This document shows, piece after piece, positions 1-64,000 of a stretch of DNA of 64,000 bases; the first letter of the stretch is position 1; every line of letters begins with the position of its first letter. Location: NCBI RefSeq assembly GCF_018977255.1, contig NW_024704742.1, forward strand, positions 26,910,001-26,974,000, given 5' to 3'. The position numbers and the translations under genes are program-made. This DNA is from Callorhinchus milii. Taxonomy: Eukaryota. Under the pieces are notes generated by a model. The model searched no databases and was not told where the DNA came from. It worked only from the letters and a program-made list of their open reading frames with translations.

Positions 1-72
1 TGTAACTGTAAACTGTAACAGGTATTACTAAATTAAAGTAAACTGTAATATGTATTACTAAAATAATGAGTC

Positions 73-400
73 GTGGAGTCCTGTAGCTCAGTGGTTAGAG
101 CACTCGCTTTGCAAGCGAGAGACCTGAGTTCAATTCCAGGCACAGGGCGAAACCTTGGGCAAGTTTCCTTACTCCACACAGAGCCTAATAATAATCCCTC
201 CAAAACCAAAAACAATAATAATAAATTGGTCATTTTCAATCTACGACTGTTTGTGGGACATTGCTGTGCGCAATTGGCTGCCGCGTTCACCCACAAATAT
301 ACAGTCAGTTCACTTTACAGTGTGTTCTGTGAAGCGCTTTGGGACGTCCTCCCGACGTGAAAAGCGCTATATCAAATGCAAGGATTATTATTATTATTAT
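73..400 (+). mobile_element. Young tRNA-derived SINE, full length (short form)
   Basis: A box TAGCTCAGTGG, B box GAGTTCAATTCC, Ala-like TGC loop, Deu-like core gtgggacattgctgtgcgcaattggctgcc, L2-type tail and (TTA)n; many near-identical copies in the window. Confidence 0.92.
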
Positions 401-1337
401 ATATAATGAGTGGAACTGTAAATAACCTTTTTGATGTATGCAAAGACTTTGTTTTAAAACCACATTTTTATCTATAGTTCTATTTTCTAGACATTGTTTA
501 CTGATAGTCAAATGTTTTTCAAAACAATAGCGTTATTAATAAATGTTTCTTCTTTGTATTCATTTAGCTTATGTGCCAACTGTTCATATAGAAATATAGG
601 TACTGCAGTGAAACCAATTTCATCTTCAGCTAAACTAAAAGGCTTAGCTGCTAATGACAAACCCGCGCACATTTACCAGTAGTGCAGCATTTGTTGTGGA
701 AAAAAAATGCATTAAATATTTTTAAGAAATATTCCCTGTTCGGTTTAAATATGGATGGATGTTGTAGTGGACTTGCTGTAGTCATATACTCTTCAAAGGG
801 AGTTAAGGGGAAAATATATGGGTAATTTTTACAGCCAAGAATCTGTTTTTAGTAGGAATGAATATTCAATTTTATTTTGTCACCTTTGTGTTTTGACTCC
901 TGGAATTCAGACAGATCAAATCCATTAATTCAACTCTGATTTATAATCCATATGTGGTATACATGTGTCTGCTTTTCATCTCAATCTACCAAATATCTTT
1001 AATTTGTTCTGTGGGGGATTTTACATAAAGCTGCTCACCAATTATTTCACTCGTCTCTGTCCCTTGTGAATTGCTCCTCTGCTTGCTCATTAGAGACAGT
1101 GGTTCTCAATGCAATTTAAACAATCAAGACTATAACCTTCAAACCAAGCATGTGTTCTTACAGCTGCATATTGTCATTCTTCTTAGTAACCTGGAAACAG
1201 CTTAAGCATCTCTTGAAAATATCCTCCAAAAAGATGTTTTTAAGACTTACATCTTGTTGTTAATCAATGGTAACCTAAAAGACTATTAAAAAAAGTACAT
1301 TAAATCAGTGCCATGACAGAATTCTTTATTATTATTA

Positions 1338-1701
1338 TTATTATAATAATCCTTGCATTTCATATCAGGAGGATGTCTCAAACCACTTCCCAGGATTTAC
1401 TGTAAAACTTATTTTATAGGTTAATGTGGTAAATGGGCTTTGCCCAGAAACAGCCAAAATGAATCACCAATTTTATCTGGGGAAACTGTTAGCCAGTGCA
1501 CTGTAGAAAAAAACTTTAAGGTTCACCTGAACAAATAGACAGGCCTTGGTTTAATGTCTCATCCGAAGAATGGCACTTCTTACAATGCAGTGCTCCACAG
1601 CGTTACATTGGATTGTCAGATTAGACCGATTTTAAAGTTCCGTTGTGGAGCTTGAACCCACAACATTCAGAGATAAGTGTTACCAACTGACCCAGGCTGA
1701 C
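1338..1701 (-). mobile_element. Older Deu-domain SINE
   Basis: Reverse complement shows head gtcagcctgggtcagttgg and Deu-like ttcggatgagacattaaaccaagg. Confidence 0.7.
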
Positions 1702-2659
1702 AACTTTAAGGGGCCGAGGGCCATGATGGTACTAGATTCTATGTAATTAACTCTGTAATATCCACCAGCGGACATCATCCTGGTGAGAACATCATCCAAG
1801 CAATGCAGGTTAGGCAAGAGTTGCTTGAATGCTTTTAATAATTTTTTTAAAAAATAAAATGAAATTTGTGGTGAAAGCTCCTGGTGTCTCCATTGCTAAC
1901 AGTGCTCTTCAATGCAACAACTGGATCCTAGCAAACTACATACTCGATTTGTGCTCTGCTAATAAGGGTCACAGGAGGGTACGGCAATTTCTATCAATGT
2001 TCTTGGGCCGTGCCTGGGCATAAGTAGGCGAGTGACTGTGATAACTTCTATCTGTCATTTTCTAAAAATGACCCACATTTTAAATAGCTTTTCCAGCTAG
2101 AAACAGACAACCAGATTTGTAAATAAAATCTACAAAAGCCATGATAATTAATTGGTTGAATAGAAGGAACAGATTTGTATATATCGTACAAGTATTTTCT
2201 CAAATGCTGTTTCTGGATAACTCAAGCACCTGAGCACCACATGTCCTAGTCATGTAAATATGCAGTAACATTTTATATTAATCCAGAATTATATTTTTAT
2301 ATTATCCCAGGCAAATGTAAACTTTTACGAATTTTATACCTTGCTTTCCTAAGTGCAAACAAAGAAATGGAAAAACAGTGAGTTTATTAGCAAATTTTAT
2401 AAGAACACGTTTTTAAACCCTGATGTAAAGCCATGAATGTAGTTCATGGTTTTTTGACAAACCAATTCTGCCCACACAAGTAGCACCTCAATACTGGCCC
2501 CATCTGAAACTGTTTTACTTGACGATGTTGATTTATACCTTCTTTTCCACTGTTAATTTGGTGCAGAAATATTTTAGCATGATATTCAAGTTGCATAAAA
2601 ATTGAAGTGTTAACAAATGTAATGTTCTTTATTGTTTATTATTTTTCTTTACTCAACGG

Positions 2660-2800
2660 CTAAATAACTGGAACAGGTTGCCAGGAAGGGTGGTTGACGC
2701 CAAGACACTGGACTCATTTAAAATGCAACTTGATGCTGTGATGGGGACTGAGATCAAATGGGCCGAATGGGCTTCTTCATCCAAACCAATCTTGTGAACT
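2660..2800 (+). mobile_element. CR1 LINE 3' fragment
   Basis: WNRLPGRVVDAKTLDSFKMQLD followed by a atgggccgaatgg tail. Confidence 0.7.
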
Positions 2801-4175
2801 TTTGATCCGATCAAAGGCAAAAATATTTTTTTTAAAGGAATATTGGTAGATTTACAATGGTATCAAATCTTGCTTACACAGGTCAAGGTTTATTGTATCT
2901 TTGAAGACTACTGTATTAATATACAGTGCAAAAATGACCAACCATTGCTATTTCCCGATAATACCTACTGTTAGACAACCTTATTGGTGTTCTAGTACCC
3001 TATCAGCACTTTTGGCATAATCTATCAGGCTTGTAGGGCAGGGTATTAGTCAGTGCTGAACTGATGTATTGCAATTATTCTGGGTTTGCTAACTATTCAA
3101 ACTGATACAACTCTGTCACATTTTATAATGTAATCATTGCCACCTTTTTTCAGGTGATCTCCTCACTGAACTTGCCATGAGATAGATCTATGCAGTAAAT
3201 CCCATTTACTTTACACCTAACATTCTGCTTGCTTCCAGCACACATTATTCCTGGCATTGCATTTCAGTACTTCCATACACATCTGAAGCCATTGTTTTTT
3301 GTTTTCACCTGCCTCTGGCTCAACTCCAGCAACTGTCCTGTGGCTTAATCAGTCAGTGTACATTTTTTTGGCATTCAGCTCAGCCCTCAGTTGTTCTTCA
3401 TTCCCCACATCCAATCCACAGTTAAAATGACATTTGCACCCCTGGGGTTAAAAACATGAATTCCCCATCATGCTGCTTCCCATTTTTTGGGATGTTCATT
3501 CCACATGAAGGATGCTAATACTGAATAAGTATAAATTGTTATTGTGCATTATCCTAGCTATGGATATAATTCATGGTAATAGGAGATACTCCAAGAAGTG
3601 CTGGATCTCCCTGAACACAGGACCATTTCTTAAAATGTTAGTATATTCACAAAGTGAATTGATTCAGAAGAGTAGAATTAGCCATAATTGTGGCTCAGAG
3701 ATACAACAATAAAACTTTCATTCAATATATTGTTACATATTACTTAATCAAGCAACCTATTGATACCGACTGACCATTTTTGCAATGCAAAGTCTTCTTT
3801 ACTTCCTGTTTACTCCACTACACCAGGAGTTTCACCTCTTAATTTTTGCTTCTTATACGATTCTATTGTACTTCTATATAGTGCTTCTGCACTCCACTTT
3901 CTCCTATCACTGACGATTTACAACAACAATGCACACAATACATTCCCAGTAACTTCCTTTTAATAGGAAGTAGTCTCCATATAAACAAATCTGCTGTTAG
4001 CAAAACTGGTCAAGGAGTACTCTATTTTTTAAATAGATTATTTACCATAGGAATGTTTCATGTGAAGATATTGGAGAGGTGGTGAAGGAGCATGGACCTA
4101 AAATCTAGTCCTGGATTTTAAATATTCCACGTAATGTATTTAGGATTTTAATATTGCTCTTTTGCTACATTATCT

Positions 4176-5290
4176 ACAACAACAACAAGATTACATTTGT
4201 ATAGCGCCTTTCACGTCAGGAGGACGTCCCAAGGTGCTGGACAGACCTGAGCTGGGGTCGGGGAGGGGAAGAGGAATGGCCGATGGCATGGTCAAAGAGG
4301 AGGGTCTTGAGGCGGGACTTGAAGGAGGCTAAGGAGGGGCGAGGCGGAGTGACTGGGGGATAGAATTCCAGAGGTTAGGGGCAGAGTGGCTGAAGGCTCT
4401 CCCATCAATGGTGGAGCGGGTGGGTCAGGGGACGTGGAGCAGGCCAGAGCCAACTGAGCGGAGGGAACGGATGGGTTGGTAGGGGGTTAGGAGGTCGCAG
4501 AGGTAGGGTGGGGCGAGGCCATGGAGGGCTTTGTATGTGAGGACCAGGATCTTGAACTGGATCCTCTGAAGGATAGGGAGCAATGGAGTCGGGCGAGAGT
4601 GGAGGAGTTGGGGTCATGGAGTTTGGTGCGGGAGAGGACATGGGCTGCACAGTTCTGGATTATCTGCAGCCTGTGGAGGGAGGAGTTGGGAAGGCCGACA
4701 AGCAGGACATTTGCATAGTCGAGCCTGGAGGTGATGAAGGTATGAACAAGAGTTTCAGCGGCCTGAGGGGTGAGGTATTGACAGAGTCGAGCGACGTAAC
4801 AGAGGTAAGGGAAGGCAGAGCGGGTCATGGCTTGAATGAGGGGGAGAAAAGACAGTTGAGGGTCGAACAAGACACCTGACTGGCTTGGTGAGTTGTAGTG
4901 AGCAACCATGGAGGCGCTGAGACGCTGGTGTGAGCCAATCTGGAGGGCCTCAGTCTTGTTCACATTCAACTGTAGGAAATTTGCCCTCATCCAGGACTTG
5001 ATGTCCGACAGACAGTCTGTCAGGACAGCAGTGGTCCTGGAGTTGATAGTGGAGGCAGAAAGATAGTTGGGTGCCATCCGCATACATATGGAAGTTGACC
5101 CCATGTCTGCGGATGATGTCACCAAGGGGGAGCATGTCGATATTAAAGAGGAGAGGGCCAAGGACGGAGTCCTGGGGGACGCCAGATGTGACAGTGCGGG
5201 GGCTGGAGGAGAAACCATTAGAGGCAACGCAGTGGAGACGGTGAGAGAGAGGGGGAAGCATCGCACCAGGCAAGGGCAGGTCCGTGAAGA
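4176..5290 (-). mobile_element. L2 (LINE2) 5'-truncated copy, RT C-terminus and tail
   Basis: [43 protein letters not shown] across frameshifts; (TTG)n tail at 4176. Confidence 0.92.
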
Positions 5291-7514
5291 TTGAGTAAAG
5301 CAGAGAGGCGGTGTATGACGATGGAGTGGTCGAAAGTTCAGTTGTGGAAGTGTCATCCTTTGGATGAGTTGTCAAACCAACGTTCTCTTATCATTCTGTT
5401 CTCCAGTGGGAGCAATTTTAAATTCTGATCTTAATAATACAGAATTGCTTTGCATTCAAGTTCAGAATTGACGAGCCTTTGTACAATATTTAATTGGCGC
5501 AGATTACTTAGATGTGCTTGCTTTCTGGAGAGTGCATTTTGATTCTTTCCTCTCCAGAAGGCAGTAACTCGTGTTAGGTTAGGGTTCCTTGGATGCTGGC
5601 AGCGTTCCAATGCTTTGCTAAAAACCTTCATATGTAAACTGAGGCAGTGAATGGAATCAGCAAGCTGTTTGATCACAGATGAATCTGACCTGTCCTCTGC
5701 ACAGGCACTTTCCAACATGAGTTGATGCATAACAATCTATAGCAGGGGACATTTTTCCTTTCTTGCCCAGAGTACTAGAGCAAGTTCCAGATGTTACACT
5801 GCTGCCCAGTTGAGATACACCAGAGATTGAAGCTGAGACTCTCCTGTCTATTTGGCTTTGTGGGTAAATGCATCATGTGTCATGGAGGCTGAACCATTGA
5901 GAAATTTTTACGATATTGAATTACGTGATTCCTGGAGATTGAATTAAGAATCGCAAGCCACACTTTAGATTTTGCCGGCAAAGAATTTGCAATCTCTAAA
6001 TTGAGAATTTTGCAAACTAGGAGGCTCAATTAAAGCAACAAATCCAGGTTGTGAATAATACATTTTTAACCTCAACATAACTAATTCTGAACTTGATTTG
6101 ATTGTATTTTAATGCATTTGAAATGGTTCTTTTTTATTTTATTAGAGTTTTGGTTCATTGCACTTGTCTGATATGAACTGAGGTGATGCTCAATCAAAGT
6201 TAAAGCTGAACCAAGGAGGGATTAGTAAATTGGTACTATATCTCTTCAGTAATAATTCAAATTAATCCAATGCCACTATTTTTGACATGGAGGATATTGA
6301 AAGTAGGTAGTTATTTGGAGTGGAAGAAGTAAATAATCTTGCTAAAACGTCACCAAAGAAATTTAATTTTGTGCAGATTGTATTAACAGATAGGTCAGGT
6401 ATGAAGACATTTAACAAATATAGACGCTGAAATCTTAAAAACAAAGAGTTATTTAAGAACTGGAAACCAAACCTACATATACAATGCTTTGGTATTATAA
6501 GGCAGTTGCAATGACTTGAAGATTTTAAGATGGGTTCTTTCAGTTATGTTGTAAGCACTGCATTGAACTTCCTGAACTTAGGCTGCTTAAACTTGTAACT
6601 ATTGTCAATGTTGTTTCCATATCCACAACATTTTTGTGCTTTGTTTTCATATCTACAAGTAATCACATAAATATTTTGAAATCATTCTGAATAAGTAAAC
6701 ACATAAATATTTTGAAATTTGAGGGATTAGTAGCAGAATGCAGATTTTAAAAAATCGCATGTGTTATTTTGTTGGACAAAAATAAAGGATTGTATGCAGA
6801 GACTAGGGAGGTAAATTTACTGATAGTTGCTACCCCATTAGAATGAAACATTTTTAGCCTTAATTTCTTATGCTTTGAATGAAGTCACCTTTATTCCGGA
6901 ACTGAGCTAATATAGATCAAAGATACCTCATTGTTAGGGTTGCAGATTTCGCACAGCCGTAGTAGTAAATTTAGTGAATTTGGTAGGTTTATGGGCAAAT
7001 GTTCGGAGAAATGACGGGTATTTTGACGGGTAAATTCAACTATACTCCCGGAAAAGCGATCCGCCAATCGAATAACTTCCCACATTAACCTTGAGGGAGG
7101 CCAGCCCAGGCCCCGGCCTCACTCAAACTTAACAATAATAATCCTTGCATTTAATTTAGCTCCTTATCACGTCTTTGAGACGTCTCAATATATTATAAAG
7201 TGGATTGATTGTGTATCTTATGGGCAAAACTTTAACTTGGGAAATGTACGAATTTCAACCGGGACAGCGAGTTTTATCGTGGACAGATGGAAAAATCATT
7301 GTATCTGTGACATTTTTTCTGCAGGGCAAACTTGCTCATTGTTGCCACCAGTGTAGTATGTGATCAGTTGAAGGGAAAGGGTATCATACAGTGAAACAAA
7401 GCAGAGAAATTGATTCCAACTTTGACAAATGGGTTGGTTTTGACAATTGGCTCTCACTTGGAATCATGCATTTGGGAAAATACTTGGCTATTCGAACATT
7501 AAAACACTTTATGT

Positions 7515-7839
7515 AATAATAATAATAATAATAATCCTTACATTTGATATAGCGCTTTTCACGTCGGGAGGACGTCCCAAAGCGCTTCACAGAACACACT
7601 AAAGTGAATTGACTGTATATTTGTGGGCGAAGGCGGCAGCCAATTGCGCACAGCAATGTCCCACAAACAGTCGTAGATTGAAAATGACCAATTTATTATT
7701 GTTTTGTTTTGGAGGGATTATTATTAGGCTCTGTGTGGAGTAAGGAAACTTGCCCAAGGTTTCGCCCTCTGCCTGGAATTGAACTCAGGTCTCTCGCTTG
7801 CAAAGCGAGTGCTCTAACCACTGAGCTAAAGGACTCCAC
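7515..7839 (-). mobile_element. Young tRNA-SINE, full length
   Basis: Reverse complement of the 73-400 element. Confidence 0.92.
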
Positions 7840-8525
7840 GTCTTGTACATGTACTGTATTATGTGTGTCAATAATGTGTGGTATATCCATAATAGTAAAA
7901 CGCACGCAAATAATGGGTCTCCAATTACCCGAAACATCCATGTACTGTTCTTGCATCGCAATCATTCAAACTCCCAACATTTTAGCTTCCAGTTTGGAAC
8001 AGAATGCCAATGACTGGTAAGATCTAGTGATGCACATTGAAATTTCGCAAACGTGAAATTTGAAGCAAGGATAAGTTTATCTCTTGGTGTACTGAGAGCC
8101 AGTTGAGCCTGGCAAGGACGGTTTGGGAGAGAATATGTACTACGGTACAGAGTTTTGGATGATGGTGCAAAGTTTATAGACTATAAATGAAACCTGGTTG
8201 ACATTTGGCTGGAACCCATATTAGAAAAATGCACATAATAATAATATAATAATAGTAATAATCATCTTCCTTGCATTTGATATACATTTCATACAACATA
8301 CTTTAGGAACTTATGTGATGTCATGGGCTTAGATGCTGTGACACCACATAAGGCTAGTTCTGTTGGAGAAATTAATTCATGGCATGAAACTCTTGAGAAA
8401 GGAAATATATCATAAAGTGCACACTCAAGTAAGCCAACTAATACTTTTATATTAAGTTGAAGATTCATTGCTATTTGACAGTGTTGGATTTGCAAGTCAT
8501 TGCGGTTCCATTTTCTTTCATGCAG

Positions 8526-8644
8526 GAATATGAAGAAAAAGCTAGGAGAGCCCACAAGTGTTCCTCTCCTAATCAGAGTGTGAGGAAGAACCTGGACTTC
8601 GAGCCTCTCTCCACAACAGCACTTATCCTAGAAGACAGGCCAGC
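8526..8644 (+). CDS. TBC1D14: TBC1D14 exon ([11 protein letters not shown]...ILEDRP)
   Basis: ttttctttcatgcag acceptor, GC|gtgagt donor. Confidence 0.93.
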
Positions 8645-11600
8645 GTGAGTATTTATGTATTTGTTTTATCTTTAGTATTTTGCATTGAGGTCCCAGCAAT
8701 GAGCCTGGCTTGGTTGGTAGCACTCGTCCTCTGACTCGGCTGACACGCCAATGATGCCTTGTTGGTGATGGAGTCTGTCAGATGAGACATTCAAATACCT
8801 GTTCAAATGGATTTTAAAGATCCTATTGCACTGTGAGATCCAACAAGCACAGGTTAGAACACTCACTAGGATTAAATTAAATGCAAGCATTTTTATTATG
8901 AAAGGCACTATATGAAGACAAATTGGTATTGTCGTTGACTTCATGGCTGTTTACAGGACATTGCTGTGCACAAATCAGATATTGCATTCGCCTACAAATA
9001 TCTACTCACTGCACTTCATAGTAAAACCGCCTAAAGTGTTTTGAGATGTTCCAAAGATGTGATGAGGCACCATATCAAATGCAACAATTATTATTATTTT
9101 CTTTTTCCATAGAAATCTTCCGGCAAAACCTGCAGAAGAATCTCAGAAACACAGGCAACAGTACGAGGAGATGGTGGCTCAAGCAAAAAAACGAGGTTAA
9201 ATTCCTGTCATACATTTTGTTCCTCATTTGGTGGTAATTCATTCAAATGTATGAAAGAAATAATAATAATCCTTGCATTTGATATAGCGCTTTTCACGTC
9301 AGGAGGACGTCCCAAAGCGCTTCACAGAACACACTGTAAAGTGAATTGACTGTATATTTGTGGGCGAACGCGGCAGCCAATTGCGCACAGCAATGTCCCA
9401 CAAACAGTCGTAGATTGAAAATGACCAATTTAATTATTGTTTTTGGTTTTTTGGAGGGATTATTATTAGGCTGTGTGGAGTAAGGAAACTTGCCCAAGGT
9501 TTCGCCCTCTGCCTGGAATTGAACTCAGGTCTCTCACTTGCAAAGCGAGTGCTCTAACCACTTTAATTTATGTTTCGCCTCAAAGGGCCGTTGTTTCAAG
9601 GAAAGATTCTCACCTGGTGAAAACCAAAAAGCACGTATAGTAAACTCCTGATAACTCGTTACTCCACGGGAAAAGAGCTCAATGTCCTACAAACAGCCAA
9701 GATGTCAATAACAATACAGTATCCAAAGTGGCGAATTAGGCATATATCTAGTAAATAATGGAGCTTATTACAAAAGTAAGCTTATTGCAAAAAAAAAGTT
9801 TATGGAGAGTAAGTAGTTAATTATCGGTTAATTTTAAAACTACCAAAAAAGAACATTTATATTTAGCAAATGAATTTTATTAATGCTGTTCCAGTATCCA
9901 CAATCCATGTTATGTAGATTCAATCGAACTCTTCATTTACATTGCAAATGTTCGGATTTTGCCTTCCTTCAACAACAATAATAATTTGCATTTATGTTTC
10001 GCCTCAAAGGGCCGTTGTTTCAAGGAAAGATTCTCACCTGGTGAAAACCAAAAAGCACGTATAGTAAACTCCTGATAACTCGTTACTCCACGGGAAAAGA
10101 GCTCAATGTCCTACAAACAGCCAAGATGTCAATAACAATACAGTATCCAAAGTGGCGAATTAGGCATATATATAAATGCAAAAATAAATGTGGCCGGGAT
10201 ATTGACAAAATTAAGCCAGGGTCGAGTCATCAGCAGTTTACTGTATTCATAACTTAATTAATTCTGTTCTTGAGCTATGGATATCAGTCTCAAACTGGAC
10301 AGAGCATACATGTTCAATGAACAAGATTGATGAGACACAAAAGGGAACATTTGGTGATTAGTCCTATTAGCAGGGACACATTCCACATCCTGTTACATCT
10401 CCTGTGGCAGTTATGGTAATAGCTTTTTAGATTACAGGTTCTTCCGACTTAATTTTCACATTTGTATTTTAAGGGGAGTAAAGCCGATGGCAACAGCTTC
10501 ATACTTTACCAAAAAAATAATTTTAGAATTGGTTTACAAGTGTATTATGGACGTACTTCCTGAAAAATAACTCCTTTTGAAGGGGTTTGGTCAGTTAAGC
10601 AAGATGATATTTATTGTGTAAAATGGGCATAAAATACAATATTAATTAATTGTTGTAACAGGTTCATGAATGACAACTCAGTGTTTCTTTGGCTTTTTGT
10701 GAACTTTGATTCCTCTAATAAATGGGAAATTTTAGACCAATAACTCTTCCAATTATTATTGGTTATAGTGCAGCGTTTCTGCTACAGTAAAACTTGAAAA
10801 GCGTTATCTTTATAAATTGTATAATCTCCTAAATCGTACATTCTCCCACCCAAGTACCATTCAGTTTCCTATCAAAACCACTTAGATTTATTTGCGCTAC
10901 TCGTATTAATAGCCTCCTAACTCGTAACGCTGCGCTCCCCTACCCTCCATTATTCCTGCACTTACCGGCTGCTTGGAATCGCGGGAAATTATGTCCAGAC
11001 CTGCTAACGCATGCGTACTTATCGGCCGGTTGCATTGAATCGCAGGGAACATAGTCTTTATGTCATAAGGCGCTGGATAGTCAGTGTTTTGGTCCTGACA
11101 CTACAGGACAGAGGATTGCAGGTTCATACTGTTTGCCTTTCAGATTTAGCTGATTTCATTTAGGACAGTGATCAAGGCGTTGCATTTGGCTTTAGCACCC
11201 TGAGTTAGGGAGTGGAAAATCAGCAACAGTTCCTACTCAACGACCCTGGAGAAGCATTGGGTGAAAATGCTATGTCTGCTGTGCCTTTGTTGTTTAGAGG
11301 GGCTTTCTTTTACCCCCTTCTCCCAAAAGTGTCAACAGCCTGACACATGAATAATAGTCGCTTGAGTTAGATCCTGAAAAGCATCACAGCAATTAACAAT
11401 TGGAGGGAAAACCTTTATATTTGTGTTATCTGTTCTATACAGAGCTAAAAGATGCTCAGAAGCGCAGGAAGCTCCTAGAGGAGAGGTGTAAACTGGAAGA
11501 AACAATCGGCAATGCTGTGCTGACCTGGAACAATGACATTCTGCCCAACTGGGAGACTGTGTGAGTAGGAAATAGTGCATTTCACTGTAACAAGAATACG

Positions 11601-14600
11601 AGCATTAAAATAATTTATTTTCCTGCTATTGAATCACATTTGTATCGCACTAATTTATGTCACAGCAATTGAATTGAGGTATTTTTCTGTAAATTTGTCT
11701 TATTAAATATATACTGTAGTGCAGATATCCAGTGGTAGCACAAAAACACAATAAACAAAATCTCTGTTTAAAATTAGTACTATATGATACACAAATTCTA
11801 AGGAGCAGATTTAAAGTAAGTCTAGTGTCTAATTATTTCCACTTATCGGTGAGTCAGTAACTCGAGGACATCAATTCAATACAGTGAAATAAATGAATGG
11901 GAGATTAGAATTTTTTTCAGGCATTGCTTCCTATGTGCTGCACATTGCATGTACATTTACAATACAATACGTTTTTCTAATCTGAAGGTATCAATCTCGT
12001 AAAGTTCGGGAGCTCTGGTGGCAGGGTATTCCTCCAAGTGTAAGGGGAAAAGTGTGGCGCTTGGCAATGGGCAATGACTTGAACATTACTCACGGTAAGT
12101 GCTAAGACATATCGGTCATTTTTAGTTTCTGCCTCTTTTTTCAGTTACTACCGATTGTACAAAGTTGGTAGTGTAGCTCGTGGTGCTCGATGCACCATTT
12201 TACTAGTATCTCTAGATCTTCCAATAGAAATTTCAGTAACATAATTGGAAATTTATAGAGCTTTACATAGACTGTACAGCACAGAAATAGCATTTGGCCC
12301 AACTAATGCATGCTTGTGTTTACACTCCACATCAGTCTTCACCACTCCTTACTCAAGCCCATCATTTTCTATTCCTTTCTCCCTCGTGTATATCCAGCTT
12401 CCTCTTAAATGCATCTATACACTGATTCAACACTGCTTCAGGCAGCAAGTTCTACAGTCTCATTACTCTCTGTATGAAGGAGTTCCTCTTAAATTCTCTT
12501 TTAGATCCCCAAGTCGCGATCCAATACTTGTGTCCCTTGGTTGCAGACCCCCAACAAGTGGGAGCAGCCTATTTAAGCTAACTTTTTCGAATGCTTTTAT
12601 AATTATGAACACCTCTATTAGGGCCCCTCTTAAATGCCTCTTCTCTCTAATAATCCTTGCATTCGAAAAAGGCTTAACATCCAGTCTATCCTGATAACAG
12701 TAATATGCCAGCCTTGGTATCATTCTAGTAAATCTACACTGTACTCTTTCCATCGCTGCTGTATCATCCTTGTAGTGTGGTCACCAGAATTGGATACAGT
12801 ACTCCAAATATGGTCTAACCAAGGTTATATACACATTCAATATTACCTCCTCAATTTTATATAATCTAGGCTATAGATAGCTTCATTATTTTTTCTGTCA
12901 AAGCGAATTACTTCATATTTTGCTATGTGTCTGCCCATTCTGCTAGCCTGTTTGTTTTTTGCATTCTTCACTATTTACCACAGCCCAAGTTTGATGTCAT
13001 CTGCAAATTTTGACACAACAATTTCAAAAGCACTGTCACAATTGGGGGCCGACATGTGGTGGTACTCCCTTCGATTTGCGATATATACAAATTTTTCAGT
13101 GCTCTCTTATGATGAGGAACTATCAAGTTTTGGCACACGTTGTGAATGGATGACAATCCCCAATATTTTTAGTAACAAATTTATTAAATTACACAAACTT
13201 GTTTAATTTTTTTTAAAAGACAAATCACTTTATCTTTTCAGAATTGTATGACATTTGCCTATCACGAGCTAAAGACAAGTGCAGATCTCTCAGCATAGCA
13301 ACATCGGATACAGACAATGAAGGTATCATTTTTGAGTTTCTTGTCTCACAGGTCACAGAGGATATTAATTTGAGTTAATTTATAGCACAAGTAACGCCTT
13401 CCTACAGATAGTTTTGCCAATATATTTTAAGCTTATGTTTGTACAGATCTATCAATCACCCAGAAAAGAACGATTGAATATTTTTGGAACTCTTAATACT
13501 TTATGAATGGGGTGGGGGTGAATAGAGTAGATTGATATCCTGACTGCTGAAGGATTAACCTATAGATTGCAACATTCTCAGTATTCTTATAATGTGTCTG
13601 AACCTACAAACTCTGACTTACTCCAGCTATTTTAATTTTAGTGTATCAATAATACACTAAAGTGTGGCAGGTTCTGAACATAGCTCCTCCTTCTATTGTT
13701 GTGAGAACAGACTTGCCAGAGCTGACAGCTCTTCTCTGTCTGCATGATGGAAACTTCACTTCTATTTGGCATTCCACCTATTGCCTAATGCTTGGAACAA
13801 CTGACATTTTCTTACAAGTAATAAGTAGCCCAGGAAATAACACTCATGGCCACCCAGCAGGTTTGTGTCCAGTTTCTCTCTCTACAAGGCATTATTAAAC
13901 CAGGTGCCGAGCTAGAGATCTTATCAATACACACCCAATGAGTTAAAAGCTCAGTAAAATGGTTACTGTCTTGAAAGAAATCCTGTATTTGAAAAAGGAT
14001 GGATCATGGTAGGGAGAATTCTCTCCTGCTACTATGGAAAACAACAGCGTTGATGACTCAAAGAGCCCATCCTTCAAGACCACAAAATTATTAGATATTC
14101 ATTGACTCATTAATAATCCCACCTAGCAACCACACAAACCCATGTTCAGTATTTTGTGGAACAAAAAAATGTGTTTTGTCACTTTTACAGACTCGGGGCT
14201 TTCTGCAGCGGACAGGGAAGCCAGCTTGGATCTCATCAAGTTGGATATTTCTCGCACATTTCCTAATCTTTGTATATTTCAACAGGTAAATGTTTTTATC
14301 TCTTTTAATATTATCAAAATATGCAGTATATCTGGGCATAATAAGGTAGAAGTGCAATATGATAGTCTGTTTAGTAGTGCATGAAAGCTAACCGCCAGTT
14401 AACATTTGACCTATTGTCTTGATAAAAGCACTCCATACGCTTGACAAAAATTGTTTGTGGGACACTGTTGTTTTGACAAACACTGTGTGTCTTTAACTTT
14501 CACAACAACAACAACAAAATTGCATTTATAGAGTGCCTTTTCGTTATCCCCTACTTAGAACTGTGGAGGACAATTTAAATATCTTTGTTTTGATTTTGTA

Positions 14601-17600
14601 ATTTTTTTAAAACATGAAAATAAGTCTCTTGACAATTGCGCAATTGGCTGCTGGGTTTCGTCCACAAAATACAGTCAATTCACTTTGCAATATATTCTGT
14701 GAAGGGCTTTGAGACGTCTAGAAGATATGAAAAGCGCTACATCAAATACAAGGGGTATTATTATTTGTCCTTTTTCGTCGGATTTTTGCCAAAAAGAATC
14801 CCATTGAGACTGTGTTTATTTATTTTATATGTATGTGGTGCAGATACAACATTAACACTAATTTGATTGCTCCTTGTTGGCACAAATTAGCTACCACATT
14901 TGTCTGACAACATTGTATTTCGTATCATACATATTCATTTATGTAAAACAATTTGAGAGGTTTAGTTTACATTAAAGGCAATACATAAGTAGTGTCAGCT
15001 TGGCTCAGTTTGTAGCACTCTCGTGTCTGAGTCAGAAAGATGTGGGTTCAAGCTCCACATTGTGACTTTGAGCTCATAGTCTATGCTGACACTTCAGTGT
15101 GTTTCTGGGTGCGAGTTGCTGCACTGTAAGAGATGCCGTCCTTTGAATGTAACGAAAACACTGAGGTTTCATCTGTCTGTGTCCTGGTCTGCAGCTCAAG
15201 ATAAAATTAGTCATAGACTGCGTGGATGTTTGTGAGGCACTGCTGTGCACAAATTGGCTGCCGTATTTGCTTACAAATACACCATCGCTACATTTTACAG
15301 TAAATCCTGTCAAGCACTTTGTGATATTTTGAACGACACATACATTCTATCCTTTGTATCCTTTGCATACAAATGCATCGTCAACAATATATATTGATAT
15401 AAAAGCAGTCCGTCCTTTGAGGCTCTAACTCATGTGAAGGGCACTTATATGTGTGTGTATATATATATATATATTTACACACACATATATAAATGCAAGT
15501 TGTTACTGTTAAACTAATATCTTATTTATTTTCACAGGGTGGCCCTTATCACGATGAACTTCACAGCATTTTAGGTGCATATACCTGTTACAGACCTGAT
15601 GTAGGATATGTAAGTGATTATTGTGGTGTGCTGAGCAACTCATTTGAATAAGAATTGTAGTACCTAACAATAGTTTTGAGTTTGCTTCTTATAGTTTGAA
15701 GTTTTGAATAACAATGTTTACATTGTGCCCATTGGAGAATGGTAAAGGTGAATTGGTGCTTTTTTTAAAATTGGAGCAGAAGAAATTGAGGGGTGATATG
15801 GCAGATGGCTTTAGGAGGAAATAAATCACTGACAGCAAACTGTAGACATCGAAGTGACCACGTGTTTAACATTGCCTAAAAAAATCAATATTTATGAGCA
15901 ACAATTACAGTGCAGCCCCATGATAATGTGAATTTGAAATTTTGATTAACAGACTTATATATGCTTACATTGTGCCACTGGAGAAAGGTAAAGGTGAATA
16001 AGCAAATTCGCTTATAACACTCTTGTATTGTGGACCCCCCATTGTTTCAAATATGTATAAGACACAAAGAAAACATTCTCAGGAATTACGTATTTGTGGA
16101 GCTTTGCTCTTGGATTTTGTGATTGAGCTCTTGAATTGGATTAGGGCCTTGCTGTGCATTTAGGTATCGATGTACGCAACTTAGCTGTAGCCCAATTCAT
16201 GTTCACTGTTTTCCATCTTCTTTTAAAAGGTGCAGGGAATGTCATTCATTGCTGCAGTGCTGATACTAAACCTGGATACTGCAGATGCCTTTATTGCCTT
16301 TTCTAATTTATTGAACAAACCATGTCAGATGGCATTCTTTCGCGTGGACCATGGCCTTGTGAGTATCAATGAGGAATATACTTAGTCATCGTAGTCACAG
16401 TTTCCATGGTTTGCCTACAAAATACACACTCCACAGTAATATCCTCTGGGGAACTTTGGTATGTTCTCCTGACTTGAAAGGCACTGTGTCAAATATAAGT
16501 ATTATTAAGTATATAATTTTATACTTATGGTGATTGCAGTTGCATTACAAACTGTTCTTCATCTAATACAGGATAACCCCGGTATAACATGCCCTGGTTT
16601 ATCATGGATCCACTTATGGCGCAAGTATGCTTTGAACTTGAGATAAAGCAGAAGGCACACTTTCTGGTGCTTCCAGGTCATCAGATCGCTACTGATGTCA
16701 CTTCCTGTGCAGTTAGCAATGTCAGTGACAAATCGCCTACCTAGCAGGTGCCCTTTTTTTTATTCCCCTCCATTATAAGGCATGGTCTGAAAATATTGAC
16801 CGAAACCACTGTGTTATAACAGGATTGCTCTGTTTATTCCTATGACTGAATCTTGAGTAGTGTAATTAATTAAAATATGAGAACCCAGTATCTTGAAACA
16901 ATTATCAGTATCATTTTTGTTCCTCTAGATGTTGACGTATTTTGCAGCCTTTGAGGTGTTCTTTGAAGAGAATTTGCCACGATTGTTTGCACATTTCAAG
17001 AAAAACAACCTTACCCCAGATATTTATTTAATTGACTGGTAAGCAGTATTTTCAATTCCTTCAAAATATCTAATTAACTGCTTTTGGTTTCCAGGTACTC
17101 TATGACATCCATTCTTAAATTCTCTCTAACCATACTCATAACACAAGCGCTTACATTTATATGATACCATTCACGTAGCATAAAGTCTCAGCTCTTTGGG
17201 TTGGGTTGGATGCCAAGCAAGGGAAACAGGAGAGGTGACTATAGGATTTTTTAAAGTTGGTCAAAGATGGCCTGAGAGAGTTACTCAAAGAAAGTACAGC
17301 TCAGAAATAGGTAATTTGATGGATCCTCCCCTAGTTCCATATCTGGACTTTTCCCTATAACTCTCAACTTTATTCTCTCTCATCCAGTCTTTTTTTTGAT
17401 CATGCATATGGTTGCCACCCCAACACCTGACCATGACAGAGAATTCCACACTCCCAACACTCTGTGAAAAAGCTCCTCCTAATCTCTGTTCTGAACCTCC
17501 AAGTTATGAATTGAAAACTATTAATAGGTGGATGAGAGAGAGAGAGCGTTCCAAACAACAACAACAGCAAAATTGTATAGTACCTTTCACGTCGGGAAGA

Positions 17601-19790
17601 TGTCCCAAGGTTACATACAATGGAACCTGATGAGGACTGCCGTGCAGTGTTTGGTGAAGGTGCAGAGTTTTGGATCAACTGGAGTTTATGGGTGGTGGAA
17701 CTAGGGAGACCAAAGTGCTTTGGAAAAGTCTAGTCGAGAGGTAAAAAAAGGCATCAGTGAGGGTTTCTGTGGCATTTGGTGCTAAATGGAGGTGTGGCAA
17801 AAGTAAAGAGGTGTGGTTTTGGTCAAGAACCAAATGGAAGGAAGGGGAGCTAAGGATTGAACCAAACGCCAAGGTTGTGTACTGGTTTGATGAGTTTGAC
17901 AGAGGGCAGGGAGGTCAGAACTGGAAGTGAGGAGATGTTGGTGGGGCTGAAGAGGGTGTCTTCTGTCTTGTCTATGTTAAGCAGTAAGAAATTGAGCCTC
18001 ATCCTGGTCTTAATATCTTGATAGGTGAGTGAACAATCTTGTTGTTGTTGTTGAACAGAATATCAATGGACATAATTAATCTTTGGCTCAGTTTCCACAT
18101 TCCTACATTGTTTGGCATTGGAATAATAATAGATTCCTATACTTTTGCACAGATTAAGATTTGTTACCTCCTCGAATAAAATACCAAATTACATTTGTAT
18201 AGCACCTTTCACGTCGGGAGGACATCCCAAGGCGCTGGGCAGTCAAGGATTTGAACCCGAGTAGTGGGGGGGTGGGGGTAGTTGGGATCAGGGAGGTTAG
18301 TGGGAAGGGAGGTAGGAGGGTGGCCAAAGGCGCAATCGAAGAGGAGGGTCTGGAGACGTGCCTTGAAGGAGGTAAGGGAGGAGCAGAAAGAGCAGACAGG
18401 TTGACATGGTACAATGCTTATTCTACCAACTTGGAGGTCAGTGCTGACAGTTTTGTATTCTAATACTGGACAGTGTTGATAATCAATTTAGATGAAGCCA
18501 AATACTTGTGCCTATTGTTTTATCATAAACTAGTCTGAATTCTTATTCTCCAATAAAACATACTGTTTTTTGCTTCAGAACAAATGTTACTGAGCAACAT
18601 TTTTCCATTTATTAAATCAATTAATTTTAGAGCATAAGAACATAAGAATTAGGAGCAGGAGTAGGCCATTGGGCCCCTCGAGCCTGCTCCGCTATTCAAT
18701 AAGATCATGGCTGATCTAACTCCACCTACCTGTCTTATCCCCATATCCCTTAATCCCTTTATCCACAAGAAATCTATCAATCTCAGTCTTGAATATGTTC
18801 AAGGACTGAGCATCTACAGCCCTTTGGGGTAGAGAATTCCATAAATTCACTACTCTCTGAGTGAAGAAATTTTTCCTCAACTCAGTGCGAAACGTTTACC
18901 CCTAATTTTAAGACTATGACCCCTGGTTATAGTTTCTCCAACCAGGGGAAAAGGTCTCCCACTATCTATTCTGTCGTGCCCCTTTATAATCTTACAGGTT
19001 TCTAAGCCTAAATTGAGCCTAAATTCCTCAACCTATCCTCATAACTCATCCCCTTCATCCCAGGTGCCACTTAGTGAATCTGCGTTGTACCCCCTCCAAG
19101 TTTTTCTTTAAAAAACACTACCAAGTGAAAATATCAAATTTATTTACACTCAAACATTGCACAATAACAAATATAAATATTCAGTTGCTACTTCAATCAT
19201 GTTAAACCATTGATACGTTATTCTCCATTTCAGGATCTTCACGCTGTACAGCAAATCTTTACCTCTGGACCTTGCGTGTCGTGTCTGGGATGTATTCTGC
19301 CGTGATGGAGAGGAATTCCTTTTCCGAACTGCTCTTGGGATCTTAAAACGTTATGAGGATATTTTGACACCAATGGATTTTATCCACATGGCGCAGTTCC
19401 TGACTAAACTCCCAGATGATGTGGTAGCTGAGGAGTTCTTTGGAGCCATTGCGACCGTTCAGATGCAGAGCAGAAACAAAAAGTGGGCTCAGGTAAGAAA
19501 GATAAAGTGCACTGGACGCTGGGAATCTGTAGTCTATTTATCAGTATCACTGGTGTGGAAATTGTATTTTTAAACTAGAAATTCTAAAGAGTTAGAACCG
19601 AGCAAGTAACTTTTGTTTACTTGTTTGTCAAGGTTTAGCGTCACGATGACAGAAGATGTTCAGCATGAGATAAGTGCCATATTGACATCATAAGTAAAAG
19701 TTTTTTATAATTTTTCAATCTCAGGTCCTGACAGCACTCCAAAAAGACACCAGGGAGCTGGAGAAAGGAAGCCCTTCTCTGAAGCGATGA
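8526..19790 (+). CDS. TBC1D14: TBC1 domain family member 14 (Rab-GAP), 3' part: 11 coding exons joined (8526-8644, 9113-9195, 11443-11560, 11988-12094, 13242-13322, 14191-14285, 15538-15609, 16230-16358, 16929-17038, 19234-19492, 19725-19790); 5' exons not found in the window
   Basis: All introns are GT-AG with compatible phases. The 1239 nt join gives 412 aa plus TGA. Peptides [39 protein letters not shown] (R finger), RPDVGYVQGMSF (Q finger) and the C-terminus [26 protein letters not shown] match recalled TBC1D14 better than TBC1D12. Confidence 0.95.
8700..9100 (+). mobile_element. Degenerate Deu-domain SINE in a TBC1D14 intron
   Basis: Head gcctggcttggttggtagcactc, core ggacattgctgtgcacaaat, tail catatcaaatgcaacaattattatt. 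Confidence 0.65.
9113..9195 (+). CDS. TBC1D14: TBC1D14 exon ([27 protein letters not shown])
   Basis: ctttttccatag acceptor, G|gttaaa donor, phase fits. Confidence 0.93.
9259..9561 (-). mobile_element. Young tRNA-SINE, truncated within the A box
   Basis: Same family as 73-400; similarity stops at gctctaaccac. Confidence 0.9.
9566..10171. repeat. 182-bp direct duplication (9566-9747 = 9990-10171)
   Basis: The two copies read identical by eye from atttatgtttcgcc to ggcatatat. Confidence 0.9.
10062..10243. mobile_element. pogo/Tigger-like MITE with TA target duplication
   Basis: TA-tagtaaactcctgataactcg ... cgagtcatcagcagtttactg-TA terminal inverted repeats; related inverted copy at ~43965-44147. 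Confidence 0.7.
10881..11050. repeat. Unclassified dispersed repeat (second copy ~57767-58047)
   Basis: cttagattt...cgctactc...cctaactcgtaacg...cctccatta...gcactta.cggctgc shared between the two loci. Confidence 0.65.
11443..11560 (+). CDS. TBC1D14: TBC1D14 exon ([38 protein letters not shown])
   Basis: tatacag acceptor, gtgagt donor. Confidence 0.93.
11988..12094 (+). CDS. TBC1D14: TBC1D14 exon ([35 protein letters not shown])
   Basis: TBC N-terminal GIPxxxRGxVW motif, aag acceptor, gtaagt donor. Confidence 0.93.
12260..13080 (-). mobile_element. CR1 LINE, degenerate 3' part
   Basis: [12 protein letters not shown] and [12 protein letters not shown]-terminal motifs. Confidence 0.85.
13242..13322 (+). 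CDS. TBC1D14: TBC1D14 exon ([26 protein letters not shown])
   Basis: tcttttcag acceptor, gtatca donor, phase 1-1. Confidence 0.9.
14191..14285 (+). CDS. TBC1D14: TBC1D14 exon ([31 protein letters not shown])
   Basis: IxxDxxR arginine finger; ttttacag / gtaaat splice sites. Confidence 0.95.
14992..15330 (+). mobile_element. Older Deu-domain SINE
   Basis: gtcagcttggctcagtttgtagcactctc head, gctgacacttcagtg, gatgccgtcctttgaatg, ctgtgcacaaattggctgcc. Confidence 0.8.
15538..15609 (+). CDS. TBC1D14: TBC1D14 exon ([24 protein letters not shown])
   Basis: ttttcacag / gtaagt splice sites. Confidence 0.95.
16230..16358 (+). CDS. TBC1D14: TBC1D14 exon ([43 protein letters not shown])
   Basis: YxQ glutamine finger spans the junction; gtgagt donor. 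Confidence 0.95.
16569..16832. mobile_element. Tigger-like MITE candidate
   Basis: TA-caggataaccccggtataacat ... gtgttataacaggattgctctg imperfect terminal inverted repeats. Confidence 0.5.
16929..17038 (+). CDS. TBC1D14: TBC1D14 exon ([36 protein letters not shown])
   Basis: ttcctctag / gtaagc splice sites. Confidence 0.95.
17554..18030 (-). mobile_element. Degenerate L2 fragment(s)
   Basis: (TTG)n L2 tail; [14 protein letters not shown] resembles L2 RT C-terminus. Confidence 0.7.
18185..18400 (-). mobile_element. L2 3' end fragment
   Basis: acatttgtatagcacctttcacgtcgggaggac tail. Confidence 0.75.
18633..19100 (-). mobile_element. CR1 LINE 3' fragment
   Basis: cataagaacataagaattaggagcaggagtaggccatt is a CR1-type tail. 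Confidence 0.85.
19234..19492 (+). CDS. TBC1D14: TBC1D14 exon ([31 protein letters not shown]...RNKKWAQ)
   Basis: ccatttcag / gtaaga splice sites, RxWD motif. Confidence 0.95.
19725..19790 (+). CDS. TBC1D14: TBC1D14 last coding exon ([21 protein letters not shown])
   Basis: tttttcaatctcag acceptor, TGA at 19788-19790. Confidence 0.93.
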   Translation, partial: VLTALQKDTRELEKGSPSLKR

Positions 19791-21956
19791 CTTGCACACC
19801 TGAACATCTGATGCCATATTCCAGTACATTAAAAATGAAGACCCTTATAAATCAGAAGAATGCAGTTCTTACTGTGAATCCCACCTGTCTTTTGAGTTGC
19901 TTCTGAAATCACTGGAGTTGAACTTAAACAATCTATATACATAATTGAAACCATGGTCGTAGCCTTAAACTCAAATGGCCTCATCTCCTATGCATCAAAT
20001 GTAGTGTTGCTTTATTTGACCTATTTGAAGACCAGCTTGCAACAATCGTACAATGCTGGAGTAATATTTTACTGCTGGTCTCAAATGCTTTTATCCAACT
20101 TTGAATAACCAGCATGTCACGTATATTAGGATAAAAAGAAAAGTTGTATTCACATGAAGATGTGTTTTCTCACATCTACTCTCATTCCTTATGTCATTTA
20201 GAAGAACATGATTTCATTCGTCAAATTTGAAATTTGAAAGCATAACTTCTTAATCATGTTATTAATCATGTTATTCCATGCCACTAAAAATATCAAGAGT
20301 TGTACCACAAAATAGACTATCCTCAAAGTACATCTTTTTTATGGCCGAAACTTCCCGATTTCAATCTGATTCAAATCATTTCATTAAGTTTCCCCAATTT
20401 CACAATTACATTTGTCTTTTTGTAACTCAGTTAATTTTCACTTGCAGTGAATGCATCCCGGTTATTTTGTCTCAAGTTAAACACAGGAACTGTGAATGCA
20501 TCCATTCAAATGACCTTTATGTAACCAAACACTTGGATTCTCTTCCTGGGCCTTCCTGTGCATTAGAGGTAACTACTGTTACTAGGAGAGTCCCACAAAA
20601 AACAATATTAGTGTAATGTTAAACAAAGTGTGTGAAATGCTAAGGTAAAATTCCATCTGTTTCACTAGAAGATTGGTATTTCTGTAGTCTAAAGCATAAA
20701 ATTTAAAAAATATATATATCAGGATTTTAAGTTGGCATTATTTTTATGAAATTTAATCTAGAATAACAATGTCCAGTGATCTTACTCAATAACAGCTATT
20801 GAGAGTAGATTACGAATCATCTTGCAGTGAATTCAATGCAGCTACTGATGTGGTTCAATGAGCTATGATTCGGTGTTAGCTCATCGTGCTGGAAGACAGC
20901 TCCACACACGTGCACTCAAACAAGCACATAGAGTATTGTACTGCTTACCCATCTCCAACTGAGGGTTGTTTCCTGCAATTGTGAAGACCGGACCACTTTT
21001 GCATTGAAAGGCAGATGATTTATAGTAGCAAAGGTTTAAAGGCAAGTTGAAAAGCAAGCTTTCTGTCAGCAGCTGTTGTACTGCTCCTCTGATCATGTTG
21101 CTGCACCAACGATCAACAGATGGTTACTTCTATTTGGAGTGTTGTAATTTTGATTTAATACATTCAGTGATTTGGTTTGGATTCACTCTTTCCTCCTCTC
21201 CTCAAGTACTTAATTGTATTCAGTACTTCATTGTATTCAGTACAAGTGTTTAACTGTATTTAGACGTCCAGAGGATCAGTTTGTGTGAGCGGCATCAGTT
21301 TTCATGGCAGATAATTATCCGTCACCGTGTTCGGTGCGACATCTTCCGTAACATTAATGCAGTGATGAGGCAAAATGCATCTGACAGTTTATTTCAGCTT
21401 CTCCACAGTCTCATATCACTGTTTTGTAACGGAGGGTAAGAGGACTTTGTGGACACGCTGTACAATACTGAAATTATTTGAACCTTTGTTACAACTGATG
21501 CATGTTAGAATGAGTTGCTAAATGGTGGTAATGTACAGTATGTTATAATAGTAGCCGATTGTCCCCAGTAACATGCTGACCTCATGTTACTAGCAAGATA
21601 ACATAGCTGGATTTTGTTCCCTACTGGCAGGATATAGTAGTATCTTTATAGGGTTATCAGATCAACCTCTGCTAAAATGTCTCTAAAACATTGCGTTCCC
21701 AAATAACCTCTTAAAAGACTGAACCCTACATTTGATTTGAACACATATTGATCACACTGCTTGATAATCAAGGTTCAAGTTTTAAACTTGCCATCTCATT
21801 AATTATCCTTTTGCAAAAAAGAAAAACTCAGGTTTATATATACAGATGTGGTGATCTTGACCAAGTCTTGTTATACCTTTGGGTTCTGTGTGTACCCAAC
21901 AGCTTATTTTGGTAAGTGAACAATTTCATACAATAAAGGATGTCTACATCTCTGAT

Positions 21957-21957
21957 G

Positions 21958-21993
<36 letters not shown>
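21957..21993. repeat. (AAT)n microsatellite in the 3' UTR
   Basis: Direct reading. Confidence 0.9.
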
Positions 21994-21997
<4 letters not shown>

Positions 21998-23257
21998 CCT
22001 AGTTTATTCCAGTCTGTGTGAAAGTATTGTGCAGTCTCTTCAAAGAGCTGATGTGACACAAGAGGATTTTAATCAGCAAGAAACGACCCTAACAGTTTTC
22101 TTTTTGGGATGACCTGAGACCTTTCTAGTTTGTATCACATCCTGGAGTGATGTGTGTGACTAAGAGGAGGACGCAATACTAAAATACAGATTGAAACCAG
22201 AGGAAATTTCAAAAATCATTTACATATTAAACTGGAGACCTGGGTGATCAAACTAAATGGCAGGATTTTTTTATTGCGGGTAATGAACAAAACAGACAAG
22301 TAGGTCAAGTTGATGACAAATCGATCCTTCTTTACACATTTTCCTATGACCAAAGAAAAAGAAAATATTGGGTAACACTGTATGATGTGCAGACCCCTGT
22401 GCAGGTCCTTAAGAAGGGCACCTCCCTATAATACATCTTCAGCCCATGAGCAGTCTCTTATTTGGTTGCTTTAGGTATTGAGAACTTGAAATTGGAGGCC
22501 AGTTAGAGAGTGACCCTTTTGCACTTGTTTGTATAACCAAATGCTAGGATTGTTCAGCAATGAGCTATATTTGTGTTTGTACTAGTTTGTAGTTTCATTG
22601 AACATTTTTGTGCATATGGCTGATCATATTCATAAATAACTCCTCTTATGGTGATGTGAACAGTAAAATGCTGCAATAATATATTTGCACAGTTTCTTTT
22701 GAGAATTTATCATGGAATTACACCCATCGGGTGCAGCTAATCTGAGGATTTCTTTCCTTAATTTGATTAAAATTATGGTACTTTTATTTTGGTGGCAACA
22801 ATGCAATTATGTGTATATATTGTTACAGCATAAATTGAAGATTATTTCAGAATGTACAGTCTTAAATATTTGAAGGATGCGTATATCCTATTTTGGAGCA
22901 CCACACTCAATACTCTTTTATTTTGAAAATAGAGTGGTTTTATTTAATGCATTTGCATTTTTGAGCTGTGCATGTCGTGTTTTCACTCCTGGNTTTTTTT
23001 TGCAAACATGACATTTCTGCAGTTTTAAGCTTGGAATACTGTTTTAACCCATTTTAAATGTGTTTTATGATGAATACAATCACTGGAATGTAATTCACAC
23101 AGTGCAAACTTTGCAGAGCAACACGTCTGGCTGCAGTTTTAATAATGGTTCACACCTTATTAATCGCCATAGTACGTCTTGTCTTGGTCTGTAAATGCTT
23201 TTAACTGTGAATGAACAGTGCATATGTTTTATTTGGCTGAATGTGAAGGAAACTGTA

Positions 23258-23297
23258 AATAAACACTGGAATGTCTTTCAATTGCATTGTAAATAAA
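23258..23297 (+). terminator. Tandem polyadenylation signals (AATAAA at 23258 and 23292)
   Basis: Two canonical hexamers at the end of the repeat-free tract; repeats resume just downstream. Confidence 0.55.
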
Positions 23298-23563
23298 ATG
23301 TTTTCTTAAAGTAAATGTATCCGATTGAGGATGTAACTGGACTGAAATGTATCAGTATTTTGGAGGGCATGCATTCACCGAGTTTTAACTTCCTTTGCTG
23401 CTTAATTCTCTTTGACACTACCCGCGTGAAGGACACTATATAAATGCAAACTGCTGTTGTAGTTCAGAAAGGATTTAAACATCAGTTTTATTGAGTCGCA
23501 AACGGATTACCAAAAGAGGCCTATTCTTCGACCAAATATACCTTCCCTTGTTTTAAAATCTCA

Positions 23564-23679
23564 CAGCTGCTGATGGTCAACCATATCCATTGACAGGGCA
23601 CCACAGGCAAGATTATTATGGCAGGCTTGCTTGCCTGTGGATGCGCTGTCAATGGATGTGATTGTCCCAACAGCAGCTG
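23564..23679. repeat. Imperfect ~50-bp-arm palindrome (hairpin)
   Basis: cagctgctgatggtcaaccatatccattgacagggcaccacaggcaag pairs with cttgcctgtggatgcgctgtcaatggatgtgattgtcccaacagcagctg; 18-nt loop. Confidence 0.85.
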
Positions 23680-24136
23680 CATTTTGTTTTCATAGAACCG
23701 TAGAATTATACAGTACAGAAGGAGGCCATTCGGCCATCACGTCTGTGCTGGCTCTTTGAAAAGAGCTATCCAATTCAATCCCACTCCCCCTCTCCCCATA
23801 TCCCTGCAAACTTGTCCTCCCCAAATAATTATCTATTCTCTTAAAAATTATTATTGAATTGGCTTCCACTACCCTTTCAGCCAATGCATTCCAGAACTGA
23901 ACAACTCGCTGCGTGAAATAATTTCTCCTCACCTCCCCTCTGTTTCTTTTAACAACTATTTGAAATCGGTGCCCTCGGGTTACTGACCTGCCCACCAGTG
24001 GAAATAATTTCTCCCTGTTCACCCTATCGAATCCCCTCATAATATTGAAAACTTCTGTTAAGTCTCCTCTTAACCTTCTCTGCTCCAAGGAAAATAATCC
24101 GAGCTTCTCCTGATAACTGAAATCCCTCAATCCTGG

Positions 24137-24444
24137 CTGTAGCTCAGTGGTTAGAGCACTCATTTTGCAAGCGAGAGACCTGAGTTCAATTCCAAGGAGG
24201 GCGAAACCTTGGGCAAGTTTCCTTACTCCACACAGAGCCTAATAATCCTCCAAAACAAAACAATAATAAATTGGTCATTTTCAATCTACGACTATTTGTG
24301 GGACATTGCTGTGCGCAATTGGCTGCCGCGTTCGCCCACAAATATACAGTCAATTCACTTTACAGTGTGTTCTGTGAAGCGCTTTGGGATGTCCTCCCGT
24401 TGTGAAAAGCGCTATATCAAATGCAAGGATTATTATTATTATTA
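24137..24444 (+). mobile_element. Young tRNA-SINE nested in CR1
   Basis: Family match; CR1 sequence resumes after the tail. Confidence 0.9.
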
Positions 24445-24930
24445 GCATCCTGGTAAATCTCCTTTGCACCTTCTCCAATGCCTTGACATCCTTCCTAAAG
24501 TGTTGGGCCCAGAACTGAACACAGTGCTCCAGCTGAGGCCTAATCAGTATTTTATAAAGGTTCATCATAACTTCCTGATTTTTTCTATTCTATGCCCCTA
24601 TAAAGTCTAGTATCCCCTATGCTTTTTTAACAGATTTATCTACCTGTGCTGCCATCTTCAAAGATTTACTTATACGAACCCCCAGGTCTCTCTGTTCCTT
24701 CACCCCCTTTAAGATTGTACCATCAGCTTATATTGCCTCTCCTCATTCTTCCTCCCGAAATGCATCACTTCGCATTTCTTCACATTAAACTTCACCTGCC
24801 ACATGTCTGCCCATTTACCAGTCTGTCTATGTCCATTTGGAGTCTGCTACTATCCTCACTGTTTACCACTTTTCCTATCTTAAACCATCTGCAAACTTGG
24901 AAATTGTACTCTGTACCCAAGTCCAGGTCA

Positions 24931-25244
24931 TCCTGTAGCTCAGTGGTTAGAGCACTCACTTTGCAAGTGAGAGACCAGAGTTCAATTCCAGGCAGAGGGC
25001 GAAACCTTGGGCAAGTTTCCTTACTCCACACAGAGCCTAATAAAAATCCCTCCAAAAAAAAACATTAATAAATTGGTCATTTTCAATCCATGACTGTTTG
25101 TGGGACATTGCTGTGCGCAATTGGCTGCCGCGTTCGCCCACAAATATACAATCAATTCTCTTTACAGTGTGTTCTGTGAAGCGCTTTGGGACGTCCTCCC
25201 GACGTGAAAAGTGCTATATCAAATGCAAGGATTATTATTATTAT
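24931..25244 (+). mobile_element. Young tRNA-SINE nested in CR1
   Basis: Family match; tcat on both sides is a possible TSD. Confidence 0.9.
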
Positions 25245-27085
25245 CATTTATATAGATCAAAAACAGCAGTGGTCCCAATACTGACCCCTGGGGGACACCT
25301 CTGCACACCTCCCTCCAGTCAGAAAATCAACCATTCACCACCACTCTGCTTTCTGTCTCCCAGCCACTTCTGTATCTATGCTGCTACTGTCCCTTTAATA
25401 CCATAGGCTCCTATTTTGCTTACGAGTCTCTAATGTGACACTTTATCAAACGCCTTTTGAAAATCCATATAGACCACATCAACTGCACTACCTTCATCCA
25501 CCTTCTCCGTTACTTCATCAAAAAACTCTTATCAGGTTTGTTAGACATGATTTGTTTTTTAACAAATCCGTGTTGGCTGTCCTTTATTAACCCATATTTT
25601 TCTAAGTGAAAATTTATTTTGTCCCAGATTATAGTCTCTAGAAGTTTCCCCACTACTGACATTAGGCTGACTGGCCTGTAGTTTCTGGGTTTATACTGCC
25701 TCTTTTTTTAAATTTAAATACTCCCACGATTAAGCAAAGTTCAATCCTCAGCCCATGTTAAATGGTCTTAAAAGTATTGTTTCTTATGCATTGCTATTCC
25801 TCCTGCTGTTTATCTTTCATTTGATTCATTCCCAGTTTTTCTCTAGAAACACACCACTTACTGGTGTGCAAGTTTTTGCAAGGATTAATGGAGCTAGTGC
25901 ATCTTAGCTTCAGAGGACCATTTCTTAAATAAAGTTGCTCTGTTACCATGCTAAACAATATTGGTGGTTCAGAGAACAGACAGTACATTTTATCTAGAGT
26001 ACATGTTATCATTTTATTTCATCTTCACAACTTTTTTTTAAGAAAATCAGATCCGAAGATAAGTTTTTCTTTTGGGGCTAGTTGAGGACCTTACGGTAGA
26101 AAAACATCTTGCTTTTAGTGACTCACAAAATGTATTGTGACACAAAGTACATTATGGATCGTATCCAATTGGATTTTAGTCTTATGTACTTCGCAGTGGA
26201 GACTGTCCAGCGCCTTCGGACGTCCTTCCGACATGAAAAGCGCTATACAAATGTAATCTTGTTGTTGTTGTTGTTGCGCATGCAATGGTGGAGAACATGT
26301 AAAGCTGAGTCTTCAGGTTTGACAACAAAGGGAATAACAGGAAGGTGGCGACTTTCAAGTTAACTGCAGCTGTAAAGTATTCGACATCAGATTTAGAGTT
26401 ATGTCCTGTCTAACAATCCCCCAAATAAAATGATCATTCTTTTCATGGCTGTTTGTAGAACTTTGCTGTGTGCAATTGTGCTTCCTACAAATACAGTCAC
26501 TCCATTTCACAGTAATTCCTGTGAAGCGCTTTGAGACATGAAGCATGAAACATGCCTTTCCCGATGTGAAAAGGCACAATACCAAATGCAAGGATTATTA
26601 TTATTAGGTATGGTTTAATTGTTTTCTGCAAATAATTGTCTGCCTCGGGGTGATTATGAAATGTCGAACACTTCGCGCTTGGATTTTTGTTTTAAAAAAT
26701 CAACTAATATTCACATTAGGCACTGAAGGAGTTAATAAGCAGTTCCATTCAAATACTCTGTAGCCTTCAGTGACCAAAGATTATAACCTTGTCCTCTGGA
26801 CTTTTCTTACTGTAGTTGCAGTTGGAGCTACTCACTCTGAACCAACCTCAGGGAATCGCGGACACATTGTTCCACTCAAGCTTGAGGCTTTCGTGTGATC
26901 TTTTTCACGAAAAAAGAGCACATTGGCTGAGGCGTGTAAGTAATGCTAAAATTCTTGCCTTAATCACAACTTCAAGTTTTAATGAGTTGATGTCAAATGC
27001 GTTAGCAAACAATGCAGGAATGTTACCATACAAAAGAGGTCAATATTTGTGTAATTTGTTGATGTGTATTCATGTGGGGGGAAAG

Positions 27086-27287
27086 CAACAACAACAAGAT
27101 TACATTTGTACAGCAGAGCCTTTCACGTCGGGAGGACGTCCCAAGGCGCTGGACAATGTACAGCATTTCAGACCCAAGCTGGAGTCAGGGAGGGAGAAGG
27201 GAGGGGAGGGGAAGGGGGGGTGACCGATGGCATGGTCGAAGAGAAGGGTCTTGAGGCAGGACTTGAAGGAGGCTAAGGAGGGGGCGA
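27086..27287 (-). mobile_element. L2 3' end fragment
   Basis: Close match to 4176-4340. Confidence 0.85.
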
Positions 27288-28043
27288 ATGTTTACATTAA
27301 GCAGTGTGAATGTTTACAGTTATTCTGGTAAAAGGACTGGTTTCCCTAGTTGCTAACCAGGATTTTATTTCTGATTTAAAGGGTTTTGATAAATAAGAAA
27401 AGTGGGTAAGTAGCTGCAGCATTAGGTTACTTTGATTCCTCAAATATTTTTTTCAGTGGCTCAAACCCCCAGCTTTCCCCAGATGGGCCTCATACACGAG
27501 AGTTACAGAATGCCATGGTTACTGCTCTGAGAATGGGAGCATTTTCAAAGAAACCAGATCCATCCTTGTGCTGTGTATACCATTAGCGGTCGGGCTTTCA
27601 GCTTCTCTGCCCCCACCCTTTGGAACTCCATCCCCCAGTCCTTTTGTCTTACACCCTCGCTTGCCTCCGAAGTATGTCTCAAGACCCTCTTCTTTGAGTG
27701 AGGCACCTCTACAAAAGGGCCATTAGTTTCAATCGCCTTCGATGTTTGTACTCAGTAAAGTGAGGAATGTTAGTGATGGAAAATTGAATACTTTCAAATT
27801 TCAGGCATACATAGTAACTCTGGTTTGGCAAAGATAAAATGCCTACAGACTCAGTTTCTTTAAACATGATTCTCAAGATAACTCAAACCCGTAAAAATTC
27901 CCCCATCATCCTAATGATATTCTACTTACCAACCTGACTGCTCCCTTCACTCAGTGAACACTGGCTTGCATCGTATAGCTTCATGTCGGTGGGTAGCCTT
28001 TCAGACATTCTGACTTGCTCTCTGGGACACCCTCCCCTCTTAC

Positions 28044-28290
28044 AATAATAATAATAATAATAATCCTTGCATTTGATATAGCGCTTTTCACGTCGGGAGG
28101 ACGTCCCAAAGCGCTTCACAGAACACACTGTAAAGTGAATTGACTGTATATTTGTGGGCGAACGCGGCAGCCAATTGCGCACAGCAATGTCCCACAAACA
28201 GTCGTAGATTGAAAATGACCAATTTATTATTGTTTTTTTTTTTTGGAGGGATTATTATTAGGCGTGTGGAGTAAGGAAATTTGCCCAAGG
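28044..28290 (-). mobile_element. Young SINE, 5'-truncated (tRNA head missing)
   Basis: Family match ends at gcccaagg. Confidence 0.88.
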
Positions 28291-28742
28291 TATCTCTCAA
28301 AATGTACCTCTTTGACCGCACTTTCGGTCATCTTTTCCCTGACACCTGCGGAAACACCATGCTTCAGAGAGTCCACACCAAACAAATTAACAATTAATAT
28401 AATTGAAGGAATAATATGATTCAATTAAGAGCTCTTGACCGTTAGGTAGCAGAGAGTGAGCGAGAGAAATAACTAGTGAAGGGGCAGTTTTCTTTCATTC
28501 AGCACGCACTTCCTCTCCCAACCCCCTAAACCCATATTAGCAATTTACTTTTTTTCATATATTAAATCCACATTTCTGAAGTGTGCATCTTCCATAAAAT
28601 AAGATCAATTGAACAGTGTGCATGTCATTGGTCTTCTAGATATCTGTCAGTCTCTTTTTGGCTCTCTGTCAGGAATGTAGTTGTACTATTGTTAGATATC
28701 AAAAAGGTCACCCAGCATCCCAGCACCCAGAGTGCTAACATC

Positions 28743-29726
28743 TGTTAAGCCAAGTATATTCAAACAAAAATACCATTGAAGCGCGCTTATTTCAGCAGTT
28801 AACCGTCTAGACCGAGTGCTATGAGTCCGGAACAGGGTTCTTTCTTAGTTGTTTCAGTTATTCAGGCTTTCGATCTTCCATCACCGTCTGTTGGCACCGT
28901 TCCGGACTGCTTTCCACTTCTCTTTTTCGGCTACTTATAGTTAGTCGCCTGACTTGCCATTACATCCCGTATTTACATATCCAGTCACTTTGTATTTTAC
29001 CTAGCCTTATTCGGCGGTTTGTCGACCAACCACCTTGTCCTTCCTAGGGCCCCTCTACCCACGTCTGATACAGTCACGTACTCAGGTCAATCAATCATTT
29101 GGCTTGGTGCCAGCCTGACTGAGTCTCCACGAGGTCTTCCCTTTTTCCTGTCTAAGATAGGAGATTGATCAGTTTAGGGCTGTATCTGGTGCTTGTTATT
29201 TTATTATGCGGAATCATTAATACATTCCTTTTAAGTGACTGGTTATTTCTTATCAGTATCCCGGGATGGTACCAAGGTCCTCTAGTTTAAGCAACTTGCT
29301 CATTAGTTGCTATTTTTGAGGGTTGCCTTCTGTCGCTTGGCAGGCCCTGTCAGAATCTAGCGACTTACTGCTCAGTCGAGATCCTGTGTCGACTGGTACC
29401 TTGGACCGTTACCTCTGTGGGCTTGTTGTTATTTACTGATAAGAGGTGACCCTCTGCCTTTTTCCAAAGCTGTCTTGTTATTCTTTCAAAAACAGAGAAA
29501 AACAGATGTGTCCTATCCCATGACTGTCAGTACTTTCCCCATTCTACATTTGTTTAATGTTTCATTATTATTAGACGACAACTTCTATAATCTAACTGTC
29601 CCCACCTTGAGACCAAAATAATGATAATAATGAGGTCTCACAAATACACCAAGATCAATAAAGCAAAAAAAATAAACAACATAACGACACAATCATTATT
29701 AGACTACAACTTCTATAATCTTAACA
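28743..29726. mobile_element. Candidate solo LTR (984 bp)
   Basis: TGTTAAG...CTTAACA 7-bp inverted termini, AATAAA near the right end, more CpG than the flanks; TSD imperfect (acatc / ctatc). Confidence 0.35.
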
Positions 29727-29904
29727 CTATCAATAAAATGTCTAAGCAGACGCTCAGTTAGCACAATTGGCTGCTGCGTTTTCGCCCACAAATATACAGT
29801 CAATTCATTTTACAGTCTATTCTGTGAAGCGCTTTGAGATGTCTAGAAGATGTGAAAAGCACTATATCAAATGCAAGGAATATTATATTATTATGAGATG
29901 AAGA

Positions 29905-32287
29905 CGGCCTCCGATCACCACTTCATCTCCTTCACCACCTCCACCCCACTCCTCACCTCCACCAGACCCACCACCATCTTCTACCGCCCAGGAAGAAGTT
30001 ACCCCCACAATCCGTAACCGCTGCCTTAGAGTCCTCTCCCTCTGGCCTTCAACCTCACTGACCCCTCTTCTTCTCTCACCCTCCTCCACAAGACCCTCTC
30101 CCCCACACTCGACACTCTTGCCCCCATCACCTCCCGTACTGTCTCCAACTCTTGCTCCTCCCCCTGGTTCACCACCCACCTCCGCTCACTGAAAAGCCAG
30201 GTGTGGGCCGCTGAACGCACCTGCCTCAAATCTGGCCTAACGGTCCACCGACAAATCTGGCTGGACCTCCTCAAAATCTACCGCTCCACTCTAGCCTCGG
30301 CCAAGTCGTCCTTCTACTCCAGGATAATCCTGGAGGCGAAGAACAACCCCAGGCTTCTGTTCTCTACCACATCCCGACTCCTCCGTCCCCCCCGCCACCC
30401 CGCGCAGGTCATCTCCTCCAACCTTCACTGCGAGGAGATGCTGGATTTCCTTGAATCCAAAATCAAGGGAATCCGCTCCGCGGTCACTTCCCCTCCAACC
30501 TCCACCCACCCCCTCCCTCCCACACTCCGACTCCTACCCATCCTCCCCTGCACACCTTCGAACCCGTTTCCCCACCCTCTGTCACCAAACTCATCCTATC
30601 CCTGAAACCCACCACCTGCTCCCTTGACCCCATCCCCACTCCACTCCTTATCTCCCAGCTCCACTTTCTTGCCCCACATATCACCGACATCATCAACCTG
30701 TCCCTCTCCTCTGGCTCTGTCCCCATTCCCTTAAAAACTGCCACCATCACTCCCACTCTGAAAAAACCCTCCCTTGATGTGTCGCAGCTATCAAGCTACC
30801 GGCCCATTTCTTACCTCCCCTTCCTGTCCAAGGTCCTTGAAAACGTTGTCGCCTCCCAACTGCGCTCTTTCCTCTCCAACCATTCACTATTCGAACCGCT
30901 TCAGTCGGGTTTCCGTGCTGCCCATAGCACAGAAACTGCCCTGGTCAAGGTCACCAATGACCATCTGCGACCTTCTTGACCATCTGCGACCAGGGCTCCC
31001 TCTGCCTCCTCGTCTTCCTCGACCTATCGGCCGCATTCGATACGGTCGACTACGCTATCCTCCTCCACCGCTTGTCCTCCCACCTCAACCTTCAAGGCCC
31101 TGTCCTTGAGTGGTTTAGGTCGTACCTCTCCCACCGTCTTCATTTTGTTTCCACAAACGGCTTTTCCTCCACCCCCCGCACTGTCTCGTGCGGTGTCCCT
31201 CAGGGCTCTGTCCTCGGTCCCCTCCTCTTCACCCTCTATATGCTCCCCCTTGGTGACATCATCCGCAGACATGGGTTAACTTCCACATGTATGCGGATGA
31301 CACCCAACTCTACCTTTCCTCCTCTACCTTCAACTCCATCACCACCGATGTCCTGACAGCTGCCTGTCCGACATCGAGTCCTGGACGAGAGACAACTTTC
31401 TCCAGCTCAAAGTGCGCAAAACTGAGGCCCTCCTGGTTGGCTCACGTCAGCGCCTCCGCACCTCAGGCGCTGACAGCATCAGCATCCAAGGCTGCACTCT
31501 CCACCTCTCAAAGCCAGTCAGGAACCTCGGTGTTCTGTTCGACCCTGAGCTGTCCTTTCTTCCCCACATCCGCGCCACAACTGGCACCGCCTTCCATCAC
31601 CTGCGAAACATCGCCAGACTACGGCACTACCTCACCCCTCACGCTGCTGAAACTCTGGTCCACGCCTTTGTCACCTCAAGGCTGGACTATGGGAACTCTC
31701 TCCTCGCCGGCCTTCCCGCCACCTCCCTCCACAAGCTGCAGGTCATTCAGAACTCTGCAGCTCGTGTACTGTCCCGCACCAGGCTTCGGGACCACATCAC
31801 TCCCACCCTCGCTCGCCTCCACTGGCTCCCCATCCCCCAGAGGGTCAAATTCAAGATCCTCATCCTCAACTACAAGGCCATTCACGGCCTTGCTCCCTCC
31901 TACCTCTCCGACCTACTATGCCCCTACTTACCTGCCCGTACCCTCCGTTCCTCTGGCTCCGGTCTGCTCACCATCCCCCGCCCCAACCGCCCTACCATCG
32001 GTGGCCGGGCCTTCAGCCTCTCAGCCCCGAGGCTCTGGAACTCTATCCCCCAGTGCCTTCGCCGCCTCCTCCCTTTCCTCCTTCAAGGCCGGTCTCAAGA
32101 CCTTTCTCTTTGACCGTGCCTTCAGCTCCCCTCTCGACTCTCTACCCCTCCTCGCTCCCTCCCTTCCCTCCCCTCACCCTGACCATTTCCCCCCTGCTCG
32201 GGTCCTGACCCAACTGTCCAGCGCCTTGGGACGTCCTCCCGACGTGAAAGGCGCTCTATAAATGGAATCTTCTTGTTGTTGTTATTA
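29905..32287 (+). mobile_element. L2 LINE, 5'-truncated, relatively young, frameshifted ORF2 (end of APE domain, RT, tail)
   Basis: [71 protein letters not shown]; tail gcgccttgggacgtcctcccgacgtgaaaggcgct + (TTG)n. Confidence 0.95.
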
Positions 32288-32920
32288 TAAATATTTAGCT
32301 AAAGAACCCAGTGGTAAATTAGTAAGTGGATCTCAGTGTACAATGCTTTAGCAGTTTGAAAATAAACACAGGAAGACTGTTTGCAATACAATACAATTTA
32401 CATTTATATAGCGATCTGCAGGCTCATCAATGCTGTGAGAAAGGATAAAGTTACAGACCTAAACTTTAATCACAGGCTTTCCTGAAGCAGCATAGGCTCA
32501 CATACATGGGCTGTGTTGGCCTTCTCTGGAGGAATTCTCTCATGCGGCCGATATCAAAATTGTTAAAATCTATGTCTTAAGTATTATTAAATTCTGTTCC
32601 TCTATTATTCTTGTGATGGTATTGGACTGTTAAGTGCTCCGGGAAGCTGCCCCGTGTGACAGGCGTTATTTGAATGCAAGTTGTTATTGTTGTTATTGAA
32701 TTAACCCCTTAATCAGTCTGAACAATTAATGCAAAGAGCACAACATCTGAGCCCATGACATCAGTGGAACTTACCAGGATAGCTATATCAGCTTGACAAT
32801 AACATTGAAATGGGTGCATTCAGGACTATGATTCTTTATTGTTAATGGAGGGATTAGTTATGGTCAAAAGTCTAAGCAGTTTTTTACTTTAAATAACTGA
32901 GGCTGTGTGTTTACTTTATT

Positions 32921-33268
32921 AATAATAATAATAATTGCATTTGATATAGCACCTTATCACATTGTTGGGATGTCTCAAAGCACTTCACAATATATTGTAA
33001 AGTGAATTGACTGTATATTTTGTGGGTGAAATGCAGCAGCCAATTGCACACAGCAGTGTCCCACAAAGCAGTTGTGGATTGAGTGACCAAATTTATTTTT
33101 AAGGGATTATTATGGCCGGATCGTGATCCGCCAACTGACTAACAACCTATTTACTGCAAGGTATACAGAGGCATTTGGAGTAAGGAAACTTACGTAAGGT
33201 TTCGCTCTGCACTGGATTTGAACTCTCGCTTGCAGGGTGAGTGCTCTAACCAATACACTGAAGAGCTC
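32921..33268 (-). mobile_element. Older long-form tRNA-SINE
   Basis: Contains the extra internal segment (gatccgccaactgactaacaacc...tactgc). Confidence 0.8.
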
Positions 33269-34272
33269 GGGCATGGTTTGAGTTAGTGAATAACTTTGAT
33301 GCTTGTGAAACCAGAGGCAACTTTGAGGTCAAATGAAAAGGGCGAGCTTTGTTTTTTATACACTCGCTTATCCAGTCAAAACTCTACTCCCAGGTTTTTG
33401 GGATGGGTTTTAGGAAAGGAATGTTAGAGAATTGAAAAAGGAGAAATTTGACGATCCAAGCTTAATGTGTGACTGCGCACTCTGCAGTGTTTTCAAGTTT
33501 CCTCTGTACTTTAATGGACTAAAGGGAGCAATCAAAGAGAGTGGTAACAAATAAGCAAAAGCAACAACAACTTGCATTCGTATAGTGCCCTTCACGCAGG
33601 GTAGCATCCTGAAGTGCTTCATGTGTACTGTCGTTAGTTTCTTATCTATTTGAGTACAATAGTAATTAGGTAATTCCTCCCAATCCTCTCCCTCACCCAG
33701 AAATGCCACCTCTTGTACTGTTGTCAAGAGAATGAGAAGCAAGGTTGCCACAAATGAAAATACGTTTGTGGTCCAAAGGCAACCAAATACAAGCCCAATA
33801 TTATGCGTCGCCTATTAGGATTATTGTAGGAGTAGCAGAGTGGCCAATTTAGATTAATGCGTTTGAAACTGTTTGAGAAAATCGTCTACAAAGGTGACCA
33901 AAAAAAGGTTGGCAAGTTTAAATGAATAAATTTAAAGGGTAGACACTCATCGAAAGCTGTTTCTTCACGCACAGTGCAACAAGAACTCGCTCAATCTGGC
34001 CACATCAGTGAAAAGCTGTACTATGTCCTACATCCTGTATCACACCTCACACTCCGTATCACACCTCACACTCTGTACTACGTTACCACATCATAGGATT
34101 GGGTTCAGGTGAATAACCTTTAAGGCTAGTACACTACACAAGGGGACTTGGGGCCCTGGAAGGACCATGCTGGACTGCTATTGGGTTAAATTCAACAAAT
34201 TAGTAGCCAGGGAGAGTCGTGTGGAATACTTCTAACAGCTGTCTGATTTCAGGTCTATCTCTGGTCCCCACC

Positions 34273-34428
34273 ATGTTTTGGTACCTGATAGTAATCCTCA
34301 TCATCGCACCAATAATCACATTGATGTTGGAGAAGAAACCAAAGAAAAAGTGTGACATCTACACTCAACCTGGGCCATTCTACTACCTGAAATTCATCAC
34401 AATTTACCTGATATTGCGATTAAGACGG
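34273..34428 (+). CDS. Novel gene coding exon 1 (MFWYLIVILIIAPIITLMLEKKPKKKCDIYTQPGPFYYLKFITIYLILRLRR)
   Basis: cccaccATG; hydrophobic N-terminus; CGG|gtacgt donor. An upstream acceptor (tgatttcag, 34252) hints at a 5' UTR exon. Confidence 0.78.
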
Positions 34429-37400
34429 GTACGTAAATCTTATTTAATGAAAACGATTGGGCTGCTCAGTGGCGTGGTGTGGACAGGTTGCCCCTGAGCC
34501 AGCGAGTGTAGATTTTGAGGTTCAGCGCTACCTGCCACTGAGACACCAGGCCATATGAGCAATGGGTTTCTGGCAAACACGTGGTCACTTGATTTCAGTA
34601 GAGAAGATTAGACAGCGGCATATTGGTCATGAAGTTTAATAACTGCTGTCTGAATCTCGAGCAAGCTATTCAAACTCATTATGTTAGTATCGCTATAGGA
34701 TGAAAATGGATTTAATGTTTTTAGAGCACGAGCAACATTTGGTTAAACTGATTCTGTAATTGTAGTCTAAAGCCGCTGAATGTGTCGTGCCAGGGTCAGA
34801 ATTTAAAAATTATAATGTAAGGAACGTCCCAGCGATTTGGGATGTCCTCCCGACTTGAAAGGCCTATACAAATCTAATTTATTATGGTTGTTGTTGTTTA
34901 TGTGGGCACAACCTTTCATTCCTCCTCCTTCGTCTTTTTGCTGCCAGTGGAGGGGCCAGCAGGAGAATGTGGCACAGGGTGTAACAGCCGGCTATGGGCA
35001 GCAATCCCGCAACACCCCAGCACAAATGGACTGCATTCAGCCTCTGTCCAGCCATCCAAAGGTCTGAGCTATTGCATTTTGTTCCCTGCTGATACTATCT
35101 TTGTCTGCTGTCGTTTGTCATTTTAAGCCATGGTGGGCTGAATGGCCTCTTTGATGTAGGATGTGATGTTGGATTGTATGATATGTGCTCCAAGACACTG
35201 CCCTTCGTGTAGAGCGCTTTATGATTGCAAGTTGTTCTTTCTGCTGCTCTCGCGTCATTAGTCACGGACAGTGCATGCAGAAGTTTGATCATCTTTTAAC
35301 AAAAACAGAAGTCGCTGGGAACACTCAGCAGGTCAGGCAGCACCTATGGAGAAAGGAAAGTGAGTCACCGTTTCGGGTCCACGACCCTTCGTCAGAAATG
35401 GGGCATGTTGGGAGGGAGAAACGTTTAAGGGTTAACAGAGAGGGGAGAGGCAGAACAAGGAAGACAAGGGAGAAAATGGAGTAGAGGACAGGGGATGATG
35501 AGTTAAAGAGGTGTTAATGATGCAAAACAAGAGGGATGGGGGAAAGAATTGCAACAAAATAGGCAGACCAGAAAAAGAAAAGGTGTGTCTGAGACCAAGA
35601 TGATGTGGTAATGGTCACGGGAGAAGGAGAGGGGGAAGGTGAGGTGTTGTGGTCTGAAATTGTTGAAATCAATATTGAGGCCAGAGGGCTGTAAGGTCTG
35701 TTGCAATCCCCCCTTTGTTTTGCATCATTAACACCTTTTTTAACCCATCATCCCCTGCCCTCTACCCCATTTTCTCCTGCCTTCCTTGCTCTGCCTCCCC
35801 CCTTCTCTGTTAGCCCTTAAAAGCCTCTCCCTCCCAACCTGCCCCAGTTCTGACGAAGGGTCGTGGACCCGAAGCTTTGACTCACTTTCCTTTCTCCATG
35901 GATACTGCCTGACCTGTTGAGTGTTCCCAGCGACTTCTGTTTTTGTTTTCAGATTTCCAGCATCTGCAGTATTTTGTGTTTTGTTTGATTATCTTTTGTT
36001 AGTTTGCATATTACTACTTGCTTGTGCACAAATTGACTTCTGTGTCTACAATCCTACAGTCACTACATTTAACAGTAATTACTGTAATCCACTTTGGCAG
36101 GAGATCTTCCGGTCTCCTGCCATTCAACTCACACACCCATTCACAGTCTGACCTCTCCATCCATGGTCTCCTACACTGTTCCAATGATCCACAGCGAAAG
36201 CTTCAGGTACATCTTATCTATCTGCTCGGGACCCTACAGCCCTCTGGCCTCAATATCGATTTCAGCCACTTCAGACCATAACAGCTCACCTTCCTGGGGC
36301 TATGTCTCGGAGCGCTGCACAGGGATGGGGTTGGACCCCGAGGTAGAGGGGGAGGTGGCCACTGGTGCATTTGATGAGGTAGGATTTGAGGCACCACCTA
36401 AAACTAGAGCTAAAGTCCTGTAGCTCAGTGGTTAGAGCACTCGCTTTGCAAGTGAGAGACCTGAGTTCAATTCCAGGCAGAGGGCGATACCTTGGGCAAG
36501 TTTCCTTACTCCACACAGAGCCTAATAATAATCCCTCCAAAACCAAAAACAATAATAAATTGGTCATTTTCACTCTACGACTGTTTGTGGGACATTGCTG
36601 TGCGCAATTGGCTGCCGCGTTCGCCCACAATTATACAGTCAATACACTTTACAGTGTTTTCTGTGAAGCGCTTTGGGACGTCCTCCCGACTTGAAAAGCG
36701 CTATATCAAATGCAAGGATTATTATTATTATTAGGATTATGAAAAGAGCTAACAGAAGAGTTTTCTTGTTATCATTACAATCATCACCCCAGTCACCAGT
36801 CAATCTTTGCCTCTCTCTAGTGTGTTGCCTGTTGTGCACCATTAAAGCCCCTTCTTCCCAGTTTTGTTTCAACACCTCCCACTTTTGCTGTACAACCCCC
36901 CCCCTTTTGTTTTACACCACTATAATCTCTTTAGCCCATCAACTAATACATTCTCTTCTTTGTCTTCCTTTGTGTCTTCTTTGTCGTCCTTGTCCTGACT
37001 CCCCCACTCAACTTGTCCTTAAAAACCTCTCCCTCTCAACATACCCCAGTTCTAATGAAGAGTCGTGGACCCGAAGCTTTGGCTCACTTTCCTTTCTCCA
37101 TAGATGCTGCCTGACCTGCTGAGTTTTCCCAGCTCTCTGTTTTTGTTTCAGATTCCAGCATCTGCAGTATTTTGTGTTTTGTTCAGAGAATAAGTTACAT
37201 CACCACATTTGGTAACAGAGCCTTCAGATCCCCCACCTCTAATCTGTACCTCCGCCCCTTCATCTCGCCCCCTCTATTTCTAGTTTTAGGTGGTGCCTCA
37301 AATCCTACCTCATCGAATGCACCTGTGGCCACCTCCCCCTCTCCCTCGGGGTCCAACCCCATCCCTGTGCAACGCTCTGAGACATAGCCCCAGGTGAAGG

Positions 37401-40400
37401 GAGCAATATGAATGCAAGTTGGCGTTGGAGTATACCTGCCCTTTTTCTACATTGCTAAATCCAGGTTCATCTGTCCACGGCTAATATTGTTAGCCATGCA
37501 TTTTTAATATGTTCAATTGTTGAATTCAGGTACATCTCATTTGCAAACTCATTTGGAATTGTTATGTTAATTATCCCCGTTGTCACAGCCTTAATCAGAC
37601 AGAGTTAAAACGCAAGTAATATTATGCAGGAAGCACCCGATTTAAAAAAAAACTTTTGCACCAAAATTCACATTGAGTGCTTTTTGCAAATAGTCACAAG
37701 AAAAAGATGACTCCACAATGGCAAGAAATTGCAAACACTTGTTTGTAATTCTTCTTCTCCAATCTCCACACCTCCTCCCTTCTCTCCTGAAGGCAATGAC
37801 TCACACTTGCAATTGTCACAAACTATTTCATGGGCGCTGGATGTTGAAATGACTGCTCCTTATTTGGTAGGTTACCGTGGGTGAGCATTGCCTCATGATG
37901 CTGTCATCTGTGTGAGTGCTTTAAGGAGGAGGGTTTGTCCTTGAAAGTCACATGGTTTGGAGTTTAAGAAAATGATCTTAAAATTTAAGATCGCACAGAA
38001 TAAGAACTACAGAAAACTGGCTTCCATATTACAATAACAACAAAATTACATTTATTTAATGCCTTTCACGTCTGGAGGACGTCCCAATGCACTGGACAGT
38101 CAAGGTTTTACACTGTACTGGGGGTTGGATCCAAGAGGATTGGAGGATTAGGGGTTGGTTGGGAGGGTGGCCAAAAGCAGGACAAAACGGGAAAGCCTTG
38201 AGACAGGCCCTGAAGGAGGCGGGGATTGGGTGATGCGGAGGGAACTCCGCGGGATGGAGTTCCAGAGAATGAGGGCAGAAAAACTGAAGGTCCGTCAACT
38301 AATGGTGGAGGGGGCACGGCAGGGGACATGAAGCAGGTCAGTGCCTGCCAAGTGTCAGGAGTGGGCAGGTTGCTATGGTGGTAAGATTGAATTTAAGAAT
38401 CCTGGTTGGCACTTCACCTCTATCACAACAAGGGTTTCACAGTGAATACCCATTTACACACACAGAGATACATACACTCACACACACACACACACACACT
38501 GCCCAACAGTGCTCGGGCTGTAAAGCTATTGCATTGCTGAATGGGGACATCCTGTGGCCATGATGTGTAAATCAGACGGAATCCGACAAGGCTCCACCAC
38601 CTTCCCTGTCACGACCTGCTCAGACATCGCTTACAGCAGATTTTTGGCCGTTTGCGTCAAAGCCTTTTCTTCTTCACAAGGAAATTGTTTACAACCCACT
38701 GCAAGTGATCATTGCAAATACATTTTTGAAAAATGATTCATTACTTATCTGACAATGCAGTGTTCTAGAAGTAAATCAATAAATTGTTTGCTTATTCCAT
38801 CTTTTTAACAAAAATTGTAAATTATATTTTTTAGGTTCTGTATGAAGTGTGATACCTGGAATGGCTGCTTTTCAGCCTTCCCATTTCCTGAATATTACAA
38901 GGAGGGGAAACCCCTTTTTGCAGAAATGGGAACAAAAATAAGGAAACTGAGAAATCAAGGAGAGAAAAAATACAGGAAGTTCATCAGTGAAAAATGTGTG
39001 ATTTACACCAAATCTGTGATTCTGACAATATATTAATCCATACATTTGATATATTGCCTTATCACATCTAAGCATCTCAAATTGTTCCACGCATTTTTTC
39101 TGTAAAGTGTAGTGACTGTGTATTTGTAGGTGATCGTGGCTGCCAATTTGTGTACAGAAGTGTTCTAGAAACAGAAATGAAGTGAGTGACCAATTGTACC
39201 CGGGGGATTGTGTGCCAGGAGAAACTCCCTTTTCTTTTTGAATAGTGTCATGGGATCTTTAACAATCACCTGAACAGGAATAATGTCTCATTTGAAGGTT
39301 ATTTGACTGTGCTTAAAACAGTTCACTATGCACAGTACTGTGCAATACAGTTCACATTTATGTGGCTCCTTTCACATCGGTAGGACGTTCCAAAGCACAG
39401 CTCACACTGTGAATGTGATTTTCTTGTTTCGCCATTTATTTTATGGTTACTAGCAATCTGCCGGTGAGCCAGCAGATTGTCTAGCAATAAAATTTTAATA
39501 GCCCAAATCTTCTGTACCCACTGCTGATACATTCCCCCAAATTATACAAAATATTGGTTAGAAATAAATAACCCTTTGGGGTGGGAGACAGTGTTTTGAT
39601 GATTTTTACACGAGCGAATATTCATTCACCCACAAACCTCAGAACGCCAAAGCTGTGTTACGGGAGAATAGCTGTAACTGTTAGGGAGAAAATGGTCCTT
39701 GCACTAACTCTTATATGAGACGGGCACAGAAAGGAGAGGATAACATTGTAATAATAATCCTTACATTTACTATAGAGCCTTTCACATCGGGAGGATGTGT
39801 TACAGTGCTTCACAGGATGTACTGTTGACTGATGTGTTGGAGATGAATCCCCAGTAGACTCGAACGCTTTTCGACCACATGGCTGCAGTTATTCACAATT
39901 GATTGGTTCTGCTTCCATGTTCCAGGCAATCGATGCAGTTTACTTCAGTGCAGCCAATGAGAATGGCTGCTACCTGGTGGGAGCCATTGCACGAAGGCCA
40001 GCCAAAATGATCAACGGCTTCCTCTACATTAAGGTTTGTGTACACGGGTCATTCTGCTCTTCTGTTCTTACTTTGCACAGTTATAATAAGGTGTGTTGTG
40101 TTGCAAGGCATCCCTTTCCTGGCAGCCCAAAGAAAATGATGACATGGTGAAATTTTGTCTGGTGTTTCACACGGTGGTAATGAATGCAATGATCGCGGGC
40201 CGTGACAGCAAGAGAAGTCCATGGAGAACTGGCCCAGCCTTGGGCCATGGACTCACATAGTTTGATCTAAGATGACACTCCAGTGAGATCCTGTCTGCCT
40301 CTTCAGGTGGAGATTGAAGATCCCATGACACTATTCAAAAAGGAAAAGGAGTTTCTTCCAGTGTCCTGGCCAATAATCCTTCAAATAAAATTGGTCACTC

Positions 40401-43400
40401 CATAGCCATTTGTGGACATTGCTGTGTCTAATGCACCTTTGTGGATTTGACCGGTTGAGGTTCACACCAGCAATTGACGTAATATTTAAATATAGTACAT
40501 GTCAGGATACCATAATCAGGAAGGTGTGCTGACTGCTTGTATCTCTGGTTGTTCATCTCTGTGTCTTGCCCCGTCTGCACTTTGCAGTTGCCTGAGACAG
40601 GGCTACTGCTATCCCCTCGGCTGCCCGACACGCTGATGTCTACACATGAGGAGGCCTTCGGGGCTGAGGGCCTGCTCTTCCAGCCGGTGGAAGCCATGAG
40701 GAAATGGAAGCTCACTTACGATGGGGCTATGAGGTCAGCAAGTTACAGTCGCTTAGAAAGAATTCACAAAAGCAAAGAGCAGGCTGATTTTTCCTTCCTT
40801 GAACCTAAGGAAGGCCAGGACAAATATTGTCTCTCAATGAAGCTGAGACCAGCACGGCTTGGGATTTGATTCAGTAAACTTGTGGCCCATATGTTGTTGC
40901 TCTATCCACTACACAATCAAAGCTGGCAATATGCAGCGAGGTTGCCCATATCATACCCTCAAACAATCCTTATTTTTTTTAAAGTGTTATTATTTTCTCC
41001 CATCTCTTTTTTTTGATCAGTTGCAGAAATTCATCACCATGCTTAAGAGCATCCAAACCAAACGGAGAATTCCAAACCAAACTGGCTGTTCATGAAGAGG
41101 TTTAGTTGTCTATTCATGTGGAGCAGGGCAGAGGGTGGCTTTTCACATAGTGGTTCAGTGGATAACTGGGTTGTGTGTTGTGTTGCTGTGCCATACCGGT
41201 CAGCAAGGTCTGCTTTGACCTTTGTCCTGTGCCTAAATTGGTGGTTCCCAGCCAGAGTAGTGGTAGGAGCAATATCACTGGTCTAGGGTGGGACGAGGAA
41301 AAATAGCCTACGTTCCTGCTCTGCATTGCTACCCAGTGCACATCTGGAAAGGACAAGAGTCGCTATTGTGTGCTGCTGAGTGAAAATTCTTTAATGAATA
41401 AGTAATACAATCTAGTAAGTGTCTATTTGTGGACTAAGAGCCTATAAGTGGAGTCCCGTAGCGTATTGGGTTAGCACACATGCCTCGAAAGTGAGAGGAC
41501 CTGGGTTTGATTCCCGAGCAGGGTGAAACCTTAGGCGTGTTTCCTTACACCACATACCTCTGTTTATCTAGCAGTAAGTAGTAACCTAGTTGTTAGTTTG
41601 GTGGTAATAATCCCTCCCCTGAAAAAGTATGATCACTTAATCCACGACTGTTTGTGGGACACTGCTGTGTGCAATTACCTACTGCATTTGACCACAAAAT
41701 ACACAGTCAATTCACTTTACAATATTTTCCATGAAACGCTTTGGGACGTCTCAATGAAGTGATAAGGTGCGATATCAAATGCAAAGATTATTATTATTAT
41801 TATTTCTAACTGGATCCTTTAATAAGGAACTCTGAGTACTGCCTCTGTCTGGCAGGAAGTACATCTCACCAATCTACTGGTATTCCGCTCCTAAAGTACA
41901 TTGTTTGGAGTGTAATTCTCGTCAGTCAGTGTGATACGCTGCTGGTTTCCCAATCCGATTAGGAATCACCAGATTACGAGACCACCACTGACAGTCATTG
42001 GTCTGAGGTTTATAACAGGGGAACTTGAAACGTCTGATTCTCATAGTTGGTGTGGTCTCAATATCAGGATGTTGTGTTTCCAAAAAGGCTGGATAAAGGA
42101 GACCAATTGGTGCACGTGTGCATGAACCTAGACTGGGAAAGTAAGTTGGACTACTTTGATTTTGATACGGACATGCATTCCATCGCACTCGCAAAGGCCA
42201 TCGCTAGGGAACAGTGGTCCAAGGAGTTTTTTAAAAAGCTTGAAGAGTAAGTGAAATTAAAAACATTTCAGACTTCATATTCAGTTTTATAATCATCAAA
42301 CTATAATTGTATTTTTCTCTGGCAGTTTTTTTTAGAAAATGTCATACAATTCTATCCAGTAGCTCTGGCTTTATAATGTTTTATTTTCTCTCTCTGCTCA
42401 GTGTTAAATTTGACTTTAATTGTAGCATTAGGTCATTGTTAATACTGAGCTATCTCCTGTGGTTACAATTATCCGTTGAATAACTCCTGTCTATGCATTA
42501 GTCTCCACCAGACTCACCATGAACAGTTTGGAAAAATCACTGGTACAATTCAGATCGATGGGTTTGGTTGTCATAAAGTTACCTTGGATTCAATGAGGGA
42601 CCATTCTTTTGGTGAGTGTTACAGGCTGTCTAATCTTGTACTGATCTTCTCCCACCTCAACTAAAATCGTATACTGATCTCCCTCCGCTTTGCCCCCCTT
42701 CTTCCGCCTTCAGTACCTTATTACCTATCCCTTTGACTGTGCTTTCAGCTACCTTTCCCCTCTCCTGATCTCTCCCACCCCCTCTCGAACTCCAGAGCTC
42801 GGACTCCCGTTGTGAAGCGCTTTGAGATATCCTCTGAATGTGAAGGGCGCCGTAAATTATCATTGTTATTGATAACGCATTTGATTTCTGTTTCTATGAG
42901 AATGATGGATGGCAAATTGCAAATAATTTGTCAGTTGTCGTTTTTTTTCACAAAAAGCTAACCAAAGTTGACTGCAATGACAACTCAGTGGTGAAGTGGT
43001 AGAATAACATAACATTGATCTAAGCAGTGATGATGTATGTGCACACTCTTGGGAATATGGTGTGTGGGACCATATATTGAGTACTTCTCCGTCATGCAGT
43101 AGGTATATATATATTTATTTTTATATATATATATATAAAAAACACAAAATACTGCAGATGCTGGAAATCTGAAAACAAAAACAGTTATTTATATATATAT
43201 AAATAAATCTTGTCGCTGCAGTTGCTCTATTCCTTCAGTAATTGATTTTAGGTTTTAGATATTTTTCATCACAACTGTAATAAATATGATAGCTGTTCTG
43301 TTAATAAGAAAGATTGTCTTATTTGCTCATCTCATCGGGTGCTTGTTATTTTGCAATATGTTTCGCCCACAAAATACACCAGCAATCCACTTTATAGTAT

Positions 43401-46400
43401 TACCCGTGAAGGGTTTTGACATGTCTCAATGATGTGATAAGATTCTATATCAAATGCAAGAATTATTACTATTATTGTTATTTGTAACCTTGGTTGCTCA
43501 GGTCCACTTCCCAGGCCTCTGAGTGACTGCATCAGAAATGTGAACACTTTCTCACTCTCTTACTAGAGAAATGATGCAGAGACTCTAAACGTAGGAGGGA
43601 ACACAGTCTATTTTTTAAGTAATTAAAAATATATAATTTCATGTCACTTTTATAAATAATTGTTGAAAGTACATTTTCCATTAAAACTTTCACCTTTGTA
43701 TTTCCCTTTTATTTTTTTTCTCTTTCTCTTTGTGTTCTTCTTTGTTTACCTTTCCTTTCATCTCCATTCCCCCAAACCCCACCCCTTCTCTCACTGGCCC
43801 TGCCCTACATTGTAGGAGATCATCGGGATTGGAAGTACTTCCATCGTTATGGTTTCCATATGGGCACACTGAATGATGGGACCAGTTTCAACATAGGAAT
43901 TGTCTCGCAGAGCAATCTGCTCACTGTGTAAGTGCAGTTGGTGAAAGACATTGTAGACAATTGCTACTGATGCATAATAACTCGAGCCTGGTTTAACTTG
44001 TCACTAACACTTACGTCAATCATGCTGTCAATAACCCAGCCACATTTATTCATACAGTATATTTATAAATATGCCTAACTGGCCACTCCGGATAACTCAA
44101 CACGGAACCCTTTTCCCTTGGAGTGACGAGTTATCAGGAGTTCACTGTGGAAGCTGAACGGAGTTGAGATATTATCAGGACTCATGATATTATCAGATAG
44201 TATCAGGCCACAAGATATCATGTTACGGGCTGTATTACAATGCAATACAACTGAGACCCAGCCCCAACCCTAACTAGATAATGAGGGAATCAGACACAGA
44301 GAGCAACCTCCTTCCTCCCTCTCCCTCTCTCCCCTTGTCAAATTTAAGGTTGGATTATTTTCTATTTATGTAACAAAAAAAATTTCGAACACCATTGAGT
44401 TATTCTGAAGTCTCAGTCACAGCAAGTTATGGTTCAAAGTGTTAATGTCAGTGTTGCGATATTCGCATTGCAGGCAATGTCGGTATCACAAGTGGAAGGT
44501 GTGTAGATATTGAGGTGTCAGTCAGCCTGGCTCGGTTGGTAGTATTCTCGCTTCTGAGTCAGAAGCTGTGTGTTCAAGCCCCACGTCAGGACTTTGAACT
44601 CATAGTCTTGGCCATATTGACTTCAATGCAATGCAAAGTCTGTTGTATTGTTTGACGTGCAATTGATGTGACCTTAAAGCAAGGTCCCATCTGTTTGCTC
44701 AGGTAAATGTTAAAGATCCCATGGCATTCTGATAAAACAGAGAAGGGAGTTTCTCCCGGTGCCTGGCCAACAAATCCTCAAAATAAATTGATTATTTACT
44801 TAATGGTTGTTTGTGGGACATTGTCTGTCAAATTCCCTGTAAAATACACAGATACTGCCCTTTGCAGTATGTCTGGTGAAGCATTTTATTTTGGGGTTTC
44901 CATGGATGATGGATCGATAATCAGAGGACACAGATTTAATAATAACTTTCCAAAGGGTGTATATGTGAAAAGGAAAAAATTGCAAGGCAATGGGAAAACA
45001 GCGGGGGAGTGGGATTAATTTGAATAGCTCTTTCAAAGAGCTGACACAGCCAGGATGGTGTCGAATGGCCTCCTTCTGTGCTGTAAGATTCTATGATTCT
45101 ACATTTGTTAGCTAGGTACCCGGAAAAACTCAGGAATTGTTGCAGCCGCAGCTCTATTACAAATAACTAAACCTCAGTTGAACGCATTACACTTTTTGTA
45201 ATCAGTTGGTTTATGATAACAGTGTTTTAGTTTTGTTGTCTTTATTGTTACAGTGGTTAAAAAGGGCCTGTGCCAAGCTCAGTGTGTTGTTTATTGCAGC
45301 CTGGAGTTGGGATACCTGTATACCCCCTCAGGTGAAAAGCACCCAGTAAAGTGGTGTGGACTGGATTTAGCATGTCACGGGGAGGGAGGAACCCCACCTT
45401 TGGATTATGGATTTGAGTTTGAAGCAGGTAATGAAACATTAAATATGTTTTCCTGTTGCATGGCGTACTGTTTGCAGCACAAATGAAAATGTATTCTACA
45501 TTTTTAAGTTGTGCTTTTCAGTTGCTAAATGGTCAAGATTTGGAGGATAAACCACTAAATTGCTGGACTGTAATATAAACTTGGCAGTTCATTCACTTCC
45601 ATTCCCTGTAATTGCTTATCTTGTGTTCAGAGTATTCCAATGTCAGAATGGGTTTATTATTTTACCAGAGGTCACATTAGAGTGTGTACCACATACAGGT
45701 GGGTATCCAAAAAATGCGCACATCCTAATTGATCGTTCGTAACACGGACCAGTCAACTGGCAGGCTTCATTTCGGTCCAACCCCACAATCAGAACCGAAA
45801 TGAAACAAGCCAGTTGATCGATTCACCTTCCGCATGATATCTGATGACAATCAGATATGTGAGAAAACAAAGAACTTTGATTGATAAGCTTCGGATTGTT
45901 AAAAACAAATTGTGTACATGGTATTCACAGTGTATGCCAATCTTTTCTGACGGGCAATTTCTTTTTGAGTAACGTCACTTAGCCCCACCCACTCTTGCAC
46001 AATAGGGGAAAATAATTGAGCAACAAGCTGGCCAGGTAAGCCAGGAAATTCACAGCATAGTGGTTTTCGGCTGTCTGTTACGTGCTGAGTTTTTCATGCA
46101 TTGGTGGTTAAGTCGTAGAATTCTTGCCTGCCACGTAAAACCTGGGTTTGATTCCAGGCCTTTCACGTAGGAAGGACGTCCTAATTGTTTTACAGGATTT
46201 ACTGTAAAGTATATTAAGCGACTGTGTCTTTTATAGGACACCCATTAACTGTGATGATATTGCTCCTGCTCTTCACCTGCAGGTGGGAAGCGATACTTTT
46301 TGCAGTGTCAGATTTTGGCAAGCCCGGAATTCTATATTGGGATGGAGTGGGAAGCTCGGATAGTGGAGAGACTGGCTACATACACTGTAAATGGTGTGAA

Positions 46401-48352
46401 AGGCTGGGGGATTTCAGAGTGGCACTACAGGTAACCTTTCCTTTAAATAAATAATGGTCAACTAAGAATGCCAGCATCCTTTTCTACTTGGTAATATTCA
46501 TCGCAAAAAATAAACTCCTGATGCAGTTTTAATAGATAGGGCTTTTCATGAATTTGCTTATTTCTCAGTTGGTTGTAATGTGTACTCAGTCATATCATTC
46601 AAATTGATTTGTCGCAAGATCTTCAAGAAAGTCCAGGTGAGCGTTCAGAATCGTAATGTGACACCGGTGAAATGTCTGGAATGAAAAATATCACACTCGT
46701 ACATCTTCTCCACCTTTCCCTCTCTTTATGTGGGGAAGAATTTAGGCTCATCCATTGACCATCTAACTGAGATCTTCCATTCACTGTTTAGAGAACAGTA
46801 CGGTTGTTGATGGTTGCAACCTGGGCCTTACGAAAGGATGGCAGAGTACATTGCAGCTCTAGTTTGTGTCCCTATCTCGCCTTCTGTCTTGTGTGCTGAA
46901 TCAAGTGAGCCAATCCTCCCAAGCCAACAGAGCCTTGGGACGTCCTCCCGATGTGAAACACTACACAAATGTAATTTTGTATTGTACTGTAATTACACTA
47001 ACTTAAATAATTATTAATGATCCTTTCATTTGATATAGCGCCTTATCACGTCTTCGATACGTCTCAAAGCGCTTCACAGAATATACTGTAAAGTGAATTG
47101 ACTGTATATTTTGGGGCTAAATGGGGGAGCAATCGCACATAGCAGTGTCCCACAAACATTCATGGAGTGAGTGACCACATTTTTTTTTATGAATGGACTA
47201 GCTGTATCCATTGCAGCTACGCTTGCAACCAAAGGATCCAATATTGAATATAGATTTCAGTGATACCACTCACAAACTATTTAACATGCCATAAACATTG
47301 TGTGTACACTTTAAGCAAACTGCTATACATGTGTGATGAGCTTGTTTAGGTCATAGCTCATCAACAATAGGAGATTCCCCCGCCCCCCACCCCAAAAATA
47401 TACCCTTGATACTCCCCATGAAAGACCTTTCCGATGAGGTATAAATCGATGAGGTATATAACAGCAATTGATGATTGCGTTATTGGCTGTCAGACACACA
47501 TGCAGTGTGTGAGCTGTGCCGGGATCTCTCTCTCTCTCAGCTCCTGTTGCTTAGTCAGTCTGGGCAGGTTAAAGGCTTCACTTTAACCCTCTCTCCTCCC
47601 TCCCTCCTGGCACACTCACTCACTCACTCATTCACAGACACACACTCGCTCATATAACCTTTCCCCTCTCCTCCATCCCTCCCCCAAAAAACCTTCTCTC
47701 ACTTCCTCATTCTTGCCCTCGAGAGATTATGGGACTCAGCGTATTTTTTTTGGGGGGTGTGGGGGAGCGGAGAGATTTAATTTTAAAAATGTAGCATTGA
47801 ATTTTTTTACACCGCTCTCTTCCCTCCTTCCCTCTCTCTGTCCCTCTCCCAATGTATTTCTCTGGACGGGTGCTAGGTAAACATAGGTGTGTGGAGTAAG
47901 GAAACTTGCCCAACATTTCGTCCTACCCAGGAATCAAACCTAGGTCCTCTCACTTTCAAGGCAAGTGCTCTAACCACTCAGCTACATGTAGTACAGATTG
48001 AAGAAGCTATAGAAATATCAAAACTTGTCTGATAGACAAAGATGAGAAAAAATGTATCTCTACTACCATCACTCCATGGCTGTTTGTGGGACACTGCTGT
48101 GCCATAACTAGCTGCCGCTTTTTACCCACAAGATACACAGTCAATCCACTTCACAGTATATTCTGTGAAGCACTGAGACGCAACAATGTGATAAGGCGCT
48201 ATATCGAATGCAAGGATTATTATAACTTCCCTTCACTAAAATGAATCATGAACTAAGATTGAAAATGTTCCAAGATGTGTTCTAACCGCTATATTTTTAT
48301 GGCTATCAGGCATCATGGAGGAAGACCAGAGAAATACGCTAACAGAAAATAA
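34273..48352 (+). CDS. Uncharacterised 407-aa protein with N-terminal hydrophobic anchor; 10 coding exons (34273-34428, 34948-35061, 39926-40033, 40588-40733, 42088-42246, 42502-42611, 43816-43927, 45300-45427, 46283-46430, 48310-48352)
   Basis: Kozak-like cccaccATG at 34273. Nine GT-AG introns with matching phases (0,0,0,2,2,1,2,1,2). The 1224 nt join has no internal stop and ends in TAA. Motifs DAVYF, YFDFD, HQTHHEQFG, MRDHSFGDHRDW, GWGISEWHYR. Confidence 0.88.
34948..35061 (+). CDS. Novel gene exon 2 (WRGQQENVAQGVTAGYGQQSRNTPAQMDCIQPLSSHPK)
   Basis: Long pyrimidine tract + ccag acceptor, AAG|gtctga donor, phase 0-0. Confidence 0.8.
35363..35399 (-). ncRNA. Minimal hammerhead-ribozyme-like motif in Penelope terminus
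   Basis: CTGACGA-A-GGGTC-GTG-GACCC-GAAAC: both core boxes flanking a perfect stem II. Confidence 0.55.
35846..35882 (+). ncRNA. Hammerhead-like motif, variant copy
   Basis: agtt-CTGACGA-A-GGGTC-GTG-GACCC-GAAGCTTT-gact; GAAG instead of GAAA. Confidence 0.45.
36100..37180 (+). mobile_element. Penelope-like element 3' part, interrupted by an inverted L2 piece and a SINE
   Basis: FNSHTHSQSDLSIHGLLHC...HLIYLLGTLQPSGLNIDFSHFR ends at 36281; terminal repeat with a degenerate hammerhead at 37048-37084. Confidence 0.8.
36414..36733 (+). mobile_element. Young tRNA-SINE
   Basis: Family match to 73-400. Confidence 0.92.
37195..37425 (+). mobile_element. Old L2 3' fragment; part duplicated in inverted orientation at 36288-36408
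   Basis: TTFGNRAF, FRWCLKSYL and an L2-like tail. Confidence 0.7.
38030..38405 (-). mobile_element. L2 3' fragment
   Basis: cctttcacgtctggaggacgtccc tail; FRACLKAF. Confidence 0.75.
39926..40033 (+). CDS. Novel gene exon 3 (AIDAVYFSAANENGCYLVGAIARRPAKMINGFLYIK)
   Basis: gttccag / AAG|gtttgt, phase 0-0. Confidence 0.87.
40588..40733 (+). CDS. Novel gene exon 4 (LPETGLLLSPRLPDTL...EAMRKWKLTYDGAM)
   Basis: ctttgcag / AG|gtcagc, phase 0-2. Confidence 0.87.
41448..41803 (+). mobile_element. Older long-form tRNA-SINE
   Basis: gtggagtcccgtagcg head, ctctgtttatctagcagtaagt internal segment, (TTA)n tail. Confidence 0.85.
42088..42246 (+). CDS. Novel gene exon 5 (LDKGDQLVHV...YFDFDTDMHSIALAKAIAREQWSKEFFKKLE)
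   Basis: tttccaaaaag acceptor (weak, exact 5' edge less certain), gtaagt donor, phase 2-2. Confidence 0.82.
42502..42611 (+). CDS. Novel gene exon 6 (LHQTHHEQFGKITGTIQIDGFGCHKVTLDSMRDHSF)
   Basis: gcattag / G|gtgagt, phase 2-1. Confidence 0.87.
43816..43927 (+). CDS. Novel gene exon 7 (DHRDWKYFHRYGFHMGTLNDGTSFNIGIVSQSNLLT)
   Basis: Long pyrimidine tract + ttgtag / gtaagt, phase 1-2; absent from the ORF track. Confidence 0.87.
43965..44147. mobile_element. Second copy of the 10062-10243 MITE, inverted
   Basis: gacgagttatcaggagttcactg terminus; ataactcgagcctggtttaac and agccacatttatt match the other copy. Confidence 0.6.
44519..44885 (+). mobile_element. Older Deu-domain SINE
   Basis: gtcagcctggctcggttggtag head; gttaaagatcccatggca core. 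Confidence 0.78.
44900..45100 (+). mobile_element. CR1 3' tail
   Basis: gaatggcctccttctgtgctgtaagattctatgattct. Confidence 0.78.
45300..45427 (+). CDS. Novel gene exon 8 (LELGYLYTPSGEKHPVKWCGLDLACHGEGGTPPLDYGFEFEA)
   Basis: tttattgcag / G|gtaatg, phase 2-1. Confidence 0.87.
46098..46160 (+). pseudogene. Degenerate tRNA-Gly(GCC) copy
   Basis: gcattggtggttaagtcgtagaattcttgcctGCCacg...gggtttgattccaggcc aligns to canonical tRNA-Gly-GCC; 3' acceptor stem missing. Confidence 0.65.
46283..46430 (+). CDS. Novel gene exon 9 (GKRYFLQCQILASPEFYIGMEWEARIVERLATYTVNGVKGWGISEWHY)
   Basis: cttcacctgcag / AG|gtaacc, phase 1-2. Confidence 0.87.
47013..47987 (-). mobile_element. Long-form SINE split into tail (47013-47190) and head (47872-47987) by ~680 bp of other sequence
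   Basis: Both parts are on the minus strand in the correct order. Confidence 0.6.
47197..47656 (-). mobile_element. Candidate non-autonomous Helitron
   Basis: Minus strand ends ttgcaagcgtagctgcaa (hairpin) + tggatacag + CTAG-T; (CACT)n-like tract near the other end. Confidence 0.3.
48310..48352 (+). CDS. Novel gene terminal coding exon (HHGGRPEKYANRK*)
   Basis: ctatcag acceptor, phase 2, TAA at 48350-48352; short, so less certain. Confidence 0.65.
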
Positions 48353-49124
48353 GACCACGGCCAGATTCAAAATGGTTGGAACAGCAAATGGAATGGAAAA
48401 AACTTTAACTTTACTGTGCTTTTTAGTGATGTAATTGTGCTCTTCGTAGAGTGTCTCACGCTCAGCAGATTCGTTCAGTTATAAAGAAACTTTGATTTTG
48501 TTTGTGAAGCCTGTAATTAATGCAATAATTTTTTGAGAATTCGTCAAGTCTCATCTGTTACTAAAGTATGTGGAAAATTGCATTGAGAATTGTCTCCTAT
48601 GTTTTGCTCTTCAACTGCATTTAAGAATAACTTTTCTCCTATGACTTAACCGAAAAAGTAATCCTCGTTTAAAATGCACAGGAAAGCAAGATAATTGACA
48701 ACCCAAAAAAAGGTTTTGAAATACAAAATCATTGTCTCACTTAGTGGCATCTTTCACTCTGAGTGAACAAATCACTAACTTGCTCAGTTGTATCTTTTAG
48801 CCTGAGAGAGCAAAATGGTTGCTCCATACACACACCTGTTACTTCCTCCCAATGTTATAGCAATCTGGCAATGGTAGTGGTCCACAGTTAACATTTCTTT
48901 GGTGAAATTACATTTCTTGCAGTTTATGTGATTAACAGAAATAGGTGAAGGAGAGAGACCAATGACCTAAGTATGCAAACACCACTTTTTTGTTGTTAAT
49001 CTTTTCTGCTAAAAGCAAACACCTTCAAACTTCATATTCAACAATTTATCTTTCCGTGTCCTCTATATGCAAGGATTATTATTATTATGTAATCTAGAGT
49101 TTACTATCACTGGATTATTTTTTC

Positions 49125-49130
49125 AATAAA
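49125..49130 (+). terminator. Candidate polyA signal of the novel gene
   Basis: AATAAA ~770 nt after the stop, followed by T/GT-rich sequence. Confidence 0.35.
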
Positions 49131-49447
49131 TTGCTCTTTTGTCATCAGTTATTCCTGGTGTGTTGATCTTTCCTGAATTGCAATGAAGGTAGGGGGGTAT
49201 ATGTTCAGCTTTGGTATGTGTTTCCCCCCACCCCCCTCTACCCCACCATTAACTGATTGACCGTGCCCCCTAACCACTGGAACTCCATCCCTCTTCTCAA
49301 TTTTAAATTTAAATTAAAGATGTGATTCCAGCAGCAAATCTTAAATAACAAACACTGTTGAAATCAAATTTGTGGCATTTTATTTCTTTGTAATCATAAC
49401 AATATGTTCCTCAAAAAAAAAATGGGTATGCAAAGTACCAGAAAATT

Positions 49448-49554
<107 letters not shown>

Positions 49555-49908
49555 GCATCGCAATCTACTCTGCAAACACTGGAAAAGGGAGTTTCTCCCG
49601 GTGTCCTGGCCCGAAATAAAATTGGTAATTTGTTTCACAGCTGCTTGTGGGATATTGCTGTGTTAAATTTGTAGACAACGTTTGCCTACAAATAGTCACT
49701 CTGCTTTACAGTAAATCCTGTGAAGCGCTTTGAGATGTCTGGCAGACTTAAAACGTGCCACATACCAAATACAAGGATTATTATTTAATAACGAAAAGAT
49801 GTTTTACTCGAAAAATTGCCAACACCGCCATCTAGGGTTTGAACTCTGAATATCAACACTGCGTTTGCGCAGTGTGTTGATATTCCAGGTATCGTACAGA
49901 AAGCCAGG

Positions 49909-50058
49909 ACCTCAGTTAGCACAGGCCTGCTCTGCAAACCCCAATCCTTCACTTTTTAAATGGGATCCTTAACACCCACCAGAAAAGTTACACAGGAACT
50001 CATTTTCGCTATTAAAAAGTCGTCAGGGGTTCCGCAGCAGTCCTGTGTTAGCTGAGGT
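49909..50058. repeat. ~35-bp inverted repeats bounding 150 bp (MITE-like)
   Basis: acctcagttagcacaggcctgctctgcaaacccc vs ggggttccgcagcagtcctgtgttagctgaggt. Confidence 0.6.
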
Positions 50059-51261
50059 GCTGTCTGCTTGTTCAGGTGGACATTAAAGATCCCATGATTC
50101 TCTCAGTGTCCCAGCCAACAATGTCTCAAATAAAAATAATGATTAACTCCATGGCTGTTTGTGGACATTGCTGTCTGCAAATTGGCTGCTGCGTTTGCTT
50201 CCAAAATACACAGGCGCTACACTTTACACTAAATCCTGTGAAGCACTTTGAGATGTTTTGACAGTGTGACTAGTTTTTTGTTAGATCTATTGCTCAGCTT
50301 GAACTCGTGACAGTTTTTATGGTATTAGACTTTAAGACCATTGTCATACATTTTCAATACCTGTATCATGATAATTTTAAAATAATCTTAAATACATCCT
50401 AATTGAGACGTCTCAACGACGTGATAAGGTACTATATCAAATGCAAGGATTATTATTCATTGAATAATAATTATTATTAATTTTGAAGCTGTCTTTCTGC
50501 GGTTGTTTTTAAGCACTACGGAGAAATGCTTCCAAATTAAAACTGATTAAAATTAAAAATGAACTTGTAAGAATTTTCCAAAATTCTGCACAATTTTAAC
50601 TTTTAAGTTCTTAAGGCTAAGACTATGAGAAATTCCAGGCCTCCAATACTCCAGATGGACATTTGAGTTACGAGTAACAAATGAGGCAGTTGTTCAGACT
50701 GGATTTGCCCTGTTCCAGAAACATTAATTGAAAGTACATTGCCAGTTGCTCCCTTCACCCTTCTCTATCTCTTGGCTGACCTAGCTACTGCATTAGTAAG
50801 ATCTTTCCTCTTAACAGTGACAAAACCTTGGAGCTTAACCTACAATTGGTTGTTAGGGAGGGTGGTGTGCAACCAGCTGTGCAATGTCAATCACTACTAC
50901 TTGCAACGTATTTAACAGTACTGTTAGTAACTGTGGCCTCAGCAGGGAATCACTGATGCACATTGAGCTGGCGGTGTAATACACTGCAGAAGCGTCACAG
51001 CAGCAGCTTCATTACAGCCCAGCAGCCCACACAGTGTGTCGAAACAGCTGGCAGCGTGAAGATAAGGGCATAAGAAACCACAGAAATCCCATCAAAATAC
51101 CTCTTCCATTGACCGACCTTGTTGTAAACTTCATCCTGTCCCTTCAATTTCCCTTGGAGGACTTTCTGTCGAGACACTTCCTGATCCCCAAAATCAACCA
51201 AACAAAATCCCAGAAATATTCATCATATTCAGCCACATCTTTACTAATAATCCCCGACCCT

Positions 51262-51629
51262 CCATGACGTTGTTGAGACGTCTCAAAGTGGTTCAGAGGA
51301 TATACCGTAAAGTGGATTGACTGTATTTTGTGGGAAAAATGCGGCAGACAGTTGCACACAGCAGTGTCCCACAGGGGGGAATATTGGCCAGGACGCCGGG
51401 GAGAAACTCCCTTCTCTTTTTGAATAGTGCCATGGGATTTTTTACATCCACCTGAACAGACAGATGAGACGTCAGTTTAAAGTCTCCTCTGAAGAACGGC
51501 ACCTTCAACAATGCAGCACTGCAATTGAGTGTCAGCTTAGATGATGTGACTCCAAGTCGCGATGTGGAGTTTGAACCCTCTACCTTCTGACTCAGTGACA
51601 AGAATGCTGCCGCTGAGCCAGGCTGACAC
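51262..51629 (-). mobile_element. Older Deu-domain SINE, near full length
   Basis: Head, Deu core and tail all readable on the minus strand. Confidence 0.85.
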
Positions 51630-51698
51630 ACCGTATCCTTATTTGATGTCTTTATCTGATGTGCATCTTCCAGTAGGGGTCTCTGTATTGCAATCTGA

Positions 51699-51911
51699 GC
51701 CCTGAAATTTCTCCTATTTTTAAACTATTTTATCTTGAAGTTTAAGATGCCGCAGAATTGTAGAAAATTCTTAAACACTCTTTTATTTGCAAGGCGGGCA
51801 TTTTAAAAACTGCGGAAATTAAGATTGAATTGAAGAATTTTCCACTTTCCTGGGCAATTTTAAATCTGAAGCCAAATAGTCTTACAGGCTAAGACTGGGC
51901 GGAATTTTGGG
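51699..51911. mobile_element. Fold-back MITE-like element; related piece at ~50480-50640
   Basis: ccctgaaatttctcc...gcagaattgtagaaaattctt vs aagaattttcc...ggcggaattttggg; 50560-50640 is the reverse complement of the left end. Confidence 0.45.
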
Positions 51912-52238
51912 ACTCAGGACCAGGAACCCTGGCTCCCGCTTTGCTCTGTAACATCTCTAACTTATTAACGGTGCCCTGGCTGACAGCAGCTAACTCAGCA
52001 CTGAGATCCTGGTGTGTAATAATGGCTTTGTATTGCACTGGTCTTTAGGTATTTCCTCTCTAAAAAGCACGCAACTTAATCCATGTAAAACATTTGATTA
52101 ATATTATCATTGTTAATATTTTCATTAATTCCTGAATCATTCAGTTGCAAAATGATTCAATTATCTCCGTCCTATTATAATGTCCCCATGATCGAGAATA
52201 GGATTTTTTTCCTCTGCTTCTATAGAATATCAAGTAGA

Positions 52239-52440
52239 GTGGAGTCCTGTAGCTCAGTGGTTAGAGCACTTGCCTCACAAGCGAGAGACCTAGGTTCGAT
52301 TCCCAGCAGGGCGTAAACCTTGGACACGTTTCCTTACTCCACACACCTGACAATAATCTCCAAAGAAAAAACAATAATAAATTGGTCACTTCAATCCATG
52401 ACTGTTTGTGGGACACTGCTGAACGCAATTGGTTGCCCAC
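52239..52440 (+). mobile_element. tRNA-SINE, 3'-truncated
   Basis: Intact A/B boxes, family match. Confidence 0.85.
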
Positions 52441-52740
52441 AGAACAACCAAAGTCATAAAGATTTCTAGCATCTGCAGTATTTTGCCGAGAGTAATAAAG
52501 ATGAGGTCAACCAACCTAAAGTATAGTGACTGTCCAGGCAGCCCACTGATTTGAACTTACAATAAGTTGGTTGTAAAAGAAGGAACTTGTTATAGCACCT
52601 TAATATATTAACCAGTTGTGGTACGATATTCTATATTCAAACAAGTTGTGAGATAATATTCATCTTACACGTGTTTTATATTGCTGGAGCTCTGACATCT
52701 CTGGTCATAGCTGTTTGTGATATGTTCACACTTAGACTTC

Positions 52741-52754
52741 CCACTAGGTGGCAG
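52741..52754 (+). promoter_or_regulatory. CTCF-like motif
   Basis: CCACTAGGTGGCAG fits the CTCF core consensus; motif match only. Confidence 0.4.
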
Positions 52755-52966
52755 GTTTCACCTACCTTGGGTAGATGAAGAAAGAATGTAATTTTTAACA
52801 TCCTTTTTTTTCCTGCAGTAGGCACATTTGAAATTCACATTTGGGGTCTAATTTGGGAGTTTCGGAAAAAAGGCAACTCTGCACAAATCGTCAGCTTGCC
52901 AGGGTTCACACCTGCCAGTTGCATTGGCTATGATCTGGGTCCAAGGAAAGTTGGAACTGAGACATT

Positions 52967-53340
52967 GAATCCTGTAGTATTCTGGTTAGAGAACTCGCCT
53001 GGCAAATGAGAGAACACGATTTCGATTCCCGGGCAGGCCAAAACCTTAGGCAAGTTTCCTTATGCTTCTGCTTACCTAGCAGTAAGTAGGATCCCGTTTA
53101 TTGGTCAATTGGCGGATCACTTTCCGGAGGTAGTAATCTCTTCCTAAAAATAATAATAATAATTTGGTCATTCAATCCACGACTGTTTGTCGGACATGGC
53201 TGTACGCAATTGGCTGCTATGTTTCGCCCACAAAATGTGCAGTCAATTCACTTTACAATATATTCTGTGATGCGATTTGAGACGTCTCAACAATGTGATA
53301 CGGCGCTATATCAAATGTCAGGGTTATTATATTATTTTAT
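52967..53340 (+). mobile_element. Long-form tRNA-SINE
   Basis: Family match including the internal segment. Confidence 0.82.
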
Positions 53341-53424
53341 TGTTGGAATCCGAATGGAGTTCCAGGGGTTTGGCACGAGGTAATCAGGTGTCTTTTTCTT
53401 TCTACAAATTTTGCAAATTAATAA

Positions 53425-53725
53425 ATATCCTTGCATTTAAAATAGCGCCTTATCATGTCTTCGAGGCATCTCAAAGTGCTTCACAGAATATATTGTAAAA
53501 TGAATTGACTTTATAATTTGTGGGTGAAACACGGCAGCCAATTGCACACAGCAGTGTCCCACAAACAGTCTTGGATTGAGTGACCAAATTATTATTATTC
53601 TTTAAACAGATTATTACTCCCGGAAAAGCGATCCTCCAATCGACTAACAATCGGGTTCCTACTTACTGCTAGATAAACAGAGGAAGGAAACCTGTCCAAC
53701 ATTTCATCCCATTGGAATTGGACCC
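53425..53725 (-). mobile_element. Long-form tRNA-SINE, tail-to-tail with the previous copy
   Basis: Family match on the minus strand. Confidence 0.8.
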
Positions 53726-55081
53726 AAATGCACAATTGTAAAAGATAACACCACTGGCGACATTCTACATAACAACAGAGCCGAGATGTAAATTGATCTC
53801 TGCATTTTATGACCTTCTCACTTGTGCCACTGACAACCAAAGCACGAAAGGCAGAAACGTTAAGGGAGTCAGATATTGCCAAGCTCTCACCAAATGAGGC
53901 CTGGAAAACAATTTGTCTGCCAGCCAAAACATTCATCTGCAACAGGGCAAGAAATACAAGGCAAAATTATACACAGGAGTTATTGCACACAGATCAAATT
54001 GAATAGAACAAAGAACTAAAGGCGTTGTAATGAGTATAGTGAATGTGATACATTTCATTTCTGTTTCACAATTCAAACCTGTTGGACTAAAGGTATTGTG
54101 TTTAAGACTAAGCAGCTGGCTGTGATTTTGTGACTCAACTCAACTGAATCTAAGATGCCTCAGTTGGGGGTAGTACCAAACTATCGGTATCATATTCAAC
54201 TTTTGCAACTACTTCCTGAAAGGAAACAAAGGTAGCAATGATCTGCTTCAGCAAAGTTTTGTTCCAGTTCTTACACACGTCTAGGTTCTGTGGGATGGCA
54301 AGACCATTGCTGAGTTCAGGGAAGCTCTATTGCTTTTCTTTCTTTACCATCCGTTAGCTTTTATAGCCAACCTCAACATAGAAATATGAGCAATAACTTG
54401 ACAAATCTCACTAACCAGGCAAATCTCACTAACCCAGCAAACCTGTGGACTCCCGTAGCATATTGATTAGAGCACTTGCCTTGCAAGTGAGAGGACCCAG
54501 GCTCCTTCCACATATGGGAGCCCAAACGTACTTGTTTCCAGTTTGCTGGAACCTTCCAATGTTGATTGACTGCAAATAACTCCAATACCTTTGAAATCTG
54601 TTTTGTCTTAAAACCCCAGTGGCACAATTCACCTGTTCCAAGGGCATTTAGTGATTTTCAGCCCTTCAGAGCCTATGAAGAGCATTTGCCTCACTAATGT
54701 TCAGGTTCCAGAGCTTACACTAGCCATGTTTAATGTTACATTGCTTATTATGCAGCAACTTGGGATGTCCTCCTGACGTGAAAGGCATTATACAAATGCA
54801 ATTCATTGTTATAGTTGTTTGTGTCCTCCCTGTAAAAGTCTGCAAGAAATAGTAATTTAATATGTTTTTTTATCTCCTATTTATTCTTATTTTCAATGCC
54901 TTTGGTCTCCTTTGTGTTTAACTTCCTTCTTGACTGCTCTCTTATTGTTATGATATTGGAATAATATATTTGTCTTTGCTATGTCTGCTCCCATGCCACT
55001 TTCCAGTTCTTTCTTGGCTCATTCAATTCCTCTCCATGAGACTATCTCTGGATCAGCATCTTTTCTGGACACCCAGTTCCA

Positions 55082-55430
55082 TGGAGTCCTGCAGTGTATT
55101 GGTTAGAGCATTCGCCTCGCAAGAAAGAGGACTCGGGTTTGATTCCTAGTCAAGGTGAAACCTTAGGCAAGTTTCCTTACTCCACACACCTATGTTTACC
55201 TAGCAGTAAGTAGGAACCCAGTTGTTAGTCGATTGGCGGATCGCTTTTTGGGGGTAATAATGCCTTTTAAAAAAACATATGGTCAATTAATCTCCGACTG
55301 TTTGTGGGACACTGCTGTGCCCATTTGGCTGCCCCGTTTCACCCACAACATATACAGTTAATTCACTTCACTTTATATTCTGTGAAGTGTTTTGAGATGT
55401 CTCAAAATCAAATGCAAGAATTATTATTAT
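55082..55430 (+). mobile_element. Long-form tRNA-SINE, full length
   Basis: tggagtcctgcagtgtattgg head; tgtttacctagcagtaagtaggaacccagttgttagtcgattggcggatcgc segment. Confidence 0.88.
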
Positions 55431-56476
55431 TTCACAGAGAGAAAGACAGAGATAAAAAATGTTAGTCCAAGCTTTAGGAGGCAAAGGTTATATTGGTTTC
55501 CCTCAAGCTGTTCTTTTGCTACCAATACATAGAGGACACTGGATGACTGACAGTAGAGTACAAGGCAGTAATCCAATTATAGTTTCAGATAATGTCAGAA
55601 ATAGTAACATGAAAGCTCAAGCAATTTGTTCAGTGGCTCAGCACAACAATAGGATTACCGTGCATGATCCTGACAAACATCTAGGTCTTAAAATCCTAAA
55701 TAGTGACTGAAGTTTAAGGAAAAAATGTGCTGTCTTTAGGGTCAAACAAAATGTCAACGCGAGAACACATCACTTACCTGAAGAGGGATACGCCACCTGT
55801 TGGCAATTGGTAAATGTTTCTTATCTATACTTTACAGCATAAAGGAATGCTTTGAAACTCCTGCAGATTTTGCCCTTATATTGAACAAGTTTCTGTGCAA
55901 TGTTCTTTCTTTACATCGTGTGTGTGGATGTCTCATCGGTTCTTCTTGCTCTATGGTTTATTTTTTGCGTTGTCATATTTTCTCACGGTGACCTCAAAGC
56001 GACCAGGCATGAAATGTTTCACTTCTATTCAGACGCAGGCAAAGTAAACATGTGGCAGTCTAGCTCAGTTGGCAGCACTGTTGCTCTGAGTCAGAAGTTT
56101 GTGGGCTCATGTCCCACAATACAATTTAGGTTAACGGTATATATAGCTCCTTTCATGTTCGGAGGATGTCTCAAAGTGCTTCGCGAAGCCTGAGCTGGTG
56201 GAGGTGGCAGCGAGGAGAAGACCTGAAGATGGAGAATAATGACCAAAAGCACGATCAAAGGGTTACGTCATGTCAGGACTGACCTACATTAGGACTTTGA
56301 GCTCTTCATCTTTGCTGGCACTCGAATACCATGCTAGAGGAGTACTGACATTGTTGGAGTTGCTGTCCCTGGGATAATACATTAAATCAAGGCCCCATCT
56401 GCCTGATCAAGTGGATGTTAAAGATCTCCTGTCACTATATTTAGTATACAAATTGTCTGCTATGTTTTGTCTACAA

Positions 56477-56660
56477 ATAATAATAATAATAATCCTTGCA
56501 TTTGATATAGCGCTTTTCACGTCGGGAGAACGTCCCAAAACGCTTCACAGAATATACTGTAAAGTGAATTGACTGTATATATTTGTGGGCGAACGCGGCA
56601 GCCAATTGCGCACAGCAATGTCCCACAAACAGTCGTAGATTGAAAATGACCAATTTATTA
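56477..56660 (-). mobile_element. Young SINE 3' half, inserted in an older + strand Deu-SINE (~56055-56740)
   Basis: Family match; flanks carry Deu head, core and tail. Confidence 0.8.
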
Positions 56661-57485
56661 TAGTAAAAATCCTCTGACGTGGGATATTCGACATATTTCA
56701 ACCATGTGATAAGGCGCTATATCAAATACAAAGATTATTGTCCCTTCTCTTTGACTGTCTCTTGACCTTGTTCCTGACATATGGGGGGGTTGTTTGTACT
56801 TTCCCTGTCTCATTTGTAGATCACTGCCTGTCACTTCCTATCGCTGAAACACATCTAGGCCTTAAGAGTCTAATATGGCGACTAAATTTAAGGAAAAAAA
56901 TGTGCTGTCAATGGGGTCAAACAAAATGTCACATCTTTCTTGCAGTTTCTCTGTCACCTTTGTGTGCTGTAAGTACCCATCTATGCATTCACAGGATTGC
57001 TGCTTTTACACTGAAAACAAAACTGCTCAGTTCCTTCTTCGGCATCGGTTCCTATATGCTCAGCTACACAACCTTTACCTCCAACAAACCTCCACACCTT
57101 CCTGGGCAGACCATATCTGCAGCATAACATCCAATCTGAAAACACTACACAGTCACATAGCAACAATATAATCCAGTATATTAAATGAAGCTTCATATCA
57201 CACTATTCCCAGTAAATACACAATCCCTCTGATGCAAAAATAATTGTTAAAATGTTACATTCATGCCTGTGTCATGCTAGCTCTCCCACTGCATCTATCT
57301 ACTGTAATTCCATTACCTTGCTATTCAAGCAAGCTGTTTTATATTGTCATTCTTCAAGGGTCTATTTAATTCCCAATTCAAAGTTGAATTGAATTGGCTG
57401 CAATAGCCACTTGCAGTTATGTGTTCCAAATCCTAATAACCATTTGGATTAGGAGATGTATTCTAGTTTAAAAGCCTTATGCTAG

Positions 57486-57700
57486 ATGTCAGTTTGGCTC
57501 CACTGGTAGCACTCTCATCTCTGGGTCAGAAAGTTGGGGATTCAAAATCCAGGTCAGGAGTTTGAGTTCACAGTCCAGATTGACACTCCAATGTAGTGCT
57601 GGGAGAACATGGCGCTGTCAGAGATGCTGTCCTTCAGTTGAGGTGGCAAACCAAGGTTCCCATCTACCTGTTCAGGTAAATGTTAAAGACCCCATGGCAA
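57486..57700 (+). mobile_element. Deu-domain SINE 5' half
   Basis: gtcagtttggctccactggtagcactctc head and core. Confidence 0.75.
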
Positions 57701-59150
57701 TACAATAAAACTCACATTAGTCTTAATTTTATAAATCGTATGTTCACCTGAGTCCCATTTTGCACCCTTAGATTTCTTTACGCTACTCATATTAATCACT
57801 TCCTAACTCGTAACGTTACTTCCCTAGCCTCCATTACTCCCGCACTTACTGGCTGCATTGAATCAAGGAAAATGATGACCTGACGTAATTTTGACCCGTC
57901 AATGCATCTGCAGAAGACTTTTATTTCCTGTGATTTAATGCGATTACAATACCTGCTCATACAGTAAGTGCTCATAGTCAACGGGTCAATTGTGGGAAAC
58001 GTAGTCTTGATCCGTCACTGTACGTGCATTTACCGGCTGCATTGAATTACATATGTGCAGTGTAAATTATTGATTAAATCGGATTTGGGCACTTTACAGA
58101 AATTTTCTGAGATACTTTAATTTATTATAGGCACTCTGTTAAACACAAGGATTACTATTGTAGCAATCATTTTGAGTTTGTACCCCTTGTTGGTAATCCA
58201 CAATGCAGTGGTTATAATCTGTGGAGAATTTGTCTCAGTTGCAGCCCTGCATAGTTTGGAGAGATTTAAGGTCTTCAGTCATTATAATGTCCTACTCTTC
58301 TTTATTTATATATCTGTCTTTTAGGGGGATAATTATTTATGTCCTTTATCTTCTCAGCAGAATGTCAAAAGAAATATCCCAATTACATAAATTAAGAAAC
58401 TCTAAGTGGGATTCAAAGTGATTTTTTTCTTTCACTTATGTGGCTATGCTTCGTCACAAATGTTTATTTAAAATACCACATGGATATCTTGATATCATTA
58501 CTTCAGTGACACATTATACAGGCTGTAAAGAACATTAAATATAAGTTATAGTGCTTAACCTATGATCAATATAGAATCAGGACCTTGGGAAGATTTTTGG
58601 AGAAGTACATTCCTGGCACAGATTGGCTGCTGTTTTTACCTGTCTACCAGCTTCTGTGCTCAGAAATATCACATTTGTGCCCAATTATGAATCTATCTAG
58701 AGCTAATCAATGGCAGGCTATTGCTATATCTCATTCCATTCTGTCGCCTGGTGTGCTGCAATCATTTTAATGCATGACTTACCATTTCAAAATAATGGAG
58801 TGAAACAATATTTCTCAGCAGATTTGATGTGTTTGCTTAAATCTGTTGAGATCACAACTTTCACAGTCATTATTTTAACAATCTTAGCATAATCTAACAT
58901 TTCACACCATACAATATTTTTAAAACATATTAACTAGGACAGGGCAAGCCATTTTCTACAGGGATATTAAAGAAATCATGATCTAAAGCACAGTATGCAT
59001 CTTACATCATGCTTTTTCCAGTGGTGAGGCACCTGTAATTTTCCATTTTCTTAAGAATGCATATATCCCATCAGATTTTAACTGGTATTAAATTGTAGGA
59101 CCAGTCCAGAAGAATACACAGTCACTACAAAATACACAGTCACTACATTT

Positions 59151-59545
59151 AATAATAATAATCCTTGCATTTTATATAGTGCTCAGCACATTGTCGATGT
59201 GTCTCAAAGCGCTTCACAGAATTTACTGCAAGGTGGATTAACTCTAGGTGAAGCACAGTAGCCAGTTGCACACAGTAATGTCTCAGAAACAGTTATGGAG
59301 TGAATGACCATTTGGGAGATTTGTTGGCCAGGACACCGGAAGAAACTCCATTCTTTTTTCGATTAGTGCTGTGGGATCTTTAACTTCCTCCTGAACGGGT
59401 AGATGGGACCTTGGTTTAACATCTCATCTGAAGGACGGCACCTCCGATGATGCAACATTCCCTCCAGCATTGCATTGGAGTGTCATCTTAGATTATGTGA
59501 TTCAAAGTCCCCATGTGGGGCTTGAACCCACAACTTTCTGTGACT
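59151..59545 (-). mobile_element. Older Deu-domain SINE
   Basis: Same layout as 51262-51629. Confidence 0.82.
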
Positions 59546-59871
59546 CATTCAATTTCAGATTGCTTTCTCATGGATAAAGTTAAAGTACAGAAATAATCCT
59601 TGTGAATACACCCACCTTACTTTTCCATTTAATGCACAGTAAATCCTGCGAAGCACTGTGAGATGTCCTCCCAAAGCCAAAGGTGCTAAATTAAAAGGAA
59701 AGATTTCTATTAAGGTATGAAATTCTCTGGTTAGATGTGTTCAACGAGAAAGTAAGTCATTCAGCGATAGCACCTGCTAAAAATAGATCATAAATGAAAG
59801 ATAGGTTTAAAGCTTTTTTGCAAGAGATCAAATGCTTTCCAATACCTGTGCAGAGATAAATAATAAGAAAG

Positions 59872-60168
59872 AAAATAATCCTTGCATTTGATGTAGTCTT
59901 TGAGACGTCTCAATGTGCTTAACAATATATACTATAAAATGTAGTGACTGTGTGTTTTGTCGGTGAAACGCCACAGCCAATTGTGCATAGCAGTGTCCCA
60001 CAAACAGTTAGCAATTGAGTGGCCACATTATTATTATTTTGAAGGGAATATTATCACTGCAAAGCACTCTGCCAATTGACTAACAAGTGGTTTCCAACTT
60101 ACTGCTAGTTAAACGGTTAAACAGTATCTGTGTAGAGTAAGGAAACTTGCGTAAGGTTTTACCCTGGC
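59872..60168 (-). mobile_element. Long-form SINE, 5'-truncated
   Basis: Family match. Confidence 0.75.
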
Positions 60169-61691
60169 CTGCTGCAGCATGTGATAAAGTGTTTACAGCA
60201 TGTGATAAAGTGCACGTTATATTTTGTAATACGAATAAAAAGACACTGAAAAAATAATTAGACCATTTTTATACTTATAAACTGGGTGATGGTATTTCTT
60301 CATTCCTTTGCATGTAGCAAAAGAACAACTGCGCGAAATGTTCTGAGTCTCAATGGAAGGCAATTAACTGCAATCTTCTCCTGGACAAAAGTGAGATAGC
60401 AGCCACGTAGGTTCAGTTGACTTTAAACACACATCTATGCATAGCGCAATAAGCCTTGATTAACATAAGAGGATTCCATAGGCCTTTATGAAATGGACTC
60501 TTCATGCACAGAAGTGATAAAAGATTTTGAATAGCGAGTATATTAATAATGTGGAATGCATTATTCTTGAAATTCTTGATATCTCCATCATCCCCACGGC
60601 AACACTTTTTGACAGTAACATGGCTTTATGATAGCGTTGCTCATTTAGCCTAAATATGAATGCAGCTTTATGAAACTAGAAACACATTTCCTGTGCTGTC
60701 CTGTGACATTGACGTTCACTTTAATGAAGCTCATTGCTGAAGCTGTATGTCACCCGTTGCAGTTTTAGTCAACTGGTTTGTATTGTCAAAATCGCTTGAA
60801 TATTAATAGGAGCCTTTCTTAATTGATTTCAGGATTTATGAAAATGTAATAGCAAATTTACATAAATTATGAAAATATAATAGCACATTTACGTAAATTA
60901 CATAAACATTACACAAATTTACTTCGCTGAAGAGATACATAATATTCTATGGTCGCTAAATGATGCATCAGCAGAGGCATTTATGACACATTATTAACCA
61001 CGGCAGATCCTATGTTGATCAGTGGAGAATACTGCTGGTTATTGATGATATGCAATTGTTGACCTTGCATAAATTCTTCAATATGAATTTTCTCCACAGT
61101 GATTTGGAAATCCATTCTTAGTGAATAAGCTCCAGAACTGTGCTTTGAACCGATTTTACAAATGTGTTTTTTTTCCAACACAATATAAATTTCTGGTTCA
61201 AGCGGAAAGCTTAGAAATCTGTGCAATGTTAAAATATTGAAATGAATCATAAGTACAGGTATTCATAAATATTCATGATTTCTTGTTCATTGTCATTCAG
61301 ATTTCACTTTCAAGCAATGTCTGCCAGCCAAGGCAGAAACAGGGACCAATTTTGCACACAATGATAGCAAGAATTCTCGCACCTGAGCTGAGAGAGTTTA
61401 CGCCAAAAGCATTTCAGTTCTTAGAAAGGCAACAACGCAATAATTGATGAGGATGGATGAGCTCAGCTGAAATATAATTGTGGCCAATTTCAAGATGAGA
61501 ATTACCCTCTTGGATCGTGCTGTTTAAAATCAGTTGACTCAGTCAGACGGACGACAGGGGCATCTTGACCTGGCACCATCACAGCACAATGTGTGCACTG
61601 CGAACAGAAGGAAATCAGTCAAGTAGCCAAGGTGAGGGTCCGAGCACACCAGCTCTTTTGGTGAGAATGCTGCTGGTTATTATTCACATTC

Positions 61692-62001
61692 GGAGTCCTG
61701 TAGTGTCGTGGTTAGTGCGCTCGCTTTCCAAGCGAGAGGACCCGGGTTCGATTCCTGGGCAGGGCGAAACCTTAGGCAAGTTTCCTCACTCCATCCGTCT
61801 CTGTTTTAAATCGCAACAAGCAAGAACAAAACCTAGCCACCCAATGCACGATTGTTTGTGGGACACTGCTGTGCACAATTGGCTGTCGCAGTTCGCCCAC
61901 AGTCAATCCACTTTGCAATGTATTCTGTGAAGCTTTTTGACATGTCTCAATGATGTGATTAGGTGCTATATTAAATGCAAGGATATTATTATTATTATTA
62001 T
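61692..62001 (+). mobile_element. tRNA-SINE variant
   Basis: ggagtcctgtagtgtcgtggttag head, GGGTTCGATTCC B box, (TTA)n tail. Confidence 0.85.
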
Positions 62002-62574
62002 CATCATCAAATGCTTTTTTTTGACCTTCTTCAGAATTCCTCACTGGGAATTTTGTCCATGATAATTTACAAATTCATTCTTTGTGTATAACCTCCAGAA
62101 CAATGAGTCACCCTATGCTTTAAGCTCATTTTACAAATATCATAGGTTTTTGTCGCCTACTATACGGGAGCCCAAGGAGGTATTGCAGAGGGCTAGGGTG
62201 TTGTTGCGATCCCAGTGCTGGATGTGATTTGATGGAATATCCCAGCACACAATTCCAAGGCCTTCTAGCACTGCCAGAATATGTGGGAATGAATGATCAA
62301 CCACTTTTCTTGGCTCCTTTCAGCAGATCGGTGGGATCTTTGTTCATTATCTGTTGCGGCAGTGGAGTGGTGAGGTGTTCTTCATCTGGACTTGTAGAGA
62401 CGAACTGGGCAAGAAATACTGTATTACCATTCTTTCCCAAGTGTCAGCCGGGCACAAGTTGAGAAGGAAGCAAAAGCCCAGGTACAGTACAGTACAGAAC
62501 TGTTTCACTTCAGAGTGCGCTTCCAATCTAAAAAGTCACATATTATTTTTATTTTCCCTCCTCTCCTCCTCTCC

Positions 62575-62910
62575 TGTCCTGAAGGCATTGACTCATTTTG
62601 ACGGATGGCTCCACATTGGCTGTCTGGTACCTTGCTTGAGTGACCATTCTTCCTACTTAGGTGTGAGTGTGTGGGGTGTGGGGGGTAGCACGGACAAATT
62701 CAACTTTTTTCTTACCCATTACACATACATACACACACACACATGTACAAGTACATTCCAACAGGTTGATATTGGTCAGGACGAGGAGCCTGGATGATTT
62801 TTCCCCCTCTCTCGTTCAGTGCGGCTGTTGTTAATTGTTGTTATTGCCCTGGTTGAGATCAGCATAAACCAAAGGTTGAAACTGAAAACTTTCTCACCTG
62901 TAATGGCTTA
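62575..62910 (-). repeat. Ancient unclassified SINE-like repeat (related pieces near 5740-5880, 11070-11250, 37770-37900, 41180-41340, 51915-52040)
   Basis: Recurring motifs ctcctgaaggcantgactca and ggaaaatcagc...ttcctgct; highly diverged. Confidence 0.4.
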
Positions 62911-64000
62911 GTATATATAATAATAATAATAGTAATAATAATCCTTGCAGTTGATATAGCGCCTTATCAAGTCGTCGAGATATCTCAAAGTACTTCACAG
63001 GATTTGCACTGCAGCCAATTTGCCACAAAACAGTTTCACAGTTTCAAACTCTTTCCTCTTTAACAAAGTAACTTCAGGATCAGCACAACACTACAAACAT
63101 TGACAAAAAGAAAATGATAACAATGGCTATTCATCAAGCATATTACCTATGTTTTACTGCAATGTGAGTGCAATGAATTAGTGACAAAACACAATTAATG
63201 TAACCAGGGAATAGGCAAACACACAAGAGCATGTTCTAGGCAGCACACAAAGTAATCAAATCTGTGGGGTGTTTCAACTTTTGTTTATTAAATATTCACC
63301 CATAATACAAAACAAATGATACAAAGAATATGTACAATCTTCGTACATACAATAAACTCCAGGAAATGAATACCATTATTTTATACAATTATCAGTATAT
63401 CGGTAAATAATTTATTTAACTAAAAAAAGTAAATTTCGTTTCCAGTAATGAGATGGGATTTAATACAAGTAATGACGCAGTTGTCACATGCCAACCATTA
63501 TAGTGAGTGATCTCTGACTGTATTACTGGGTAGAACGGGATTTTCTATACAGTCATAAGCAAATATTGTTATTTTTAACAGTCATCATGTATGTGTGGAA
63601 CTTTCTGTCTGATTTGAATACTCATAAGCATAGTTATGGTTTTCACATGTCAGACATCCGGCTGATTCAACAAAAGAACACTCCACATTATGCCAAGGAA
63701 TGAACAGATGTGTACACCCCTGAAGACATCCCTTCCCTTTAGATGAATGAGAAAAGACTCATCATTATCAAAGTGGTTTGGCAATGTTGTCATCTCGTGT
63801 GCGATCACCACCATTTTAGAGAAAGGAGAATACCATCCAAACCCAATGTTGGAGCTAGATTTTACATTCAGCAAAACAACTGTAAAAGTGTGCAATTTGG
63901 GTCATTTTACATTTGGAGTTCCTGTGCAATCACGTTGAGGTCACGTCTTTAAAAGTAGTCAGGCCAAGCCCTGCGAAGAACATTAGAAGAGCAGAACACT

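What the first reader, a model, noticed from the sequence alone, without database searches (positions are those of the whole stretch)
34273..48352. Hidden intact 10-exon gene for a 407-aa membrane-anchored, enzyme-like protein that I cannot match to any human gene
Seen in sequence: ten short exons join through GT-AG introns with consistent phases into an uninterrupted 407-aa ORF with a good Kozak start, although the introns are full of transposons. That argues for purifying selection. The protein has a hydrophobic N-terminus, a second short hydrophobic/basic helix (FYYLKFITIYLILRLRR), then a beta-rich body with DAVYF, YFDFD, HQTHHEQFG, MRDHSFGDHRDW and a terminal GWGISEWHYR. Recalled, unverified: HxEQxG...RDHSxGxRxW...GxGxxE resembles AttH/CrtC/tocopherol-cyclase-like double beta-barrel proteins, including actinobacterial hypothetical proteins, and the N-terminal domain of invertebrate PEP-synthase/rifampicin-phosphotransferase-like proteins. 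In human, TBC1D14 is followed by CCDC96/TADA2B/GRPEL1 and nothing like this gene. Inference: a stand-alone small-molecule or lipid cyclase/hydratase-like enzyme retained in this lineage and lost in mammals, pointing to an undescribed vertebrate metabolic activity.
Basis: partly seen in the sequence, partly recalled or inferred. Interest (0 to 1): 0.88.

Follow-up and report, generated by a model that had tools for sequence, protein, structure and literature searches.

The report
Membrane-anchored lyase-like enzyme gene, elephant shark
This is a real, expressed ten-exon gene for a membrane-anchored double-barrel enzyme of unknown function, already listed in public databases as an uncharacterised elephant-shark protein, whose relatives point to removal of phosphate from a fatty alcohol that a partner kinase has phosphorylated.

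Summary
Ten + strand exons (34273-48352) join through nine GT-AG introns into a 1224-nt ORF of 407 aa. The product is letter-for-letter XP_007895908.1, [quoted passage not shown], so the gene is annotated, not hidden. Contigs of four runs from two studies carry the spliced form.

It is colinear with a 409-aa lamprey orthologue at 57% identity. It belongs to a ~410-aa stand-alone family known from arthropods, molluscs, amphioxus and others.

The AlphaFold2 model (pLDDT 96.1) shows an N-terminal helix anchor, a second helix and the AttH-type double beta-barrel. The only solved structure found by sequence is bacterial 25-phosphosteroid lyase (E 1.1e-6), which is also the top Foldseek hit.

Relatives are tied to kinases:
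- All 17 long forms tested are fused to a PPDK_N kinase domain.
- 49 of 50 non-redundant bacterial loci have such a kinase gene directly downstream.

Best reading, inferred and not shown: a phosphate-eliminating C-O lyase for a lipophilic phosphoester. Loss in mammals was not tested.

The parts
34253..34428 (+). First coding exon. The splice acceptor is at 34253, with 20 nt of 5' UTR. ATG at 34273, donor after 34428. Encodes residues 1-52: the hydrophobic anchor, a KKPKKK cluster and the start of helix 2.
   Evidence: model; contigs X1#1 and X3#11 cover 34253-34427 exactly and continue on both sides with sequence that does not lie at 34100-34252, so an upstream non-coding exon exists. (hydropathy, helix 2-19).
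34948..35061 (+). Coding exon 2 (residues 53-90), phase 0/0. A conserved linker (AGYG..SRNTPAQM..QPL..PK).
   Evidence: Aligns to lamprey P0002 residues 53-89. The joints to exons 1 and 3 are not among the rows displayed.
39926..40033 (+). Coding exon 3 (residues 91-126). Start of barrel 1, with the DAVYF motif (D93).
   Evidence: Contig X5#17 covers 39923-40031 with 35 and 27 further letters that lie elsewhere.
40588..40733 (+). Coding exon 4.
   Evidence: The GT..AG joint to exon 5 is seen in 4 of 4 runs.
42088..42246 (+). Coding exon 5 (YFDFD, E216, W218).
   Evidence: Joints on both sides are seen in 4 of 4 runs.
42502..42611 (+). Coding exon 6 (HQTHHEQFG ... MRDHSFG: H233, E235, Q236, R260, D261, H262, S263).
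   Evidence: Joints in 4 of 4 runs. Pfam DUF7065 tail, E 0.018 on the exon alone.
43816..43927 (+). Coding exon 7 (DHRDW: R268, W270, R275). Start of barrel 2.
   Evidence: Joints in 4 of 4 runs.
45300..45427 (+). Coding exon 8.
   Evidence: Joints in 4 of 4 runs.
46283..46430 (+). Coding exon 9 (E373, GWGISEW: G385, G387, E390).
   Evidence: The joint to exon 8 is seen in 4 of 4 runs. Contiguity with exon 10 within contigs X5#18, X1#5 and X2#9 follows from the record coordinates.
48310..48352 (+). Coding exon 10 (last 13 residues plus TAA). The 3' UTR continues to at least 48500.
   Evidence: Contigs run 48307-48500 and beyond.
38233..38289 (+). Alternative first exon of predicted isoform X2 (P0001, 336 aa, no membrane anchor). 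It is repeat-derived.
   Evidence: 95% match to P0001 residues 1-20. Similar stretches occur at 4342-4413(+), 27634-27569(-) and 32049-32008(-). Its use in RNA was not shown here.

Best explanation
Shown: the region holds an intact, spliced and transcribed gene for a 407-aa protein. The protein has an N-terminal hydrophobic helix (2-19) followed by KKPKKK, a second helix (37-57), a conserved linker, and a two-barrel body (about 92-394) of the AttH fold. It carries Pfam DUF7064 plus the tail of DUF7065.

Inferred: the helix is an uncleaved membrane anchor that leaves the barrels in the cytosol. The basic cluster follows the helix. The kinase-fused paralogues share the same N-terminus, and their kinase part needs ATP.

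Inferred mechanism: the barrels bind a lipophilic alcohol that has been phosphorylated by a kinase, and expel the phosphate as a leaving group. This is C-O lyase chemistry, as in bacterial 25-phosphosteroid lyase, which turns a tertiary sterol side-chain phosphate into an alkene. The arginine, histidine and acid-rich conserved set would hold the phosphate and take up or deliver the proton. That set is D93, R114, E216, H233, E235, Q236, R260, D261, H262, S263, R268, R275, E373 and E390.

The elephant-shark gene is the kinase-less paralogue of a fused 'lyase-kinase' gene that the same genome carries on another contig. It would therefore depend on a kinase acting in trans. The substrate is unknown. 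Side-chain-hydroxylated sterols, bile alcohols or isoprenoids are only guesses.
For: Gene and expression:
- The model is identical to XP_007895908.1.
- GT..AG joints for five introns appear in 4 of 4 runs from 2 studies. Exon 9-10 contiguity follows from contig coordinates.

Selection:
- 57% identity over 406 aligned residues to the lamprey orthologue, with no frame break.
- All 27 near-invariant family positions that fall in P0001 are kept, and K40 is kept in exon 1.

Fold:
- AF2 pLDDT 96.1, pTM 0.93.
- Z 21-25 to six AttH-fold families; the next unrelated hit is Z 8.6 (lamprey model).

Link to the lyase:
- The family profile finds only 25-phosphosteroid lyase among 177,635 PDB sequences (E 1.1e-6).
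- The aligned blocks are DxxYF, QxG, RDxSxG..R and E..NG.G.G..E.
- 25-PSL chains are the top five Foldseek hits for the window's own protein (E 1.4e-12 to 1e-11). They also have the highest identity, 16-17%.

Link to kinases:
- 17 of 150 listed HMMER representatives are over 900 aa. All 17 carry PPDK_N and 14 of 17 also carry PEP-utilizers, C-terminal to the barrel domain.
- In bacteria the homologue is followed on the same strand by a PPDK_N+PEP-utilizers gene in 5 of 7 spirochaete loci.
- The same holds in 49 of 50 non-redundant metagenome loci with at least 300 nt downstream.
- A second kinase class is also fused: EcKL/APH in a protist and in an Actinomycetota cluster of 59 (a lead only).
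- The partner kinases sit in the PigC/RedH/Rph group of PEP-synthase-like enzymes, all below the equivalog cut-offs.
- 25-PSL itself works after a separate kinase, 25-HSK (PMC8449060 and PMC11061730, passages read).
Against: - No activity, substrate or ligand was tested.
- Identity to 25-PSL is only 14-17%, and each aligned block alone is weak (i-Evalues 1.4-26).
- By geometry alone 25-PSL scores lowest of the six AttH-fold families (Z 21.4 against 25.1 for AttH).
- The family's invariant H233 and E235 (HYEQ) read RFAQ in 25-PSL, so the catalytic set is not the same.
- I could not inspect coordinates, so I do not know whether the shared R/D/S/R residues touch the phosphate in 9G2I or 9G4C.
- The 25-PSL structure paper is not in the library searched.
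- This gene has no kinase domain, and no kinase was found among 126 ORFs of 70 aa or more elsewhere in the window.
- Linkage to a kinase is equally compatible with the barrel acting before the kinase, or only binding the substrate.
- The membrane anchor rests on hydropathy and a predicted helix only. No signal-peptide or topology predictor was run.
Confidence: 0.45

Rival explanations
1. A phosphate-independent enzyme of the AttH fold: a hydratase or dehydratase, isomerase or cyclase acting directly on a prenyl, isoprenoid or polyene substrate. Models are carotenoid 1,2-hydratase CrtC, kievitone hydratase, and the Fsa2/CghA/Phm7 pericyclases. In kinase-linked relatives it would make the alcohol that the kinase then phosphorylates.
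For: AttH, the pericyclases and kievitone hydratase score slightly higher Z than 25-PSL (25.1 and 22.4-23.3 against 21.4). The Atlas lists CrtC- and tocopherol-cyclase-labelled clusters among the neighbours (leads only). The stand-alone gene has no kinase in cis. The HYEQ motif is absent from 25-PSL.
Against: None of these families is found by sequence. The profile search of the PDB at E up to 10 returns only 25-PSL. Pfam gives no CrtC or tocopherol-cyclase hit at E up to 0.1. A near-obligatory operon or fusion with an ATP-using phosphotransferase is hard to explain for a self-sufficient hydratase. The four invariant arginines suit an anionic group.
Confidence: 0.27
2. A non-catalytic lipid-binding module. 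The barrels capture a membrane lipid and hand it to a kinase (fused or separate), or sequester or transport it.
For: Barrel folds of this kind bind hydrophobic ligands; this is general knowledge and was not tested here. Also consistent: the membrane anchor, the constant pairing with kinases, and the absence of a conserved third gene in 19 bacterial loci, 68 ORFs.
Against: About fourteen charged or polar residues are at least 90% conserved from bacteria to vertebrates. That pattern is typical of a catalytic site rather than a greasy pocket. Every characterised protein of this fold found here is an enzyme.
Confidence: 0.12
3. A decaying or mis-annotated locus: the open frame is an accident of prediction, or a gene on its way to loss.
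For: Among named hits, vertebrate orthologues were found only in lampreys and this species. Predicted isoforms X2 and X3 lack the N-terminus, and the first exon of X2 is repeat-derived.
Against: The ORF is intact with canonical splice sites. Spliced contigs come from two studies. All near-invariant residues are kept. Identity to lamprey is 57% after very long divergence.
Confidence: 0.02

Closest known systems
25-phosphosteroid lyase (25-PSL) of anaerobic bacterial sterol side-chain degradation (PDB 9FZN, 9G2I, 9G4C)
   Same: The same two-barrel fold (Z 21.2-21.4, 274 residues aligned). It is the only solved protein found by sequence (E 1.1e-6), sharing the blocks DxxYF, QxG, RDxSxG..R and E..NG.G.G..E. 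It acts on the product of a separate kinase (PMC8449060, PMC11061730, passages read), just as this family is fused or operon-linked to kinases.
   Different: Only 14-17% identity. It is soluble and bacterial, with no N-terminal anchor. It lacks the family's HYEQ His/Glu. Its kinase partner was reported as not adjacent in the genome (PMC8449060). Its substrate is a sterol C25 phosphate, whereas the substrate here is unknown.
Animal 'rifampicin phosphotransferase-like / putative phosphoenolpyruvate synthase' proteins of about 1200-1350 aa
   Same: Their first ~430 residues are homologous to this protein (33-39% identity). They include the N-terminal hydrophobic helix and the 'PG.W..LK' helix. 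A copy lies in this same genome at G000:C14:2927994-2953112. At least six of nine intron positions coincide within about 3 residues; this is approximate and based on six-frame hits.
   Different: They continue into PPDK_N and PEP-utilizers kinase domains. The window's gene ends 13 residues after the barrel. The stand-alone proteins form their own clade: 23 rows, SH-aLRT 100.
AttH-like protein NE1406 (PDB 2ICH), kievitone hydratase (7A0Q/7A0T), and Fsa2/Phm7/CghA-type pericyclases
   Same: The same fold with the highest geometric scores (Z 22.4-25.1, 268-283 residues aligned).
   Different: No detectable sequence relationship in the profile search. These enzymes use no phosphate and are not known to be kinase-linked (recalled, not tested).
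Bacterial DUF7064/DUF7065 proteins of about 335-350 aa (including the distantly matching NCBIfam 'Rv3169 family')
   Same: 22-29% identity over the whole barrel body. They share the same HYEQ.G, RDHS.G.R.W and G.G..E motifs.
   Different: No membrane anchor. They are encoded directly upstream of a PPDK_N+PEP-utilizers kinase. The Rv3169-family match is weak: 37 bits against a cut-off of 150, and it comes from a bacterial homologue, not the shark protein. Rv3168-Rv3169 is described as an operon with an APH-type kinase (PMC5340868 and PMC3691515, passages read).

Membership tests
Pfam DUF7064 (PF23212) | Score over the curated gathering cut-off (24.7 bits) | tested here: met
   P0223 scores 29.1 bits, E 1.4e-6, residues 269-392 on profile positions 1-123 of 126.
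Pfam DUF7065 (PF23213) | Score over the curated gathering cut-off (27 bits) along the 183-position profile | tested here: not met
   For P0001, only profile positions 144-182 match, at 16.1 bits and E 0.013. For P0223 there is no DUF7065 row at E up to 0.001. The first barrel is too diverged for this model.
AttH-type double beta-barrel fold | Two consecutive barrels superposable on solved members over most of the chain | tested here: met
   Z 25.1, rmsd 3.4 A, 279 residues aligned to 2ICH_A. Fourteen entries score Z 21-25, and the next is Z 8.6. The model has pLDDT 96.1.
25-phosphosteroid-lyase-like phosphate lyases | Detectable sequence homology to 25-PSL | tested here: met
   The profile of 79 family members against PDB sequences gives E 1.1e-6 (30.9 bits) over three blocks. 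25-PSL chains are Foldseek ranks 1-5.
25-phosphosteroid-lyase-like phosphate lyases | Conservation of the residues that bind phosphate and catalyse elimination | not testable with these tools
   The catalytic residues of 25-PSL are not known to me, and the structure paper is not in the library. No model coordinates could be inspected. The shared R-D-x-S-x-G..R and G.G..E blocks are seen, but HYEQ is not shared.
25-phosphosteroid-lyase-like phosphate lyases | Works with a kinase that makes the phosphoester | tested here: inconclusive
   This is met for relatives: 17 of 17 long forms are fused, and 49 of 50 bacterial loci are operon-linked. For this gene, no kinase domain was found in the protein or among 126 other ORFs of the window. 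A fused paralogue lies elsewhere in the genome.
25-phosphosteroid-lyase-like phosphate lyases | Phosphate elimination activity | not testable with these tools
   Needs an enzyme assay.
CrtC / kievitone hydratase (PF07143) and tocopherol cyclase (PF14249) | Pfam match | tested here: not met
   Neither family is listed at E up to 0.1 for P0001, P0002, P0005, P0037 or P0010. They appear only as structural or feature neighbours.

The most novel reading that the evidence does not exclude
Animals, including early-branching vertebrates, keep a two-step 'phosphorylate, then eliminate' system for lipophilic alcohols. It would be homologous to the bacterial kinase/25-phosphosteroid-lyase cascade. It is encoded either as one membrane-anchored lyase-kinase fusion or, as here, as a separate anchored lyase. 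The elephant-shark and lamprey enzyme would then dehydrate, or otherwise activate through a carbocation, a side-chain-hydroxylated sterol, bile alcohol or isoprenoid. That activity has no described counterpart in vertebrate metabolism.
Probability: 0.25. Interest if true: 0.8.

Novelty: new member of a known kind. Interest (0 to 1): 0.52.

Why it matters
The gene itself is already in RefSeq and UniProt as an uncharacterised protein, so its existence is not news.

Searches for DUF7064/DUF7065 gave 0 papers. Searches for the animal 'rifampicin phosphotransferase-like' names gave 11 papers; the 9 listed are all on bacteria or archaea, going by their titles and abstracts.

Three lines of evidence converge on 'the partner of a small-molecule kinase that uses phosphate as a leaving group':
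- The only sequence-detectable solved relative is a phosphate-eliminating lyase whose structures were released in January 2026.
- Bacterial homologues sit in a near-invariant two-gene operon with a PigC/Rph-type kinase.
- Animals carry the same pair fused behind a membrane anchor.

If this is right, many invertebrates, lampreys, chimaeras, a shark and a turtle carry ATP-dependent dehydration or activation chemistry that is absent from textbook animal metabolism. The patchy vertebrate distribution would then mark a lost pathway.

Tried and rejected
- Exon-by-exon Pfam scans gave only two weak hits. They were useful as a lead but not sufficient.
- An ORF at 44869-44955 that I first took for an exon is not part of the gene. 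It is absent from P0001 and P0223 and from the contigs.
- The look-up of sequencing runs listed no holder on record as RNA. The runs used are labelled 'RNA?' by guess; their spliced contigs are what I rely on.
- The joints E1-E2, E2-E3 and E3-E4 are not among the displayed rows (780 more joints were not shown). Contig lengths are consistent with them, but that does not prove them.
- No conserved third gene was found next to the bacterial lyase-kinase pair (68 ORFs in 19 loci), so context gave no clue to the substrate.
- The 25-PSL structure paper was not found. Only papers that predate the gene's identification were read, as passages.
- Our earlier-findings index had nothing for this genome or these words.
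- The search of the window's own genome with P0223 found only this locus (9 exon hits). That search scores only the best candidates, so this is not proof of a single copy.
- Deuterostome grouping: the vertebrate pair groups with arthropods rather than amphioxus. The AU test of vertebrates plus amphioxus gave p 0.043, but it was named after seeing the tree. I draw no conclusion about transfer or hidden paralogy.
- The identity of the upstream TBC gene as TBC1D14, and the human synteny, could not be checked with these tools. Only the RabGAP-TBC domain is seen.
- dN/dS was not computed because no orthologue coding DNA was available.


Full report
**1. The observation**

Splice-site enumeration followed. 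A database protein found with one exon served as a guide: P0001, 336 aa, labelled XP_007895909.1 'LOC103181315 isoform X2'. Together these gave ten exons:

| Exon | Window coordinates |
|---|---|
| 1 | 34273-34428 |
| 2 | 34948-35061 |
| 3 | 39926-40033 |
| 4 | 40588-40733 |
| 5 | 42088-42246 |
| 6 | 42502-42611 |
| 7 | 43816-43927 |
| 8 | 45300-45427 |
| 9 | 46283-46430 |
| 10 | 48310-48352 |

- They sum to 1224 nt, 407 codons plus TAA, with GT-AG at all nine introns and consistent phases.
- The product is identical to P0223 = XP_007895908.1, 'uncharacterized protein LOC103181315 isoform X1 [Callorhinchus milii]', also UniProt A0A4W3GD82. The gene is therefore real but already annotated.
- GWGISEWHYR is followed by 13 residues from exon 10.
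- The isoform X2 start exon (38233-38289) resembles repeats elsewhere in the window.

**2. Expression**

No holder is on record as RNA. Seven runs guessed to be RNA hold 9-18% of the sampled words of a 6.5-kb stretch whose exons make up about 14% of it. I laid the contigs of four of these runs (two studies) on 34100-48500.
- All four show GT..AG joints for E4-E5, E5-E6, E6-E7, E7-E8 and E8-E9.
- Single contigs (X5#18, X1#5, X2#9) run from exon 4 through exon 10 into the 3' UTR.
- Exon 1 is covered from 34253, an AG acceptor, to 34427 by two contigs that continue on both sides. A non-coding exon therefore lies further upstream.
- The E1-E2, E2-E3 and E3-E4 joints were not among the displayed rows. 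Contig lengths fit them.

**3. Relatives**

- A word-seeded search gave 59 proteins, 39 of them named. Two are vertebrate (Callorhinchus, Lampetra planeri) and 37 are invertebrate: crustaceans, insects, millipedes, molluscs, a brachiopod, an annelid and a nemertean. Most are about 400-420 aa.
- The lamprey cluster holds three species, and amphioxus has a copy.
- The lamprey protein is colinear with the model at 57% identity.
- An exhaustive HMMER search found 710 representatives at E up to 1e-3, of which 328 are at 1e-10 or better.
- All 27 near-invariant positions of the family that fall within P0001 are kept in the shark protein.

**4. Structure**

- AlphaFold2 gave pLDDT 96.4 for the lamprey protein and 96.1 for the window's own protein.
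- The model has helix 2-19, helix 37-57, then two beta-barrels.
- For the window's protein, Foldseek ranks five 25-phosphosteroid-lyase chains first (E 1.4e-12 to 1e-11). AttH 2ICH, kievitone hydratase and the Fsa2/Phm7/CghA pericyclases follow.
- VIA-align puts all six families at Z 21-25, with AttH highest (25.1) and 25-PSL lowest (21.4). 25-PSL has the highest identity, 16-17%. The next hit is Z 8.6 (lamprey model).

**5. The nearest characterised relative by sequence**

- A profile of 79 family members, searched against all PDB sequences at E up to 10, returns only 25-PSL: E 1.1e-6 and 9.4e-6.
- The aligned blocks hold the family's DxxYF, QxG, RDxSxG..R and E..NG.G.G..E.
- The family's HYEQ reads RFAQ in 25-PSL.
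- 25-PSL removes phosphate from a C25-phosphorylated sterol side chain to give the delta-24 alkene, after a separate kinase (25-HSK) has made the ester (PMC8449060, PMC11061730; passages read). Those papers predate the identification of the lyase gene. The paper describing the structures was not in the library.

**6. Kinase linkage**

- Of the 150 listed HMMER representatives, 17 exceed 900 aa. All 17 carry PPDK_N and 14 also carry PEP-utilizers, downstream of the barrel domain.
- Named examples are sea urchins, abalone, oyster, periwinkle, a flatworm, a starfish, a scorpion, a locust, a tunicate, a sawshark and a turtle.
- They share the N-terminal hydrophobic helix and the second helix.
- In Spirochaetota, 7 of 301 genomes have a homologue. 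In 5 of the 7 loci fetched, the next gene on the same strand, overlapping or abutting, is an 807-866-aa PPDK_N+PEP-utilizers protein.
- A metagenome scan gave 80 loci. 73 have a homologue of those kinases directly downstream. Six of the seven without one have under 300 nt of downstream sequence.
- After clustering at 90% identity, 49 of 50 loci with at least 300 nt downstream have the kinase. The exception is L070.
- The kinases match the PRK06241 'PEP synthase', PigC, RedH and Rph models, all below their equivalog cut-offs.
- No third gene is conserved around the pair.
- A second kinase class is also fused to the domain: EcKL/APH in the protist Artemidia motanka and, as an Atlas lead, in a 59-member Actinomycetota cluster.
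- A bacterial homologue weakly matches NCBIfam 'Rv3169 family'. Rv3168-Rv3169 is described as an operon whose first gene is an APH-type kinase (PMC5340868, PMC3691515; passages read).

**7. The same genome**

- The window is G000:C1:26910001-26974000.
- A fused paralogue lies at C14:2927994-2953112 on the minus strand. 22 of the 25 exon-sized hits fall there, and together they cover residues 4-1347 of the sawshark protein.
- No second stand-alone copy was found.
- At least six of the nine intron positions of the window's gene coincide, within about three residues, with exon edges of the fused gene (approximate). This argues for an old duplication of an intron-bearing gene.
- In a quick maximum-likelihood tree the stand-alone proteins form one clade (23 rows, SH-aLRT 100), apart from the fused forms and bacteria. 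Shark and lamprey are sisters (99).

**8. How it most likely works**

Shown: gene, transcript, fold, family, kinase linkage of relatives.

Inferred:
- (a) The N-terminal helix followed by KKPKKK is an uncleaved anchor with the barrels in the cytosol. The fused forms have the same N-terminus and an ATP-using kinase.
- (b) The barrels bind a lipophilic phosphoester and expel phosphate, giving an alkene or a carbocation-derived product.
- (c) The stand-alone paralogue relies on a kinase in trans.

I put this at 0.45. The main rival (0.27) is a phosphate-independent hydratase, isomerase or cyclase, possibly acting before the kinase. A binding-only role gets 0.12. The substrate is unknown.

**9. 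Novelty and verdict**

- The gene is annotated, and the family is a Pfam DUF with no paper in the library.
- The functional link proposed here was not found in the papers searched. It may, however, be discussed in the 25-PSL structure paper that I could not see.
- The finding is a new, membrane-anchored, kinase-less member of a known fold and family, with a concrete, testable function.
- 'Lost in mammals' remains untested.

Noticed in passing
window 19214-19570 (+): An ORF piece matching the C-terminal end of the RabGAP-TBC domain (PF00566 positions 171-214 of 216, E 3.6e-8). A TBC-domain gene therefore ends upstream on the same strand. Whether it is TBC1D14 was not established.
   Followed up: partly
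G000:C14:2927994-2953112 (-), loci L003-L014: The same genome carries a multi-exon paralogue matching residues 4-1347 of a sawshark 'rifampicin phosphotransferase-like' protein. It has the barrel domain fused to PPDK_N/PEP-utilizers kinase domains.
   Followed up: partly
window 38233-38289 (+); similar stretches at 4342-4413 (+), 27634-27569 (-), 32049-32008 (-): The first exon of predicted isoform X2 (MRRELRGMEFQRMRAEKLK) resembles a dispersed repeat in the window. That isoform may therefore be a prediction artefact or a repeat-derived alternative start.
   Followed up: no
window 4953-5387 (-), 30455-31353 (+); 30001-32000: Reverse-transcriptase (RVT_1) fragments of retroelements. The 30-32 kb stretch is also the most G+C-rich of the window (0.58) with strong negative GC skew.
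   Followed up: no
window 36088-36423 (+) and 37195-37446 (-): Inverted copies of one repeat inside intron 2, seen as near-identical peptide strings in opposite-strand ORFs. Contig depth there reaches 10^5 in the laid runs.
   Followed up: no
tree (P0223, P0002 against P0236 and arthropod rows): The shark and lamprey proteins group with arthropod sequences (14 rows, SH-aLRT 100) rather than with amphioxus. Forcing vertebrates plus amphioxus together costs 33.6 log-likelihood units (AU p 0.043, a test named after seeing the tree). This could be hidden paralogy, rate artefact or something else.
   Followed up: partly
L070:4980-5978 (+): The one bacterial locus with ample downstream sequence and no kinase. 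Here the homologue follows a Peptidase_U32 gene and faces an FAD-binding gene.
   Followed up: no
P0154 / P0232 (Artemidia motanka transcripts): A protist protein joins an EcKL/APH-type kinase domain to a C-terminal DUF7065/7064 barrel. This is the opposite domain order and a different kinase class from the animal fusions.
   Followed up: partly
window 22993: A single N in the window.
   Followed up: no
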